A stretch of 64,000 nucleotides of DNA, from NCBI GenBank assembly GCA_018816805.1, contig JAHIVE010000005.1, positions 39,102 through 103,101 on the forward strand. The letters are read 5' to 3'. Source of the stretch: Patescibacteria group bacterium (GTDB lineage Bacteria > Patescibacteriota > Gracilibacteria > UBA1369 > 2-02-FULL-48-14). Made by a program: the position numbers and the translations under genes. Positions within the stretch are counted from its first letter, which is position 1. Each line of letters begins with the position of its first letter. The notes under the pieces were generated by a model. That model had not been told where the DNA came from and made no database searches. It saw only the letters and a program-made list of their open reading frames with translations. Of the stretch, positions 1 to 64,000 are shown piece by piece.

Positions 1-1235
1 ATTTCATCAACACTCTCGGCTTCAAAAGTATGGTCTTCCAAAAATATCTTAGCCTGTTCATACATATTTTCTTGAATTGTCTCAAGCAAATCTGGAATTT
101 CACTTCCAAGCGAAGCAACAGGAATTGCCATTTTTTCATTTGTATCACGTCTTGCAACAAAAACTTGAGCGTCTTTTAAGTCTCGAGGCCCCATTTCAAT
201 TCGAACAGGCACACCCTTAACCTCCCACTCATTAAATTTAAAGCCAGGACTTAAATTTTCTCTATCATCAAAATAAACTCTCACCCCTTGGTCTGTGAGT
301 TTATTATTAATGGAAGAAAGCTCAATAAAAACTTGCTGCTTTTCTTCATCCGTTTTCCAAATTGGGACCAAAACAACCTGATAAGGCGCAACACGAGGTG
401 GTAAACGAAGACCCTTTTCATCTCCATGACACACAATTATTGTTCCAATCAACCTTGTAGACACACCCCAAGAAGTCTGCCATCCATACTTAATTTCACC
501 ATCTTGATCTTGAAATTGAATTTCAAAAGCCTTAGCAAAAGTCTGTCCCAAAAGATGAGAAGTGCCAGCTTGAATTGCTTTACCGTCACGAGCAAGCGCT
601 TCTGTGCTTAAAGTGTAATCAGCTCCAGCAAAAGTTTCCTTCTCTGATTTTTTCCCCGTTAGAATTGGTAATGCCAAAAAATCTCTGTCAAAATCTTCAT
701 ACATTTTAAGTGCTCTGTGTGCCTCTGTTTCAGCTTCTTCTTTTGTAGCATGTACCGTGTGGCCCTCTTGCCATAAAAATTCTGTTGTTCGCAAAAAAGG
801 ACGCGTTCTCATTTCCCACCTAACAATATTGGCCCACTGATTAACAAGTAAAGGCAAATCTCTATAACTCTGAATCCAATCAGCAAAAGTGTCATACATA
901 ATTGTTTCAGAAGTTGGCCTAACAACCAAGGGCTCAGCAAGCTTCTTGCCACCGCCATGAGTCACAATTGCACATTCCGGTGCAAAACCTTCAACATGGT
1001 CTTTTTCTTTAGTCAAAAAACTTTCCGGTATAAACAAAGGGAAGTACACATTTTGAACACCGGCTTCTTTTATGCGTGAATCCAGGTCACGCTGAATTAA
1101 TTCCCATATCCTATAACCGTACGGCTTAATGACCATACAGCCTTTAACCTTACTGTAATCAGCAAGATCCGCTACCTGAACAACATCCAGATACCATTGA
1201 GAGAAATTTTGTGATTGAGGGGTAATTTTTGACAT
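1..1235 (-). CDS. proS: prolyl-tRNA synthetase (class II), C-terminal end cut by window edge
   Basis: Absent from the ORF track because it runs off the window. My minus-strand translation from ATG 1235-1233 reads MSKITPQSQNFSQWYLDVVQVADLADYSKVKG... and later ...NQWANIVRWEMRTRPFLRTTEFLWQEGH, a typical ProRS N-terminus and core. The frame stays open to nt 1. Confidence 0.85.
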   Translation of the reverse strand, partial: MSKITPQSQNFSQWYLDVVQVADLADYSKVKGCMVIKPYGYRIWELIQRDLDSRIKEAGVQNVYFPLFIPESFLTKEKDHVEGFAPECAIVTHGGGKKLAEPLVVRPTSETIMYDTFADWIQSYRDLPLLVNQWANIVRWEMRTRPFLRTTEFLWQEGHTVHATKEEAETEAHRALKMYEDFDRDFLALPILTGKKSEKETFAGADYTLSTEALARDGKAIQAGTSHLLGQTFAKAFEIQFQDQDGEIKYGWQTSWGVSTRLIGTIIVCHGDEKGLRLPPRVAPYQVVLVPIWKTDEEKQQVFIELSSINNKLTDQGVRVYFDDRENLSPGFKFNEWEVKGVPVRIEMGPRDLKDAQVFVARRDTNEKMAIPVASLGSEIPDLLETIQENMYEQAKIFLEDHTFEAESVDE

Positions 1236-1260
1236 CAATTGCTATAAAAGTACCGGAAGT

Positions 1261-3015
1261 TTACTGTAAGTCTGTTTCAAGTTCAACAACTGAACCTTTT
1301 GACAAAGATTTAATACGAATATTTTCCTGTAAAGTTGGAATTGTTGGAGACCAAACAGGCCATATCTTTATTTCAACTTTATTTACTTCAGGCAAACTCT
1401 GCACATAACTTTCTGCATCTTCAATAGATTTTCCTGCAATATGTTCTTTAATTTTTTTTGCTAATTTTGATCCGCCCTCAAGTTCAGGATCAATTTCATA
1501 CTCCTCAATACCTTGAAGTGTAGCTGTAAATTTATATGTCCGCGCACTATTGTCGGCCTGAAAAACATTAATGCTCACACTATCCTCATCAATTCTAACA
1601 AGTTGTTTGCCGGGAGTAATACTATTCACAAGCTCAGACCCCAAAATCTTCAAAAGCGCATCTTGATCATAGGCAATGCCGGTTATATTGATTTTTCCAC
1701 TCACTTCAAAACTATCTTCTGCTTTGCCAATCTCAGAGTAAGGAAGGTCAATTTTTGCGGTTCCATATTGAATCACGTCAGAATCTTCCAAAAGCGCTAA
1801 ATTAACATTTTCCTTATTCCCAACTGACAAAACCTCTTTTCTCAATGCGGAGAGTGCTTTCTCTTTCAATTCAGTTTCAAGTTTATCTCTTGCAGCCAAA
1901 AGATCTTCCTCCAAAACAATTGCTCTCACATCAGAAGTACCACCAGTAAAATTCTCATAACTTTCCGCATATAAAACTTCTCGGTTACTATCCCTGAGTC
2001 CGGGCAAGAAAAAGGTTGAAGGTCCAATATTTCCTCTAGCTCCAATTGCAACTCCATTTTCATCAACATTATCAGCAACAACATGTACTACCAAAGTACC
2101 CGGAGTGTCACCTGACGCACGCGGCACCGTTACTCCGCTTTGAATTCTAAAAACCAATCCATCATCAGTTTGAAAACGAGTTTTGGCAATCAAAGGCCAA
2201 TCTTGGTTGCTCTTATTAATAACAGTAATATCACCACCAGCTACAGTTCCTTCACTCAGTACACCACTCGCATTATGTGAAATAGTAAGTTCAACTGAAG
2301 CAGTAACCGGATATGACTTCAAAGTCTTTGGTTCACTCGGATTTGGGACAAGATCAATATTCACAGCCTTAGACACCACATTTGACGCTGGTTCAATACT
2401 TAAAGTGGCTCCGGGCAAAGCCACATAAGCAATAACTGCAAAAATAGCAATACTTACTACTAAAAGACCACCAATAAAACGCTTTGTTCCACCGGGTAAT
2501 GTAATTTGAAAAGGTTCGCTTGGTAACTTATTTTTTGAGCCCCCTTTCATGTAAGACTTCAAAGAAAACCCTTTCTCGGAAGTTCTATTTTTTCGAACAA
2601 TATCAAAAATTGATGCCTTCTTTTTTGGAAGCCTTGAAGGTAAATCATCAGCAATTTCATTAGAAGTTGCCGCAATAGGCTTAAGAAGGGCACTCTCAAC
2701 CTCTTTTTTTGCTTCTTCTGAAACCTCTTCACCCAAATTCCAGTGATCAAAAACCTTAACTTCGGCCTGATGAGCCAATTTCATACCGTTTGTATCATCC
2801 GTAATCAGCGCAAGTTCCTTCCCAACTTCATCCAGTTTCTGCTTCAAAATTTTCAAATTCACTACACTCTGAAGCAAAACCGCTCGCCTGGGTACAACCA
2901 GATAAATATCTTTATAGGGAAGCTTTTCAATCCTTTCAAAAAGCGAAGTGATCTCTTCATCCAATTGGACAAAAATAATTTTCTTTTTTGATACTTTTTT
3001 TGGATTATTATCCAT
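1261..3015 (-). CDS. hypothetical single-pass membrane protein (cytoplasmic N-domain, one TM, large ectodomain)
   Basis: 584-aa ORF with one hydrophobic span (FIGGLLVVSIAIFAVIAYVAL, about aa 190-210) and no motif I recognise. It sits 9 nt downstream of the ftsA-like gene and 25 nt upstream of proS on the same strand. Confidence 0.6.
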   Translation of the reverse strand: MDNNPKKVSKKKIIFVQLDEEITSLFERIEKLPYKDIYLVVPRRAVLLQSVVNLKILKQKLDEVGKELALITDDTNGMKLAHQAEVKVFDHWNLGEEVSEEAKKEVESALLKPIAATSNEIADDLPSRLPKKKASIFDIVRKNRTSEKGFSLKSYMKGGSKNKLPSEPFQITLPGGTKRFIGGLLVVSIAIFAVIAYVALPGATLSIEPASNVVSKAVNIDLVPNPSEPKTLKSYPVTASVELTISHNASGVLSEGTVAGGDITVINKSNQDWPLIAKTRFQTDDGLVFRIQSGVTVPRASGDTPGTLVVHVVADNVDENGVAIGARGNIGPSTFFLPGLRDSNREVLYAESYENFTGGTSDVRAIVLEEDLLAARDKLETELKEKALSALRKEVLSVGNKENVNLALLEDSDVIQYGTAKIDLPYSEIGKAEDSFEVSGKINITGIAYDQDALLKILGSELVNSITPGKQLVRIDEDSVSINVFQADNSARTYKFTATLQGIEEYEIDPELEGGSKLAKKIKEHIAGKSIEDAESYVQSLPEVNKVEIKIWPVWSPTIPTLQENIRIKSLSKGSVVELETDLQ

Positions 3016-3024
3016 GCGTGGAGT

Positions 3025-4278
3025 TTAAACTTGCATGAGTCGAACTACTTTTTGTAGCATTTTAGTTAAACTTTTCTCTTCCGCCAGAATTTCCATTCCA
3101 ACATTGGCAAGCGCCATAGGCGTGATGTCGGCGGGAGATTTCAAACGATTCGTATGATCCTTAATGTGTGAAATTTGCTTGGGCAGCAAATATTTTACTT
3201 GAGGTTTTCTAGGGAAGGGAAGTCTTTTAGCCCAATCACCCAGCTCAAGTCCCTCTTTTAACATTGGAAGCATTGAACCGCCTCCACAAAGATATAAGGT
3301 TGGCGGCAAGGAATCAATCTCAAAAAATTCCTGCAGCGTTAAATACACACCGGAAAGCCAAACTTTAGCGTCGCTCTCCAGTGCCTTACCAACAATTTTA
3401 AACGACTGATGCTCCAATTGCTTGTTAGAAAACGCAGTTTTAACTTCCTCCGCCTCATCTTGCGAAATATTTAATTCATGAGCAAGCCTCTTAGTAAAAG
3501 CGCGACCACCAATTGTAAACATTTTCGTTCCCACCGTGCTTCCATCCTGCACCACAATAATATCCGTCGTCCCGCCCCCAATATCCAAAAAAATCCCACT
3601 ATACCCTTGCAGCTCCGTTCCGCCCAAAAGTCGACCGACCGCATAGGGTTCAGCCATTATAGCCATAAGTTCACGGTCAAGTTCCGCAGAAATTGTCTGC
3701 AGCGCCCCGAAGTGCACCAAAGGCGAAAAAGCGTTAAAAACACTCATGGTTATCTCACGCCCCTGAAAACCAATCGGATTCGAAACCTTATACCCGTCAA
3801 TTTTAATGTCCACAATCGCCGCATGAATAAGCTTCACATCAATCTCATTAAAACCCGTTTCATAAGCCAAATCCCCCCGAACTTTCTCAAAAGCCTTCCA
3901 CTGCACCTTATGAATAATATTTTTAAGCTCCTCTTGATGCACCTTGCTCGAAGGATCTCGCCTTTTGTAACTGATCATCGAAGTCGCACCTTTAACAATT
4001 TCCCCGCTCACTCCCAAAACAATTTGATTCGGTCCTGTTCCAGCCATCCTTTCCGCCTCTTTCAAAGCCTGATCAGATTTTTCAATCACACCGGCAATAT
4101 CCGTAATAGTCCCACTTTCCATCTCCCCGCGATTCTGCCGAACACGAGCATATCCCAGAACTTTTAAATCCTGTCCTTCAACCTCACACGTCAGCGCCTT
4201 TACAAACTCCGTCCCAATATCCAGGACCGAAAATGCGCGATCGCGTTTTAAAACCGTCGATTTGTTTCTTCCGAACAT
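3025..4278 (-). CDS. ftsA: cell division protein FtsA-like actin-fold ATPase
   Basis: 417 aa with actin/HSP70-fold phosphate motifs (VLDIGTEFVK; FLDIGGGTTDIIVV). The C-terminal amphipathic helix LTKMLQKVVRLMQV resembles the FtsA membrane-targeting helix. A PilM-like identity is not fully excluded. Confidence 0.75.
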   Translation of the reverse strand: MFGRNKSTVLKRDRAFSVLDIGTEFVKALTCEVEGQDLKVLGYARVRQNRGEMESGTITDIAGVIEKSDQALKEAERMAGTGPNQIVLGVSGEIVKGATSMISYKRRDPSSKVHQEELKNIIHKVQWKAFEKVRGDLAYETGFNEIDVKLIHAAIVDIKIDGYKVSNPIGFQGREITMSVFNAFSPLVHFGALQTISAELDRELMAIMAEPYAVGRLLGGTELQGYSGIFLDIGGGTTDIIVVQDGSTVGTKMFTIGGRAFTKRLAHELNISQDEAEEVKTAFSNKQLEHQSFKIVGKALESDAKVWLSGVYLTLQEFFEIDSLPPTLYLCGGGSMLPMLKEGLELGDWAKRLPFPRKPQVKYLLPKQISHIKDHTNRLKSPADITPMALANVGMEILAEEKSLTKMLQKVVRLMQV

Positions 4279-4336
4279 GACCGCATTCTAGCTGATCTGT
4301 CCAGGGAGGGGAAGGGGATTTAAGCTAAATCGCAAC

Positions 4337-4365
4337 TTGAAAAAAAAGGAGCAAAAGAGGATAAT
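4337..4365 (+). promoter_or_regulatory. sigma70-like promoter candidate
   Basis: TTGAAA (4337-4342), 17 nt, GATAAT (4360-4365), 25 nt upstream of ATG 4391. Pattern match only. Confidence 0.4.
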
Positions 4366-4390
4366 AAATCCACATAACCGCAAACTTAAA

Positions 4391-5068
4391 ATGGACATTT
4401 TAGATACCATCGCACCGGCTCAAAGAAAAGCCACCAGCACTTTTTACAGCAAAGTGATCTCGCTTTTCGGGCTATCAATCCTTTCAACAGGACTTGGAGT
4501 TTATTTGGGCTTCCACTTCCTTCTTGTAGCTTTCATACAAAATCCAATATTAATGTACGCAATTTTTGGAGCGGAACTCATTTTAATTTTCACATCCGGT
4601 AAATGGAGCAAAACTGTTCCCTTGAATTACGGACTCTTTGTACTTTTCACAATGTTAAGTGGAATTACAATTGTCCCTCTTATAGCCAGCTTTGCTGCTG
4701 AATTTGGTGGATACGCAATAATTTACCGTGCACTTTTCTCAACCACCGTAGTTTTTGCGGGAATGGGAATTTTGGGTTGGACTACAAGAAAATCTCTAAT
4801 TGGTTTAAGCGGCTTTCTGATGGCAGGCCTTCTTACACTTCTAGTTGTCGGAATTTTGGGAATATTCATTCCATGGGGGAACCAAATGGAAATTATCTAT
4901 TCCGGCGCTGGCGTTTTGGTTTTCGCACTTTTTGCAATGGTAGACATGAATCGCCTTAAATATTACCACGAAGACCAGTACATAATGGCCGCAATCCAAC
5001 TATATTTGGACATTTTCAACCTGTTTGTTTTCATTTTACGACTAACCGGAGCACTTGGACGGGATTAA
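4391..5068 (+). CDS. Bax inhibitor-1/YccA family membrane protein
   Basis: Multi-TM ORF with the family-typical C-terminus (YIMAAIQLYLDIFNLFVFILRL). The ORF-track start at 4337 is a TTG that coincides with the candidate -35 box, so ATG 4391 (MDILDT...) is preferred. Confidence 0.8.
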   Translation: MDILDTIAPAQRKATSTFYSKVISLFGLSILSTGLGVYLGFHFLLVAFIQNPILMYAIFGAELILIFTSGKWSKTVPLNYGLFVLFTMLSGITIVPLIASFAAEFGGYAIIYRALFSTTVVFAGMGILGWTTRKSLIGLSGFLMAGLLTLLVVGILGIFIPWGNQMEIIYSGAGVLVFALFAMVDMNRLKYYHEDQYIMAAIQLYLDIFNLFVFILRLTGALGRD

Positions 5069-5483
5069 AGACATTCGCATACTTTTTAAAAGCCCAAACG
5101 CGACCGAAGAGTCTTTTGAACTGAAAAATGCCAGAGGTCGACTCATTAGAGTTGAAGAAGGTATTATAGCCATTTTTGACGAAATCACCACAACTCAGAC
5201 TGCCGACTGCGTTCGATGCGGCAAACCGCTAACTCGAAAAATTAAATTCAAACCCGGCGAATGGCTTTTTTATGACAAAAAACCACGCAATTATGACGAC
5301 GCCAATGAACTTCTCCGCATTGATATTAATCGCTTTCAAATTGACCTTGGAGAGCCAATCCGCCAAGAAATTGAAATGCATATAAATCCTTACCCGCACT
5401 GCAAAAAGGAATGTAAAAAATACCCACCCGCAGAAAAAGAAGGAGTTAAAGCGCTCTCAGGTCTAAAAGACTTATTAAAATGA
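5055..5483 (+). CDS. DUF177 (YceD-like) protein
   Basis: 142 aa with a CxRC motif (CVRCGKPL) and a C-terminal ...ALSGLKDLLK typical of DUF177. This family commonly precedes rpmF. The start is a TTG and is uncertain. Confidence 0.55.
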   Translation: MDGIKDIRILFKSPNATEESFELKNARGRLIRVEEGIIAIFDEITTTQTADCVRCGKPLTRKIKFKPGEWLFYDKKPRNYDDANELLRIDINRFQIDLGEPIRQEIEMHINPYPHCKKECKKYPPAEKEGVKALSGLKDLLK

Positions 5484-6175
5484 TCCAAGAACTCAAAAAA
5501 GACATAGAAAAACTAGCCGACCCGGTCCGTGCCGGTCACAGCGCCAGATTTTTCAAAACCGGACCCGGGCAGTACGGGGAAGGGGACAAATTCGTCGGAC
5601 TAAAAGTGCCTGAGCAACGCATCCTAGCAAAAAAATACCGCAATCTCCAGCTCCCCGACCTAAAAAAACTCATTAACTCGTCCGTTCATGAACAACGTTT
5701 AACAGCCGTCTTCATATTGGTAGACCGCTACAAAAAATCCAAAAATAAGCAACTTGAAGTGGAATTCTACCTTGAAAACCTCGCCGGAATCAACAATTGG
5801 GACTTAGTTGACTCTTCCGCCCACAAAATCCTCGGCGACTTTTTACTAGATAAGGACCGAGATATCCTCTACCGCCTCGCAAAATCAAATAATCTTTGGC
5901 AAAAAAGAATCGCAATGATCTCAACTTTTGCTTTCATCCCCAAAAAAGACTTCAAAGACGCGCTAAAAATAGCTGAAATACTCCTCCATGATGACCACGA
6001 CCTCATCCACAAAGCTGTAGGTTGGACACTTCGTGAAGTTGGCAACCGCGATAGGGCTGCAGAAGAAGAATTTCTAAAAAAACATTATAAAAGCATGCCA
6101 CGCACCGCTCTTCGCTACGCAATTGAAAAATTTCCGGAGGAACTTAGGCAAAAATATTTAAAAGGAGAGGCTTAA
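5480..6175 (+). CDS. DNA alkylation repair protein (AlkD-like HEAT-repeat family)
   Basis: 231 aa with RFFKTGPGQYGEGDKFVGLKVPEQR, NNWDLVDSSA, HKAVGWTLREVG and MPRTALRYAIEKF, all typical of this family. ATGA start/stop overlap with the upstream ORF. Confidence 0.85.
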   Translation: MIQELKKDIEKLADPVRAGHSARFFKTGPGQYGEGDKFVGLKVPEQRILAKKYRNLQLPDLKKLINSSVHEQRLTAVFILVDRYKKSKNKQLEVEFYLENLAGINNWDLVDSSAHKILGDFLLDKDRDILYRLAKSNNLWQKRIAMISTFAFIPKKDFKDALKIAEILLHDDHDLIHKAVGWTLREVGNRDRAAEEEFLKKHYKSMPRTALRYAIEKFPEELRQKYLKGEA

Positions 6176-6278
6176 ACGTAATAATTCTTCTTTAAACCCG
6201 TAAGCAGGACTGAAAAAAGATAGAAAAAGCAATAACCCTCTCTTTATAGCCAATGGGTTTAAAGAAGAAATATTACGT
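6176..6278. repeat. 103-bp element with 24-bp terminal inverted repeats (23/24 complementary) around a 55-nt core
   Basis: Arms are ACGTAATAATTCTTCTTTAAACCC (6176-6199) and GGGTTTAAAGAAGAAATATTACGT (6255-6278), followed by TTTTT. It starts immediately after the alkD-like stop codon. Confidence 0.8.
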
Positions 6279-6285
6279 TTTTCTC

Positions 6286-6313
6286 TTGCAATTCCACTGA
6301 AATCCAGTAAAAT
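6286..6313 (+). promoter_or_regulatory. sigma70-like promoter candidate for rpmF-nusB-rnc
   Basis: TTGCAA (6286-6291), 16 nt, TAAAAT (6308-6313), 34 nt upstream of the rpmF ATG. Confidence 0.5.
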
Positions 6314-6347
6314 TCGCAAGCAAACAAGCAAAAATTAAGCAAATAAA

Positions 6348-6590
6348 ATGGCTAAACATCCAGTACCAAAGAAGAAAACGTCCAAGGCTAGAGGCTCCAG
6401 ACGTTACAAATCTTTCCAGAATAAGGCCAGAGTAAGACTATCTGAAGCCGTACAACTGGGGACATGCTCAAAATGTGGGGCAGTAACTCTCATTCACCAC
6501 GTATGCCCGGATTGTGGATTTTACAGAGGTAAAGACGTTTTAGGTAAAGCCCAAAAAGCCGAAGAAAAGATAACTAAGATCCAAGCTTAA
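6348..6590 (+). CDS. rpmF: 50S ribosomal protein L32
   Basis: MAKHPVPKKKTSKARGSRR... N-terminus plus a CxxC...CxxC zinc knuckle (CSKCG...CPDCG). Confidence 0.9.
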   Translation: MAKHPVPKKKTSKARGSRRYKSFQNKARVRLSEAVQLGTCSKCGAVTLIHHVCPDCGFYRGKDVLGKAQKAEEKITKIQA

Positions 6591-6592
6591 TC

Positions 6593-7006
6593 ATGGCACA
6601 AGATCGCCATACTCTCCGCCAAATAGTAGTACAAACTATTTTTGCGTGGGAATTTCATGATGGTGACCCGGTGCAAATTCTTTCATACAATCTGGTAAAC
6701 GGCGCTCCGAGCGTTACAGACAACACTTTCGGATACCGCCTTTTGGACCTCGTTATGAAAAATCGAAAAAAAATCAAAGAAAAAATAGCCAAACACGCCC
6801 CCGAGTGGCCGTTTGAAAAAATTGCACCAATTGACCGCGCAATTTTAGAGCTTTCCGTAGCCGAACTTTTGTTCGACAAAGAAATCCCAGATCTGGTAGC
6901 AATCAATGAAGGCATAGAATTGGCAAAAGAATTTGGTACAGAATCCTCTCCCAAATTTGTAAATGGCGTGCTAAGCTCGATTTATGAAAAAGTTAAACCA
7001 GCTTGA
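6593..7006 (+). CDS. nusB: transcription antitermination factor NusB
   Basis: 137 aa with RAILELSVAELLF and INEGIELAKEFGTESSPKFVNGVL, both typical of NusB. Confidence 0.85.
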   Translation: MAQDRHTLRQIVVQTIFAWEFHDGDPVQILSYNLVNGAPSVTDNTFGYRLLDLVMKNRKKIKEKIAKHAPEWPFEKIAPIDRAILELSVAELLFDKEIPDLVAINEGIELAKEFGTESSPKFVNGVLSSIYEKVKPA

Positions 7007-7673
7007 AGAACAAATCGGCATAACTTTCACCGACAAATCTTTATTAGAACTGGCTTTTGTGCACAAATCATACGTGAACGAGGCGGAAGACCAAGAAAAA
7101 CACAATGAAAGAATGGAATTTTTAGGTGACGCAGTCCTTGAGCTTTGCGTCACAGATTACGTTTTCCGCACTTATCCAGATCAACCAGAGGGAGAACTGA
7201 CAAACTGGCGCTCTGCCCTTGTAAAAGGCAAAAACCTAGCAAAGGTTGCTCGTGAACTTCACCTGGGCGACTATCTCAAATTAAGCCGCGGTGAAGAACT
7301 GTCCGGTGGCCGAGACAAAACATACATCCTAGCAAACACAACTGAGGCACTAATTGGCGCAATTTACTTGGACAAAGGCTACGAAAAAGCAAATAAATTT
7401 GTCCTGAAATTCATAATCACCATGCTGGACGAAATCATCAAACAAAAACTCTACATAGACGCCAAATCCCGCATCCAAGAGCTGGCACAAGAAAAACTCT
7501 CCCTCACTCCCCGCTACGACCTCCTTAAAGAATCCGGCCCGGACCACGACAAAATCTTCACAATGGGCATCTACTTTGAAAAAGAATTAATAGCAAAAGG
7601 CACCGGCCCCTCCAAACAAGAAGCCGAACAAGCCGCAGCCCACAAAGCGTTGCAGGAAAAAGGCTGGCTTTGA
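6984..7673 (+). CDS. rnc: ribonuclease III
   Basis: RNase III signature NERMEFLGDAVLEL plus a C-terminal dsRBD (GPDHDKIFT...SKQEAEQAAA). Confidence 0.92.
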   Translation: MKKLNQLEEQIGITFTDKSLLELAFVHKSYVNEAEDQEKHNERMEFLGDAVLELCVTDYVFRTYPDQPEGELTNWRSALVKGKNLAKVARELHLGDYLKLSRGEELSGGRDKTYILANTTEALIGAIYLDKGYEKANKFVLKFIITMLDEIIKQKLYIDAKSRIQELAQEKLSLTPRYDLLKESGPDHDKIFTMGIYFEKELIAKGTGPSKQEAEQAAAHKALQEKGWL

Positions 7674-7799
7674 TATAATACCAGCAGTTCTCAAAGCCCC
7701 TGGTGCAACCTTGCTACCCCCAGTAGGCCAGACAAATAAATATTACAAAAACAATCTTAAATAATCCTGAAATATTTCTTAATTTTTCCTGAAATTATT

Positions 7800-9341
7800 T
7801 TAATTAGCACATCGTCTTTCCCCAGCAACTTCAATAATGTCATTCACACTGATATTATCATAAAGAGTTGCTGCTGAGGACGTCCACCCAACCACATCAG
7901 CCGATCCATCTGGATGCGTCTCAATATGTCCTCTATCATAAACAGGATACTCAGTGCCATATTCACTTTCCGGTAATAATCCCATCATATATAAAACAAA
8001 AGGATGATATTTTTTATGATACAAATTTGACACAGTAGTTGATTCCGAATAAGTCCCGTTTCCGTTTGGAATCCAATGACTTCCGAGCATGATTGATCCG
8101 TTCTCAAACCCTGTTTCCAAACCGCTATAAAAGTGGTAAGTATCAGGAGTTCCAAAAATTTCTAAAGGGGAATAACTATGACCAGCCGAAAAGCCTTGAT
8201 TAATATCAACAAAATAACAACACCAATAATGACCAAACTCATGCAATACAATGTCCGACAATGTCATAGGTTCCTCCATCATAAAATCAACGTAGGTGCC
8301 AAAAACCACACCTTTTAAACGTCCATCACTTCCATAATCCTCAGTATTATCCCAAACATATGGATCTATCTGTAGACCAAATGTATTGAATTGAGCAGCC
8401 ACAAAATTACCCAACCTAAATGGTGTATCAAAAGCCGTATAAACAACAACAAAATCGTAATCATCATCATGAGTTTCATAAAGTTTTCTAGTTACAACAT
8501 TCCTACCAACAAAATTCAAATTTTCATCAAACATTCCATCTTCAACTTGCATGACAACAATCTCATCATCCGCATCCATTGAAGCCAAATATTCAGTCGC
8601 GAATGGAAATTGTTCATTAACCTCATCTTTTACACTCCTAATCCAATTAATCCGCTGACTCGTAGCTTGGCTCATATTTTGAACCAATAACACATAAATG
8701 GAATTAAATTCCGTTTGCGTACAAGAATTAATTTCACCCTGAAAGACGCCAAACTTTCCAATGGGTTCCGGTTCTGGAGAAGGTACCGGCTTGCCATCCA
8801 AATACATCTCAACATTGTAAATAAGCTGTGCCATTTCACCTCTGGAAACATAATGCGAAACATTTTCATTCATCCCATTTAGTAAACCCTTGGGCTTTGC
8901 AAACCAGAAATAATTTTCATACCAAACGGAATAACTGTTGCCAACGTCAAAATTGTAGGCCTCCAAAACAATCTTCAGCGCCTCCGCTAAATTGATATTA
9001 TTATTAGGCCTAAAATAACCATCCGGATAGCCAGAAATAATCCCCAAAGTCCTAGCCGAACAGACATAAGGCGCATACCAATCATATAAAACATCCGGGA
9101 AACAACCACCACCAGCGGATCCACCTGGATAAACAGACTCCATCACAATCTTTGTAAACTCAGCTCTGTTTATAGAATTATAAGGTCTATAAGTCCCATC
9201 AGAATAACCCTGCACAACCCCTTTTGATTGCAAATAATTAATTGCATCTTCATTCACATTGTAAGAAGTATCAGAAAATGCCAAAGCAAGAGATAAAGGA
9301 ATCAAGCAAAAAAGGATTCCAAGGAAAATTAATTTTTTCAT
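7800..9341 (-). CDS. secreted protein with an N-terminal triple SLH-like module and a C-terminal domain carrying an HExxH motif
   Basis: Signal peptide, then SLH-like repeats (GYSDGTYRPYNSINRAEFTKIV; GYPDGYFRPNNNINLAEALKIV; VSRGEMAQLIY). HEFGH lies at aa 367-371 (nt 8229-8243). The N-terminal module is paralogous to that of the 43514-45073 protein. Confidence 0.7.
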   Translation of the reverse strand: MKKLIFLGILFCLIPLSLALAFSDTSYNVNEDAINYLQSKGVVQGYSDGTYRPYNSINRAEFTKIVMESVYPGGSAGGGCFPDVLYDWYAPYVCSARTLGIISGYPDGYFRPNNNINLAEALKIVLEAYNFDVGNSYSVWYENYFWFAKPKGLLNGMNENVSHYVSRGEMAQLIYNVEMYLDGKPVPSPEPEPIGKFGVFQGEINSCTQTEFNSIYVLLVQNMSQATSQRINWIRSVKDEVNEQFPFATEYLASMDADDEIVVMQVEDGMFDENLNFVGRNVVTRKLYETHDDDYDFVVVYTAFDTPFRLGNFVAAQFNTFGLQIDPYVWDNTEDYGSDGRLKGVVFGTYVDFMMEEPMTLSDIVLHEFGHYWCCYFVDINQGFSAGHSYSPLEIFGTPDTYHFYSGLETGFENGSIMLGSHWIPNGNGTYSESTTVSNLYHKKYHPFVLYMMGLLPESEYGTEYPVYDRGHIETHPDGSADVVGWTSSAATLYDNISVNDIIEVAGERRCAN

Positions 9342-9364
9342 AAAAAACGCATGAGTATAATTAA

Positions 9365-10699
9365 TTAATACTGCCTCGGCATCCCAATTTCAATCTTTGT
9401 TTCAGTCACCTTTGCACTTCCTAGCGGAAAACCCTCATACCGAACCAAATACGTCCCCACCTCCTCACTACCGCGCTCAATAGGTTGACGCTCAAAAAAC
9501 GCCTCAACTTGCTTTCGCGTTAGCTCCAAAACCTGCTTTTTCGCCCGCAAACCGGCCCAAAGCGCCCCCGCGTGCGTAAACCTAATTTCCCGGTCCACCT
9601 TAAACAAAGGAAACGTAAGCGAATACTTTGGCGGCAATTTAAATGAAGCCAGCTCTTTACTCAACAAAAAAACGTGCTCATCCCGCTCTACCATTTCAAC
9701 ATCCGGCAGGCTAACCCCAAATTCACCCAAAAAATTCTCATACCGTTTCTTATCCTTAACCGTCCGCAGTGAATGCTCCGCATCCATCGTCCTCTCAAGC
9801 CCCATCGACGACTTCTTTGTAATTGCAATGCAGAAAAACCCCTTAGTCCGCGTCTTCTGCGGCCAAAACCTATACCCCAAAAGCGAACCAATTTGCTCAG
9901 GCGCATCCGCAATTTTAACCAAATCCAAACTGGCCTCCGGAAAATCCTCCAGCAAACTCTTAACAACTGAGTCATCCTCAATGTCATTTAATGTACAGGT
10001 CGAATAAACAAGCCTTCCGCCAACTTTTAAAAGCCTAAACGCACTCTTAAGAAGCCCATATTGCTCTGATCTATACCTCTTCAAAGCCTTCAAACTCCAA
10101 AAATCCGGCTTTCCGCCCCGCGTAACCATCAGCCCCTCTCCACTGCACGAAGGATCCAGCAATATCCTATCAAACGCCTCCGGATAAAAAGAAACCAACT
10201 TATGCGGCATTGCCCTAAAGCATACCGCATTCCAAATCCCCAGCCTCTCCAGGTTTGAATGCAGCGCCCTCAGCCGCCGACTATCCATATCATTCGCCAC
10301 CAAAACCCCGGAATTTTGCATCTTTGCCGCAATATGAGTCGTCTTTCCGCCGGGCGCCGCCGTCAAATCCAGCACCGTCTCACCGGGCTGAGGGTCTAAA
10401 ACCTCCACCCCAAACATAGAAGACGAATCCTGCGGATAATCAAGACCGCTGTAGTAGGGGAGTTTTAAAGACAAAGGTTCTCCGCGCCCCAAAATATCCA
10501 AGCCATCCCCACAAAAAGGATTTTCACTCACCTGATACCCCTGAGACTCAAGCCATTCACGCAGCTCTTGCTTAGAAAATTTCAAACTATTCACTCGAAT
10601 CGACCGCCGCGTTTCCTTAACCTTCACAGCCTCAAAAAACTTCTCAGCCTCCGTTTCGCCAATCAAACCCCTAAAATATTCCTGAAATGATTCTTTCAT
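9365..10699 (-). CDS. RsmB/RsmF (NOL1/NOP2/Sun) family RNA cytosine-C5 methyltransferase
   Basis: SAM motif VLDLTAAPGGKTTHIA, catalytic region DRILLDPSCSGEG, and YSTCTLN. The track start at 10705 is TTG; ATG 10699 (MKESFQEYF) is preferred. Confidence 0.85.
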   Translation of the reverse strand: MKESFQEYFRGLIGETEAEKFFEAVKVKETRRSIRVNSLKFSKQELREWLESQGYQVSENPFCGDGLDILGRGEPLSLKLPYYSGLDYPQDSSSMFGVEVLDPQPGETVLDLTAAPGGKTTHIAAKMQNSGVLVANDMDSRRLRALHSNLERLGIWNAVCFRAMPHKLVSFYPEAFDRILLDPSCSGEGLMVTRGGKPDFWSLKALKRYRSEQYGLLKSAFRLLKVGGRLVYSTCTLNDIEDDSVVKSLLEDFPEASLDLVKIADAPEQIGSLLGYRFWPQKTRTKGFFCIAITKKSSMGLERTMDAEHSLRTVKDKKRYENFLGEFGVSLPDVEMVERDEHVFLLSKELASFKLPPKYSLTFPLFKVDREIRFTHAGALWAGLRAKKQVLELTRKQVEAFFERQPIERGSEEVGTYLVRYEGFPLGSAKVTETKIEIGMPRQY

Positions 10700-10718
10700 A
10701 AACAAAAGCTACCACAAC

Positions 10719-10746
10719 TGGACAAACAAACAAACCCGCGTATAAT
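10719..10746 (+). promoter_or_regulatory. sigma70-like promoter candidate
   Basis: TGGACA (10719-10724), 16 nt, TATAAT (10741-10746), 21 nt upstream of ATG 10768. Confidence 0.5.
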
Positions 10747-10767
10747 TCACCCCTAAACCAAACCAAA

Positions 10768-11217
10768 ATGAACAAAATTGAAAGACTCGAAGCACTCACA
10801 ACAAACCTGAAAAGGTTAAGACTTGAGCCGCCAACAGCCGTAAAGCCGCCATTAATTGAAATTGGATGGCATAATATAAAGACAAGTGAAATTAACGACC
10901 TACTCTCTGAAAATCCAAACGACCCGGAGGATCTAAAAGCAGCACAAGACCAAGTCAAAAATGAACTCGCCGCCGCAATCACACGTCTGGAGCAAAGCGA
11001 AAACCCAAGCCACAAAAAACTAATCCCACTCCTTCAAGAAAAAATCAACTTCCACGTTGCTGAAGTCGTAACAGAACCGGAACCCGCACCAACCCTCTGG
11101 CAATCTATCCGTAGTACTTGGAAACGTAAAAATGGAGCAGCTTCTCCACATCCGGTAGGAACTCAGGATTCCCAATTGCAACCTTCAGTTTCGCCTGAAG
11201 CGACTCCAAATCCTTAG
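10768..11217 (+). CDS. hypothetical protein
   Basis: 149-aa ORF with a good upstream promoter pattern and no recognisable motif. Its last 113 nt overlap the 3' end of the convergent nifU-like gene. Confidence 0.45.
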   Translation: MNKIERLEALTTNLKRLRLEPPTAVKPPLIEIGWHNIKTSEINDLLSENPNDPEDLKAAQDQVKNELAAAITRLEQSENPSHKKLIPLLQEKINFHVAEVVTEPEPAPTLWQSIRSTWKRKNGAASPHPVGTQDSQLQPSVSPEATPNP

Positions 11218-11755
11218 CACCTTCCAAAACCGCCTCTTGAATATCTTTGTCCGTGATGTTCGTATCCGGGTCAACCACTTTTGCCCTATCCACTCGCACC
11301 CGGTCAAACTGCTTTGACCGCCTATAAAAATCATTCACCGCCTTCTGAAGCGCCTTATCACCCAATACCGAGCAATGAATCTTACGATTCGGCAGCCCGC
11401 CAAGCCTGTCACAAATCATCTGCGGAGTAATTTCAAAGGCCTCATCGGTCGTCATCCCTTCGCCCTCCGTCACAATAACACTCATCATTGAAGTCGAAGC
11501 AATTGCGCTGGCACACCCAAAAGTCTGCCATTTCATCGAGAGAATCCTATCGCTTGACTCATCAACTAAAACCCAAACCTTCATCATATCCCCGCACGCC
11601 GGCGAACCAACCTGCCCAAAGCCATTAAATTCGCTCTCGTCCGGTTGACCTTCCAACAAATTCTGCGGATTGAAAAAATGTTCCTTAACGGTTTCGCTGT
11701 ACATCCAGCCTCCGCCCGGCGCCATCCCATCTTTATTTAAAATTGGAAGTGTCAT
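11105..11755 (-). CDS. nifU: NifU/IscU-type Fe-S cluster scaffold protein
   Basis: IscU-domain cysteines in context (SPACGDMMKV; QTFGCASAIAS; KIHCSVLGDKAL). Confidence 0.88.
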   Translation of the reverse strand: MTLPILNKDGMAPGGGWMYSETVKEHFFNPQNLLEGQPDESEFNGFGQVGSPACGDMMKVWVLVDESSDRILSMKWQTFGCASAIASTSMMSVIVTEGEGMTTDEAFEITPQMICDRLGGLPNRKIHCSVLGDKALQKAVNDFYRRSKQFDRVRVDRAKVVDPDTNITDKDIQEAVLEGAKDLESLQAKLKVAIGNPEFLPDVEKLLHFYVSKYYG

Positions 11756-11756
11756 A

Positions 11757-13004
11757 CTAAATATATTTTAAATCACCTTGTCCTTTTTCGCGAACTTTAT
11801 CCGCGTCCAAATTCAGCGGTGAAATTTTTCTTAAAATAGAAACCACCCTTGGCACCACTTCCAAAACATAGTCAATTTCCTCCTCTGTAGTCTTCCGTCC
11901 GAGTGAAAACCTAACCGACCCATGCGCACATTCGTAGGGGAGGCCGGTTGCCAAAATTACATGCGACGGATCCAAACTTGTGGAAGTACACGCCGACCCG
12001 GTCGACGCATAAATCCCCATCTCATTCAAAAACAGCGTAAATGCTTCCCCCTCAATATCCAAAATGCTCACATTCACGTTGTTCGGAAGCCTTAGTTCAG
12101 GATGCCCATTCAAAATGGTCTTTGGAATTTTCGTTAGACCATCAATTAACTTATCGCGAAGCTCTTTTAGCCGCGCATTCTCAGTTTCACTCTCCGCTTG
12201 CGCAATTGAAAGCGCCTTTGCCATTCCAACAATATTCGCGACATTCTCAGTTCCGCTCCGTTTTCCGCGCTCCTGCCCGCCACCAAAAACCAGTGGCTGA
12301 ATCTCCACGCCTTTCCGAATATACAAAACCCCAACACCCTTTGGCCCGTAAATTTTAGACCCATTCAAAGTCATCAAATCCACACCAAGCTTTTCAACAT
12401 TTAAATCTAAAGCTCCCGCCGCCTGACAAGCATCCGTATGAAAAAGCGCCTTATGATCCTTGAGCAAAGTCCCAATCTCGTAAATAGGCTGAATTGTCCC
12501 AATTTCATTGTTGGCATACATTATGGAAACCAAAACCGTGTCATCTCGGAGAGCCGCTTTCACGTCCTCCACCCGGATCCGTCCAAATTTATCCACCGGA
12601 ACTTTCGTAACCTCAAAACCTTCTTTTTCAAGCTGCTCCGCGGGCCTCTCCACCGCATGATGTTCAATTGCAGAAATAATCACATGCTTGCCCTCCTTAG
12701 CCCTTTTCCGCGCGACTCCAAGCACAGCCATATTATCCGACTCCGTTCCACTCCCCGTAAAAATAATCTCTTCCGCTCTGCACCCAAGCACCCCGGCCAC
12801 AGTCTCCCGAGCAGCCTGCATAGCATCCGCCGCGCGCTTTCCAAGCTCATAAAACCCACCCGGATTCCCAAACTCAACCTGAAAAAAGGGCTGCATCGCT
12901 TCATAAACTCGTGAGTCAACGTAAGTCGTAGCCGCATGATCCAAGTAAATGAACTTTTTTGGCCGGCCCTTGAGTAGTTCCTGAATTTCTTGTTGAACTG
13001 TCAT
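11757..13004 (-). CDS. nifS: cysteine desulfurase (NifS/IscS family, PLP-dependent)
   Basis: YLDHAATT N-terminus, the PLP lysine region (LNGSKIYGPKGVG) and the active-site loop (SGSACTS). The track start at 13025 is TTG. ATG 13004 is preferred because a promoter pattern lies at 13026-13053. Confidence 0.9.
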   Translation of the reverse strand: MTVQQEIQELLKGRPKKFIYLDHAATTYVDSRVYEAMQPFFQVEFGNPGGFYELGKRAADAMQAARETVAGVLGCRAEEIIFTGSGTESDNMAVLGVARKRAKEGKHVIISAIEHHAVERPAEQLEKEGFEVTKVPVDKFGRIRVEDVKAALRDDTVLVSIMYANNEIGTIQPIYEIGTLLKDHKALFHTDACQAAGALDLNVEKLGVDLMTLNGSKIYGPKGVGVLYIRKGVEIQPLVFGGGQERGKRSGTENVANIVGMAKALSIAQAESETENARLKELRDKLIDGLTKIPKTILNGHPELRLPNNVNVSILDIEGEAFTLFLNEMGIYASTGSACTSTSLDPSHVILATGLPYECAHGSVRFSLGRKTTEEEIDYVLEVVPRVVSILRKISPLNLDADKVREKGQGDLKYI

Positions 13005-13025
13005 ATTTTGGTACTTTGGAAACAA

Positions 13026-13053
13026 ATTTTAGCACATTTGCAAAAGTAATTAA
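13026..13053 (-). promoter_or_regulatory. extended -10 promoter candidate for nifS-nifU
   Basis: On the minus strand: TTAATT, 16 nt, then TAAAAT preceded by TGC (TGcTAAAAT). The -10 box is at plus coordinates 13026-13031. Confidence 0.4.
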
Positions 13054-13099
13054 ACCTCAAATCCTCAAAATGTAAAGTCTGTTGCGCGCAAAATCACCC

Positions 13100-13128
13100 T
13101 TGAAACCTTTCCCGAGTCATGATCTAAT
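13100..13128 (+). promoter_or_regulatory. weak sigma70-like promoter candidate
   Basis: TTGAAA (13100-13105), 17 nt, TCTAAT (13123-13128). Confidence 0.25.
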
Positions 13129-13150
13129 TTTCTCCTTTTATAAATTCATT

Positions 13151-13327
13151 ATGCCAAGATACTTCAAACCGCACATGCGAAAACCAGGCACACACGTTCG
13201 CTACGAAGGCATAGAGCAAGGAGCAGCACCAAAACAACCTGAAAGCATCTCAACACAACCGGAAGAAATCACGGACGTAAATAATTCAACGCAAAAAGCA
13301 GTCGAAAGCACTCAAAACGAGCTTTAA
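13151..13327 (+). CDS. small hypothetical protein (58 aa from ATG 13151)
   Basis: ORF only, with no motif. The track version starts at TTG 13082, upstream of the candidate promoter. Confidence 0.25.
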   Translation: MPRYFKPHMRKPGTHVRYEGIEQGAAPKQPESISTQPEEITDVNNSTQKAVESTQNEL

Positions 13328-13356
13328 TTGCATTCTCGAATAATTCACATTAAACT
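13328..13356 (+). promoter_or_regulatory. sigma70-like promoter candidate upstream of the tRNA cluster
   Basis: TTGCAT (13328-13333), 17 nt, TAAACT (13351-13356), 30 nt upstream of the tRNA 5' end. Confidence 0.4.
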
Positions 13357-13386
13357 AGCAGCCGCGAAGGTGTCCTTTCACATTTC

Positions 13387-13714
13387 GGGCCAGTAGCTCA
13401 GTGGTTAGAGCAGTCGGCTTAAGATAAACTTTCTAAGTTGAAACTCAATATGAAAATTTATAAAGGGCCTCATGTGAAGAAATTCACATGTGAATTCTGT
13501 CAAATTCGGGGAAATCTTCTGTTGTCACAAGTCTGACAACAATGACAATCCCGAGCCAAGCCCCGCAACGCGCGGGGAAGGTGTAGAGACTAGACGGCAG
13601 GCACCCCTCAGGGGTGAAGGGATAGTCCAGCTCACAAACCCGAAAGGGATTATGAAAATAATAGTGAGAAGCATAACCGATTGGTCGAAAGTTCAATTCT
13701 TTCCTGGCCCACCA
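13387..13714 (+). tRNA. tRNA with anticodon CAU (Ile2-like elongator; Met not excluded), interrupted in the anticodon loop by a group I intron; CCA encoded
   Basis: 5' half at 13387-13419: acceptor GGGCCAG, D-arm GCTC/GAGC, anticodon stem GTCGG, then CT. 3' half at 13672-13714: CATAA, CCGAT, TGGTC, T-arm GAAAG-TTCAATT-CTTTC, CTGGCCC, A, CCA. All stems pair. G1-C72 and the anticodon stem argue against an initiator. The D-arm and variable loop resemble E. coli tRNA-Ile2 as I remember it. Confidence 0.85.
13420..13671 (+). ncRNA. group I self-splicing intron (IC3-like, no ORF), 252 nt
   Basis: Core strings resemble those of the Azoarcus tRNA-Ile and cyanobacterial tRNA-Leu introns as I remember them: GTCAAATTCGGGGAAATC (13499-13516), CCGAGCCAAG (13551-13560) and GAAGGTGTAGAGACTAGACGGCA (13577-13599). 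There are GAAA-capped hairpins at 13471-13490 and 13639-13648. The last exon nt is U (13419) and the last intron nt is G (13671). Confidence 0.85.
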
Positions 13715-13728
13715 AACACATCCATTAC

Positions 13729-14352
13729 ATGAGTATGAAACAAAAAAATGCGGTAATTATTTATCAATCCAAAAAAGGTGATCTTCGCCTAAAAGGCGAC
13801 CAACAAAAAGAAACTATTTGGGCATCACAAGCACAAATAGTTGAGATTTTTGAAGTTGATCAATCTGTGGTTTCTCGCCATATTCACAATATTTTCAAAG
13901 ACAAAGAAGTAAACAAAAAAAGCAATATGCACTCTATGCATATTGCAAATTCTGACAAACCTGTAAATTTCTATTCTTTAGACGTAATTTTAGCGGTTGG
14001 CTATCGTACAAATTCGTCCAAAGCGATAGCATTCCGCGCCTGGGCTACAAAAACACTTCGTCAGCACATGACACAAGGCTACACACTAAACAAAAAAAGA
14101 GTTAGCCAGAATCTTAATCAATTTCTAAAAGCCGTCTCTGAAGTAAAAGCACTAATACCGGCAGAATCAGGAACTGATATGAGAGAAGTACTTAACTTAA
14201 TTTCTACCTTTGCAAACACCTGGTTCTCTCTTGAAGCATATGACTCGAACAAATTTCCGGAGAGAGGACTGACAAAGAAAGAAGTTCAATTTACAACTGA
14301 AGATCTAAAGGAGGCAATTAATACTCTTCGAAAACAACTTATCAATAAATAA
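13729..14352 (+). CDS. RhuM family (virulence-island associated, putative DNA-binding) protein, short form
   Basis: The family-typical core VIIYQSKKGDLRLKGD..ETIWASQAQIVEIF......SRHIHNIF...E.........YSLDVILAVGYRTNSSKAIAFRAWATKTLRQHMTQGYTLN is present. The track start at 13681 lies inside the tRNA, so ATG 13729 is preferred. The stop TAA at 14350-14352 abuts tRNA-Ala. Confidence 0.8.
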   Translation: MSMKQKNAVIIYQSKKGDLRLKGDQQKETIWASQAQIVEIFEVDQSVVSRHIHNIFKDKEVNKKSNMHSMHIANSDKPVNFYSLDVILAVGYRTNSSKAIAFRAWATKTLRQHMTQGYTLNKKRVSQNLNQFLKAVSEVKALIPAESGTDMREVLNLISTFANTWFSLEAYDSNKFPERGLTKKEVQFTTEDLKEAINTLRKQLINK

Positions 14353-14429
<77 letters not shown>

Positions 14430-14556
14430 AGCGGATTCGAACTGAGAAAGTCGTGATCTTTTCACGATCTTCTCTTGAGAAACATAAGAAATTATGGTGC
14501 ATACACTTGACGAAATAGTCTAGACGTGCTATTGCTCCATCTTATTTTTTATTTAT

Positions 14557-15192
14557 ATGGTTATGGAAGTTGATACTAAAAAGAAAAGTGGCGAAGTACG
14601 TTCGAGGATTGATTCAGCAAATAAAGAATTGAGTGGGAGAATTATTAAGGCGAATAGGGATTATGCTCATCAATTGCTTTCTGTGTTAAGCGATTTGGTG
14701 GATAATGCGCAAACTGAAGGGGACTTAGTGGGTATTAGGGAAGCAATACGCGGGGCTATTGATGTATGCGCTTCAGTGACGCAATCTAGTGGACTCACTT
14801 TAGAGCCCGAGGTGCCTCAGAGTGTTGAGCGTACACAGCATATTGAAGGGCGGCCGGAGCCTTTACCGATTTCTGAAGATGAGTTTTTGTCTTGTGTTGC
14901 CACCAGGACGGGTCATTTTTCCCGTGGCACTACTTCCAAAGAGATAATACGATGCTTTTATAGAAGAGAACAGGCATATAGACAAGGTACGGCGGAAAGC
15001 CAGATTTTGACTTTTTCCGATCTTAATATGAGACTTGACGCATTGATATCCGAGGATAATGCGTCTAAACCTAGCTCCAGAGGAACTCGAAGAAATATAG
15101 TCGATGAACTTGTGTCGGCGGGAGTTTTAACAAAAACTTCACGGGCGTGTTATAAGTTAAACCCTAATCCTTTCATTGATGGATTGGAGTAG
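14557..15192 (+). CDS. hypothetical protein inside the tRNA-Ala-flanked insert
   Basis: 211-aa ORF with no recognised motif. It is the only ORF between the two copies of the tRNA-Ala 3' end. Confidence 0.5.
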   Translation: MVMEVDTKKKSGEVRSRIDSANKELSGRIIKANRDYAHQLLSVLSDLVDNAQTEGDLVGIREAIRGAIDVCASVTQSSGLTLEPEVPQSVERTQHIEGRPEPLPISEDEFLSCVATRTGHFSRGTTSKEIIRCFYRREQAYRQGTAESQILTFSDLNMRLDALISEDNASKPSSRGTRRNIVDELVSAGVLTKTSRACYKLNPNPFIDGLE

Positions 15193-15240
15193 TTTAGAAA
15201 GTAGTGACACCTGCGAACACGCAAGGTCATCAGTTACAAA

Positions 15241-15274
15241 CCACGTTCGGATATCGTCCGCTAGGGTCCACCAA
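15241..15274 (+). repeat. decayed duplicate of the tRNA-Ala T-arm and acceptor 3' end (direct repeat copy 2)
   Basis: CCACGTTCGGATATCGTCCGCTAGGGTCCACCAA aligns to the tRNA segment CACGAGTTCGAATCTCGTAGGGTCCACCAA. The last 13 nt are identical. Confidence 0.7.
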
Positions 15275-15275
15275 C

Positions 15276-15304
15276 TTGACAAAAACCCCCCGATCGTGTA
15301 AAAA
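15276..15304 (+). promoter_or_regulatory. sigma70-like promoter candidate
   Basis: TTGACA (15276-15281), 17 nt, TAAAAA (15299-15304), 20 nt upstream of ATG 15325. Confidence 0.45.
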
Positions 15305-15324
15305 TACACTCTAATTATATAAAT

Positions 15325-15654
15325 ATGAGTGAAGCTTTTAAGGAATACGAAGCACCGGTCTCAATACTAGATCTTCAAAGAGAAACGAAGTCCATGTTGG
15401 TAGAATATAATGAAACTCTCCAGAGGATGAAAGACATCGCCCTTAGAGAAGACGAATCCCAAGCAGACACAGTTTTGCGCTCACTCTGGAGGCAAGCCAT
15501 CAATTTGGCAGATCAATATCGCCAAATGGCAGATTGGTACTCTGAATATCGATTCCAGGATCTAGTAGAACTCAAAAGACTTCTACTAGAATCACAAAAA
15601 TTCATTGAAGTCGCAGCAAAATTCCGAGCATTCATAACCCCAGTTGAAGAATAA
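15325..15654 (+). CDS. hypothetical protein (109 aa, predicted helical)
   Basis: ORF with a promoter pattern upstream. Its stop codon overlaps the next start codon (TAATG). Confidence 0.5.
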   Translation: MSEAFKEYEAPVSILDLQRETKSMLVEYNETLQRMKDIALREDESQADTVLRSLWRQAINLADQYRQMADWYSEYRFQDLVELKRLLLESQKFIEVAAKFRAFITPVEE

Positions 15655-16379
15655 TGAAAAAAGACTTCCTAACCAGATTGGCCGTTGCAGTTTTAGTAAT
15701 CATTGCCTTCATTGACGGTATGATGGTTGCTGAAAAAATCCAAGAAAAACCCGTAGACGCCAGAGAAATCATAAACTTTGAAGAAATTTTCAAATTCCTG
15801 CCCAAAGAAGAGGAAACCGAACCCCAAACCACACCACAAATCATAGAAGAAACCACAATCCAACCGGAATTCACCTCCCAAACTCCACTCGGCATCTGGA
15901 GAGAGCCCTGGGATGAGTATTCAGAAGAAGCCTGCGCTTATATGGCCGTAAAATGGGCTCTTGGTGAAGAAATGCCGGATCAGACGCAAGTTGCAAATGA
16001 TCTTTTAGCAATTGGAACCTGGGAAGGGAAGGTTTTTGGCACATCAAAGCAAACTTCAGCCGCTCAAACCATGGAAATCCTGACCGACTATTTTGGCTAC
16101 CACAAGGTAGAACTCCAAAAAGCAACCCCAGACTCACTCATAAACCTGCTAAACGAAGGAAAAATAGCAATCCTAACGGTAGATGGGCGCATTCTCCAAA
16201 ATCCCCACTATTCAAATCCGGCGCCTGCCCATCATACAATCCTACTAACAGGTTACGACCAAGAAACCAAAGAATTCATCACAAATGACCCGGGTACAAG
16301 ATACGGCATCTCCGTTCGTTATTCTCAACAAAAAATCCTGGATTCAATCCTGGATGACGCAATTATAATCTCCTCCTAA
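15654..16379 (+). CDS. membrane-anchored protein with a possible papain-like (C39-like) peptidase domain
   Basis: N-terminal TM segment. Candidate catalytic Cys (SEEACAYMAVKW), His (PAHHTILLTGYD) and NDPG occur in the order expected for C39-like peptidases. The assignment is tentative. Confidence 0.4.
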   Translation: MKKDFLTRLAVAVLVIIAFIDGMMVAEKIQEKPVDAREIINFEEIFKFLPKEEETEPQTTPQIIEETTIQPEFTSQTPLGIWREPWDEYSEEACAYMAVKWALGEEMPDQTQVANDLLAIGTWEGKVFGTSKQTSAAQTMEILTDYFGYHKVELQKATPDSLINLLNEGKIAILTVDGRILQNPHYSNPAPAHHTILLTGYDQETKEFITNDPGTRYGISVRYSQQKILDSILDDAIIISS

Positions 16380-16642
16380 GCGCTTAAACCTGCAATTTTC
16401 TTAGCTAACACAGATTTTCTCCTTGCACCGGTGTTTTTTTTCATAATATTCTTCTTAACTGCAGTATCTATCTTTTTGTAAGCTACGCTAAGCATCTTTT
16501 CAGCCTCACTTTTATTACCACTTTTAACTGCATCATTCACACCTCGAATCGCTTTTTTTAGAGCTGTTCGAACATTGTAATTGCGAGCCTGTTTGACCTT
16601 AGTCTGTTTAACTCTCTTTTTTGATTGTTTTAGAATTGGCAT
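16376..16642 (-). CDS. rpsT: 30S ribosomal protein S20
   Basis: MPILKQSKKRVKQTKVKQARNYNVRTALKKAIR... is a typical S20. ATG 16642 is preferred over the longer track ORF. Confidence 0.9.
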   Translation of the reverse strand: MPILKQSKKRVKQTKVKQARNYNVRTALKKAIRGVNDAVKSGNKSEAEKMLSVAYKKIDTAVKKNIMKKNTGARRKSVLAKKIAGLSA

Positions 16643-16713
16643 AGTTGAATTTGTTGTTCTGAAAAAATGCCCGTAAAATATACGAGTCATTCCCTATAAA
16701 GTCAATATAAAAG

Positions 16714-17304
16714 ATGAAAACAATAGTTTTAGCCTCCCTAAGTCCACGAAGAAAAGAATTACTCGAATCTATCGGTCTATCATTCAAAGTCGACCCTCCC
16801 GCAGAATACAAAGAATTAAAGTCAAAATCTATGTCCGCGCATGAGCTTGTAAAGCAAAATGCAATAGGGAAGGCGCAGTCGGTCGCACAAAACTATGAAA
16901 ACGCAATAATAATCGGCGCAGACACCGTGGGCGCCTTTAAGGACCACATACTTGAAAAACCCTCCTCTCATGAAGACGCAAAAAGAATGCTACATATTCT
17001 TTCAGGGAAAACTCATGAAGTTTTAACCGCTCTATGTTTGATTGATACAGAAACAGGTATAAAACAAGTCGCAGTTGAATCAACCCGCATTACATTCGTT
17101 GAAATGTCAGACCACGACATTGAAACTTACCTGCTTTATGGTGAATCCATGGACAAAGCAGCCGCATACGCAGCACAAGGAATAGGTTCAATATTTGTAA
17201 AATCTTTTGACGGCGACTATTTCAATGTGGTGGGACTACCAATGTACCGCCTAAATTTAATGCTAAAGGGATTTGACATTAGCCTGATAGATATCGTAAA
17301 TTAA
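16714..17304 (+). CDS. maf: Maf-like nucleoside triphosphate pyrophosphatase
   Basis: IVLASLSPRRKELL, IIGADTVG, LSGKTHEVLTAL, DKAAAYAAQG and GDYFNVVGLP. Confidence 0.88.
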   Translation: MKTIVLASLSPRRKELLESIGLSFKVDPPAEYKELKSKSMSAHELVKQNAIGKAQSVAQNYENAIIIGADTVGAFKDHILEKPSSHEDAKRMLHILSGKTHEVLTALCLIDTETGIKQVAVESTRITFVEMSDHDIETYLLYGESMDKAAAYAAQGIGSIFVKSFDGDYFNVVGLPMYRLNLMLKGFDISLIDIVN

Positions 17305-17327
17305 TATCAACATAACCACGCACTATC

Positions 17328-17813
17328 ATGGGAAGAAAAGCTGGCAAAATCGCCTTGGGCCTTGGCCTCGTAACCGGAGCAATCACCGGTCTCTTATTCG
17401 CACCTGAAGAAGGGAAAAAAGTACGACAAAAAATCGCAAAAGGAGACGCAAAAGGTCTACTTAAAGACGTTGCGCAAATGGGAGATGACATTGTTGATAT
17501 GGTAGTAGAAATTGCAAAAAACCCTTCTGTTGTTGAAGCAATGGACAGCGCAAAAGATCAAATTGCTGAAGTTGCAAACATGAAAAGGGAAGAACTTGAT
17601 TCAATGTTGCAAAAAGCCAACAAAAAAGCTGATGAATTCAAAAAAACCGTTTCAAAATATGTTAAAGAACAAAAGGAGTTAATTGATAAAAAAGTGGCTG
17701 CAAAAAAAGGCACAACAACAAAAAAGAAGACAACCACAAAAAAGCCTGCAACAAAGAAGACCACAACAAAAAAAGCACCTGCTAAAAAAACTACAACTCC
17801 AAAAAAGAAATAA
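17328..17813 (+). CDS. YtxH-domain protein with a Lys/Thr-rich C-terminal tail
   Basis: N-terminal GLLFAPEEGKKVRQKI is YtxH-like. The tail is KKGTTTKKKTTTKKPATKKTTTKKAPAKKTTTPKKK. Confidence 0.6.
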   Translation: MGRKAGKIALGLGLVTGAITGLLFAPEEGKKVRQKIAKGDAKGLLKDVAQMGDDIVDMVVEIAKNPSVVEAMDSAKDQIAEVANMKREELDSMLQKANKKADEFKKTVSKYVKEQKELIDKKVAAKKGTTTKKKTTTKKPATKKTTTKKAPAKKTTTPKKK

Positions 17814-17816
17814 GTT

Positions 17817-18098
17817 ATGCCTAAAAGCATCCCTTTAGTAGTAATTACGGCATTGATTACAGCTGCCGGAATATACGCAATTACGCGTATTAGTTTGGTA
17901 GGTACTGTTCACAATCAAATCGCACAGATTGAAAGCCTAACTACTCAAAACCAAGAACTCCAAACAGAAGTCACCAGGCTAACTGAAGAGATCACCAGGC
18001 GTGACGCCACTCCTTGTGTAAATCCAAACCCGCCGGATGTGGCAGATGCAACAGACGAAACTGAGTCTACAACGGATTCAACTACCCCCGTAGAGTAG
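17817..18098 (+). CDS. hypothetical small membrane-anchored coiled-coil protein
   Basis: 93-aa ORF with an N-terminal TM segment and a heptad-like stretch. Its 3' end overlaps the convergent purD by 17 nt. Confidence 0.4.
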   Translation: MPKSIPLVVITALITAAGIYAITRISLVGTVHNQIAQIESLTTQNQELQTEVTRLTEEITRRDATPCVNPNPPDVADATDETESTTDSTTPVE

Positions 18099-19395
18099 TC
18101 ATGTGATCAATTCGCTTTTGAATTAAAGCAGCCGTTCCAATATCTCTCCTGTAAAACACAGGTCCCTTCACACAATCCAAGGCACTTTGTGCCTTTCTTT
18201 CCGCTTCCTCCAAGGAATCCGCAATCCCAACAAACGCTATCGCCCTTGAACTTGATAAATAAAGTCCGTCTTCCTTCTTGTCAACAGAACCAAAATACAT
18301 TTTCACACCTTCCGGCACCATACCAATCTCAATTTTATCTCCTTTTTTTGGATTCACAGGATAGCCCTCCGGCACAACATACTTTAAAACAGTCGCCTTA
18401 TTCTCAAATTCCAGTTCCAGTTTCTCCAAAGTCCCCTCAATTATCGCTTCGCAAACCTGAGCAAAATCCGACTTCAAAAGCGGCAAAACATTCATTGCCT
18501 CCGGATCCCCAAACCTGGCATTATATTCAATCAACCTCACACCATCCTTTACGGCAATAAATCCTCCATACATCACGCCCGTAAAATATTTCCCGGTCTC
18601 CTCCTTTAGCGCAGCAGCCACGCGAACAGTAATTTCATGCGCCTCCTTCAAATCACTTTCTCGCAGGAACGGCAGCGAATGATTCACATCACTATATGTT
18701 CCCATCCCGCCTGTATTAGGCCCTGTGTCACCCTCATACGCTCTTTTATGATCCTGCACAGCCGGCATATCTCGCAGTGTTTTGCCATCCGTAAGACTCA
18801 TAAGCGAAAACTCTTCACCCACAAATTTTTCCTCAATCACCACACGACCAGCATCCAAAATACATTCCTCAGCATATTGAACGCCTTCTTCAATAGATTC
18901 CAAATGTACCCCGGAAACTTTCACCCCCTTACCACCAGTTAATCCATCCGCTTTCACCACATAATTCCCGCCAAGTTCTTCAATAAAATCTCTCATGCCA
19001 TCAATCTCTTCAAAGACCCTAAATTCCGGATTCCCAGGAATATTATATTTTTTCATTAAATCACGCGTAAAAGACTTGGAACTTTCCAGTTGCGCAAGCA
19101 TCATTGTAGGCGCAACGCTTTTCACACCAATCTCTAAGAGTTTATCAGCCGCTCCATCCGCAATTGGATTATCCGGCCCCACAAATGCAAAATCAGGTTT
19201 AACTTTCTCTGCAAACGAAATCATTGCATCAAAATCACTCAACGAACCAACTTCATATTCCTCAGAAAGCTCAATAATCCCCGGATTTTTGCTGCTGGCA
19301 TACGTATATAACAAAACTTCCTGTGGACTCCTTTTTAGTGTCTCGGCAATGACATGTTCTCTGGCGCCATTGCCCACAAGCAGAATACGTTTCAT
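18082..19395 (-). CDS. purD: phosphoribosylamine-glycine ligase
   Basis: MKRILLVGNGAREHVIAE N-terminus with an ATP-grasp core; full length at 437 aa. Confidence 0.92.
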   Translation of the reverse strand: MKRILLVGNGAREHVIAETLKRSPQEVLLYTYASSKNPGIIELSEEYEVGSLSDFDAMISFAEKVKPDFAFVGPDNPIADGAADKLLEIGVKSVAPTMMLAQLESSKSFTRDLMKKYNIPGNPEFRVFEEIDGMRDFIEELGGNYVVKADGLTGGKGVKVSGVHLESIEEGVQYAEECILDAGRVVIEEKFVGEEFSLMSLTDGKTLRDMPAVQDHKRAYEGDTGPNTGGMGTYSDVNHSLPFLRESDLKEAHEITVRVAAALKEETGKYFTGVMYGGFIAVKDGVRLIEYNARFGDPEAMNVLPLLKSDFAQVCEAIIEGTLEKLELEFENKATVLKYVVPEGYPVNPKKGDKIEIGMVPEGVKMYFGSVDKKEDGLYLSSSRAIAFVGIADSLEEAERKAQSALDCVKGPVFYRRDIGTAALIQKRIDHMTTLRG

Positions 19396-19402
19396 GATTT
19401 TT

Positions 19403-20893
19403 TTAAATTAATGGTATTTGATTTAAACTTTCACAACCAGACGGCGCAACCCCACTTCGACTATCCTCAGCAGCCCTCAAAACTTCTTCAGTTACGTCTC
19501 CGGTTGGATATTTTCCATCAAAACATGCCATACAGAATTTCTTAATTTTTGGATTTCCTTCCTGCACCGCAGAAACCAAATCATCCAATTCCTGATAAAA
19601 GAGAGCATCAGCCCCAATTTTCTTCGCAGTTTCCTCAATTGTAAGCTCATTTGCAACAAACTCCTTCCTTGATGGCATATCAATCCCATAAACACATGGG
19701 TGGTGTAGGGGAGGCGCACAAGACGCAAAATACACTTTCTTAGCCCCCATTGCCCTAACCATATCCACAATCTGCCTTGAAGTATTGCCGCGAACAATTG
19801 AATCATCCACCAAAAGCACATTTTTACCCTTAATCTCAAGCTGAATTGGATTCAATTTTTGGCGAATCGACTTATTGCGTTTCTCTTGTCCCGGCATTAT
19901 GAAAGTTCGCCCAACATATCTGTTTTTCACCAATCCTTCTCTATACTTAACACCCAATTTATATGCAAGCGGTACAGCAGCATGCTTTGAAGTTGTCGGT
20001 ACCGGAATAACCACATCAATCTTCAAGTTCGCGGCCTTGATCTGTTTAGCCAATTTTTCACCCATCCTGAGCCTGCTTTTATAAACGGAAATATCATCCA
20101 GCATGGAATCCGGCCGCGCAAAATACACATACTCAAAAATACAAGGTGTAAGCTCCGTTTTCCCCGCACAAATCTTCCTATGCACATTTCCATGCAAATC
20201 TACATAAACCGCCTCGCCGGGCGCCAAATCACCAATAACCTCAAACCCCAAAACATCCAACGCCACAGACTCAGACGCCAAAATGGTATCTGTATATAAA
20301 TCATCCTTCCTTTGCCCAAAAATCAGCGGCCGAATCGCATTCGGATCCCTAAAAGCTAAAAGCCCATGCCCTGCAATCAAAGCAATAACCGCATAAGCAC
20401 CCCGAACCCTCTTAAAAACACCCTCCATCGCATTAAAAATATGCTCAGGTTTCAAGCTAAGCCCATCTTGTTTATCAAGTTCATCCGCAAGAACATTCAA
20501 CAAAACTTCAGAATCGCTTCTGGTATTCAAATGACGCTTATTACTCTTAATAACTTGCTCTCGAAGCTCATCTGTATTAGTTAAAGTTCCATTGTGAATC
20601 AATGCAACACCATAAGGGGCATTCACATAAAATGGCTGTGCCTCAGCTGTATCATACGTACCGGCAGTAGGATACCTAACATGTCCAAGCCCCGTATTCC
20701 CGCAAAGCCGCTTACTTTCTGTTGGTCCAAAAACATCCGCTACAAGTCCGTCTCCCTTCACCAAATGAATCTGCTCACTATCATAAGTAACCATCCCGGC
20801 CGCATCCTGACCCCGATGCTGAAGCATCATCAGTCCGTCATAAAGTTGTAAGAAGACGGGGTCGTTTGAATGAATGCCAATTATTCCACACAT
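19403..20893 (-). CDS. purF: amidophosphoribosyltransferase
   Basis: MCGIIGI Ntn N-terminus, PRTase motif VLLVDDSIVRGNTS, and C-terminal cysteines. Confidence 0.93.
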   Translation of the reverse strand: MCGIIGIHSNDPVFLQLYDGLMMLQHRGQDAAGMVTYDSEQIHLVKGDGLVADVFGPTESKRLCGNTGLGHVRYPTAGTYDTAEAQPFYVNAPYGVALIHNGTLTNTDELREQVIKSNKRHLNTRSDSEVLLNVLADELDKQDGLSLKPEHIFNAMEGVFKRVRGAYAVIALIAGHGLLAFRDPNAIRPLIFGQRKDDLYTDTILASESVALDVLGFEVIGDLAPGEAVYVDLHGNVHRKICAGKTELTPCIFEYVYFARPDSMLDDISVYKSRLRMGEKLAKQIKAANLKIDVVIPVPTTSKHAAVPLAYKLGVKYREGLVKNRYVGRTFIMPGQEKRNKSIRQKLNPIQLEIKGKNVLLVDDSIVRGNTSRQIVDMVRAMGAKKVYFASCAPPLHHPCVYGIDMPSRKEFVANELTIEETAKKIGADALFYQELDDLVSAVQEGNPKIKKFCMACFDGKYPTGDVTEEVLRAAEDSRSGVAPSGCESLNQIPLI

Positions 20894-20951
20894 AGGGGGT
20901 CTTTTTTTGGAGACTAAATACTAACGCGAATACTACTTAACCTTCAAGTGA

Positions 20952-21809
20952 TTATTTTTTTGTTTGCTTCCTCGCCGCAACCGCCACGCTTTCCATTAAA
21001 CAAGCAACCGTCATAGGCCCAACGCCACCAGGCACCGGCGTAATAGCCGCAACTTTATCTTTTACTGTATCAAAATTCACATCTCCACAAAGTTTTCCGT
21101 TTTCAAGCCGATTCATCCCAACGTCAATAATAACAGAACCCTCTTTAACCATATCTTCATTAATCAAATTCGGCACCCCGGCCGCCACAACCAGCAAATC
21201 CGCCCATTTTGTATAAACAGTCAGATTTTTTGTTTTACTGTGACAAACCGCCACAGTCGCACCTCTGTTTAGAAGCATAGAGGCAATCGGTTTCCCAACA
21301 ATATTGCTGCGACCAACAACAACCGCATCCATCCCGCTTACATCCACATTGTAATAATCTAAAATTTTAATAATTCCCTTTGGCGTGCACGGTGCCATAT
21401 CTTCAAATTCCTGGCTAATAAACATTTTCCCCAAATTATAAGCCGTAAATCCGTCCACATCCTTCCGTGGATCAATCGCCTTATTGATAAGTGGCACGGA
21501 AATATGCTTTGGCAAAGGCAACTGAACAATAAAACCATGCACCGACTTGTCCTCATTCAACTCCTCCACAACTTTTATAAGATCTTCCTGACTAATACTT
21601 GCATCAAACGCCCTCTTTTCAAACAAAATGCCAACATTTTTACACGCTTTCTCTTTATGCCCCACATAAACCTGGCTCCCCGGATCTTCACCCACAACTA
21701 CCACAACCAATTTAGGCATAATACCTTCCACTTCAAGTTCAACAACATCCTTTTTTACTTGCTCCAAAACCGACTCTGAAACCTTGAGGCCGTCTAAGAT
21801 TTGAACCAT
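20952..21809 (-). CDS. folD: bifunctional methylenetetrahydrofolate dehydrogenase/methenyl-THF cyclohydrolase
   Basis: VGEDPGSQVYV, VVVGRSNIVGKP and ITPVPGGVGPMTVA. Confidence 0.92.
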   Translation of the reverse strand: MVQILDGLKVSESVLEQVKKDVVELEVEGIMPKLVVVVVGEDPGSQVYVGHKEKACKNVGILFEKRAFDASISQEDLIKVVEELNEDKSVHGFIVQLPLPKHISVPLINKAIDPRKDVDGFTAYNLGKMFISQEFEDMAPCTPKGIIKILDYYNVDVSGMDAVVVGRSNIVGKPIASMLLNRGATVAVCHSKTKNLTVYTKWADLLVVAAGVPNLINEDMVKEGSVIIDVGMNRLENGKLCGDVNFDTVKDKVAAITPVPGGVGPMTVACLMESVAVAARKQTKK

Positions 21810-21842
21810 TTTTCTAAAGTTAGAGCGTCAGAATTTTAGCAG

Positions 21843-22424
21843 CTATAGTCCAAGATGCAAAGCAACAACCTGCCAAATTAATTCGCTCGTCTCCGGCGCC
21901 GTTGGCTGCAGCGGAATTTTTGTCCAATCATATTTTTCCGCCAGCTCCAAATGCACCTGTCGCGATCTCTTCATAATTTCATGATTCGTCTCATGCAAAT
22001 GCCCTTCCTCCATTGACGACTCAATCCTCTCACCATCAATCAAAATTGCCAAATCCTCATCCACCAAATACTTGTTCATCTCCTCCAGCCAATGCGTAGA
22101 CGCCCCCTTCACCGTACCCCAAGCTATTCCCGTTCCAACATAATCTTCCGCCACCACAATTTTTCCTTCTGTTAGCCATCCTTTCAAAGTCGGCTCAAAC
22201 TGATACCTATTTAAAGTAAACCACATCTGCAACTCCTCCTCAGAAATTTTCTGCTCCGTCCCACTCCTCAAAAAATTATTTAAATATTGCCCCGTGGGCT
22301 CTTCATCATAAACCGGATATTTTACATAAACCGCACTGCGCCCAAGAGACCGAAGCCTCTCAACTAGCAGTTTAGCCTGCGTAGTCTTTCCAATATTATT
22401 AATCCCGTACAGCGTAATTAGCAT
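21843..22424 (-). CDS. thymidylate kinase-like P-loop nucleotide kinase
   Basis: The N-terminus ITLYGINNIGKTTQAKLL resembles the dTMP kinase P-loop. The remainder is divergent. Confidence 0.55.
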   Translation of the reverse strand: MLITLYGINNIGKTTQAKLLVERLRSLGRSAVYVKYPVYDEEPTGQYLNNFLRSGTEQKISEEELQMWFTLNRYQFEPTLKGWLTEGKIVVAEDYVGTGIAWGTVKGASTHWLEEMNKYLVDEDLAILIDGERIESSMEEGHLHETNHEIMKRSRQVHLELAEKYDWTKIPLQPTAPETSELIWQVVALHLGL

Positions 22425-22483
22425 TTGTGATCAAATTGAAAATTCATTACCATGTTGCCTTAGTATTCTTATAAGTTCAAGTT

Positions 22484-22792
22484 ATGCGTTCCTCTTCAGA
22501 TTTAAATAAGTGGCTTTGCGCCATGTATCTCAGCTTAGCCCAGCCAAATACTCCTGAAGTCCCAAAAATAGAACCCACGCCAGTCGCTTACCAAAGAATC
22601 CAATTTGAAGCCAACACACGCATTAAATCAGTAATTGAAATTCGCCCATCCTTCATTGACGAAGGCCGCCCTCCACAAACAGACGAAGAATGGGAAGAAT
22701 ATTTCAGATACCTAGACTTTTTTGAAGACACTAAAAGACGAAGAGAAATTCGCGAAGAAATTGAAAAGGAGTGGCAAAAATCTACCCAGTAG
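22484..22792 (+). CDS. hypothetical protein
   Basis: 102-aa ORF with no motif. Its 3' end overlaps the convergent dut by 11 nt. Confidence 0.35.
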   Translation: MRSSSDLNKWLCAMYLSLAQPNTPEVPKIEPTPVAYQRIQFEANTRIKSVIEIRPSFIDEGRPPQTDEEWEEYFRYLDFFEDTKRRREIREEIEKEWQKSTQ

Positions 22793-23210
22793 ACCCAAAC
22801 CCACCTCTACTCTCATTTCGAATCTCATCTACTTCCTCCCACTCAAATTTATCAATTCGCACAAAAACACCCTGTGCTATCTTTTCACCGCGTTTAATTT
22901 CAACTGACGAGCCGGAAAAATTATAAACCTGAATCTTTATCTCATCTTCCGGTCCGCAGTAATCATGGTCAATTATCCCAAATCCATGCGGTGTTGAAAG
23001 TCCCTTCTTCCGCGGGGTACTACTGCGTGAAGCCACAACAAGCATAAAATTTTCCGGAACCTCCACAACAACATTTGCCGGCACCAACTCAATCATCCCG
23101 TCTTCAATTATCATATCAACCCGCGCCAAAATATCAAACCCAACGCTCCCGCCAGTTTCATAAACGGGAAGGGGGAGGCTTTTGTCTATTCTTTTAATGC
23201 GAACTTTCAT
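22782..23210 (-). CDS. dut: dUTP diphosphatase
   Basis: GIIDHDYCGPEDEI and the C-terminal ESRGGFGSTG motif. Confidence 0.88.
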   Translation of the reverse strand: MKVRIKRIDKSLPLPVYETGGSVGFDILARVDMIIEDGMIELVPANVVVEVPENFMLVVASRSSTPRKKGLSTPHGFGIIDHDYCGPEDEIKIQVYNFSGSSVEIKRGEKIAQGVFVRIDKFEWEEVDEIRNESRGGFGSTG

Positions 23211-23275
23211 ACATCCACATACTACATTAAATTAGCAAAAAGCCCCACATTTCTGCAGAGCTTTTTGAGGGAAGA

Positions 23276-23974
23276 TTATTTTGCTGTCGCATCTGCGACG
23301 TCTACTTTAATACCAGGCCCCATTGTGGTTGCCAAGGTAATGCTCTTTACATAAGAACCTTTCATAGTACTGGGTTTTTTTTCCATCACCGCAAGCAAAT
23401 AAGCTTTTACATTTTCCAATAGCTTTTGCTCACCAAAAGAAACTTTCCCAACCACATTATGTAAGTTAGCAAGTTTGTCGTTTCTAAATTCAACTTGTCC
23501 TTTCATTACATCCGCAACAGCTGCTGCTGGATCTGGTGTTACGGTTCCTGCTTTAGGATTCGGCATTTTTCCAGCCTGACCAAGCGTTCTAGCAATTTTT
23601 CCGAGCTCTTTCATCATTTCCGGTGTAGCCACCGCAACATCAAAATCCATCCAACCTTTTTCAATTTTCGCAATCAACTCTGCACTTCCGGCCTCAATTG
23701 CACCTGCGTCTTTACATGTTTTAACCTTATCATCACTAACAAACGCAACCACACGAACAGTTTTACCGGTTCCATGCGGCAAAGAAACAGTTGTACGAAT
23801 CTGTTGCTCCGCTTGTTTTGGGTCAATTCCAAGATGCATATGAATTTCCACACTACTATCAAACTTAGTTGTAGAAGTTTCTAACGCCAATTTAATGGCT
23901 TCAGAAAGAGGATATAGCTTAAGAGCATCAAGCTTTTCGCTGGCTGCTCGGTATTTTTTACCGTGTTTTGACAT
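23276..23974 (-). CDS. rplA: 50S ribosomal protein L1
   Basis: MSKHGKKYRAASEKLD... and LPHGTGKTVRV. ATG 23974 is preferred over the longer track ORF. Confidence 0.92.
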   Translation of the reverse strand: MSKHGKKYRAASEKLDALKLYPLSEAIKLALETSTTKFDSSVEIHMHLGIDPKQAEQQIRTTVSLPHGTGKTVRVVAFVSDDKVKTCKDAGAIEAGSAELIAKIEKGWMDFDVAVATPEMMKELGKIARTLGQAGKMPNPKAGTVTPDPAAAVADVMKGQVEFRNDKLANLHNVVGKVSFGEQKLLENVKAYLLAVMEKKPSTMKGSYVKSITLATTMGPGIKVDVADATAK

Positions 23975-24032
23975 AATAAATTGGGTTATGTGGTGAAAAA
24001 CGAAACGCAACGCGATTCTCCCACTAAATAAA

Positions 24033-24458
24033 TTATTCCACCTGTACTCCCATACTCCTTGCTGTCCCAGCCATAATCTTCATGGCAGCATCAAGATCAT
24101 TCGCATTCAAATCTTCCATCTTAATTTTCGCAATCTCTTCAAGTTGAGCCTTGGAAATTTTACCAACCTTAGTTTTGTGCGACTCACTTGATCCCTTAGC
24201 CAAGTTTATGGCTTGTTTGATCAAAATTGCAGCAGGTGGTTGCTTTAAAATAAAATCTAAAGTCCTGTCTTCATAAATCGTAATAACACAAGGAATAATT
24301 GTATTTCCTTTATCACGAGTCATTTCGTTAAACTTTGTACAAAAATCTTGCATATTCACACCATGAGGCCCAAGAGCGGTACCAACCGGTGGTGCAGGAT
24401 TCGCCTTCCCGGCGGGAATTTGAAGTTTAACAATCGCTTTTACTGGTTTATCAGCCAT
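24033..24458 (-). CDS. rplK: 50S ribosomal protein L11
   Basis: [26 protein letters not shown]. Confidence 0.93.
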
Positions 24459-24482
24459 AATTCGTTTATTTAAAGCTCCGGT

Positions 24483-24511
24483 AATCTACAGAAGAAAACG
24501 CCTAAAGTCAA
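24483..24511 (-). promoter_or_regulatory. sigma70-like promoter candidate for rplK-rplA
   Basis: On the minus strand: TTGACT (24511-24506), 17 nt, TAGATT (24488-24483), 24 nt upstream of the rplK ATG. Confidence 0.45.
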
Positions 24512-24519
24512 AGCAATTT

Positions 24520-25182
24520 TTAGGGAAGAATTCCAAATAATTGCTTCATCTTCTCATGATAACCATAATCATACTCAAAAGCATATAGAGTGTCGCTCTC
24601 CTTTACCACAATATGAACAGTTTTAGTTTTAATTTTATGGTTAAAGTAGAATGAAGTATCTCCATAAGTATTTGTTTCATTAACTTCTCCATAATCCAAT
24701 AGTCCCATAGCTCTTTCACGAATCTTCAAATATCCCTGAAATGCACCAATTTCTGTAGGATATTTGATCTCAGAAACAGCCCCAACGTAAGTCTCATCCT
24801 CAAAAATATTAGATTGATAAACATACGCGTCAGTTTGATCTGAAAAATCAATTATTTGAAAAACCGACCCGTTAAACTGAGCCTCTTTCAAAATAGGATT
24901 TGAGAAACCCACCAACTGAAAATTCAACGCGGAAAGTTCCGGCTCAATCACAGAAATAGAACTTAAAGTTACTTCGTCTTCAGAATTCTGTTTTACAGGT
25001 TCAGTAGTTTCCTCGTCAATTTTTGGCTCTGCCAAAAGTGGCTCAGCAGTTGCAACATTAAGATCCTTAGCATTATCAATGCCACTAATATCAGCTTTTA
25101 AATAATTATGAGAAAGAATATCACCTATAAAGAAAAGTAAGGTGAGTGACAACAAGATCGAAAATATTGTGAATCTTTGCAT
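24520..25182 (-). CDS. hypothetical membrane-anchored or secreted protein
   Basis: 220-aa ORF with an N-terminal hydrophobic segment (FTIFSILLSLTLLFFIG) and no motif. Confidence 0.5.
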   Translation of the reverse strand: MQRFTIFSILLSLTLLFFIGDILSHNYLKADISGIDNAKDLNVATAEPLLAEPKIDEETTEPVKQNSEDEVTLSSISVIEPELSALNFQLVGFSNPILKEAQFNGSVFQIIDFSDQTDAYVYQSNIFEDETYVGAVSEIKYPTEIGAFQGYLKIRERAMGLLDYGEVNETNTYGDTSFYFNHKIKTKTVHIVVKESDTLYAFEYDYGYHEKMKQLFGILP

Positions 25183-25273
25183 ATCAATTGTAGCGCAATG
25201 AAAATCTTAACATCTTTTAATTCGAATTTCCAATTGCTGCAATATAAATTAGAAATCAATAAAAAGACATGTA

Positions 25274-25301
25274 TTGACAAAAAGGAAGAATTGGCTAATA
25301 G
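25274..25301 (+). promoter_or_regulatory. sigma70-like promoter candidate
   Basis: TTGACA (25274-25279), 16 nt, TAATAG (25296-25301). Confidence 0.35.
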
Positions 25302-25319
25302 TGCAGATAAAATTAATTT

Positions 25320-25850
25320 ATGGAAATAAATAATAATATTTCAACGGAAGAAGAAATAACAAATGTTGCAAAGTCATTTACCAATGGGCAATTCGAAACG
25401 CGCGATTATTATTTTGAAAACCCTGAAAAAATATTTGAATTACTTGCCAAGTGGATTGAAGATGGCGCACTGGATTGCCCGGAAAAATTAATTGAGGTCT
25501 TATCCAATTTCTTTTTTGGGCAGATTTTAAACGGAATCGACACTAGTGAAATGCGATGGTTGAACAATATATTTTCTCGCTTTTCAATAGAAATTTTAGA
25601 AAAATTACATCAAATTGCACAAGAAAATAGGTCAAAAGAAGTGGAAAGAGACAGCCAACGTCCTGAGAGAAGGTTTCTGGACAATAAAGCACAGATCGCT
25701 GTTAAGCTTGAAGAAATTCTTGAAGACTGCTTATCTATAAAACAAGGAAATCCCACAGAAAGAGTGCAAAGGCTTTGGAGAAGGCGAAAAGAAGAGGAAG
25801 AGTATTATGAACAGTGCATTGCAGGAACTTCGAAAGATTGGTATTTCTAA
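25320..25850 (+). CDS. hypothetical protein
   Basis: 176-aa ORF with no motif. It lies on the strand opposite to the flanking nusG and rplK. Confidence 0.45.
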   Translation: MEINNNISTEEEITNVAKSFTNGQFETRDYYFENPEKIFELLAKWIEDGALDCPEKLIEVLSNFFFGQILNGIDTSEMRWLNNIFSRFSIEILEKLHQIAQENRSKEVERDSQRPERRFLDNKAQIAVKLEEILEDCLSIKQGNPTERVQRLWRRRKEEEEYYEQCIAGTSKDWYF

Positions 25851-25877
25851 AAAAAACAACTTATACCTTCGTAAATC

Positions 25878-26426
25878 TTACTTCTTCTTAACCTGATCAA
25901 AATCAAGTTCCACAGCAGTCTCACGACCAAACATTGTGATATTTACTTTAACTTTACCTTTTTCTTGGTCAATTACCTTAATAACGCCTTCATATCCTGC
26001 AAAAGGACCATCCAAAACCATAACCAAATCTCCAACATCCAGTGAAATCTTGAATTTTGGCTGGTTATCTTCACCCATATGTCGCTCAATAATACCATAT
26101 TCCTCAGCGCTAACAGGTACAGGAATAGTCCCGGACCCAACAAATCCCGTAACATTTGGTGTATTACGAACAACATACCAAGATTCATCATCCACAATCA
26201 TGTCAACAAGCACATAACCTGGAAATAATCTCTTTTTCTCAGTTTTGGGTTTACCTTTTTTAACAACAATTTGAGTCTCTTTTGGCACACAAACATCAAA
26301 AATTTTATCCTGCATGCTCATTGACTCAATACGCTGTAGCAATGCAGACTTCACAGCATCTTCATATCCACTGTATGTGTGTACAACATACCAGTGTCTC
26401 CCTGTACCTTTTGCCTGTTTTGCCAT
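25878..26426 (-). CDS. nusG: transcription termination/antitermination factor NusG
   Basis: HWYVVHTYSGYEDAV NGN domain and a C-terminal KOW domain (GDLVMVLDGPFAGYEGVI). Confidence 0.92.
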   Translation of the reverse strand: MAKQAKGTGRHWYVVHTYSGYEDAVKSALLQRIESMSMQDKIFDVCVPKETQIVVKKGKPKTEKKRLFPGYVLVDMIVDDESWYVVRNTPNVTGFVGSGTIPVPVSAEEYGIIERHMGEDNQPKFKISLDVGDLVMVLDGPFAGYEGVIKVIDQEKGKVKVNITMFGRETAVELDFDQVKKK

Positions 26427-26429
26427 TGT

Positions 26430-26633
26430 TTAAAAAGTAATTAACGAATAAAGCTCGCTAAGCCCCAAATCAAGAGCCGCAATAAAAGCCGCCATAATTA
26501 TAGAAACAGCTACAACTACACCTGTTAACATCACAGCTTGTTCTTTAGTTGGCCATGTAATCTTCCCAAACTCCTCAAAAGCTCCAACAAAAAAAGCAAC
26601 AATAGGGTTACTTTTGGCTTCCTTTTTACTCAT
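26430..26633 (-). CDS. secE: preprotein translocase subunit SecE
   Basis: 67 aa with KITWPTKEQAV followed by a single TM segment, immediately upstream of nusG. Confidence 0.85.
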   Translation of the reverse strand: MSKKEAKSNPIVAFFVGAFEEFGKITWPTKEQAVMLTGVVVAVSIIMAAFIAALDLGLSELYSLITF

Positions 26634-26815
26634 TTTATTAGGGATTAGTAGTCAATTTTAAAAGGCCTCTTGGGCCATTTGTTCTTACGACATAAATATT
26701 ACGCCCAAAATTTAAAAAAAACAAGTGATTTTTCTCTCAAAATCTGCTATACTTATTAGATAAAAAACAAAAATAAATGAGATTTAAATTCCTAGAAAAC
26801 AAATATAGGACCAAC

Positions 26816-27703
26816 ATGATACTCCTTGCAGTGTGCGCTGCAGCGTTTTTTGCTTCAATTCCACACCTGGCACATGCCGCTTTCCTACCTCTTCCTTCAA
26901 CTGAAGAGCTGGACGTCCCAACTCCCACAGGAGAAACAGCAGCTGAACGTTTTGAAAGCATATTGGGGCCACTTGCAAGGTCAATTAGAATCGTTGTTGG
27001 TGCAATTGCCGGTCTATTAATAGTTGTATCAGGTATAACAATGGTTCTTGGCGGAGAAAGCGAAGAAACAGTAACAAACCAGAAAAAATCAATAATGTAC
27101 GGAGTAATTGGTCTAATTATGATAAGTGTTGCAGGTCCAATTGCAGAAGTTTTTGACTTTAGAGCTGGAAACATAGTTGCAGATGACAAACTAATGCTAG
27201 AGAGAGCTGCACTTTTTAACAGCGCAACACGGCTAATTATTACTTTTTTGAAATATATGCTGGGTTCGTTGGCTGCACTTATGTTTATCCGTGCTGGTGC
27301 AACAATGGTTATGTCAGGCCAAAGCGAAGAGGACATTACTCGAGAAAAAAAGAATCTCATTTATTCGGGTGGAGGATTAATGATGGTCATTTTTTCAGAC
27401 CTTGTTGTCCGCAAAGTACTATTTGCTACAAGCTACAACGAAGACACACAACAAACTGTTGCTGCAGTTAATCAAAACGAATTTGTAACCCAATTGGTTG
27501 CAATTACAAACATTGTGGTCAGCTTTGTAGGACCGGTGATGATGCTTGGATTGGTTATTGGAGCAGTAATGTTTGTAACCGCTCATGGCAACGAAGAACA
27601 GACGGAAAAAGCAAAAAAGATTATAATCAATTCAGTGATTGGTATTGTAATAATATATGGGGCATTCGCTCTTGTTTCAACAGTAATTAACGGAGTCTTC
27701 TAA
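26816..27703 (+). CDS. membrane protein made of three tandem VirB2/TrbC-like (CPR T4SS-pilin-like) hairpin units
   Basis: Signal peptide MILLAVCAAAFFASIPHLAHA, then three units of TM, charged loop, TM. The loops are GITMVLGGESEETVTNQKKSIMYGVIG, GATMVMSGQSEEDITREKKNLIYSGGG and AVMFVTAHGNEEQTEKAKKIIINSVIG. The track ORF starts at 26777; ATG 26816 is preferred. Confidence 0.7.
   Translation: MILLAVCAAAFFASIPHLAHAAFLPLPSTEELDVPTPTGETAAERFESILGPLARSIRIVVGAIAGLLIVVSGITMVLGGESEETVTNQKKSIMYGVIGLIMISVAGPIAEVFDFRAGNIVADDKLMLERAALFNSATRLIITFLKYMLGSLAALMFIRAGATMVMSGQSEEDITREKKNLIYSGGGLMMVIFSDLVVRKVLFATSYNEDTQQTVAAVNQNEFVTQLVAITNIVVSFVGPVMMLGLVIGAVMFVTAHGNEEQTEKAKKIIINSVIGIVIIYGAFALVSTVINGVF
26939..27700 (+). 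repeat. intragenic triplication of the pilin-like hairpin (units about 26939-27157, 27197-27424, 27476-27700)
   Basis: Read from the protein sequence. Repeat similarity is at the protein level, not the nucleotide level. Confidence 0.7.
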
Positions 27704-28668
27704 TGAAAAAATTCTCAATAATTATATGCGCGCTACTGATGCAACTCACTCTAATTTCAACTGTGAGTGCGGCAACAAGTTTTGATTATAAAGATACGCT
27801 CAAGCAATTTTCTGAAGATATTGAAACAATTAGTGAAGATCTATCCGACCAAACAGAAACAGATACGGATGGTGTAATTTCATTGCCCACTTTCCAAGCT
27901 GACGATGAGCAGGAGGGTGCAAGCACAATTGCACTGGCAATTCAAAGATTCATGAATTTTTTCAAATTGCTGGTTGCACCTCTAGCAATTTTGGCAATAG
28001 TGATCGCCGGAGTTAAATTGGTTACAGCCGGACGTGACAGCGAAGAAGCCGCAACAAAAGCAAAAAACTTCATTCGTTATGCCGCAGAAGGCCTGATAAT
28101 CATTATTATTGCTGACCAGATCATTAACGTAATTTTTGGGCCTACCGGAGAAATTTTCAGAGGAGGCCAGGCGGGCGCAGAAGAATATGGAAGAAAAACT
28201 GCACAACTTATGGAAGGAATCTACAGCTTAATTCAAGTAATTATTGGTTCAGTCGCAATTTTCATGATTGTAATAGCTGGTATGCGTTATGTGGCCGGAT
28301 CCGCTTCAGACGAACAAATTGCAACTGCAAAAAAACAAATCACTTGGGCCTTGATTGGACTTTTTGTTGTGGGAGTATCTGAATTTGTTGCAAAAGACAT
28401 TTTATTCCAGCAACAAGGAACAAAAATTGGTTTTGATCAAGCAAAACAACTTTTCGCACAGGTTACAAACTTTGCTGCAGGCACAATCGGCACACTTTCA
28501 TTCGCTTTTATGCTTTATGCAGGTTACCTATACGTGACCGCCCAAGGCGACGAAGACCAAGTTGCCAAAGCAAAAAAGATAATTTTTGGTGCCATAATTG
28601 GCATTTTGTTGGCTGGATCAGCGTACGCAATTACTTCAACCATTGTTCAACTTGATGCTTCAAGGTAA
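27703..28668 (+). CDS. second membrane protein made of three tandem VirB2/TrbC-like pilin hairpin units
   Basis: Signal peptide ...ISTVSA, an acidic linker, then three units with loops GVKLVTAGRDSEEAATKAKNFIRYAAEG, GMRYVAGSASDEQIATAKKQITWALIG and GYLYVTAQGDEDQVAKAKKIIFGAIIG. The start codon overlaps the upstream stop (TAATG). Confidence 0.7.
   Translation: MKKFSIIICALLMQLTLISTVSAATSFDYKDTLKQFSEDIETISEDLSDQTETDTDGVISLPTFQADDEQEGASTIALAIQRFMNFFKLLVAPLAILAIVIAGVKLVTAGRDSEEAATKAKNFIRYAAEGLIIIIIADQIINVIFGPTGEIFRGGQAGAEEYGRKTAQLMEGIYSLIQVIIGSVAIFMIVIAGMRYVAGSASDEQIATAKKQITWALIGLFVVGVSEFVAKDILFQQQGTKIGFDQAKQLFAQVTNFAAGTIGTLSFAFMLYAGYLYVTAQGDEDQVAKAKKIIFGAIIGILLAGSAYAITSTIVQLDASR
27922..28653 (+). 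repeat. intragenic triplication of the pilin-like hairpin (units about 27922-28140, 28192-28407, 28438-28653)
   Basis: Read from the protein sequence. Confidence 0.7.
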
Positions 28669-28702
28669 TTAACTCTATAATGCAGTGGAAAAATCACACG
28701 CC

Positions 28703-31700
28703 ATGAGAATTCGAAAACTTTTTACGGGATTAGCTCTAACGCTTATCGCAACTTCCATGTTTGCGATAGCACCGCTAGCTTCCGCAATTTCTTTTGATGT
28801 TGCGGTAGGTGATCCGGACGCTTCTCAAGGTGACATTACAGCTGCAGAATGTGCTGGCCTTGAAGACAGCTTGGCAGCTTCAATGGGTTGTAATTCGGAA
28901 GATGAAATTATTGACTTCACCACATATAGAGGAGAGCTAGATGCTCCTGACGAAAGCGGGTATGACACAGCACTAACAAAAACAAAGAGCGCCAGAGAAA
29001 TGGTCCAGTTGATTGTGAATTTTGCACTTTCATTCTTAGGATTAGTTTCCACAGTAATAATAATTTATGGAGGTGTAATGTACGTGCTGAGCCGTGGGGA
29101 TGAAGAAATGGCAACAAAGGGAAAGAAAGCAATCTCATACGCGGTTGTTGGTATTGTGATCATTTTGGCTTCTTTTGCAATTGTTAACACTCTTATTGGT
29201 GCAGCCGGGGGAGGAAACGCCGGATCAGGGGACGGCATTACCGGCGACACAATTTCCCAGGCAGGCGCTGGCTTTGACGTTGAACAAGTTCTGGATGAAC
29301 TAACCTCAATTTCTGAAGACTATGTTTACGCCTACGACACACTCATTTTTGTAAATCAAGAAGTCGAATACCTAAAATCGATTGAAATGCCACTGATTGT
29401 GGATGTAGTTGAGACGGATGTGAGCATTGGAGGAATATCAGAGTGGATCACACATCTTGGCACTGACCAAGATTTATCTGACCAATACCAACTCATTGAT
29501 GAAAACGACGTGGATGAATATATAAGTGATCTAAGGCAAGGTCTCCAAAAAATTCAAAGAGAAGTAGATTCACTAAGTGATACCTACGAGAAAGTCCAAG
29601 AACTCTACAACTATCTTAGGAGCGGCGGCTCACAAGCAAACACAACGCTAAATGAGATAGCTGAGCTACTAATACCAATGGCAAATGCATATGAAGGTAC
29701 GGATGGCTGCAGTTCAAGATCCTATTCCCACAATCCGGTATCTTTAAGTGAAGGATTCGGTATCAACTCTACTCAAACCAAAGTCAGCGAAATTGACGAC
29801 AACATCTGTCCCGCACTGGATGACATTCAAGCCGCCGCAGAATCAGACTATGTAGAGGCAGTAGATGAACTTATTAAACGAACAGACGACTTAGCAGCTC
29901 TTTTTGACACCGGTGGCCAGGAAGGCTCAACACTAAATTTGATACGCAAACGTTTCGAGCTTATCGACACGCAACTTGAAACAGCAAAGGATCGCATTAC
30001 AAACCAAACAAAAAGAGATGTAATTGGTGCAATAAATGACGCTTACGTCTTGGTTCAAAACGTAAAATTTGTTAACGCAATAATCAATACAAGTGGCACC
30101 CGCGGGAACGCACCATATATTGTTCGATTCGACGCACTTGGCTCAACTGACCCAAGCGGAAGAACAATTGATGACACAAAAATTCAATGGGATCTAACAG
30201 GAAATGGGCAATTCAATGACGCAACAGGCGCGTCCGTAAGCTGGGAATATTCTAAAGCCGGTACTTACCAGGTCGCCGTTCGCATATTTAGCACACAGGA
30301 TGACATAGCCGCAGGTATTGGAAGAATTACAATAATTGTTGAACCACGCTCATCAGCTATAGTTGTTTCAGCAGAAGCAGGGGGTGAAACAACCCAAATA
30401 GCAGATTTCAGAGAATTTCCATACATTGATAAAGACTCGTACAAGGTTACCTTAAACGAAGCACAATCCGGAATAACATTTGACGCCTCAGCATCTGAAG
30501 GGGCTAACAAAGAAAACATTGAGCAATGGGAATGGAATTTTGGTGACGGAGCAACAATTTCAGGCGGATCTGAAGTCTCATCCGTTACACACGCATACGG
30601 TGAAGCTGGCCAATATAAAGTTGAACTAACCGTCACTGACGCAGTTAGAATCCAGGACAGGCACGTTTTTGTAGTCTATGTAGATTCACCAGCCGCAAGA
30701 ATTGAAGCAACTCCGTCAACAGGCAAAATTGGAACAAAATTCAAACTTAGCGCAGGAGGCTCCACAACGGATGCGGGCACAATAGTTAGTTATCAATGGT
30801 CTGTGACCCCGGTTGGAAGTGATTCTTTTTCATCACAAACCGGCAGTAATGTTGAAGTCGAATTTGACTCGCCGGGAGTCTACACAGTTACTTTGTTGGT
30901 AGCTGATTCAAGTGGAAAAACAGACGACGCATCCCTTGACATATTAGTTGAATCTCAAACACCGGATGCAAAATTCACATATTCGGTCCCAAACGCAACT
31001 GAACCGGGCACATACCATTTTGACGCTTCTGACAGCTACGACCCTGATCCAAATGATGAGATCATATACAACTGGGATTTTGGCGGAGATGAAGGCGCAG
31101 ACTTTGAAATCTTGGACGACAACAATTTTGGTGAAGATATGACTGTTCGTTTCTTAAGAACAGGAAAATATGAAGTATCTTTAACAGTTTGTGACCAACA
31201 TCAAGAAGAATTACAAAAATGTGAAGATGCAGTTGCAGAAATCAATGTGTCCTCTGTATTAGATGTTGAACTCACAATTCAAGCAGGTGTAACAAGACGT
31301 TTGGATGAAAGCGGCGAAGAAAGCGTTAATTTTGAAGCATACAGTAGATCCGCAAACGCATTTGAAATTGACTACGGAGATGGCGAATCTGAATACACAG
31401 ACTTAATCACAAGCGGATTCGCAAATTTCACTCACGCATATACAAGAGCAGGAGTGTTTAATGTTACATTGACAGTTTATGACGAAGGGGAGGGACGCAA
31501 CTCAATAACAAGAAGAGTTTATATTGCATCCGGCGAAAACCCAATTGCAGTAATAAGTGTAGCGGCAGATGGTGAAGATATTGGCTTTGGTGACGAACTT
31601 TCAGGGAACGTACAAACACGTTTCACTTTTGACGCATCAGACTCAATAAATACTGACGGAACCACCAACAACCTCTCGTATACCTGGAATTTTGGAGATG

Positions 31701-33499
31701 GCACAACAGCCTCTCAGAAGAGCACCACAAAAACATTCGAAGAATTAACAAATTATACAGTAACCCTAACCGTTAAGGACAAAGATGACCCAAGTCTTTC
31801 AGACCAAAGCACAGTCTATATTCGCATTCAAGGAATTGACCCTGAAATAAAGGGGATCACAATAACACCTGCCTCAGCCACACTTGAAACGCCACTCAAA
31901 GTAAACGTTAGCGTTAATGCTTCAGACAAAGATGGCCGAATAAATTTTGTAAAAGGTTGGTATTATGACGTGAACGACTCTGCAACCGCCCTTGGAACTG
32001 TAATTTCAGAATCCACAAATTTCTCCCTCACAATCAACACAAAAGGTGAGCAAGACGAACAAGTCACTTACGGTTTTGCCGCTGAAGTCACAGACAATGA
32101 CAACAGAACCGTAAATTCATTCGAAGAACTCCAAGAGTCGGAAATCCCAAAACTCACAGTCACAAACGGACCAAATGACACGCCGGTCGCAAACTTTTCA
32201 GTGGATAGAACTTCATTTTTGGTAGGGGAAGAAGTTGTGTTTTCATCAACCTCATACGACCCGGATGGCGAAATTGTTGAATATGTGTGGGACGTTGAAG
32301 GTGACGGTTTCTTTAATAACGAACCTCAAGAAACACCCTCTTTTACTTATATATATCATGACGTTCACACGAGCGGCGTAAAAGTTAAATTAAAGGTAAC
32401 AGACAATGCCGGCGCAACAGCAACTTCAAAAGAACTCACTTTATATGTGGATACTTTGGCGTCACCTCCGGATGCAGCGTTCCTAGCTGACGTAAATGGC
32501 CTAAATGTAACTTTCCACGACAACTCTACATTCGACACAGCAAACCAAGCTGACTTCAAAGGAATATCTTGGGATTTTGACACAAGCGTGGACAGCAACG
32601 GAAATGGAGTAACAGATGATGATAAAGATTCTCTAGATAGAAATCCCAGCCACACTTATGACGAACTGGGCACGTACCGTGTAAGCATGACAGTAACAGA
32701 TACCTTCGGTAAGAGTGACTCAGTCACAAGAGAAGTATTGGTTGCTAACGCAGCTGACCCGGTTGCAGCTTTCACATTTAGCCAAACAGACGACTTCTCA
32801 ATTGCTTTCCAAAACAATTCCACAACTGACGAAGATGCAGGCGCGCTTGTAAGAAGCTTTGAATGGGATTTTGACACAAATTACGACTCAGATGGTGACG
32901 GAAACAACGCTAATGACGTGGATAGCATAATCAAAAATCCTGACTTCAATTATGACGACTTTGGAACATATTCGGTTAAATTAACCGTAACAGACGACTT
33001 TGGCAAAAAGGATTCTGTTACAAATAATGTAGAGGTGTCTTCTCCAATCCAACCCGTAACAGCACTACTTGCAACTGTCCCACAAACAAATGCAAACAAA
33101 CAGATAATTATGAGCGGAACCTCAGGTGACATTACAATATTCTACAATGCGGAAGGAGGTAGTGGAAATTTCACATATAGAATTGATAAAAATATCTTTT
33201 TTGACACGTCAGGGGACGGCATAAAAGATAATGACATTGATTACTCATCACGAACATCAGGCAGTTGGAGAACAAATTTTGATAAATCTTGGGGACAAAT
33301 TGTAATTAAACTCACAGTTATTGATAACACGACCGGTGACAGCTCGTTCTCAACAGCGCAAGTAATTTTTCAAGGCAGTCTAGCGGGAGCAAATCTCTTT
33401 AACGCTACACCTTCGGAAATGCTATTTTTAATAATCAGTGCACTCTTAGTAGCAATTGTAGGAGTGTCATTAGTATTTAGTTTTAAACCCGTAAAATAA
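28703..33499 (+). CDS. giant surface protein: signal peptide, one pilin-like hairpin, ~300-aa helical region, about ten PKD/Ig-like domains, C-terminal TM anchor
   Basis: The hairpin is VSTVIIIYGGVMYVLSRGDEEMATKGKKAISYAVVGIVIILASFAIV (nt about 28991-29200). PKD signatures recur (WNFGDG, WDFGGDEG, YGDGESEY, WDVEGDG, WDFDT..D..G.G). The C-terminus is LFLIISALLVAIVGVSLVF. The track start at 28685 is GTG; ATG 28703 is preferred. Confidence 0.8.
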   Translation: MRIRKLFTGLALTLIATSMFAIAPLASAISFDVAVGDPDASQGDITAAECAGLEDSLAASMGCNSEDEIIDFTTYRGELDAPDESGYDTALTKTKSAREMVQLIVNFALSFLGLVSTVIIIYGGVMYVLSRGDEEMATKGKKAISYAVVGIVIILASFAIVNTLIGAAGGGNAGSGDGITGDTISQAGAGFDVEQVLDELTSISEDYVYAYDTLIFVNQEVEYLKSIEMPLIVDVVETDVSIGGISEWITHLGTDQDLSDQYQLIDENDVDEYISDLRQGLQKIQREVDSLSDTYEKVQELYNYLRSGGSQANTTLNEIAELLIPMANAYEGTDGCSSRSYSHNPVSLSEGFGINSTQTKVSEIDDNICPALDDIQAAAESDYVEAVDELIKRTDDLAALFDTGGQEGSTLNLIRKRFELIDTQLETAKDRITNQTKRDVIGAINDAYVLVQNVKFVNAIINTSGTRGNAPYIVRFDALGSTDPSGRTIDDTKIQWDLTGNGQFNDATGASVSWEYSKAGTYQVAVRIFSTQDDIAAGIGRITIIVEPRSSAIVVSAEAGGETTQIADFREFPYIDKDSYKVTLNEAQSGITFDASASEGANKENIEQWEWNFGDGATISGGSEVSSVTHAYGEAGQYKVELTVTDAVRIQDRHVFVVYVDSPAARIEATPSTGKIGTKFKLSAGGSTTDAGTIVSYQWSVTPVGSDSFSSQTGSNVEVEFDSPGVYTVTLLVADSSGKTDDASLDILVESQTPDAKFTYSVPNATEPGTYHFDASDSYDPDPNDEIIYNWDFGGDEGADFEILDDNNFGEDMTVRFLRTGKYEVSLTVCDQHQEELQKCEDAVAEINVSSVLDVELTIQAGVTRRLDESGEESVNFEAYSRSANAFEIDYGDGESEYTDLITSGFANFTHAYTRAGVFNVTLTVYDEGEGRNSITRRVYIASGENPIAVISVAADGEDIGFGDELSGNVQTRFTFDASDSINTDGTTNNLSYTWNFGDGTTASQKSTTKTFEELTNYTVTLTVKDKDDPSLSDQSTVYIRIQGIDPEIKGITITPASATLETPLKVNVSVNASDKDGRINFVKGWYYDVNDSATALGTVISESTNFSLTINTKGEQDEQVTYGFAAEVTDNDNRTVNSFEELQESEIPKLTVTNGPNDTPVANFSVDRTSFLVGEEVVFSSTSYDPDGEIVEYVWDVEGDGFFNNEPQETPSFTYIYHDVHTSGVKVKLKVTDNAGATATSKELTLYVDTLASPPDAAFLADVNGLNVTFHDNSTFDTANQADFKGISWDFDTSVDSNGNGVTDDDKDSLDRNPSHTYDELGTYRVSMTVTDTFGKSDSVTREVLVANAADPVAAFTFSQTDDFSIAFQNNSTTDEDAGALVRSFEWDFDTNYDSDGDGNNANDVDSIIKNPDFNYDDFGTYSVKLTVTDDFGKKDSVTNNVEVSSPIQPVTALLATVPQTNANKQIIMSGTSGDITIFYNAEGGSGNFTYRIDKNIFFDTSGDGIKDNDIDYSSRTSGSWRTNFDKSWGQIVIKLTVIDNTTGDSSFSTAQVIFQGSLAGANLFNATPSEMLFLIISALLVAIVGVSLVFSFKPVK
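30077..33050 (+). repeat. tandem PKD-like domain array (approximate bounds)
   Basis: W-x-F/W-G-D-G type motifs recur roughly every 85-100 aa, each followed by a ...Y.V.LTVTD... strand. Confidence 0.7.
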
Positions 33500-33501
33500 T
33501 T

Positions 33502-35658
33502 ATGGAAGACACCACACCCCAGCCGCAAAATCCAAATTCGGAAGCACATAATCCGGAACAACAAGCAACGCCAAGCCAACCGCAAACCGAGCAAACTCCG
33601 CCACCTGTGCCAACACCCGGCACGGTCACTGAGCAAACTCCGCAGGTGCCACAACAAGATAAAAACGCAAAAAAACCAGTAAAAAAAGGCTCTGCTTTCA
33701 AGAGATTATTACTCATGCTTGGACTGGTATTCCTTCTTTTATTTGTTTTTGAATTCGTTTGGGCCTCAACCTTAGCAAAAGGCAGCGCATTAGATAAACT
33801 AATACTAACGGTTACAAATATTCAATGCGGCATTTTAGTTGGAGCTTCACTTCTGTACGCGCTCTTTGGTTTATTAAAATCATTGCTTGCAAAAAAAGAT
33901 CCATTAAAAAAGAAAAAAGCTACAAAAACAGCACTCGTAGGCGGAGTTTTCTTCCTATTATCAGCACTTCTTTGGCTTTTTGCAGTCATTTATCTTCCAC
34001 CACGCCTCACGCCGGAACAACAATATGTTTCATACATATTAACTGATCCAGCAGTGACTCTTGGCTTAACAGCACCAATTGAAGTTGAATTTGATGCAAG
34101 CCAAATACCGGTTGATACAAACGCATTTAGAGTTCTCTCATACACCTGGAATTTTGGAGACGGAGGTACTGCAAACGGCCCAACCGTTTCACATAGATTC
34201 ATCCAAAAACCACCAAATGGAACCTACAACGTAGTTCTAAAAGTATCCTTTATGGATCTGAAAACAGGGGAACAATTATCTGAAGAGTTTACTACAGTAG
34301 TAGGTATTGAAAATGAAGAAGTCGCTGCAATTTTCACCGCAACCCCTTCCAGCGGGAACGTGCCCTTGGATGTTGAATTCAACGCATCCTCATCATACGA
34401 CCCGGACGGAGAAATAGTTGCATATGACTGGGATTTTGATGGCGATGGCAGCTATGACGACGCTTCCGGAGTAATTGTTTCATACACATTCGAACAAGAA
34501 GGCGAATTTACAGTGGGCTTAAGAGTTACGGACAATAACGGACAATATGCAACCACAGCATACAAAATTGAAGCAGGTAGCGTTGGAGGACTAAGAGCAG
34601 TAATTAGCGCACCACTACAAACGGACGAAACATATAAAACAGGAGAAAAATACAAATTCTCAGGCGAACTTTCTCAAATAAGAGAAGGGGAGGTTGTTAA
34701 ATATGTTTGGGACTTTGGTGACAAATCTGACACAATTCAATCAAGAACAGCCACTCATGAATTCACAAAATCTGGCGACTACGAAGTTTCTTTAACAGTT
34801 TTTGACGTTGATGGAAATTCCCACACAGCAACACTGGAAATCAAGGTTGTTGAACAAGGAACACCACCTTCGGCAAAAATAAAAACATCTCCGGCTGCAC
34901 AAAATAATGTAACCTCAGGAGCGGTGCCATTTGAAGTTTCTTTCGACGCCTCAAGTTCAACTGACCCAGAAGATGACATTGTTGAATATGAATGGGATTT
35001 TAACAATGACGGAGTTATTGATGATTCGGGTGACAAAGTAACTTACACATATGAAGAAGTAGGTGTATATGAAGCAAAACTAATTGTCACTGACGCTGCA
35101 GGAAACTCAAACACAATCACAATTGGCATTTCTGTTGAAGAACAAGGAATCGTAGCCAGGTTGAGCGCAAACGTAACCAATGGCGAGGCACCTCTAACAG
35201 TTACATTTGATGCATCATCATCTTCGTATAAAGAAGGAAACATTGTTTCATATGAATACGACTTTGGTGATGGATCTGACGTACACGTTGGCGGCGCAAA
35301 AATTTCATACAAATATATTAATGTAGGTAATTTCACCGTAAAACTCACTGCTATAGGTGAAGATGGAACCAAGGACACAACAACTATGCAAATTGTAGTC
35401 AGACCGGTTGAGATAACTGCTTGTTTCACGGTAAATACAGACAGTGGTAGTGCACCTCTTTTTGTTGCGGTTGATCCAATATGTTCAAAAGGGACAATCA
35501 GATCATATGTATGGGATTTTGATGATGGTGAAATCAGTTTTGACAGAAAACCTGACATCCATACTTATTCCGAACCAGGGACATACACCATCTCATTAGA
35601 AGTTACCTCTGAGGACAGAACAGTAGATGTATTTGAAAAAACCATCACAGTAAGATAA
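33502..35658 (+). CDS. membrane protein: Pro/Gln/Thr-rich N-terminal tail, TM segments with a Lys-rich loop, six PKD-like domains
   Basis: N-terminus PQPQNPNSEAHNPEQQATPSQPQTEQTPPPVPTPG. TM hairpin LVGASLLYALFGLLKSLLAKKDPLKKKKATKTALVGGVFFLLSALLWLF. PKD motifs are YTWNFGDGG, YDWDFDGDG, YVWDFGDKS, YEWDFNNDG, YEYDFGDGS and YVWDFDDGE. It starts 2 nt after the upstream stop codon. Confidence 0.8.
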   Translation: MEDTTPQPQNPNSEAHNPEQQATPSQPQTEQTPPPVPTPGTVTEQTPQVPQQDKNAKKPVKKGSAFKRLLLMLGLVFLLLFVFEFVWASTLAKGSALDKLILTVTNIQCGILVGASLLYALFGLLKSLLAKKDPLKKKKATKTALVGGVFFLLSALLWLFAVIYLPPRLTPEQQYVSYILTDPAVTLGLTAPIEVEFDASQIPVDTNAFRVLSYTWNFGDGGTANGPTVSHRFIQKPPNGTYNVVLKVSFMDLKTGEQLSEEFTTVVGIENEEVAAIFTATPSSGNVPLDVEFNASSSYDPDGEIVAYDWDFDGDGSYDDASGVIVSYTFEQEGEFTVGLRVTDNNGQYATTAYKIEAGSVGGLRAVISAPLQTDETYKTGEKYKFSGELSQIREGEVVKYVWDFGDKSDTIQSRTATHEFTKSGDYEVSLTVFDVDGNSHTATLEIKVVEQGTPPSAKIKTSPAAQNNVTSGAVPFEVSFDASSSTDPEDDIVEYEWDFNNDGVIDDSGDKVTYTYEEVGVYEAKLIVTDAAGNSNTITIGISVEEQGIVARLSANVTNGEAPLTVTFDASSSSYKEGNIVSYEYDFGDGSDVHVGGAKISYKYINVGNFTVKLTAIGEDGTKDTTTMQIVVRPVEITACFTVNTDSGSAPLFVAVDPICSKGTIRSYVWDFDDGEISFDRKPDIHTYSEPGTYTISLEVTSEDRTVDVFEKTITVR
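34054..35655 (+). repeat. tandem PKD-like domain array (six units, approximate bounds)
   Basis: Six W/Y-D/N-F-G/D-D-G motifs at regular spacing. Confidence 0.7.
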
Positions 35659-35661
35659 CTC

Positions 35662-37032
35662 TTATCTTCTGTTAGGTTGAGTCATCTCATCAGCTTGTAA
35701 ATGCTTTTTGTGTTCTTCTGGAACCAAGCTCTCAAGTGGTACATTTATTTCAAGCGACTCATTCACTAAGTCAGCAACTTCTTTATAACCCATATAAGGT
35801 GCCAAAGCAGTCGCAAGCGCAGTTGATTTATCAAGTTCACCCTGCAAAACATCATTATTTGCAGTGATATCTTTTACGCAATGTTCGGTCAGCATATACA
35901 TTCCCGTTTTCATTATTTCAATCTCATGCAACAGATCAGACATAATAAGTGGTGTATGCCAATTCAGCTCAAATTGACCCTGCTGAGCCGCCAAATTAAC
36001 TGAATGATTCATTCCTGAAATCTGCACACAAATCATGCTCATACACTCCAAAATTGAAGGATTAACTTTGCCCGGCATAATTGAAGAACCGGGCTCAATT
36101 TCTTTCAAATTTATCTCATTTAAACCCGCTTTTGGGCCACTGGCCATCAATCTCAAATCATTTGTTATTCGTAAAATTTCAATAGCCAGAAGAGAAACCG
36201 CAGAAGAAACAGAAGCAAATACACCCATACTATGAGTAGTCTCAAACAAATTTGGGGCAGAACTAAACTTTTCTCCTGTTAATATTGAAATTTCAGTACA
36301 CATCATTTTTGCAAACTCGGGATGAGTATTAATCCCAGTGCCAACTGCAGTTCCACCAATACCAAGTCTGGTCAGTTCTTGTGAGGTTTCCTTAAGTCTA
36401 ACCAAAGCATTTGAGATTGCTGAGGCATAAGCCCTAAATTCTTGTCCCAGAGTAATTGGAACGGCATCCTGTAAATGCGTGCGACCGACTTTTAATAAAT
36501 TCTGAAATTCTTGAGCCTTTTCATTCAAAGATTTAACCAAATTTTCACCCTCAATTTGTAATTGTATAAGTTCAATATACGCCGCAATGCGAATAGCCGT
36601 AGGAATCACATCATTTGAAGACTGAGCCATATTTACATGATCATTTGGATGTACATGCGAATATTCACCAACTTTCCCTCCCAACATCTCATTCGCTCTA
36701 TTCGCCAAAATCTCATTAAGGTTCATATTAAAAGGTGTCCCCGCTCCGGCCTGATAAATATCCAAATCAAAAAAATCATCAAATTTCCCTTCAATAAATT
36801 CGTCTGCAGCCTTTTGAATCGCTTTCGAATATTCCATATCCAAATGCCCCAATTCAGCATTAACCTTAGCCGCGGCCTTTTTCACATTTGCAAGAGCAAC
36901 TCTAAAGTTTGGCGGAGCAGTCACACCTGAGATGCGAAAATACGATTTAGCACGAGTGTAAAAACTACCTCCGTAGCTTTCCGCGGGAACACTAACGGGT
37001 CCCAAAGAGTCCTCTTCTTTTCGAGTATTCAT
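35662..37032 (-). CDS. class II fumarate hydratase / aspartate ammonia-lyase family enzyme (FumC-like)
   Basis: Family signature GSSIMPGKVNPS and QSSNDVIPTA. The Gly in GSSIMPG and the SSND motif lean toward fumarase over aspartase. Confidence 0.8.
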   Translation of the reverse strand: MNTRKEEDSLGPVSVPAESYGGSFYTRAKSYFRISGVTAPPNFRVALANVKKAAAKVNAELGHLDMEYSKAIQKAADEFIEGKFDDFFDLDIYQAGAGTPFNMNLNEILANRANEMLGGKVGEYSHVHPNDHVNMAQSSNDVIPTAIRIAAYIELIQLQIEGENLVKSLNEKAQEFQNLLKVGRTHLQDAVPITLGQEFRAYASAISNALVRLKETSQELTRLGIGGTAVGTGINTHPEFAKMMCTEISILTGEKFSSAPNLFETTHSMGVFASVSSAVSLLAIEILRITNDLRLMASGPKAGLNEINLKEIEPGSSIMPGKVNPSILECMSMICVQISGMNHSVNLAAQQGQFELNWHTPLIMSDLLHEIEIMKTGMYMLTEHCVKDITANNDVLQGELDKSTALATALAPYMGYKEVADLVNESLEINVPLESLVPEEHKKHLQADEMTQPNRR

Positions 37033-37646
37033 GCGCGTATTTTACCAGGTTTAAATGACTTGGCAACTATATATGTCTCAAAACTGCACTGCCGACAAGC
37101 TTTAGGTTTAAAACAGACAATACTTTTGAAAAATGGCTTCATTTTGCCCATAAGTATATCCAAATCTTCTCCTTGAAACACCTTGCCGACAAAATGACCA
37201 CCCTCTTTTAAAATTTTCGTGGAAATCAAAAATGCTTGTTCCGTTAATTCCACACTTCTGCCTTGATCCAAATCTTTTATTCCACTTGTTTTGGGAGCTA
37301 AATCACTGGTAACAACATCAACATTACCAAATCCGTTTTTTTGGAAAAAATCTACCAAAGCATTTGTTTGAAAAATATCCCCTTGAATTAAAATTACATT
37401 TGCCATGTCCAGTGGTTCCATTTCCTGTAAATCTATTCCAATTGCACGACCTTTTGGCCCAACAATTTCAGAAATCACCTGTAAAAAACTGCCCGGAGCA
37501 CTGCCCAAATCCACAATAGTCTGGCCCTCTTTTATAAGTTTAAATTTATTTTGAATTTCAAGTAATTTAAACGCGCTTCGCGCTCTATAACCTTTTTTCT
37601 TTGCTTCCAGGAAATACGGGTCTTTAACTTTGAATTTTTTTGTCAT
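37029..37646 (-). CDS. rlmE: 23S rRNA 2'-O-ribose methyltransferase RlmE (FtsJ)
   Basis: RARSAFKLLEI, VDLGSAPGSFLQV and VVTSDLAPKTSG. Confidence 0.88.
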   Translation of the reverse strand: MTKKFKVKDPYFLEAKKKGYRARSAFKLLEIQNKFKLIKEGQTIVDLGSAPGSFLQVISEIVGPKGRAIGIDLQEMEPLDMANVILIQGDIFQTNALVDFFQKNGFGNVDVVTSDLAPKTSGIKDLDQGRSVELTEQAFLISTKILKEGGHFVGKVFQGEDLDILMGKMKPFFKSIVCFKPKACRQCSFETYIVAKSFKPGKIRA

Positions 37647-37651
37647 AAAAC

Positions 37652-38359
37652 TTATAAAATTGGTTTATCTTTTGGCACACCAACCCTTCTGGGATATTTA
37701 TCATTTAAAGCACGAACTTTTTTAAATTCCAGAATGGTTCTTTTTTCTCCTCCATCTAATTCATAGTCAAATTGATCAACAAATGCCATTCCAAGTTCCT
37801 TTTGAGCTGGTTTGGACATCTCCAATTCATCTTTGAAATCAGAAGACTTCCAAGCATAAAATTTTCCACCAACTTTCAAAAAACCGCTTGCATATTCAAT
37901 TAAGGTGGGTAGGGGAGCAAGAGCTCTTGCCAAAGCAATATCAAATTTTTCTCTGTCAGAGCCATGAGCCAATTCTTCAATTCTACCCCAAATAGTTTTT
38001 ACATTTTCAAGATTCAATTCCTCTATCGCTTCATCCAATAAATCCAATTTTTTCTTGGTTGAATCTAAAAGCCAAAAATCAAGCTCCGGACAAACAGCTG
38101 CTAAAACCAAACCGGGTACGCCTCCTCCGGTTCCCATATCTATAACTTTTGCATTATCAAAAATTTCCCAAAAATCTAATACATTCAAAGCATCCGGGAA
38201 ATGTTTATCAAAAAGTTTCTCTCTGTCCTGCGCGGAAAAAAGATTAACTTGCGTGCTCTTCTCCTTGAGTTTGTGGGAGAGTTTCTGCAGAGTCGGAAAC
38301 TTCGGGTTGGTTTTGAGTATTTTCATTTGTAGTTTCAGGAATTTCACATTTAGGCACAC
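37652..38359 (-). CDS. rsmG: 16S rRNA (guanine527-N7)-methyltransferase RsmG (GidB)
   Basis: SAM motif VIDMGTGGGVPGLVLA and family-typical length. The start is ATG 38359 or ATG 38326; either overlaps the upstream ORF. Confidence 0.8.
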   Translation of the reverse strand: MCLNVKFLKLQMKILKTNPKFPTLQKLSHKLKEKSTQVNLFSAQDREKLFDKHFPDALNVLDFWEIFDNAKVIDMGTGGGVPGLVLAAVCPELDFWLLDSTKKKLDLLDEAIEELNLENVKTIWGRIEELAHGSDREKFDIALARALAPLPTLIEYASGFLKVGGKFYAWKSSDFKDELEMSKPAQKELGMAFVDQFDYELDGGEKRTILEFKKVRALNDKYPRRVGVPKDKPIL

Positions 38360-38864
38360 AAACCTCTATACATATTTCAGCGTCATCTTTGCAAGGGCTG
38401 GCACAATCATTCCACACTCCTCCAATCTCACTACACGCAGCCTTTTCAACACTATAATCTGGTTCTTCAGGCACCGAAGTTTCTTCAGCTTCAATTTTTT
38501 CTCGAACATATAAATCAATAGTCTCACTTGCAGTTGCAGTTGTAGTTCTATCAAAAGCGGTAACGGTTACACTGCATTCTTCACCATTAGGTTGATCAGA
38601 AAGCATACTCAAAGACAAATTATGTACTCTATCATTTTCCATATCTTCCGAAACAACAGGTAAGAGTTCCACTCGATTACTATTTGAACATTTAAAGTCT
38701 GAAATATATGCAAGTGCAGGATTATTTAATACCAAATCCAGTGTGTCACTATCCGGATCTACAATAGCCTCATTATCAAGAGTAAAAGTGATTGTATATG
38801 GAGAAATCAAAACACAAGCTGCAAAAAAGAAAGGGATTGCTGCTAAAATAAGAATTTTTTTCAT
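38244..38864 (-). CDS. hypothetical lipoprotein with a Cys-rich C-terminal region
   Basis: Lipobox-like N-terminus MKKILILAAIPFFFAACV. Cys cluster CSEIGGVWNDCASPCKDDAEICIEVCVPKCE. A low-complexity tail runs into rsmG. Confidence 0.55.
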   Translation of the reverse strand: MKKILILAAIPFFFAACVLISPYTITFTLDNEAIVDPDSDTLDLVLNNPALAYISDFKCSNSNRVELLPVVSEDMENDRVHNLSLSMLSDQPNGEECSVTVTAFDRTTTATASETIDLYVREKIEAEETSVPEEPDYSVEKAACSEIGGVWNDCASPCKDDAEICIEVCVPKCEIPETTNENTQNQPEVSDSAETLPQTQGEEHAS

Positions 38865-38897
38865 GGCGTAGAGTAAAGTATTTAAATTTTAACAAAT

Positions 38898-39602
38898 TTA
38901 AGTAAATTGAACCACAGAAAGTACAGCAATTGCCGCAGTTTCCATTCTTAAAATTGTATTACCAAGAAGGAAAATCCTTCCACCAACCTCATCCATCATT
39001 TTTAGTTCGGGATCAGTAAAGCCACCTTCAGGACCTATAACTACATTTACATCCTCATTCTCTGGAACCAAAATATCTCTGTATCTCTCTTTATATTTCC
39101 ATGGCTCACCAACCAATATAATCCCTGTAGGAGGTTTTTGCACAATTTTCCCAATAGCCTGTACCTCATGCAAAACCGGCAAAAAACATCTTCCACATTG
39201 TTCAGTGGCCTCTTTTATTATTGCTTTTAACCTCTCTGGTTTACGAATATGGTCAACCTGTGATCTCTCAGTTGTTAATGGAATAATGTCTGTTACGTTT
39301 AACTCGGTAGCTTTTTGAACAATTAGCTCAAAAGTAGAGAGTTTATTTGCGAGAGCACAGTACAACCTAATAGCACGAGCAGGAGGAGTGCACATTTCAT
39401 GCTCACTCAATTTAATTGATGCACCCTTTCTATGTAATTCAAGTACTTCACCCTTTGCTTTTACGCCCTTGCCATCCAGAACCATGCATTTGTCTCCAAC
39501 TTCGAATCTCAAAACATTCCGCATTTGGTGAAGTAAATCAGCATCATCAACCCTTACCAATTCCCCCGAAATGTCTTTTTCAATAATAAAGTTCTGCATC
39601 AC
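38898..39602 (-). CDS. rsmE: 16S rRNA (uracil1498-N3)-methyltransferase RsmE
   Basis: HQMRNVLRFEVGD, EATEQCGRCFLP, IGPEGGFTDPE and ILRMETAAI. Confidence 0.85.
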   Translation of the reverse strand: MMQNFIIEKDISGELVRVDDADLLHQMRNVLRFEVGDKCMVLDGKGVKAKGEVLELHRKGASIKLSEHEMCTPPARAIRLYCALANKLSTFELIVQKATELNVTDIIPLTTERSQVDHIRKPERLKAIIKEATEQCGRCFLPVLHEVQAIGKIVQKPPTGIILVGEPWKYKERYRDILVPENEDVNVVIGPEGGFTDPELKMMDEVGGRIFLLGNTILRMETAAIAVLSVVQFT

Positions 39603-41299
39603 TATAAGTATTCCATCAATTTAGAATAAGACAAGCAATTTAGTGTATCTCCTTTTTCTATCCAGCCTCGTCGGGCCATAAATAGCCCAAATTTCATATT
39701 GCTCAATTGTTCGGTTGTATGTGAATCAGTATTTATCACAACTTTAACTGAAAAATCCTTACACATTTTTGCATGAGTTCCGTTCAAATCCATCCTTTGA
39801 GGTTGAGAATTAATTTCCAAAGCAATTCTTTTTTCCTTAGCCGCTCGCAAAATCTTCTCAAAATCCATTTCAATATTATCTCGTTTCCCAAGCATTCTAC
39901 AAAAAGGGTGACCAAAAATTTTCACATTTGGATGAGCAAAAGCTCTCAAAATGCGGTCAGTCTGTTCTTTTTTGGAAAGATTAAATGAAGTATGAATAGA
40001 AATGACTGGTACATCCAATTTTTCAATAATTTCATCAGGCAGATTCAGCTCACCAGTTTTCAAAATATCAATCTCAGCACCCTTAAGTATTTTTATTTTT
40101 ATACCTTCTTCATTTAATTGTTTTTGAATTTTTTCAATTTCTTTCCACTGTTTTTTTATTTCCTTAGGGTCTCTCATATGATCAGAAACTGCAATATATT
40201 CTCTTCCAAGTCTTGCAGCTTCAAAAGCCATTTCATAAATAGTAAACGCCCCATCACTCCACTTACTATGAGTATGTAAATCACCTTTTATGTCATTTTC
40301 TTCAATTAATTTTGGCAATTTACCATTTCGCGCCGCTTCAATTTCTCCCTGATCCTCTCGAATTTCAGGTGGAATATATTCCATCCCAAGCGAATTAAAT
40401 ATTTCCTCCTCAGTAGCACCGGCAATCATCTTTTCTCTTTTAAAAACACCATACTCATTGTTTTTTAAGCCTCTTTTTTGTGCAAGAGTTCTAAATTGAA
40501 TATTATGATATTTCGAACCCGTAAAATAGTAAAAAGCAGCGCCAAAACTTTCATTTTTTACCACACGCAAATCAACTTGAATATTATCTTTTAAAACCAC
40601 ACTGGATTTTGTATCACCAGCAGCTAAAACCTGTTTGACATGAGGGTAGGCAAGGAAATGCTTACTCATCATCTCAGAATCCGAACCTGTTGCAAGAATA
40701 TCAATATCACCAATTGTTTCTTGGCGTCTTCTCAAACTTCCGGCATATTCAACGCGTTCAACAGCCTTACACTTCTTCATATATTCAACATACTGCTCAG
40801 CTTCCGGCAAAGCCTGATAAAGCGGAATTCTTGTCTGCAAAAAAGTCGACTGATCCAGAGCCTTCAAAATTGCATCCTGACTTTTTTCGCCCATCCCGGG
40901 CAAAGTCGCTAACGCGCCGCTTTCAGCGGCGCTCCGTAATTTCTTTAAATCATTAATCCCCAATTTTTCCATAAACAATTTCGCCTTTTTAGGCCCAATT
41001 GATCTAACCCTCAAAATATCCAAAACACCCGGTGACAATTTCCTTACCAAGTTCTCATGCATCTTACATTTCCCGGTCTCAATAATTTCAACAATTTTTG
41101 AATGCAAATCTTTCCCAATACCCGGAATATTTTCAATGGCCTTGTCATCTTTTGAGTGCAATTCCGCTAAATCTTGGGGAAAACTCTCCACAACATCAGA
41201 AGCACGTCTATAAGCGCGAATTCGAAACACGCTTTCACCCAATATCTCAAGCATATCGGCAATTTCATCAAACTGCTCTGCGATCAACTGATTGATCAT
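39602..41299 (-). CDS. polX: family X DNA polymerase with a C-terminal PHP domain (PolX)
   Basis: N-terminal HhH region (FRIRAYRRAS; IPGIGKDL), the pol-beta core (GSLRRRQETIGDIDIL) and PHP histidines (GDLHTHSKWSDG). Confidence 0.88.
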   Translation of the reverse strand: MINQLIAEQFDEIADMLEILGESVFRIRAYRRASDVVESFPQDLAELHSKDDKAIENIPGIGKDLHSKIVEIIETGKCKMHENLVRKLSPGVLDILRVRSIGPKKAKLFMEKLGINDLKKLRSAAESGALATLPGMGEKSQDAILKALDQSTFLQTRIPLYQALPEAEQYVEYMKKCKAVERVEYAGSLRRRQETIGDIDILATGSDSEMMSKHFLAYPHVKQVLAAGDTKSSVVLKDNIQVDLRVVKNESFGAAFYYFTGSKYHNIQFRTLAQKRGLKNNEYGVFKREKMIAGATEEEIFNSLGMEYIPPEIREDQGEIEAARNGKLPKLIEENDIKGDLHTHSKWSDGAFTIYEMAFEAARLGREYIAVSDHMRDPKEIKKQWKEIEKIQKQLNEEGIKIKILKGAEIDILKTGELNLPDEIIEKLDVPVISIHTSFNLSKKEQTDRILRAFAHPNVKIFGHPFCRMLGKRDNIEMDFEKILRAAKEKRIALEINSQPQRMDLNGTHAKMCKDFSVKVVINTDSHTTEQLSNMKFGLFMARRGWIEKGDTLNCLSYSKLMEYL

Positions 41300-41301
41300 A
41301 T

Positions 41302-41709
41302 CTACAATATTTCTAGAAGTTCAATCTCAAAAATCAAAATTGCATTACCAGGGATTCCAGCCTGGGGATTTCCAGCTTCTCCATAACCTAAATCACCTGG
41401 AATAGTTAATTTTCGAATTCCGCCCTCCTGCATACCGGGAATACCTTCTTCCCATCCTTGAATTAAGAAATCAATTCCAATGGGGAAAATTGCAGCTTCA
41501 CCTCTGTCATAAGAACTATCAAAAACCGTACCGTCTTCCAAATATCCCTTATAATCAGCCTTTATTGTATCTCCAGATTTAGCAACTTCTCCAGTACCAA
41601 CTTTAATATCTTCAATAATTAATCCATTATCCATTTTAGTAACATTTGAGTCACAAGACGCAAAAGCTAAAAGAGAGACCACACTGATGGCAATAAGAAT
41701 TTTTTTCAT
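41302..41709 (-). CDS. FKBP-type peptidyl-prolyl cis-trans isomerase, lipoprotein
   Basis: Lipobox LLAFASC; FKBP core YKGYLEDGTVFDSS...FLIQGWEEGIPGMQEGGIRKLTIP..LGYG. Confidence 0.88.
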   Translation of the reverse strand: MKKILIAISVVSLLAFASCDSNVTKMDNGLIIEDIKVGTGEVAKSGDTIKADYKGYLEDGTVFDSSYDRGEAAIFPIGIDFLIQGWEEGIPGMQEGGIRKLTIPGDLGYGEAGNPQAGIPGNAILIFEIELLEIL

Positions 41710-41788
41710 GGCGCTATAATTAAATCAATCACATCTTAGCAAAACAATTAATAATTGAAATTAAAAAAAATATGTTAAGATAGAAAAC

Positions 41789-42364
41789 GTGAAATATTTC
41801 CAAAAAATCATCTTCATCACCATCCTGACAATTCTCTTGTTTGGGTGCACAAAACCTCAAGAAGAATCGAAGGAAACTCAAACATATCCTAAGCCATCCG
41901 GCAATCTGATTTTAGGGACAATGGCTGATTCTTGCGGTCAAATTTTAAGCGAACCATATCAACTGGATGCATATTTTGAAAATCATCCATACAATCAAGA
42001 AAATTATACTTATTACGTTTACCGTGATGATGATTACCTCAATTCCAATTACTGGTTTGGGTATCAGGCAAACGTGGTTCTTTCATACAAAATTTCTGAA
42101 GAAATGGATCAAGGAGATTTATTCAGGGTAGACTGGGTTTTAGAAACCATTGATGATGAAACACAGGAAGAATCAGACAAGGTTATCAAAAAACATACAA
42201 TAACTGGTCTGCTGCCATGTGAAAACGGAGACTTATATCTAGGCTCAAACCTGAATCTTTCTGAAACGGAAATCACAGACCTAATTTCAAACCTGCGAGT
42301 TGATATTTACTACAATGACAGGCTTGTCGATTCAAAGATGTTCAATATTGACGGAGTGTCATAA
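41789..42364 (+). CDS. hypothetical lipoprotein
   Basis: GTG/ATG-start ORF with the lipobox ILLFGCTKP and no other motif. Confidence 0.5.
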   Translation: MKYFQKIIFITILTILLFGCTKPQEESKETQTYPKPSGNLILGTMADSCGQILSEPYQLDAYFENHPYNQENYTYYVYRDDDYLNSNYWFGYQANVVLSYKISEEMDQGDLFRVDWVLETIDDETQEESDKVIKKHTITGLLPCENGDLYLGSNLNLSETEITDLISNLRVDIYYNDRLVDSKMFNIDGVS

Positions 42365-42365
42365 T

Positions 42366-43517
42366 ATGAAAAAATTACTCTCTTTTATACTAGTCGCAAG
42401 CATGACAATTTCCGCATGTAATAGCCAACCAACGCAATTAAATGCCAAAATTCTCAATGAATCTCTCGCCTTGGGAACCGAATACTTATTGAATAGTCAA
42501 AAAGAAGAAGGCAATTTCATTTACGAATATAATTTTAAAACAAAAGAAATCAGCAAAGATGACAATCAAGTGCGCCAAGCTGGTGCTTTATGGGGTATTG
42601 CTCTGATTCACCATTATCAACCAAGTGAAAAAACACTTTCAGCCATTGAAAAAAGCTTAAATTATTTTGAATCAATTAGTAAAACAACTGAAAACGGAGG
42701 AAGATATGTTGTGTACAATGATGGGACTTCAGGGAAAAGCGGAACAATTGCCCTGATCACTCTGGCTCTAGTTGATCTTCTTGAATCAAATTTCAAAATT
42801 AACAACCGTGAAAAATATGAATCTCAGCTGAACGAATATTTAAATTTCCTAATTTCTTTAAGAAAAGATGATGGATTATTTTACTCAAAATTCCGTTACG
42901 AGGACGGGGAAGGGTATTCCACTCCATCACCTTACGTTGACGGCGAAGCACTTCTAGCAATGATAAGAGCGGCAAATTATCTAAAAAGGGAAGACCTTTT
43001 CATCCAAATAGACGAATCAGCAGAGCAAATGTACAAAACAAACGTGCAGGAAGCATTAGAAGAAAATCCGGATAGTGACACAACAAAAGGCTTCTTTCAG
43101 TGGGGAATAATGTCTTTTTATGAGCTCTACAATAAAGATCCTCACAAATATAAAGAATACGCTCAGTACTCAATTGAACTTGCAAATTGGATGATAGACG
43201 TACACAGAACTCTGGAACGCACAAAAAACACTTCCTACGCTTATGAAGGAATTGTATTGGCATATGAATTAGCAAATCGCATGCATGAAAAATCAACGGA
43301 AGAAAAATTTAAATCAGTCATTGACCAGGGGCTTTACAAATTAACTTCATGGCAAGTTGGTTCTCAAATCCAAATAGATTATATTGAAAATCTTAAAGTG
43401 GACGACGTTCTTGCAAAAGGCGGCGTCATGAACGCTGCAGACGAACCACTGCTGCGCATTGACGTCACACAACATCAAATGCACGCAGTGATTCTTGCTT
43501 TAGAATTTGTATACTAA
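42366..43517 (+). CDS. hypothetical lipoprotein (helix-rich; fold unknown)
   Basis: MKKLLSFILVASMTISACN signal/lipobox. ATG 42366 is preferred over the track start at 42300, which overlaps the previous gene. Confidence 0.55.
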   Translation: MKKLLSFILVASMTISACNSQPTQLNAKILNESLALGTEYLLNSQKEEGNFIYEYNFKTKEISKDDNQVRQAGALWGIALIHHYQPSEKTLSAIEKSLNYFESISKTTENGGRYVVYNDGTSGKSGTIALITLALVDLLESNFKINNREKYESQLNEYLNFLISLRKDDGLFYSKFRYEDGEGYSTPSPYVDGEALLAMIRAANYLKREDLFIQIDESAEQMYKTNVQEALEENPDSDTTKGFFQWGIMSFYELYNKDPHKYKEYAQYSIELANWMIDVHRTLERTKNTSYAYEGIVLAYELANRMHEKSTEEKFKSVIDQGLYKLTSWQVGSQIQIDYIENLKVDDVLAKGGVMNAADEPLLRIDVTQHQMHAVILALEFVY

Positions 43518-45073
43518 TCTTCCAAATAGACCTCCACTTCGTTCGAATAAGTCCCGCAGCCACCATTGCCATTATATTCGCAAACTCGGACCCAATAGGT
43601 ATCAGCTCCATTGAAAGCGCTTATTGAACCAGTAGTTTCACTATCATCAGGAAAATAATTTGATCTGTCTCCAGAACTTCGACCTGGGAAAGTAGCCCCA
43701 CTTGATTGAGACCAAACCAGTTTAAAACCAAATTGTGCATCACCGGTCCATGACCAGCTCATTTCACCATCTCCTAAATGCGTTAAAGTTATCTCACTAA
43801 CTGAAGATTCAAACTCATCTGAGTCTAAAGTCACGGTGATTTCATTGGAATAAACACCACATTCTCCTCCTAAATATTCACAAACCCTAACATAATATGT
43901 CCCAGCTCCATCTTCTGCAGTCACAGTAGCACTAGAAGTACTTGGATCACTGTAATACAGATAATGATCTGTCGCGCCTAATGGGTATGTTGGTTCGCTA
44001 TCTTTAGACCAAACAACCTTAAATCCTAATTCACAATTGCCATCAATTGTCCATGTAACCTCGCCATTATCACCTGCGGATAATGCAATTGAACTTACAG
44101 CATCATCACTTGAATCATCACTTAAGTCATCATCGTCATTATCATCATCAGATTCATCTAAAAATACTGTAATTTCATTTGAATAAACATCACAAGAACC
44201 ACCAGTATATTCACAAACCCTGACATAATATGTCCCAAACCCATCAAAAGCATTCAATGTTGCTGATGAGGCGGTAGAACTACTGAAATAAAGATACTGA
44301 TCACCAACCTCCGTTGGATATGTTGGCTCCGTGTTTTTTGACCACACCACTTTGAATCCTTTGCTTGAAACACCATCTGTCGTCCAAGAAACTTTCCCAT
44401 CTCCATCATTTCTCAACGTAATTGACCGAACTTGATTGGAATCAAGATCTTTAATTTGTTCATAAGAATATGAAGCTTGCTCTCTATTCTCAGTTCGAAT
44501 TCGCCAAACCATTTCCGCCATTTCACCACGTGTCACCGGCTTACTAAACGCATCAATTGATGTTGGGATTGCATTCAAAAGTTCCAAGGCAACCACATAA
44601 TTTTGATACCAATTCTCCTGAGGCGAATTAGCTACCTGCAAAAGAAAAGCTTCAGAAATTATTTTACTGGCTTCAGCAAAGTTTATTGTCTGAGCAGGCT
44701 TAAAAGTGCCATCTGAATAGCCACTTACAATGCCCAAATCCGTGGCAGTACAAACATAAGGTGAAAACCATTCTTCTTTAACATCCAGATAACAATCTGA
44801 AGCATCACTAATCTCATACCCTTCAGACTCAACAACAATTTTCAAAAATTCAGCCCTATTAATTTCCTGTTCGGGCTTATAAGTCCCATCACCATACCCT
44901 TGAACCACTTCCTCTACCTGCAAATAATTAATTGCCTGGTAATTTTCATGCGTATCTGAGACATCAGAAAAGTGATGACCTTCGCCATCTCCGGTAGCAA
45001 AAGCTAACCCTGGAATAATTAAAAACGCTGCAGCTCCAAAAAATAAAGCTGTGATTTTCTGAAAAAATTTCAT
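43514..45073 (-). CDS. secreted protein with an N-terminal triple SLH-like module and three ~95-aa Cys-containing repeats
   Basis: Signal peptide, then SLH-like repeats (GYGDGTYKPEQEINRAEFLKIV; GYSDGTFKPAQTINFAEASKII; VTRGEMAEMVW). Three repeats follow, each ending in TY(Y/W)VRVCEY.GG.C..YSNE. A poly-Asp linker (ESDDDNDDDDLSDDSSDD) separates two of them. Confidence 0.7.
   Translation of the reverse strand: MKFFQKITALFFGAAAFLIIPGLAFATGDGEGHHFSDVSDTHENYQAINYLQVEEVVQGYGDGTYKPEQEINRAEFLKIVVESEGYEISDASDCYLDVKEEWFSPYVCTATDLGIVSGYSDGTFKPAQTINFAEASKIISEAFLLQVANSPQENWYQNYVVALELLNAIPTSIDAFSKPVTRGEMAEMVWRIRTENREQASYSYEQIKDLDSNQVRSITLRNDGDGKVSWTTDGVSSKGFKVVWSKNTEPTYPTEVGDQYLYFSSSTASSATLNAFDGFGTYYVRVCEYTGGSCDVYSNEITVFLDESDDDNDDDDLSDDSSDDAVSSIALSAGDNGEVTWTIDGNCELGFKVVWSKDSEPTYPLGATDHYLYYSDPSTSSATVTAEDGAGTYYVRVCEYLGGECGVYSNEITVTLDSDEFESSVSEITLTHLGDGEMSWSWTGDAQFGFKLVWSQSSGATFPGRSSGDRSNYFPDDSETTGSISAFNGADTYWVRVCEYNGNGGCGTYSNEVEVYLED
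43523..44431 (-). repeat. three tandem ~95-aa protein repeats (aa about 215-305, 326-416, 424-517)
   Basis: Shared pattern: G(D/E)(V/M)(S/T)W...G....GFK(V/L)VWS....PT(Y/F)P......Y........S......G..TY.VRVCEY....C..YSNE..V.L. Confidence 0.7.
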
Positions 45074-45141
45074 ACTAAAGCAATTATGGATAACAAAAAA
45101 AATATATCAAAAAAAATATACTTTGGCTAATAACCGGTTTC

Positions 45142-45453
45142 TTACTGTCCGGAAATATATCGTGGAATCTTACTCCAGTCTGTTAAAGCCTCACCGGCTC
45201 TACGAACTGTATCTATTTCATGACGGATACTATTATAGGTGTTTTTAACCTTTTCCCAACCCGGAAAACTTTTAGCCTCAGCCATTTTTACTCGCTCAGA
45301 GGGAACAATTGGTTTCTCATAATTCTGTTGAAATTCTTTAAGTGTAACCATTGTTGAAGCTACTTTCTCTGAATTATCTTTAACTTCTACAATACTACTT
45401 CGAATCTCAATATTACGTGGTCCTTCCGCCTGTGGTTTTGGTCCTTCTTGCAT
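45142..45453 (-). CDS. hypothetical protein (103 aa)
   Basis: ORF only, 1 nt downstream of the preceding small ORF. Confidence 0.4.
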   Translation of the reverse strand: MQEGPKPQAEGPRNIEIRSSIVEVKDNSEKVASTMVTLKEFQQNYEKPIVPSERVKMAEAKSFPGWEKVKNTYNSIRHEIDTVRRAGEALTDWSKIPRYISGQ

Positions 45454-45454
45454 G

Positions 45455-45763
45455 TTATTTAAGTTTAGAAAGTAATTCTTCTGCTTTTTTTATCTCATCT
45501 TCACGTTCTTTAACTTCTTGCTCAGCAGACTCTTTTCTCTTTCCATCCTTACTTTGTTCTGCAATTGCCTGCCAAAGTTCTAAATCAGCTTGTGTAGCTT
45601 CAACAGTTTGCTGAGAAAGTTGAATAATCAATTTTTTCATATTTTGAAGCTGTTCTTCTGTCATTCTTGGAGCAAACTCAACTATTTCTTTTATTTGATC
45701 GTCCGTCATAATTCCTTGGGCGGATTTTGCTAATTCAATTACTTCATCTTGCAGTGTAGACAT
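45455..45763 (-). CDS. hypothetical acidic coiled-coil protein (102 aa)
   Basis: ORF only, with a heptad-rich, Glu/Lys/Gln-rich sequence. Confidence 0.4.
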   Translation of the reverse strand: MSTLQDEVIELAKSAQGIMTDDQIKEIVEFAPRMTEEQLQNMKKLIIQLSQQTVEATQADLELWQAIAEQSKDGKRKESAEQEVKEREDEIKKAEELLSKLK

Positions 45764-45863
45764 AATTTGATTGATTAAATCATATTATTATAGCACACAT
45801 TGAGCTGCAATGCAACTAACGGCTGTACTTGCGAATCAAATGAAAATCAGTCATTTTCAATCT

Positions 45864-46994
45864 ATGAGGTCTTTAAAACAAATAATAATTGGCACTACAT
45901 ACAGGAAGGTCTTAAAACCTGTTCTTTTTGCTCAAGACCCTGAAAAAATTCATAATCGATTCATTTTTATTGGTCATATTATGGGCAAGTTTAGAATTAC
46001 TCGTTTCATAAACCGCCTTTTATTCAAATACAAAAACACAATGCTTGAACAAACTGTATTTGATATAAAATTTGAGAACCCGGTTGGTCTTTCAGCAGGT
46101 TTCGACAAAGATGCACAAATAATAAGGATTCTCCCAGAGGTTGGATTTGGATTTATGCAAGTTGGGTCAATAACATTTAAACCTTACCAAGGCAACCAGC
46201 GACCGAGACTATATAGACTCAAAAAATCTCAAGGAATAATCGTAAATTATGGTCTTAAAAACAACGGTGCAAAAAAAATTGTAAAAAATCTCCCCAGAAA
46301 ACCAAAACATTTTCTTGTGAGCGCATCAGTAGCAAAAACAAACAGTAGAGATACAATCACCACAAAAGACGGCATTGAAGACTACGCTGAATGTCTAAAA
46401 ATCCTACAAAAATCAAAATATTTTGATTTTTTCACCATTAATATTTCTTGCCCAAATGCCTTTGGAGGTGAACCTTTTGCTGAACCCAAAAAATTGGACA
46501 GACTCCTAAAAAAAATACACACATTAGGCATAGACAAACCAATCTTTCTAAAAATGCCAATTAACGAAAAATGGTCAAATTCCAAGCTTTTAATAGAAGT
46601 CGCAATAAAAAACAAAATTGACGGTTTGATAATTGGAAACTTGGACAAAAATCGCTCAAACCCACAAATAAAAGATCAAATACCAAAACACATTAAAGGT
46701 GGAATTAGCGGAAAGCCAACTTGGTCTATAACAAATGAATTGATTTCCAAAACCTACAAGAATTATGGGGATAAAATAAAAATAATTGGGGTAGGGGGAA
46801 TTTTCTCTGCCCAAGACGCGTATGAAAAAATAAAAAGAGGCGCAACTCTTGTTCAGTTAATAACAGGAATGATTTTTGAAGGCCCCCAACTTATAGGGGA
46901 AATAAACAGAGGTCTTGTAGAACTGTTAAAAAAAGACGGCTACACAAACATCAGCGACGCAATTGGAGCTAATCATTCAAAGCATCTTGGTTGA
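45864..46994 (+). CDS. pyrD: dihydroorotate dehydrogenase (quinone), class 2
   Basis: FENPVGLSAGFDKD, GFGFMQVGSIT, RPRLYRL and INISCPN. ATG 45864 gives the class-2 N-terminal helix (YRKVLKPVLFAQDPEKIHN). The track start is 45810. Confidence 0.88.
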   Translation: MRSLKQIIIGTTYRKVLKPVLFAQDPEKIHNRFIFIGHIMGKFRITRFINRLLFKYKNTMLEQTVFDIKFENPVGLSAGFDKDAQIIRILPEVGFGFMQVGSITFKPYQGNQRPRLYRLKKSQGIIVNYGLKNNGAKKIVKNLPRKPKHFLVSASVAKTNSRDTITTKDGIEDYAECLKILQKSKYFDFFTINISCPNAFGGEPFAEPKKLDRLLKKIHTLGIDKPIFLKMPINEKWSNSKLLIEVAIKNKIDGLIIGNLDKNRSNPQIKDQIPKHIKGGISGKPTWSITNELISKTYKNYGDKIKIIGVGGIFSAQDAYEKIKRGATLVQLITGMIFEGPQLIGEINRGLVELLKKDGYTNISDAIGANHSKHLG

Positions 46995-47556
46995 CCGCGT
47001 CCATAGTTGCCACCAAATCTTTAAAGGAATTTATTATCCATGTTTGCTCTCTTGACGAACATTTTGAAGAATCCCCAACATTTCTCATTCCATTCACTCT
47101 GTATTCCAAAATTAAATTTGTTCCTCCACCACCATAAAAAGCTAAATTTGCATTCGCATCTAACTGAACCTCTTTATTCTCAGGATCCATATATAAAACA
47201 ATCATCCTTGTGTCACCATATTGATTTCTATTCACAAGAGTCCAAAGTGGAGCCCGTTGACTTTCAGGGTCAAGAAAAAAATTACCAATAAGTGCACTAT
47301 TTTTTAGGTCAGTTGTGACAAAAATATCTCCAACTTTTACTCCAACTTTTTCTTTGGCTGCATCCGCAAAGATTTTTGATATTGCCGCAATAGCCTTTGC
47401 ACTTTCACACTCATCATCTCCCTTCAACACCAATTCAGCTTCTTCTAAACTGCGAGGTATTAAATTTTCTGGCTTATAACTCGACTCAGCATGATGAACA
47501 CAACCTTGAAGTCCTAATCCAACAAGCATAGCCGTCGACTGTTTAGAAATTGACAT
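46969..47556 (-). CDS. hypothetical lipoprotein
   Basis: Lipobox-like LVGLGLQGC and no other motif. Its 3' end overlaps the convergent pyrD by 26 nt. Confidence 0.45.
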   Translation of the reverse strand: MSISKQSTAMLVGLGLQGCVHHAESSYKPENLIPRSLEEAELVLKGDDECESAKAIAAISKIFADAAKEKVGVKVGDIFVTTDLKNSALIGNFFLDPESQRAPLWTLVNRNQYGDTRMIVLYMDPENKEVQLDANANLAFYGGGGTNLILEYRVNGMRNVGDSSKCSSREQTWIINSFKDLVATMDAVNQDALND

Positions 47557-47612
47557 ACAATACAGTTAAAGTACCTGATTTTAGATGCAAACTGACTATA
47601 TGTCAAAATTCC

Positions 47613-48248
47613 CTATTTCTCCCACTTATAAATCAAAAACGAATACAAAATCGGTAAAAGTGCAATAACTGCAATAGTACTAAAAAACATCCAAGCCATT
47701 AAGTGCGGTAAAAAAGCAGCTTGCAGAATAATTAGCAGTCCTCCAACAACAAAAGTCCAACCAGCAACTCTATGTGTTTTATTCCAATTATCTTCACTAT
47801 TTAGTGTCCAAGGAGTTTTAATGCCAACAAAATAATTTTGCCTGATTTTGCCCAGAAAATTTCCCAAAAGAATAAACAGCGCACCTATACCTCCCAAAAC
47901 ATAAGCACCAACATTTACACCCGGACTCAAAGCGGCATAAATAGATACAAAATAAATGTACGCCATGTACGCAATTAAAGTGGTTTGCAAAAGTCCCCAA
48001 GCACTTTTAAAAAGCTCATAATTCTTTCTTTTTGGGTCAATTTTACTCAGTATTTTAAATAGAATAGTCATGCCAAGAGTAATTGCCGGAATAATCACAA
48101 TCATGCTTTTTTTTGTCATATATCCGTCAACTTCTCCCGCAAAATTCCAATGACTCGGCATTGGATCCGGCAATAAATCATAAAAATAAAATCCAACAGC
48201 GCACATAAGTGCAACAATAAATAACTGCAGATATAGATATTTTTTCAT
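47613..48248 (-). CDS. SdpI/YhfL-family membrane protein with an N-terminal DUF1648 region
   Basis: LPDPMPSHWNFAGEVDGY is DUF1648-like. NYFVGIKTPWTLNSEDNWNKTHRVAG is SdpI-family-like. Multi-TM. Confidence 0.75.
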   Translation of the reverse strand: MKKYLYLQLFIVALMCAVGFYFYDLLPDPMPSHWNFAGEVDGYMTKKSMIVIIPAITLGMTILFKILSKIDPKRKNYELFKSAWGLLQTTLIAYMAYIYFVSIYAALSPGVNVGAYVLGGIGALFILLGNFLGKIRQNYFVGIKTPWTLNSEDNWNKTHRVAGWTFVVGGLLIILQAAFLPHLMAWMFFSTIAVIALLPILYSFLIYKWEK

Positions 48249-48252
48249 AGTT

Positions 48253-48507
48253 TTACTTAAAAAAAGATAAAAATATTTTCATTACCTCCTCAAATACCGA
48301 AATATTTAAAGAGTAAAATATATATTGACCTTGTCTTTCAGCAATTACCAAATTCGCTTTTTTTAAAATATCCAAATGATGCGAAAGTGATGCCATTGTA
48401 ATAGGGAAGTGTTTGTTGATTTCCGTAACTGACATGTCCTTCTTTTTAAGAAGATTCAATATCTCTCTACGAGTACCATCCGACAATGCTTTAAATACTG
48501 AATCCAT
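48253..48507 (-). CDS. ArsR/SmtB-family (SdpR-like) transcriptional repressor
   Basis: wHTH region ALSDGTRREILNLL...MSVTEINKHFPITMASLSHHLDILKKANLV. It sits 4 nt upstream of the SdpI-like gene. Confidence 0.8.
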   Translation of the reverse strand: MDSVFKALSDGTRREILNLLKKKDMSVTEINKHFPITMASLSHHLDILKKANLVIAERQGQYIFYSLNISVFEEVMKIFLSFFK

Positions 48508-48511
48508 TTAG

Positions 48512-48535
48512 ATATTTAGAAAAACATCTAAATAT
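48512..48535. promoter_or_regulatory. candidate operator: 9-6-9 perfect inverted repeat just upstream of the SdpR-like start
   Basis: ATATTTAGA (48512-48520), AAAACA, TCTAAATAT (48527-48535). The start codon is at 48507-48505. Confidence 0.35.
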
Positions 48536-48567
48536 TATCACTCATAAAATAAACCGTCAATATAAAA

Positions 48568-48975
48568 TTAATTATTTATACAATTTTCTATTTTAACAGA
48601 AAAGGTAATCTCATCAGCATTCTCCTCAAGACCGGAAGGGTTGGCATTCTCAAAAATCATCACACTGTCACCTTCAAACGTAACATTCTCAAACTCACCT
48701 TCAAAAGGTACAAACTCTTCAGTCATCCAATCCTCTTGAGCTTCAGCAATTGTTTGAGCAATTAATTTGCCGGACTTATCCTCAAGCTTTACAGGAAAAG
48801 AAGCCTCAAAATACCATGGTCCGCGAGCCTCTCCCTCAAAAGTAATCGGACATTCTACGGTGTCATTTACTTCAGGAAAACTTACTGTGATATCTTCATT
48901 TTCACTATCCTTCTCACCACCATTACAGGAAGTAATTAAGAGAGTCGAAACTAAAACTACAAATATTTTTTTCAT
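48568..48975 (-). CDS. Gmad2 immunoglobulin-like domain lipoprotein
   Basis: Lipobox LLITSC. CPITFEGEARGPWYFEASFPVKLEDKSGKLIAQ...DWMTEEFVPFEGEF is typical of Gmad2. ATG 48975 is preferred. Confidence 0.7.
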   Translation of the reverse strand: MKKIFVVLVSTLLITSCNGGEKDSENEDITVSFPEVNDTVECPITFEGEARGPWYFEASFPVKLEDKSGKLIAQTIAEAQEDWMTEEFVPFEGEFENVTFEGDSVMIFENANPSGLEENADEITFSVKIENCINN

Positions 48976-49006
48976 ATAGTAAATTATCCACGCGAACACT
49001 ACACCA

Positions 49007-49555
49007 TTATAAAAACAAATGCGAAACCAAAATTTTAAGTCCTAAAATAACTAAAATCGTTCCCCCAATTTTCTCCGCATAATCAGAGAAGTTTTTATGC
49101 AAAAAATATCCAATAATTATCCCAATTAAAGAAGTGGCTAAGGTAACTATCCCAATCACTAAAACACTTGAAAATACATTCCATCCAAATGCATGAAACC
49201 CAATCCCAATAACAAAAGCATCAATACTGGTCGCAACTGAGAGAGCTAAAATCAATTTTAAACTCAGCGCTCCTTTTTTTTCTTCAAGTTCATGCTCCTT
49301 TTTCAAATTAAAAATCATATTCGCACCAAGTCCGGTCAGAATAATGAAAGCAACCCAATGATCCACTCTGGAAATCCAAGCTGAAAATGGAATTCCAAGC
49401 AAATACCCAAAAACAGGCATCACAGCCTGAAACAAAGCAAAGGCAACCGCTGCAATTACCAGTTTCCCAAGCGTTCGATGGTTCGAACTCAAAGAGATAA
49501 TCGCTGCGCAAGCATCCATGCTCAAGGCCAATGCTGTGATAAATAAATTAACCAT
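49007..49555 (-). CDS. mntP: manganese efflux pump MntP
   Basis: Duplicated DUF204 halves with ALSMDACAA and SIDAFVIG; six TM segments. Confidence 0.82.
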   Translation of the reverse strand: MVNLFITALALSMDACAAIISLSSNHRTLGKLVIAAVAFALFQAVMPVFGYLLGIPFSAWISRVDHWVAFIILTGLGANMIFNLKKEHELEEKKGALSLKLILALSVATSIDAFVIGIGFHAFGWNVFSSVLVIGIVTLATSLIGIIIGYFLHKNFSDYAEKIGGTILVILGLKILVSHLFL

Positions 49556-49570
49556 CAGAACAAGGATACA

Positions 49571-49816
49571 TTATTTCTTTTTTACAAGCAGACCTAAAAC
49601 CGCCCCAAAAGCCGTCAAAGTCGCAATAAAAAACATCACGGAAAGTAATGATTCAGATACCGCCCATGAATAGTGCCTGGCCAAGTCATAATAAACATAA
49701 ATCCCAAACGTCACCACAAACCCCAGCATGCAAGGCCTACCTTTTAAAGCAACTGCAAGGGCCAAAAGCGCAATCAAAGCCTCTAAAACAATAGAAATTA
49801 CAGGTAAAATATCCAT
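49571..49816 (-). CDS. hypothetical small membrane protein (81 aa, about 3 TM)
   Basis: Hydrophobic ORF 15 nt upstream of mntP. Confidence 0.45.
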   Translation of the reverse strand: MDILPVISIVLEALIALLALAVALKGRPCMLGFVVTFGIYVYYDLARHYSWAVSESLLSVMFFIATLTAFGAVLGLLVKKK

Positions 49817-49887
49817 AAATTGGCGTGAAAAAATAACAAAAAAATCATAGCAAAAAACTAATCAGCCGCAAACCTTCACTCATCCCC

Positions 49888-49916
49888 TTGCGCAAACCTA
49901 TAAATCAGGCTAGAAT
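49888..49916 (+). promoter_or_regulatory. sigma70-like promoter candidate for typA
   Basis: TTGCGC (49888-49893), 17 nt, TAGAAT (49911-49916), 35 nt upstream of ATG 49952. Confidence 0.45.
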
Positions 49917-49951
49917 CGCGCGGCTTTGACAAACCTTGAACACAACAAAAA

Positions 49952-51745
49952 ATGCAAACCTACAATGTCGCTATCGTTGCTCACGTGGACCACGGGAAAA
50001 CAACCCTGGTTGATGCATTGCTGAAAGCCAGCGACACTTTTGACGCGCATAAAGGGCTTGCAGAGCGCGCAATGGACAGTAATGACCAGGAAAAAGAGCG
50101 CGGAATCACAATTTACGCAAAAAACGCAGCAATCACTTATCAAGGCAAAAAAATCAACATTGTGGATACGCCGGGTCACGCAGATTTTGGATCTGAGGTT
50201 GAACGTGTTCTCCGCACGGTGGACGCGGTAATTCTGGTTGTGGATGCCTTTGAAGGCCCAATGCCGCAAACCAAATTCGTGCTTAAAAAATCTCTTGAGC
50301 TCGGTCACAAAGTCCTTGTGGTTATTAACAAAATTGACAAACCAATGGCCCGACCGGATGAAGTCGTCGATCTCACGTTCGACCTTTTTGCAACCTTGGG
50401 CGCAACGGATCTTCAACTGGATTTTCCTTACATTTATGCAAACGCAAAAGCCGGCTACGCCATTAAAAACCTCACAGATGAGCCAAAAGACATCACGCCG
50501 CTTATTGACTTTATTTTTGACAACGTCGAGCCCGCCAAAAGCAATACGGATGCTCCTTTCCGAATGCAACCCGCAACCCTCAAATATGACAATTTTCTTG
50601 GGCGAATTGCAATCGGTCGCGTTTACGAAGGCGTTTTAAAACCAAATCAACAGGTAACGGTCATTAAATCTGACGGGGAGCGCTACCAAGGCCGAGTAAC
50701 AAAAATTTTCGCTTTTGAAGGAATGGAAAAATATGAGGAAGAAGAAGCCCTAGCCGGAGACATGGTTGCCGTAGCTGGCTTGCCGGAAATTTACGTGGGG
50801 GAAACCATCACCAGCGCACCGGACGCCGAGCCGCTTCCGGCAATCAAAGTGGATCCGCCGGCTTTAGCCATAACTTTTATGGTTAACGACTCGCCGTTTG
50901 CGGGGAGGGAAGGGGAATTTGTAACCAGTCGCCACATTAAAGCCCGACTTGAAAAAGAGCTGGAAACCAACGTGGGACTCAAAATTGAAGCTGTTGAAAA
51001 TTCGGACGCACTCAAAGTTTACGGTCGTGGAGAAATGCACATAGCGGTTCTGATTGAAATGATGCGCCGTGAAGGCTACGAACTCCAAATTTCCCAACCG
51101 GAGGTAATCATGCGTGAAATTGACGGCATAAAACAAGAACCCGTTGAATACGCGGTTATTAACGTCCCGGATGAAATGGCCGGCAGCGTTATTGAAGCCC
51201 TCGGCAAGCGCAAAGGCATAATGCAAAACATGAAGTCGGAAAACGGCAACACAACCCTGGAATTTGAAGTCCCAACTCGCGGTTTACTCGGATTCCGCGG
51301 TGTATTCCTGCTTTTAACCCGCGGAGAAGGCACACTTTACCACTCTTTTGAAAGATTCGCCCCTTTCATGGGCCCAATTGAAAAACGCTCGGTCGGCTCA
51401 ATGATCTCCGGTGAAACCGGCGCAACAATGGCTTATTCGCTCTGGAAACTCCAGGAACGTGGACCGCTTTTTGTTGGCCCCGCCACGGAAATTTATGAAG
51501 GAATGATAATTGGCGAACACAACCAAGGCACAGACATAACAGTCAACCCAACCAAGAACAAAAAACTCACCAACGTTCGCGCATCCGGCGCAGACGAAGC
51601 CCTAAATCTCACACCAATCACCCCAATGACCCTGGAAAACGCCATTGAGTACATAAAAGAAGACGAACTTGCGGAAATCACCCCGTTAAATGTACGTCTC
51701 CGGAAAAAACACCTCAAAGAAACAGACAGAAAGCGCGCCAGGTAA
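49952..51745 (+). CDS. typA: translational GTPase TypA/BipA
   Basis: [29 protein letters not shown] and NKIDK; length and C-terminal domain typical of BipA. Confidence 0.93.
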
Positions 51746-53395
51746 TCAAACCGCCTCCACCTTCACTCTCTTGCTCTGATACTTTCCATTCCCCATAGAG
51801 CGAATGATTTTGTCGTGATACCGGCTGTCCGCCTCAAAAACCGTAAAATCCGCATCAACCTGAATACCGCCAATTTCAATTCCTCTAAGGTTTTGATTCC
51901 CATTCACAAGCCCAAACAGCCCCTTTGGCCCAAACCCATCTTTCTTCCCAACATTCAATTTATAACGCTTCAATTTTATATTTTTCTTTTCACGACTAAA
52001 GTCACGCCCACGCCCCCGCTCACGTCCTCGTTCGCGGCCTCCGCGCTCATCACCATAAGACCTCTGAGTTGAAATGTCAGAAACCCGTGAATAATGACTC
52101 AAAAACCTGTTAAATTCCACAGAAACAAAGTGCTGAACCAGCTCTTCAACTGAAAGTCCGGAAAGCTCTTCATAAATTGCTGGCAAATACGGGGCCAATT
52201 TTTCCAAATCAACCTCGGTCGTTTTCACAGTATGAACAAGGTTCATAAGCTGCGCCTCGCAAATTTCTTTCCCCGTTGGCACATGAATTTCTTCAAATTT
52301 CTGCCGCATCAAACTCTCAATTCGTCTAAGTTTACCTCTTTCCTTCATATTGATAACGGTAAGCGAAACCCCGGTTTTCCCGGCTCGCCCCGTTCGTCCA
52401 CTTCTGTGAACATAAAGCTCCGGACTATCCGGCAAATCAAAATTTATTACATGGGTAAGGTCATTCACATCAATCCCACGCGCCGCCACATCCGTAGCCA
52501 CCAAAATTTGAATATGCTTATCACGAAACCTGGCCATGGCCTCACTTCGCTCATCTTGAGAAATATCCCCGTGAATAGCCTGCGCCGAATAATTATCCGC
52601 AATCAATTTGGCCGCAATATCTTTGGTTTCTCGCCTCGTTCTACAAAAAACAATCCCGTAAACATCCGGATTCACATCCAAAAGGCGCCTAAGCGCCGCA
52701 TATCTATCCCGAGCATGAACTGTCACAAATTTATGTTCAACCGTGTCCGCACCCTGGTTCTGGGCCGCAACTCTAATCTCACGCGGATTTTTCATCTGTT
52801 TTTGTGCAACTTTAGAAATCCACGGTGACATTGTCGCGGAAAAAAGCAGAGTCTGCTTTTCTTCCGGCGTTGTTTCCAAAATCTCATCCAAATCCTCCTT
52901 AAAACCCTTATCCAGCATATCATCCGCCTCATCCAAAATCAGCCATTTAATTTCATTAATCTTAAGTTTCCCTCGACTGATCAAATCTTTAACTCGGCCC
53001 GGCGTCCCAACCACAATTTGCGCCCCCTCCTGAAGTTTTCTAACCTGCAAATACATACTGCTTCCACCATAAATAGCCGCAGCTTTAATGTGGGGAAGGT
53101 ACTTACTAAATGCCCCAATATCTTTTGTAATTTGCATACAAAGCTCTCGCGTTGGGCAAAGCACAATTGCCTGCACATTTTTTTGCGAAGGATCAATTTT
53201 AGACAAAATTGGCAACCCAAAAGCTGCCGTTTTCCCCGTTCCGGTCTGCGCCAAGCCAATTAAATCATTCTCACCCGACAAAATAAAAGGAATAGCCTGA
53301 CTTTGAATTGGAGTCGGGCTCTCAAAACCAAGGTCATTAAGACCGTGCAAAATTTCAGGGCTAAGCCCCATTGAATCGAATTGTGTGTTTGACAT
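51746..53395 (-). CDS. DEAD-box ATP-dependent RNA helicase with a DbpA-type C-terminal RNA-binding domain
   Basis: AQTGTGKTAAF, LILDEADDML, SAT, HRSGRTGRAG; C-terminal YKLNVGKKDGFGPKGLFG. ATG 53395 (MSNTQFDSMGL) is preferred over 53428. Confidence 0.9.
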   Translation of the reverse strand: MSNTQFDSMGLSPEILHGLNDLGFESPTPIQSQAIPFILSGENDLIGLAQTGTGKTAAFGLPILSKIDPSQKNVQAIVLCPTRELCMQITKDIGAFSKYLPHIKAAAIYGGSSMYLQVRKLQEGAQIVVGTPGRVKDLISRGKLKINEIKWLILDEADDMLDKGFKEDLDEILETTPEEKQTLLFSATMSPWISKVAQKQMKNPREIRVAAQNQGADTVEHKFVTVHARDRYAALRRLLDVNPDVYGIVFCRTRRETKDIAAKLIADNYSAQAIHGDISQDERSEAMARFRDKHIQILVATDVAARGIDVNDLTHVINFDLPDSPELYVHRSGRTGRAGKTGVSLTVINMKERGKLRRIESLMRQKFEEIHVPTGKEICEAQLMNLVHTVKTTEVDLEKLAPYLPAIYEELSGLSVEELVQHFVSVEFNRFLSHYSRVSDISTQRSYGDERGGRERGRERGRGRDFSREKKNIKLKRYKLNVGKKDGFGPKGLFGLVNGNQNLRGIEIGGIQVDADFTVFEADSRYHDKIIRSMGNGKYQSKRVKVEAV

Positions 53396-53618
53396 CTGAA
53401 AAAAAATTAGTGAGTCGCTACAGAGCACCGACCTCCTAATTTTCCCGTGGAAGCACTTATGACCTGATACGTTAACTTAAACATATAACAAAAAATACCA
53501 TTAGTCAAGCATCTATTTGGATTCAAATATGGCTGTCCTTCTATGAAGAAGTTGAATACGTATTTTTATCGTTCTTTTATACTTTATAAACAGCTATTAA
53601 ATCTGTTAAACTAAACCT

Positions 53619-54659
53619 ATGAAAAAAAATATTCTTCAAAGTTACAGGTTAAAGAAAGGAGACATAATTGCAGTAGTGGCGCCATCTTCAGGGAAAGCAT
53701 ACGAATTCCCACGCCTATTCAAAGAAGGCCTTGAAAACATTGAAAAGATTTTTGGGCTCAAAGTCAAAGAGTACCCAACTACAAAAATGTGCAGTGAAGA
53801 ACTCTCCAAACGACCCGATTTAAGAGCAAAGGACATTAATGATGCATTTGCTGACTCAAGCGTTAAAGGTGTGTTCACAACAATTGGCGGAGACGATTCA
53901 ATAAGGATACTTCCATTTTTAGATAAGCAGATTATCAAGAAAAATCCAAAGCTTTTTATGGGTTATTCAGACGCCACTGTACTCTTGGTTAACCTAAATC
54001 AAATGGGACTCATTACTTTTCATGGCCCATCAATAATGGCAGGATTTGCACAGGCAAAATATTTGCCAGATACATTTAAAGACCATATTGAAACAATTTT
54101 ATTTAATGAAATTGACAGCTATAACTATAAACCGTACGAACACTTCTGTGATGGTTACAAGGATTGGTCTGGCAAAGGTGCAAAAGGGGAAATAAATGAT
54201 CTTAAAAAGAATAAAGGATGGAATTGGATAAATGGTTCAGGTCAAACATCAGGCAAATTATTTGGTGGCTGCATCGAGGCACTTGAGTTTCTAAAAGGCA
54301 CTAAGTATTGGCCTACTGAAAAATTCTGGGACAACAAAGTATTATTCTTGGAAACTTCGGAGGAAAAACCAAGCATATCTCAAGTTAAATATATGTTAAG
54401 GAACTATGGCATGCAGGGAGTATTCAAAAAAATCTCCGCATTATTCTTTGGAAGAGCCAACTTTTATACTGATAGAGAAAAATCGGAGCTAGAAAAAATG
54501 ATAATCGAAATTGTTATTGGAGAGTTTGGAGCTAAGTCTATGCCAATTATAACAAATATGGATTTTGGCCATACAGATCCACAGCTAATTCTCCCTTTGG
54601 GACTAGAAGTCTTGATAAATACAGACAAAAAGACAATAAAACTAAATGCTATGGGGTAG
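53619..54659 (+). CDS. S66-family LD-carboxypeptidase (LdcA/MccF-like)
   Basis: GDIIAVVAPSS, GGDDSIR, the GYSDAT nucleophile motif, and the FGHT histidine near the C-terminus. Confidence 0.82.
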   Translation: MKKNILQSYRLKKGDIIAVVAPSSGKAYEFPRLFKEGLENIEKIFGLKVKEYPTTKMCSEELSKRPDLRAKDINDAFADSSVKGVFTTIGGDDSIRILPFLDKQIIKKNPKLFMGYSDATVLLVNLNQMGLITFHGPSIMAGFAQAKYLPDTFKDHIETILFNEIDSYNYKPYEHFCDGYKDWSGKGAKGEINDLKKNKGWNWINGSGQTSGKLFGGCIEALEFLKGTKYWPTEKFWDNKVLFLETSEEKPSISQVKYMLRNYGMQGVFKKISALFFGRANFYTDREKSELEKMIIEIVIGEFGAKSMPIITNMDFGHTDPQLILPLGLEVLINTDKKTIKLNAMG

Positions 54660-54809
54660 GAGCCCTTCTCCCAAATAAAACCTTGCGTGCTAACTGGCTG
54701 GCCAGTCGGGTCTAGTACCCTTTGGCTTGCATATTCTAGCGATCTCCGGAATGAGACACAGTTTTTGGGGTTCAGTCTTTTGCAAAATCATTGAGATATT
54801 CCAATGTTC

Positions 54810-54838
54810 TGAGTATGGAGACCTTGTCTCCATACTCA
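54810..54838. terminator. perfect 13-bp hairpin between convergent genes (no U-tract)
   Basis: TGAGTATGGAGAC, CTT, GTCTCCATACTCA. It abuts the stop codon of the minus-strand gene at 54839-54841. Confidence 0.35.
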
Positions 54839-55540
54839 TCAATAAAAAAGATCCTCCCTACAATAAACGGCATTAGGGTCACTACCGGCCCAATCATCTA
54901 CCGCACACCCATAATCACAATCTTTAATTAATTTGCTTTCACCAAATAGATCTAAGGCATAAACCTTTGTATAAGCTCCACACCCATCGCCTCCGCCACA
55001 TGTATAAATCACATTTCTATCAACATAACCCAAAATAGAACAAGCATAAATATCTCCCAAAGGCTTGAAGCTCTGGAAATCTGTAATTAATTGCTCTTCT
55101 GGCTCTTCATCCCATGCTTTAGAAACATTTAAAAAGACCCCAATTACATTATTCCCCTCCTCAAAATTACCTAAAAACGAAAAGACCAGCATCTGATTAT
55201 AGTTGCACAAATTTAAAACAGAACTTTTTCTCACAAAATCTAAAAACTCCGGTATTTCAAACAGATCATTTATCATTTTTACCTCCAAAACATTTGTATC
55301 AGGGAACGTGGCCAAAACATTCTCAAGAGTAAACTTCTCAGAACTATAAGAGCTAAGACAATATGGAGGTTCCATTCTCAATAATTCGGCCCCTGACACT
55401 TCTGTCTCTTCAACAACTTCCTCAACCAGCTCATCTGAAACAAGCACCTCATTACTAGCCTCTGGCACAGGTGCGAATAGAAAATAAGCAAGCAAAATCC
55501 CAGCCCCAAACCCAAACATTAAAGTAAAAAAATACTTCAT
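54839..55540 (-). CDS. hypothetical membrane-anchored protein
   Basis: N-terminal TM segment (MKYFFTLMFGFGAGILLAYFLF) and a Cys-containing C-terminal region, with no motif. ATG 55540 is preferred over 55573. Confidence 0.5.
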   Translation of the reverse strand: MKYFFTLMFGFGAGILLAYFLFAPVPEASNEVLVSDELVEEVVEETEVSGAELLRMEPPYCLSSYSSEKFTLENVLATFPDTNVLEVKMINDLFEIPEFLDFVRKSSVLNLCNYNQMLVFSFLGNFEEGNNVIGVFLNVSKAWDEEPEEQLITDFQSFKPLGDIYACSILGYVDRNVIYTCGGGDGCGAYTKVYALDLFGESKLIKDCDYGCAVDDWAGSDPNAVYCREDLFY

Positions 55541-55614
55541 TTCATCAAAGTTAACAAAATCATTAAAACACAAAACACGGATTTAACAAACATGAATGCC
55601 AACGCTAATACTGT

Positions 55615-55629
55615 CTGGGGCGCAGGGAT
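55615..55629 (-). repeat. 15-nt duplicate of the tRNA-Gln 3' end (att-like direct repeat)
   Basis: CTGGGGCGCAGGGAT at 55615-55629 is identical to 55904-55918 inside tRNA-Gln, in the same orientation. Confidence 0.7.
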
Positions 55630-55656
55630 GACGCTCACTTCGTTCGCTAAACGCTC

Positions 55657-55686
55657 GGTCTAGTTGTGCGTGCGCACAACTAGATC
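55657..55686. other. GC-rich palindromic hairpin (about 13 bp stem)
   Basis: GGTCTAGTTGTGCG / TGCGCACAACTAGATC. The central CTAGTTGTGCG and CGCACAACTAG are perfectly complementary. Confidence 0.6.
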
Positions 55687-55864
55687 TCGCTTACGAACTC
55701 CTGGGGTTCTCATCCCAATCCGCTTCGCATAATTTAAATAAGGTGAGTGAAAAATTATTGAGCGCGCGAAGCCTTTTTTCAGCGGGTCTCGTGGGGCCCG
55801 ATGACAAAAAAAGGCGAGCTAAGCGAAAGCATTTTTCACGAACAACCTCATCCTAAAGAGAGCC

Positions 55865-55895
55865 CACGAGAGGAAACCGGAGGTGTCCTTTCGTG
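55865..55895 (+). other. 10-bp hairpin adjacent to the tRNA-Gln 3' end
   Basis: CACGAGAGGA, 11-nt loop, TCCTTTCGTG. It has one G-U pair when read on the plus strand and an A-C mismatch on the minus strand. Confidence 0.45.
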
Positions 55896-55900
55896 CTATT

Positions 55901-55974
55901 TGGCTGGGGCGCAGGGATTCGAACCCCGGATGCCGGGACCAAAACCCGGTGCCTTACCACTTGGCTACGCCCCA
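55901..55974 (-). tRNA. tRNA-Gln (UUG), CCA encoded
   Basis: The minus strand reads TGGGGCGTAGCCAAGTGGTAAGGCACCGGGTTTTGGTCCCGGCATCCGGGGTTCGAATCCCTGCGCCCCAGCCA. It has a U1-A72 pair, anticodon loop TTTTGGT and discriminator G, and closely resembles E. coli tRNA-Gln. Confidence 0.9.
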
Positions 55975-56079
55975 AAACTATACTCACGCTAATTAAGCGC
56001 TCTGCAAATCTAATAAAACCATTCGCTAAAGTCAATTCGACTGCTATAATTATCCTGCAGTTTTTTTTGAAATCTCGCC

Positions 56080-56490
56080 ATGCCAATAATAAAAAGCACA
56101 AAAAAAACCAAAGAATTTGAAATCCTGCTTGGAGAATTTTTGGTGGCAATAATTTTTGGTGCAATCGGAACGGCATTAGGTTTCATACTAATAAAAGCCT
56201 TTCATCTGACAAACACTTTTATGGGGCTGGATTTACTAAAAATTGAAGATCTCCACATGCCGGGTACAATTTTTGCATTAATAGGGGAGTCTTTGGGGGC
56301 AATTATTGGAGTATTTTTTGTCAGCAAACTAATTGAATCAAAAGGCCATTTCATGAAAGGACTGATAATCGCAGTTGTAATGGGAATAGGCTCTATTTAT
56401 CTAATTAGAGTTTTCGGTTCAAATTTATTTCTGCTGCCGTTTATTTTAACCGCATTTGGAGCGACTTTCGGCTACAATCACGGAGACTGA
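56080..56490 (+). CDS. hypothetical membrane protein (4 TM)
   Basis: Hydrophobic 136-aa ORF with no motif. Confidence 0.45.
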   Translation: MPIIKSTKKTKEFEILLGEFLVAIIFGAIGTALGFILIKAFHLTNTFMGLDLLKIEDLHMPGTIFALIGESLGAIIGVFFVSKLIESKGHFMKGLIIAVVMGIGSIYLIRVFGSNLFLLPFILTAFGATFGYNHGD

Positions 56491-57995
56491 AGCAAAGCAT
56501 TCTGCAAGTCTTTAATTGTAGATTCCATGTCCTCTTGTATCATTTTGACATACTGTTCCGGCAAAGAATTCACTGGCACCTCTTCCAAAGGCAAGTAGAG
56601 TAGAGGGTCAACCAAAACACCACTTTGCCAAACCTCAAAATGAACATGAGGTCCCGTTGTTCTATACCCGGAACCAACCGTATTTGGTGTACCTCCGGAA
56701 AGTGCAATAATTTGCCCCTGTTTTACATATTCACCGGGCTCAACTAAAGGTTCGGAAACATGTCCAACAACCGTCATTACACCCTTTCTGTGCGCAATCA
56801 TCACATAAGCGTAATTAGTTGAATTTTCCTTAAACACAACCTTATAAACAACCCCATCCGCAGGCGCAAAAATTGTACTGCCCTGATTAGCGCGAATATC
56901 AACCGCATGGTGCTGCACACCAAAGACTCTTACATAATTACTGTCACTAAAAAATGCTGTTAGCCCTTTCCCGGGTGAAACCGGCCACTGCAAATCAATT
57001 GAACTGGCAGCGTCAGAAACTGCAAAATTTTCCAAAGCATCTGTTTCAATCTGATCAATTATTGCTTGTTGATCTTCGGTTAACACACTCCTAATATCCA
57101 TCATTTTCCCTTCCATGATCTTCACATTTTCCTCATATATTTCAATTTCCCGTTGTATATCTTCAGCTTTTTCATCTGCTGTTACCAACATGGACTCGTA
57201 AATCAATTTTTCTTCTTTTGTTTCATTCAAAACATTTTGTTTTGCATTCCGTTCTTCAACTTGAGCCTGCAATTCTTCCTTAAGCTCAGAATCCATTCTA
57301 TCCAGCTCAGTTCGCTTTTCTCTCAAATCATTTCGTTTGCCTTTCAACTGAAAATCCAAATCTGCCAATTTTTTAATTTGAGATTGGTTTTCATTCTCAA
57401 TCAAATTCAAATAAGTGACTTTTTGGAGTGTCTCAGAAATCGAATCGGGACTGACAAGTACCTTAACCGGATTTACACCTTCATCGTCATAAAACACATC
57501 TCTTTTCACATACAAAAGTCGCATCAAATCTTGAACAACTTCCTTCTGATCCTCAAATTGTAGTTCAAGAACCAGTACTTCTTCTTCAATATCTGAAATC
57601 TCCATTTCCCCTCGTTCAACCTGGGTTTTCACACTACGAATTTTATTCATAGTGTCATCAATAGTGTCATTCAAATTCACAATTTCCTCCTCAAGAACAG
57701 CAACCGTGTCCTCAAGTTGAACAAGCCCCTCTTTGGCGACTTCCATATTATTCTGCAATACAAAATATCTATATCTTGATTGCGCCAAATGTTTTTTGAG
57801 CTGTACAAGTAATGTGCTTTCCTTAACAGCCTGATTAATAACTTCAGAATCCACAACCTCAGTGTCGTTGACTTTCACAGGCTCACTTTCCAAAACCTTG
57901 TCTGCGCTGTCAGAAGTGCTGCCGGTATCATCCGCAAGCGCAAACGGTGCGAATACAAGCAGCGAAATTAATATCAGAGAAACAAATTTTTTCAT
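56478..57995 (-). CDS. M23-family metallopeptidase with an N-terminal coiled coil (EnvC/LytM-like murein hydrolase or activator)
   Basis: Signal peptide, a long coiled coil, then a C-terminal LytM domain with HHAVDI and GPHVHFEV. Confidence 0.85.
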
Positions 57996-58061
57996 ACGTG
58001 GTTTAATCTGTTAATTATAGCATATTTCACCTGTTTATTCAAGTATCCTGGTGAAAAAACC

Positions 58062-58090
58062 TTGCAATTATCTTTAAATACCCTTAAAAT
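58062..58090 (+). promoter_or_regulatory. sigma70-like promoter candidate for rpmA
   Basis: TTGCAA (58062-58067), 17 nt, TAAAAT (58085-58090), 28 nt upstream of ATG 58119. Confidence 0.5.
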
Positions 58091-58118
58091 CCGCATGCTT
58101 TTTTACTTTTACCTTAAA

Positions 58119-58391
58119 ATGGCACATAAGAAGGCCGCAGGGTCATCCAAGAACGGTCGCGATTCGGTCTCCAAGCGCTTAGGTGTTAAACGCTTTGGAG
58201 GTCAAAAAGTATCAGCAGGTTCTATTCTCGTTCGTCAGAAGGGGACAAAGTGGCATGCAGGTGAAAATGTAAGAATGGGGCGCGACTTTACACTCTTTGC
58301 AGTTATAGATGGAGAAGTGAAATTTACTGAAAAAAGACAGAAAAAATTCAACGGCCAAATGCACAAGGACACATTGGTCCATGTAATGTAA
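58119..58391 (+). CDS. rpmA: 50S ribosomal protein L27
   Basis: [50 protein letters not shown] 58119 is preferred; the track start at 58062 coincides with the -35 box. Confidence 0.92.
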
Positions 58392-58468
58392 TTTTGCTGT
58401 CATAAAATTTGCTATCAACAGGAAAAAAAGCTATCCTTACAGGGTAGTTTATTTTTAACCAAAAGATT

Positions 58469-58726
58469 ATGAAACTCCACGCATTCGCCCTATCTTTGAC
58501 TCTTGGTCTTTGCTGGGCACTAACAATTTTTATAAGCACATTATTGGCCGTTAAGACCGGTTATTTAGAGGATCCTCTATTTTTAGTGACAAAAATATAT
58601 CCAGGTTATGATTTGTCATATCAAGGAGCTTTTGTAGGAATGGTATGGGCTTTTGCTGATGCATTTATTGGCACATATATTTGCGTATCAGTGTATAACT
58701 TCTTTGTTAAAAAACTAAAAAAATAA
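58469..58726 (+). CDS. hypothetical small membrane protein (85 aa)
   Basis: Two to three hydrophobic segments and no recognised motif. Confidence 0.45.
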   Translation: MKLHAFALSLTLGLCWALTIFISTLLAVKTGYLEDPLFLVTKIYPGYDLSYQGAFVGMVWAFADAFIGTYICVSVYNFFVKKLKK

Positions 58727-58729
58727 TTA

Positions 58730-59395
58730 ATGACAATAGAATCCTTTTTTGGTCTTGAAGAAGGTGAATCGCAAGGCTCAGCCGAAGCAGCTGAAAAGTT
58801 TCGCGAACAATTGAAAAAAAATGCGACAGCAATCAAGGCCATGACTGGTCACCAAAAGAAGCAGAAAAAAAAGGAAGAAGAATTGGCAAAAATTCTTACC
58901 GCTTACATTAAAGATCAAAGTAAATCTGATATGGTTTTCTTAATCATTAGATTACTTCAAGAAAATATTCCCGGTGCATTCATTTTGGCAGTGCTTTTGA
59001 TATCGGATTCCCGTCTGGAGCATGAACTGAAAGTTGATTTAAAATCAAAAAATGCATCAGACACAACACTTACAAGCTTTGCAGGCGTTGCCTCATTACC
59101 TGAAAATGTAAAAGCAGAGCTCAACGCTTGGGGGGATGAAATTTTAAAAGCCGGCCTTTTACGCCCCACAAAAACATTAGAAAGTGTTTTGACGCCGGAG
59201 CACAAACTTAAATCAATTGTTTTAGACTTAATCGACTACGCGCTGGAAGAATATTTTGAAAGAATCTCAATGAAATTCTCAGAAGACAAAATTCGCCAAT
59301 TTGCACTGTTAAGCATACAATCTGTCTTAATAAAACTAAAAGAAGAAGCCAAAAAACAAACCGACATAGAAATTATTGAAACGCCAATAGAATAA
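58730..59395 (+). CDS. hypothetical protein (221 aa)
   Basis: ORF 3 nt downstream of the preceding gene, with no motif. Confidence 0.45.
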   Translation: MTIESFFGLEEGESQGSAEAAEKFREQLKKNATAIKAMTGHQKKQKKKEEELAKILTAYIKDQSKSDMVFLIIRLLQENIPGAFILAVLLISDSRLEHELKVDLKSKNASDTTLTSFAGVASLPENVKAELNAWGDEILKAGLLRPTKTLESVLTPEHKLKSIVLDLIDYALEEYFERISMKFSEDKIRQFALLSIQSVLIKLKEEAKKQTDIEIIETPIE

Positions 59396-59404
59396 CTTCT
59401 CGCC

Positions 59405-60796
59405 ATGAAATCATCGCTCGGACTCATCGGTCTTGGGACTATGGGCAGTGCTCTTGCAAGAAACATAGCATCCCATGGATTCAAACTCAGTGTGTGGAAC
59501 AGAACTGAAGAAAAAATAAATAAATTCATCAATGAATTTGGCAAAGATAATTTCTATCCGTCTTTAAGCCTTGAAGATTTTGTAGAAAGTTTGGAAAAAC
59601 CAAGAAAAATAATAATCATGGTGCCAGCAGGTCCTCCAACCTTGGAAGTTATTAAAGACCTTTTACCGTTACTCGCTAAAGGAGACTCAATAATGGATGG
59701 CGGAAACGCATTTTTCAAAGACACAGAAGAAATTCAAATAGAGCTCCAAAAAATTGGCATTCAATACCTTGGAACCGGTATCTCAGGAGGTGAGGAAGGA
59801 GCACTGAAAGGGCCCAGCATAATGCCCGGCGGCACAAAAAAAGCATACTCTGCCTTTGAAACAGTGCTGCAAAAAATTGCCGCAGCAGATTTTTCCGGCA
59901 AATCTTGCGTTTCATACATGGGAAACGGAGGAGCGGGGCATTTTGTAAAAATGGTACATAACGGGATAGAATATGCAGAAATACAAATGCTGATTGAAGC
60001 TTACGACCTCCTAAAAAAACTCTACAAACTCCCAAATGAAGAAATTGCGAATATTTTTAAGAAAATGAATGAAGGCATTTTAGGGTCATTTTTGCTGGAA
60101 ATTTCTATTGAAGTATTGCAAAAAAAAGAAGATGGCCAAGATCTACTAGATTTAATTTTAGACACGGCGGGTCAAAAAGGCACAGGCACTTGGACGGCTG
60201 AAGAAGCCCTCAAACTTGAAGTTCCTATACCAACAATCTTATCGGCCGTATTCGTACGCCAAATCTCAAATGAAACTCAAAAGAGGAAACAACTTGAATC
60301 TCTGTATCCAATTCAAGAAAGAACGCCAAATTTAACAATTTCCGAATTTTCAGAGCACTTGGAAAACGCATTAATTACAACAAGACTTTTAAATTACGAA
60401 CAGGGTTTTGAACTTCTTAAAAAAGCGGACAAAACTTACAAATTTAATCTAAATTTTGCAGAAATCGCGCGGGTTTGGCAGGGGGGCTGCATTATTAGAT
60501 CAAAAATATTAAAAGACATTCACACCGCGCAAAAGAAACATTTAAACAGCTTATTACAGTCAGATTTTGCCCATAATTCAATAGTAAAAAATATTAAGAG
60601 TCTTCGCCTTATCACTCAAACCGCAATAGATTTTAACGTCACCGTGCCAGCTTTCTCTTCCGCAATTTATTACTTTGATGCAATAAGAAGATCCCGTCTC
60701 TCGGTAAACTTGCTTCAAGGTTTACGAGATAGATTTGGAGCACACGGCTATGCTCGAACAGACAAAGAAGGATTTTTTCACACAAAATGGCCATGA
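59405..60796 (+). CDS. gnd: 6-phosphogluconate dehydrogenase (decarboxylating)
   Basis: LGLIGLGTMGSALARNI Rossmann N-terminus, GGAGHFVKMVHNGIEYAEIQ, and RDRFGAHGY near the C-terminus. Confidence 0.92.
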   Translation: MKSSLGLIGLGTMGSALARNIASHGFKLSVWNRTEEKINKFINEFGKDNFYPSLSLEDFVESLEKPRKIIIMVPAGPPTLEVIKDLLPLLAKGDSIMDGGNAFFKDTEEIQIELQKIGIQYLGTGISGGEEGALKGPSIMPGGTKKAYSAFETVLQKIAAADFSGKSCVSYMGNGGAGHFVKMVHNGIEYAEIQMLIEAYDLLKKLYKLPNEEIANIFKKMNEGILGSFLLEISIEVLQKKEDGQDLLDLILDTAGQKGTGTWTAEEALKLEVPIPTILSAVFVRQISNETQKRKQLESLYPIQERTPNLTISEFSEHLENALITTRLLNYEQGFELLKKADKTYKFNLNFAEIARVWQGGCIIRSKILKDIHTAQKKHLNSLLQSDFAHNSIVKNIKSLRLITQTAIDFNVTVPAFSSAIYYFDAIRRSRLSVNLLQGLRDRFGAHGYARTDKEGFFHTKWP

Positions 60797-62262
60797 ATGA
60801 AATAATTTTTAAAAAAGCAAATTCACCTTTCACCCTAATAATATTTGGGGCATCTGGCTCACTGGCAAGACTAAAACTTTTCCCGGCCATTTATGAATTG
60901 GCAAAAGAGAATAGAATGCCAGCAGAATACAAAATTGTAGGTTATGCACGCACCCCAATGACAAATGAAGAATTCAGAAGCAACTTTGAAAAATCAATCA
61001 AGAAAAAGGAAAAACATGTAGATCAAAAAGTGCTTAACCAACTTTTAGAAAATCTTTTCTATGTAGCTGGCCAGTATGATCAAGAAGACGACTACATTAA
61101 CTTCCGCAAAGAGCTCAAAAAAATTGAGAAAACCCGCAACAGAGTTAGAATTGCATACTTCTCCGTGCCTCCTATGGCTTTCAAAAGCATATTCAAGAAT
61201 CTGGGAATAGTTAATTTCAATACAAAAAAAACCCCTTTAAGACTAGTAATTGAAAAACCATTTGGTTACGACCTTAGGTCAGCAAAAAAATTGCAAAAAA
61301 TCTTAAAAAAATACTTTGAAAGCGAACAAATCTACCTGCTTGATCATTATTTAGGAAAAGAAGCGGTGAGCAACCTTCTTTCGCTGCGCTACGCCAACCC
61401 AATTCTGACTACCTTGATGGATAAAAAATACGTCTCAAACATTCAAATTTTCGGACTTGAAAAATCAGGTATTGAAGGTAGATCCAACTATTTTGACCAC
61501 GTGGGAATAATTAGAGATATGGTTCAGTCTCATCTTCTGCAAATTTTGACATATCTGACAATGTACTTGCCTGAACAGGAAACAGACGAAGCAATCCACC
61601 ATGAAAAAGCACGCGTACTAGACTCAATCAGAATAAAAAACATAAAAACAGACGTTGTAAGAGGGCAATACAAAAAATATTTAGATGAACCAGGAATCCC
61701 AAAAGATTCGCAAACTGAAACATTCGCAGCACTTAAATTGGAAATGAAACACCCTCTTTGGCGCGGTGTTCCAATTTACATGATGGCGGGGAAGGCATTA
61801 AAACAAAAATGGACCGCTGTTGTCATTGAATTTAAACCAAGAAAACCCCAAAAAAACCGTAAAAATCTTCCGCCAAACAGAATTTTAATCCAACTCCAAC
61901 CATACGAAAAAATTGAATTATCACTACTTACAAAACTTGGCGGAAAAACCTTCGACTTTCACGAACTCACAACCGGCCGCCCAATTTATTGCAGCGGTGA
62001 CTGCCTAACCGAACATGGCCGACTACTCTTAGACATTATTGCTGGCGACCGCGGCCTTTTCCTCAATTTTGAAGAAATTTTTGCAGCATGGGTCGTAACA
62101 GATCCAATCCAAAAAATGTGCTCAAAAAAACAAAAACGCTGCAAAGACCTACTTATTTATGATGAAGATAGCCTTGGCCCCAAAGCCGCAGACGACCTAA
62201 TAGAAAATGACGGCTTTTCATGGTTTTATTCTCTACCCAAAAATGACAAATCTAATCTTTGA
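60787..62262 (+). CDS. zwf: glucose-6-phosphate 1-dehydrogenase
   Basis: IFGASGSLARLKLFPAIYEL and the active-site region LLDHYLGKEAVSNL. It overlaps the gnd stop by 10 nt. Confidence 0.92.
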   Translation: MAMNEIIFKKANSPFTLIIFGASGSLARLKLFPAIYELAKENRMPAEYKIVGYARTPMTNEEFRSNFEKSIKKKEKHVDQKVLNQLLENLFYVAGQYDQEDDYINFRKELKKIEKTRNRVRIAYFSVPPMAFKSIFKNLGIVNFNTKKTPLRLVIEKPFGYDLRSAKKLQKILKKYFESEQIYLLDHYLGKEAVSNLLSLRYANPILTTLMDKKYVSNIQIFGLEKSGIEGRSNYFDHVGIIRDMVQSHLLQILTYLTMYLPEQETDEAIHHEKARVLDSIRIKNIKTDVVRGQYKKYLDEPGIPKDSQTETFAALKLEMKHPLWRGVPIYMMAGKALKQKWTAVVIEFKPRKPQKNRKNLPPNRILIQLQPYEKIELSLLTKLGGKTFDFHELTTGRPIYCSGDCLTEHGRLLLDIIAGDRGLFLNFEEIFAAWVVTDPIQKMCSKKQKRCKDLLIYDEDSLGPKAADDLIENDGFSWFYSLPKNDKSNL

Positions 62263-62938
62263 ACCTGCAAATTCAGATACAGAGTTTTTTGAAAAAGCTT
62301 TAGACGACCTTGTTTTTTCAATTAAAGAAATCCTCAGCGAATACGATGAATGCCGCATAGGCTTAGCTGGTGGAAAAACTCCAAAAAAACTCTACACCCT
62401 CCTTGCAAAAGAAAAACTGCCATGGGAAAAAATACGAATTATTCAAATAGATGAACGCTACGTTCTAAGCGACGACCCATCAAGCAATCTAAAAATGCTC
62501 AGGGACACTCTTTTAAAGCAAGTGCCAATCCCACCTGAAAACATTATTACATTCGACACTTCACTCCCAATGCAGTCCGCCGCAAAAGAGATGTCTCGTA
62601 AAATGATTGCACTCTCACACCACAGATTCCCAATAATTGACATAATTGTATTAGGAGCGGGCGCAGACGGCCACATAGCATCGCTTTTTGAAGACACAGA
62701 CTCACTGTCATGCCCCTATTACGCCTGTGCAGAGGTCATAGAAGGGGTCGAAATCCCCGAACGACTAACCCTATCATTAATTACACTCAAAAGTTCAAAA
62801 CGAGCATTACTTCTATTAAAAGGTGCAGAAAAAAAGCCGGTCCTTAGTGCCTTAAAAGGAGAGATTAAAGAACCAAAAATCACAGCCTTAAAAGAGCTCG
62901 CAGAGAAAATGCCAATAAAAGTTCACTACTTCTTCTAG
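62243..62938 (+). CDS. pgl: 6-phosphogluconolactonase
   Basis: GLAGGKTPKKLY, DERYV and LGAGADGHIASLF. ATG 62243 is preferred and overlaps the zwf end by 20 nt. Confidence 0.88.
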   Translation: MTNLIFEPANSDTEFFEKALDDLVFSIKEILSEYDECRIGLAGGKTPKKLYTLLAKEKLPWEKIRIIQIDERYVLSDDPSSNLKMLRDTLLKQVPIPPENIITFDTSLPMQSAAKEMSRKMIALSHHRFPIIDIIVLGAGADGHIASLFEDTDSLSCPYYACAEVIEGVEIPERLTLSLITLKSSKRALLLLKGAEKKPVLSALKGEIKEPKITALKELAEKMPIKVHYFF

Positions 62939-64000
62939 CTTCCGGCCTTTACAGCAGCCAGAATATCCTTTCCAGCAAGTCCGGCTCTTTCATATAATTC
63001 ATCCGAAGTACCTGAAAGCGCATATTTGGAAACACCCAATTCTTTTATAGAGGCTTGAACTTGTGCCTCAGCCAACGCAGCCTTCACAAAAGAACCCAAA
63101 CCGGTTTTAAGCGCATGATCATGAACCGTAACAACATGTCCGGTCTTCTTAACACTTTCAACAATAGTTTCATTATCAAAAGGTGCAAAACTTGAAACAC
63201 AAATCACTTCAATGTCAGAAAGCTCATCCGCAACCTTCAAAGCCCTCTCCACCATTGGTCCTGCAGCAATAATTGTAGCCTTTGTCCCACTTCTCAAAAT
63301 ATCGGCTTTCCCAAGCTTAAACTCATAATCCCCCGCAAAAAACGGAGTTCCATCCTCCTTGCAAATCACAGACACCTTAGACCGTCCCATTCGAACATAA
63401 AAATTATTGTAGTGACTTGCCACAAACCTAATAATTCTATCGCACTGATTTGGGTCAGCAGGCTCTAAAATATGAGTATGCATAAATCCTTCAAACGAAT
63501 TAATATCATCAATAGCTTGGTGTGTCGGCCCATCCTCACCAACTGAAAGCCCACAGTGCGTGGCAACCATTTTCACATTTGTCTCATTAATATCATTCAC
63601 TCTTGCTTGATCCTTTGCGCGACTGGACATAAATGCCCCAAAAGTGCTCGCAAACGGAATAAATCCGCGTAAAGAAAACCCTCCGGCAGCCGAAACCATA
63701 TGTTGCTCGGCAATCCCACATTCAATATGCCTTTCTGGGAAATTTTCTTTCACCCCATCCGTCTTAACGCTCCCAGCCAAATCCGCAGTCATTGCCAAAA
63801 TATTTTCATTTCTCTGAGCCAAATCCAAAAGCGCTTTACCGTACGCACTTCTGCAATCCGTTTTATCTTCAGCCGAATACGTTATTGGCTCACCTTGGTC
63901 AATTGGACACTCGGCATCAAGTTCTGGCTCTCCAAGCGTCTCTATTTCATTTGGCAATGCTGCCAAACCGTTTTTTAGAATTTCCTCTTCTTCAGGGTTC
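62935..64000 (-). CDS. tkt: transketolase (pyrimidine-binding and C-terminal domains), N-terminal part beyond the window edge
   Basis: RSAYGKALLDLA...LAMTADLAGSVKT and ERHIECGIAEQHMVSAAGG. The track start at 63966 is a TTG. The same frame stays open from 63967 to 64000 (...NPEEEEILKNG), so the gene probably continues upstream as a fused transketolase. Confidence 0.8.
   Translation of the reverse strand, partial: NPEEEEILKNGLAALPNEIETLGEPELDAECPIDQGEPITYSAEDKTDCRSAYGKALLDLAQRNENILAMTADLAGSVKTDGVKENFPERHIECGIAEQHMVSAAGGFSLRGFIPFASTFGAFMSSRAKDQARVNDINETNVKMVATHCGLSVGEDGPTHQAIDDINSFEGFMHTHILEPADPNQCDRIIRFVASHYNNFYVRMGRSKVSVICKEDGTPFFAGDYEFKLGKADILRSGTKATIIAAGPMVERALKVADELSDIEVICVSSFAPFDNETIVESVKKTGHVVTVHDHALKTGLGSFVKAALAEAQVQASIKELGVSKYALSGTSDELYERAGLAGKDILAAVKAGS

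Follow-up and report, generated by a model that had tools for sequence, protein, structure and literature searches.

What is a pilin hairpin doing at the head of a giant PKD protein? VirB2-like pilins are among the most enriched gene sets of the CPR and are essential in Saccharibacteria. A sequence-only reading of the window analyzed here (the whole 64,000-nucleotide stretch from an uncultured Patescibacteria group bacterium of the Peribacteria, CPR) had described one gene, here called gene C, as encoding a cleavable-looking signal peptide, a hairpin resembling the CPR pilin-like family, a Gly-rich linker, a ~300-aa helical region, a PKD array and a terminal TM segment. All of these features were found where that reading had placed them, the label 'helical' being only partly right. 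Gene C is laid out as follows.

28685..33499, + strand: gene C (the giant), 1604 aa, with signal peptide, pilin hairpin, alpha/beta neck, 11 PKD/Ig domains and C-terminal TM helix
28685..28786, + strand: signal peptide, aa 1-34, ending APLASA (hydropathy)
28787..28990, + strand: pre-hairpin ectodomain segment, aa 35-102 (alignments A1 and A4)
28991..29200, + strand: VirB2/TrbC-like pilin hairpin, aa 103-172 (PF18895, solo-pilin HMM, AF2)
29201..29269, + strand: Gly-rich flexible linker, aa 173-195 (visible in the sequence, AF2)
29270..30064, + strand: alpha/beta neck without a recognizable family, aa ~196-460 (AF2)
30065..33370, + strand: PKD/Ig-like array of 11 domains, aa 461-1562 (PF18911, custom HMM)
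33419..33478, + strand: C-terminal TM helix, aa 1579-1598 (hydropathy maximum 2.97)

Such a protein could be trivial in origin if an assembly chimera or a missed frameshift had fused two genes, one for a small pilin and one for a PKD protein, and the sequence-only reading had itself raised the prospect of an undetected frameshift splitting the gene model. The gene C ORF is uninterrupted from 28685 to 33499 (+), and an identical 1604-aa protein is encoded on an independent ENA contig. About 95 homologues from NCBI, JGI, ENA and Logan assemblies are collinear with gene C and align over ~100% of its length (26-67% identity), 45 complete orthologous ORFs are present in GTDB genomes, and the sequence around the junction is conserved. 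The fusion is kept across relatives and is therefore not an assembly artefact; no point in favor of that explanation was found and we give it practically no credence.

The hairpin consists of two hydrophobic helices around SRGDEEMATKGKK, modeled by AF2 as two long helices (aa 103-135 and 140-174, pLDDT ~88-91). Hydropathy, sequence and AF2 together give gene C the layout of PF18895-type proteins, namely a signal peptide and two TM helices with a short charged loop, and Pfam PF18895 (T4SS_pilin) matches aa 106-170 with 34.3 bits versus a cut-off of 26.6 (E=2.6e-8). Two other models stayed below threshold on gene C: PF04956 (TrbC/VirB2) with 16.9 bits versus a gathering threshold of 27.9, and NF045849 with 25.3 bits versus a cut-off of 40. 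Many stand-alone CPR pilins of 125-146 aa share 57-64% identity with the gene C hairpin. When scored with an HMM trained only on 120 stand-alone CPR pilins (the solo-pilin HMM), the hairpin gave 104.2 bits, the best match in the 64-kb window; the six hairpins of the neighboring genes A and B gave 35-95 bits, and the other 666 stop-to-stop segments in the six frames of the window all gave <=4.7 bits. These scores bear out the family resemblance first noted by eye and dispose of the worry, voiced with it, that the hairpin might score no better than generic TM pairs. Judged by its sequence, the gene C hairpin genuinely belongs to the VirB2-like pilins of the CPR. The protein differs from PF18895 pilins in size: these are small stand-alone proteins (~100-150 aa), and all of the solo homologues listed (n=120) have <=146 aa, against 1604 aa for gene C.

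Export of gene C probably proceeds via Sec. Residues 1-34 form a cleavable-looking n/h/c-type signal peptide; the start codon is GTG, with an ATG at codon 7 as the alternative, and orthologues P0001 and P0002 likewise have an A-x-A motif at the end of their signal peptides. The N-terminus, MRIRKLFTGLALTLIATSMFAIAPLASA, has this A-x-A site and lacks a prepilin motif, which sets it apart from modular type IV pilins. The segment ahead of the hairpin (aa 35-102) carries a conserved Cys pair and the motif DFT.Y.G.L..PD..GYD..LT in alignments A1 and A4, and the Gly-rich linker behind the hairpin is predicted to be disordered (pLDDT <50 at residues 140-161 of the AF2 model). As the signal peptide is followed by a hairpin of predicted N-out/C-out topology, the ~1400-aa region fused to the hairpin must on this prediction be extracellular.

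An AF2 model of 526 residues built from an 88-sequence alignment had a mean pLDDT of 80, whereas a 3-sequence alignment gave 42.5. In this model the neck (aa ~199-458, pLDDT mostly 85-98) contains helices together with a beta-sheet of 4-6 strands. Hence, the region first read as helical does contain helices, but it is better described as an alpha/beta domain of ~260 aa. Searches with Pfam and NCBIfam gave no match to the neck above cut-off, only sub-threshold matches of coiled-coil type (e.g., WXG100, E=0.001), and a PDB sequence-profile search returned only chance matches to expression-tag and linker sequences. Foldseek comparison of the whole 526-residue model with the PDB gave PKD matches only and none for the neck or the hairpin. 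The first PKD domain superposed on solved PKD structures with a TM score of ~0.8, PF18911 (PKD_4) matched gene C with 255 bits in 9 stretches, and a custom HMM found 11 PKD/Ig-like domains, two of them weak. By family (PF18911/PF00801) and beta-sandwich fold gene C is a PKD protein.

Hydropathy also supports the terminal TM segment (aa 1579-1598), which is followed by the short basic tail SFKPVK. It had been proposed that the stalk is extracellular and tethered at both ends; the topology fits this picture here, but the second anchor is present in only about 60% of the family (27 of 45 complete orthologues; 60 of 97 members) and is therefore not essential to the core function of the family. The last 70 aa gave no NCBIfam or Pfam match to sorting signals (LPXTG/sortase, PEP-CTERM, GlyGly-CTERM, etc.) even at E<=10, and LPXTG is absent from the gene C sequence.

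The sequence-only reading left gene C unlinked to the triple-hairpin genes upstream and the six-PKD gene downstream. These neighbors are the following.

25878..26633, - strand: nusG and secE, divergent conserved neighbors that mark the fixed chromosomal position of the cassette
26777..27703, + strand: gene A, 308 aa, exported, three tandem VirB2-like (PF18895) hairpins
27703..28668, + strand: gene B, 321 aa, exported, three tandem hairpins; its start overlaps the gene A stop
33502..35658, + strand: gene D, 718 aa, P/Q-rich N-terminal tail, three TM helices (aa 63-169) and six PKD domains (aa 179-718)

Genes A and B overlap, and the spacings are 16 nt between B and C and 2 nt between C and D; signals from a promoter and terminator scan were not above shuffled expectation. 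PF18895 matches gene A with 86.4 bits and gene B with 98.8 bits, in 3 stretches each, and both proteins pass the NF045849 cut-off of 40 (43.8 and 50.8 bits, respectively). Gene A also passes the TrbC model PF04956 (28.8 bits, cut-off 27.9). All gene A orthologues have three hairpins, A1-A3, which are position-specific orthologues, and gene B is kept in all syntenic loci. Gene D gives 283 bits with PF18911 in 6 stretches, and every one of its orthologues has six PKD domains. Its TM2-loop-TM3 region is weakly pilin-like (hhalign probability 58%, P=1e-4 versus P=0.045 for the reversed control); the gene D hairpin had no match with the solo-pilin HMM and scored 15.9-20.2 bits with NF045849, below the cut-off of 40.

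The suggested search of related genomes for the hairpin-plus-PKD architecture was productive, depending on the query. Queries of aa 1-480 or an 83-aa hairpin profile retrieved only proteins of query-like length (3 family matches); an exhaustive HMMER search and the full-length query revealed the wider family that the short queries had missed, which comprises >100 clusters at 50% identity. Its members carry only the database label 'PKD domain-containing protein'. A genome scan that used a 6-sequence subset, the 27-sequence alignment A4 being too divergent, found the cassette beside secE-nusG in about 45-50 species-level Peribacteria/Peregrinibacteria genomes (GTDB), and several metagenome contigs carry the same four genes. 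The pattern is invariant: proteins with 3 + 3 + 1 hairpins followed by the six-PKD protein. The giants have a median length of 1630 aa, 34 of 45 falling within 1500-1700 aa, and some reach 1870-2650 aa with up to 18 PKD domains. The seven hairpins of A, B and C are position-specific orthologues (best matches on the diagonal in 889-1185 of ~1190 cases) and hence seven separate lineages, which argues for fixed, non-redundant positions rather than variable copies; the gene C hairpin is the best conserved among them, at 62% mean identity. In other CPR lineages the same hairpin is fused to giants with Laminin_G_3 (lectin), TIG or Big_5 domains. By these sequence comparisons gene C is a clade-wide core gene in an invariant cassette and not a singular oddity, and the four-gene operon A-B-C-D is core and vertically inherited in Peribacteria/Peregrinibacteria.

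No T4SS family (VirB4, VirB6 or others) was found in any scanned ORF of the 64-kb window, nor were T4SS genes found among the neighbors of five related cassette loci, beside a solo Peribacteria pilin locus, or at the Falkowbacteria and other CPR fusion loci. Thus, within the window and these related loci gene C is not encoded with a T4SS as VirB2-type pilins are, and the role of tip or minor pilin first proposed for it is speculative. T4SS genes are dispersed in the GTDB class Gracilibacteria, and the survey reporting this detected no adhesins in CPR T4SS and no PrgB-like adhesin in Patescibacteria (PMC12102498); the text of its supplementary tables has no Peribacterales entries. Arrays of small pilins are the only kind mentioned in a T4SS review of December 2025 (PMC12857230); one such array, of six small VirB2-like pilins, is essential in Southlakia (PMC10633639; PMC12857230). 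We found no published description of a VirB2-type pilin/adhesin fusion, in line with the first reading, or of the four-gene cassette.

Comparison with known systems shows what gene C shares with each. The CPR T4SS_pilin (PF18895) arrays (Wang et al. 2023, PMC10633639; Quinonero-Coronel et al. 2025, PMC12102498) have the same signal peptide, two helices and charged loop, gene C passes their family cut-off with 57-64% identity to solo pilins, and they too are tandem arrays of several divergent hairpins. Known members, however, are stand-alone proteins of ~100-150 aa often located near virB4, whereas here one hairpin carries ~1430 extra residues, the other six are linked in two sets of three, T4SS genes are lacking nearby and the array composition is fixed rather than variable. 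The pilin-like NF045849 family of Mycoplasma ICEs (Mbov_0395/MMCAP2_0565) is passed by A and B, with C and D sub-threshold on the same hairpin, but consists of ~80-aa proteins of conjugative elements. The modular type IV pilins PilB and PilC of Streptococcus sanguinis likewise join a pilin module to a bulky adhesin module and have been proposed to be of low copy or at the tip (PMC8179133, PMC9934059). Their pilin fold and machinery are unrelated (type 4 filament, class III signal peptide, prepilin peptidase), whereas gene C has an ordinary A-x-A signal peptide, a two-helix hairpin and a cargo about ten times larger. VirB5-type tip proteins and Gram-positive PrgB occupy the niche that gene C would fill, target-cell contact for a T4SS-related surface structure, but these are separate polypeptides not fused to a pilin, and gene C gave no sequence or fold match to either (Pfam/NCBIfam, PDB profile search, Foldseek with the uncropped model). 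Bacterial and archaeal surface proteins and adhesins can also have tandem PKD stalks (e.g., 1L0Q, an archaeal surface-layer protein, and the PKD domains of collagenases); these proteins are anchored via an S-layer, LPXTG or catalytic domains and not by a pilin hairpin. The Pam pili of CPR (bioRxiv 10.64898/2026.03.03.709456) are CPR-specific surface filaments with Ig-like folds, but they assemble by donor-strand exchange and lack a VirB2-like hairpin. Membership of gene C in this group was rejected, since the PamR model NF058578 matched 60 residues within a single PKD domain, with 42.7 bits versus the required 300.

Our preferred but tentative reading is that the hairpins of the cassette may associate to form a stub resembling a pilus, or a platform in the membrane, on which PKD stalks are presented for adhesion. 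The gene C hairpin would insert N-out/C-out with its charged loop in the cytoplasm, placing the Gly linker, the ~260-aa alpha/beta neck and the 11 PKD domains outside the cell. Extended, the stalk would reach roughly 40-50 nm (an estimate, at about 4 nm per PKD domain), and in this species a stop-transfer helix would re-anchor its C-terminus. The single hairpin of C would associate with the six hairpins of A and B, which are non-equivalent, and perhaps with a degenerate one in D, to give a defined heteromeric VirB2-like helical bundle, either a short pilus-like stub or a basal platform in the cytoplasmic membrane. From it the PKD arrays of C and D would project through wall and S-layer as an adhesive fiber for host or particle contact, making gene C in effect a 'modular pilin' with an assembly/anchor module and an adhesin module. 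Structures of conjugative pili show both termini of VirB2 exposed to solvent and its charged loop turned toward the lumen (bioRxiv 10.1101/2024.03.04.583355), and therefore both C-terminal cargo and tandem chaining are sterically allowed. We infer co-assembly of A-B-C-D from synteny only, and a role in adhesion from the general roles of PKD domains.

The co-assembly reading is supported by the pilin identity of the C hairpin (PF18895, solo-pilin HMM, 57-64% identity), by the predicted topology (signal peptide, hairpin, conserved Cys pairs in the predicted ectodomain), by the tight operon spacing and invariant 3+3+1 cassette beside secE-nusG, and by the distinct hairpin lineages and narrow giant length despite 26-67% identity; the same hairpin with other cargo in CPR and the small-pilin array of Southlakia provide precedent. 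It is weakened by the lack of T4SS genes in the window, beside the cassettes of relatives and at the solo pilin locus, and VirB2-like proteins of the CPR are not known to form filaments. Moreover, lasting residence in the membrane would explain the C-terminal anchor, found in 60% of members, and the long cytoplasmic tail of D no less well than extraction into a fiber would. Indeed, the PF18895 hairpin could be purely a two-pass anchor or oligomerization domain that stays in the cytoplasmic membrane without pilus or T4SS; gene C would then be a three-TM protein with a 1400-aa loop making up a fibril or fence on the cell surface. The C-terminal TM and basic tail, the three TMs and long cytoplasmic tail of gene D, the location of the cassette among housekeeping genes away from any T4SS genes and a fixed stoichiometry suited to a closed membrane complex all speak for such an anchor. 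Drift would be expected of a generic anchor, yet no pilin in the window is more canonical than the C hairpin (104 bits), and none of the other six is as well conserved. The second anchor is missing from about 40% of members, and for anchoring alone one TM helix would do, which leaves the six further conserved hairpins of A and B hard to explain. We regard this account as quite possible but on balance doubtful.

We think it very unlikely that gene C nucleates a VirB2-like pilus of A and B, ends up at its tip, and has its membrane-held PKD chain measure or limit fiber length to the thickness of the envelope. Lengths as narrowly spread as these (34 of 45 within 1500-1700 aa) are unusual among repeat proteins and would suit a ruler, as would the end-to-end collinearity of homologues and the membrane competence of both gene C ends in this species, but 40% of members lack the C-terminal TM, some reach 1870-2650 aa and up to 18 PKD domains, and there is no evidence for any pilus. 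A bolder form of the co-assembly reading, which we consider improbable, would make the VirB2-like hairpin a general CPR display scaffold and the Peribacteria cassette a complete heteromeric appendage of 7-8 hairpins (3+3+1, perhaps +1), a lipid-embedded fiber or ring without linked T4SS bearing a ~45 nm PKD stalk as adhesin and length ruler. If true, bacterial surface filaments would gain a new class, and VirB2-type pilins their first 'modular' example.

That all members bear just the label 'PKD domain-containing protein' is an annotation gap, and the main CPR T4SS survey recorded no adhesins. The PKD stalk is expected to be large and conserved and to show up in cryo-ET, and the cassette is well enough defined for heterologous expression, its stoichiometry giving a checkable prediction. 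Fusions of the pilin hairpin to giant ectodomains of adhesin type recur, with PKD domains in this cassette and lectin, TIG or Big_5 domains in other lineages. Hence, CPR 'pilins' appear to be anchoring and assembly modules of adhesive surface structures, not only conduit subunits, which bears on how monoderm CPR epibionts contact their hosts.

The hairpin at nt 28991-29200 lies within a single unbroken ORF (28685-33499, + strand) encoding the 1604-aa product of gene C. The parts of this giant protein were assigned from its sequence together with a hydropathy scan:

aa 1-34: signal peptide, ending APLASA
aa 35-102: segment with a conserved Cys pair
aa 103-172: the reported hairpin, two hydrophobic helices joined by SRGDEEMATKGKK
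aa 173-195: Gly-rich linker
aa ~196-460: neck region, without recognisable motif
aa 461-1562: PKD array
aa 1579-1598: last TM helix, followed by SFKPVK

A custom PKD HMM found 11 PKD/Ig-like domains in the protein, two of them weak. A frameshift or an assembly chimera as the origin of the fusion was excluded, because an identical 1604-aa protein is encoded on an independent ENA contig, ~95 homologues (1480-1760 aa, 26-67% identity) align over ~100% of the gene C length and the pilin-neck-PKD junction is conserved. The gene model is therefore not split by an undetected frameshift, which the sequence-only reading had named as a possible refutation. Nearly all of the ~95 full-length homologues had both PF18895 and PKD matches. 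When 1.84 billion cluster representatives were searched exhaustively with HMMER, 127 matched at E≤1e-30; among the best 150 matches, 103 were at least 1000 aa long and shared the N-terminal layout of gene C, and all six that were tested combined PF18895 above threshold with PKD arrays. Public annotation describes the homologues only as 'PKD domain-containing protein' or 'TrbC/VirB2 family protein, partial'.

Pfam PF18895 (T4SS_pilin) matched gene C aa 106-170 with 34.3 bits, the curated cut-off being 26.6. A profile search retrieved 120 CPR pilins that are stand-alone proteins (68-146 aa), many of them 57-64% identical to the gene C hairpin, and an HMM made from these pilins alone (the solo-pilin HMM) was scored on all 666 stop-to-stop segments in the six frames of the window. 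The gene C hairpin was the top-scoring segment at 104.2 bits, with the caveat that the solo pilins are biased towards this hairpin, which the retrieving profile had included. The six hairpins of the upstream genes A and B came next (35-95 bits), and none of the remaining segments exceeded 4.7 bits. Hence, the hairpin scores better than generic TM pairs do, and it belongs to the pilin family, as the sequence-only reading had proposed. Gene C fell below the cut-offs of TrbC (16.9 versus 27.9), NF045849 (25.3 versus 40) and PamR (42.7 versus 300), and neither a type IV prepilin motif nor a match to C-terminal sorting-signal models was found in it. Compared with described VirB2-like pilins, gene C matches PF18895 by sequence but is neither small and stand-alone nor T4SS-linked.

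The signal peptide and the two helices imply an N-out/C-out topology for the hairpin, and the PKD array is extracellular. Two ~515-aa proteins encoded at 7800-9341 (-) and 43514-45073 (-) carry paired SLH (S-layer homology) domains, implying an S-layer anchored to the wall, through which the PKD stalk would have to pass.

AF2 with 3 sequences gave an unusable model (pLDDT 42.5), but aa 35-560 modelled with 88 sequences (alignment A6) reached a mean pLDDT of 80. The hairpin formed two long helices (aa 103-135 and 140-174), the Gly linker was disordered and the first PKD sandwich was resolved. Between them lay a confident alpha/beta domain (aa ~199-458) of about eight helices and a sheet of 4-6 strands. 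Thus, the region previously called helical does contain helices but is only partly helical. Foldseek of the model against the PDB matched PKD domains alone, and sequence profiles of the neck domain and the C-terminal tail gave no match in PDB, Pfam or NCBIfam. The C-terminal anchor is optional in the gene C family: a terminal TM helix with a basic tail was present in 27 of the 45 complete orthologues and 60 of 97 representatives, the others ending just past the conserved last Ig-like domain (motif like ...W.TNF.K.WG..V.KLTV.D...). Tethering at both ends, as earlier suggested, hence fits this species but not the whole family.

Gene C is the third of four genes, A-D, which form a cassette with secE and nusG divergent upstream and a fumarase-class lyase gene convergent downstream. 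Its other members are:

26777-27703, + strand: gene A, 308 aa, signal peptide and three tandem PF18895 hairpins
27703-28668, + strand: gene B, 321 aa, signal peptide and three tandem PF18895 hairpins
33502-35658, + strand: gene D, 718 aa, starting 2 nt after gene C; P/Q-rich N-terminal tail, three TM helices and six PKD domains

With the solo-pilin HMM the last hairpins of A and B were canonical (90 and 94.5 bits) and the first two of each divergent (35-52 bits). The six hairpins of A and B equal in number the small pilins of the essential Southlakia array, perhaps by coincidence. In gene D, hhalign matched TM2-loop-TM3 in register to the profile of the pilin hairpin (probability 58%, P=1e-4; reversed control P=0.045), and NF045849 gave a match below threshold. 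The solo-pilin HMM did not detect this weakly pilin-like stretch, which may be a degenerate eighth hairpin. The tail of gene D is a ~60-aa Pro/Gln-rich low-complexity segment, presumably cytoplasmic, that precedes the TM helices (33502-34008, + strand) and is kept in orthologues with highly variable length and sequence. A promoter-like site (28652-28681, + strand; TTGATG-18 nt-TATAAT, 10 of 12 matches) lies directly upstream of the gene C start, within the last part of gene B and the spacer that follows it; the promoter scan overall did not exceed shuffled expectation.

A scan of GTDB species genomes yielded 70 loci, whose ORFs were annotated by custom hairpin and PKD HMMs. About 45-50 genomes bearing the names Peribacteria, Peregrinibacteria or Gracilibacteria, and also five metagenome contigs, showed the same order: secE-nusG on the opposite strand, two 3-hairpin proteins (302-391 and 313-395 aa), a giant with one hairpin and 7-18 PKD domains and a six-PKD protein (697-851 aa). 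The 45 complete giants had a median length of 1630 aa, 34 of them falling within 1500-1700 aa. In all-against-all comparison of 35 complete cassettes, the best match of a hairpin (A1-A3, B1-B3 or C1, by gene and position) was almost always the same-position hairpin of another genome, C1 being the most conserved (62% mean identity). The cassette is packed as an operon and conserved clade-wide with fixed hairpin number and positions, and the seven hairpins are non-equivalent, each conserved by itself, rather than a variable array. Gene C is thus not the single odd gene earlier described but part of a cassette and a family, which makes the fusion more general than had been thought.

Elsewhere in the window, ORFs 1261-3015 (-, 584 aa), 42300-43517 (+, 405 aa) and 24520-25182 (-, 220 aa) had no Pfam match; the rplK-nusG position in related genomes also holds a ~207-220-aa ORF without a Pfam match, alike in position and length. 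The purine synthesis genes purD and purF and the oxidative pentose-phosphate genes gnd and zwf lie at 18082-21809 and 59405-62262, a richer metabolism than in the majority of CPR bacteria, in agreement with reports for Peribacteria. A RhuM-family 'virulence protein' ORF (13681-14352, +) adjoins tRNA-Ala (14353-14429) and could be a mobile element remnant.

T4SS families gave no match in any window ORF scanned or among the cassette neighbours in related loci. The stand-alone Peribacteria pilin (133-138 aa) is flanked by truB and nadD/nadE in a conserved housekeeping position, murB-murA-truB / pilin / nadD-nadE, and its neighbours at two comparison loci (L059, 9875-10276; L061, 3297-3713) included no T4SS genes. 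The CPR survey notes a dispersed distribution of T4SS parts in the class containing these organisms (PMC12102498), so that the missing linkage is weak evidence either way. Structures of conjugative pili show both termini of VirB2 exposed to solvent and its charged loop pointing towards the lumen (bioRxiv 10.1101/2024.03.04.583355); the geometry thus permits hairpins to carry C-terminal cargo and to be chained head to tail. We tentatively favour, at somewhat short of even probability, a modular-pilin assembly in which the hairpins of A, B, C and perhaps D would co-assemble into a defined VirB2-like bundle, either a short fibre or a membrane platform, in which the PKD stalks of both C and D would be rooted and serve adhesion. 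A purely membrane-resident anchor complex is a minority possibility, and a tip-plus-ruler variant seems improbable. The mechanism is less certain than the sequence-only reading held, any pilus or T4SS link being putative. The concept closest in function to gene C is that of the modular type IV pilins PilB and PilC of S. sanguinis (PMC8179133), which belong to an unrelated pilin superfamily. The searchable literature described small pilins in arrays only, without any fusion to an adhesin (PMC12102498, PMC10633639, PMC12857230, PMC11665869, PMC4736985, PMC8080830).

Hairpin fusions also occur elsewhere. Falkowbacteria proteins of 836, 862 and 3077 aa join PF18895 to Big_5, TIG and Laminin_G_3, and a 3345-aa protein carries a hairpin with TIG and Big_5. 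Clusters of two or three such genes (L071, 3811-19093; L073, 7163-19855; L067, 7713-16759), from Falkowbacteria and MAGs labelled Gammaproteobacteria, encode N-terminal PF18895 with Big_5, TIG or Laminin_G_3 in proteins of up to 3345 aa; the first such gene at L073 has a gene for signal peptidase I (S26) ~1.8 kb upstream of it. A 574-aa hairpin-PKD protein lacks the neck domain; on an unassigned metagenome contig (L002, 755-8092) it forms part of a compact version of this arrangement, following a 141-aa solo pilin and preceding two PKD proteins (1155 and >560 aa). The hairpin-giant fusion is real, conserved and apparently undescribed and, since other CPR lineages join the same N-terminal hairpin to different cargo, hairpin plus ectodomain is a recurrent CPR design.
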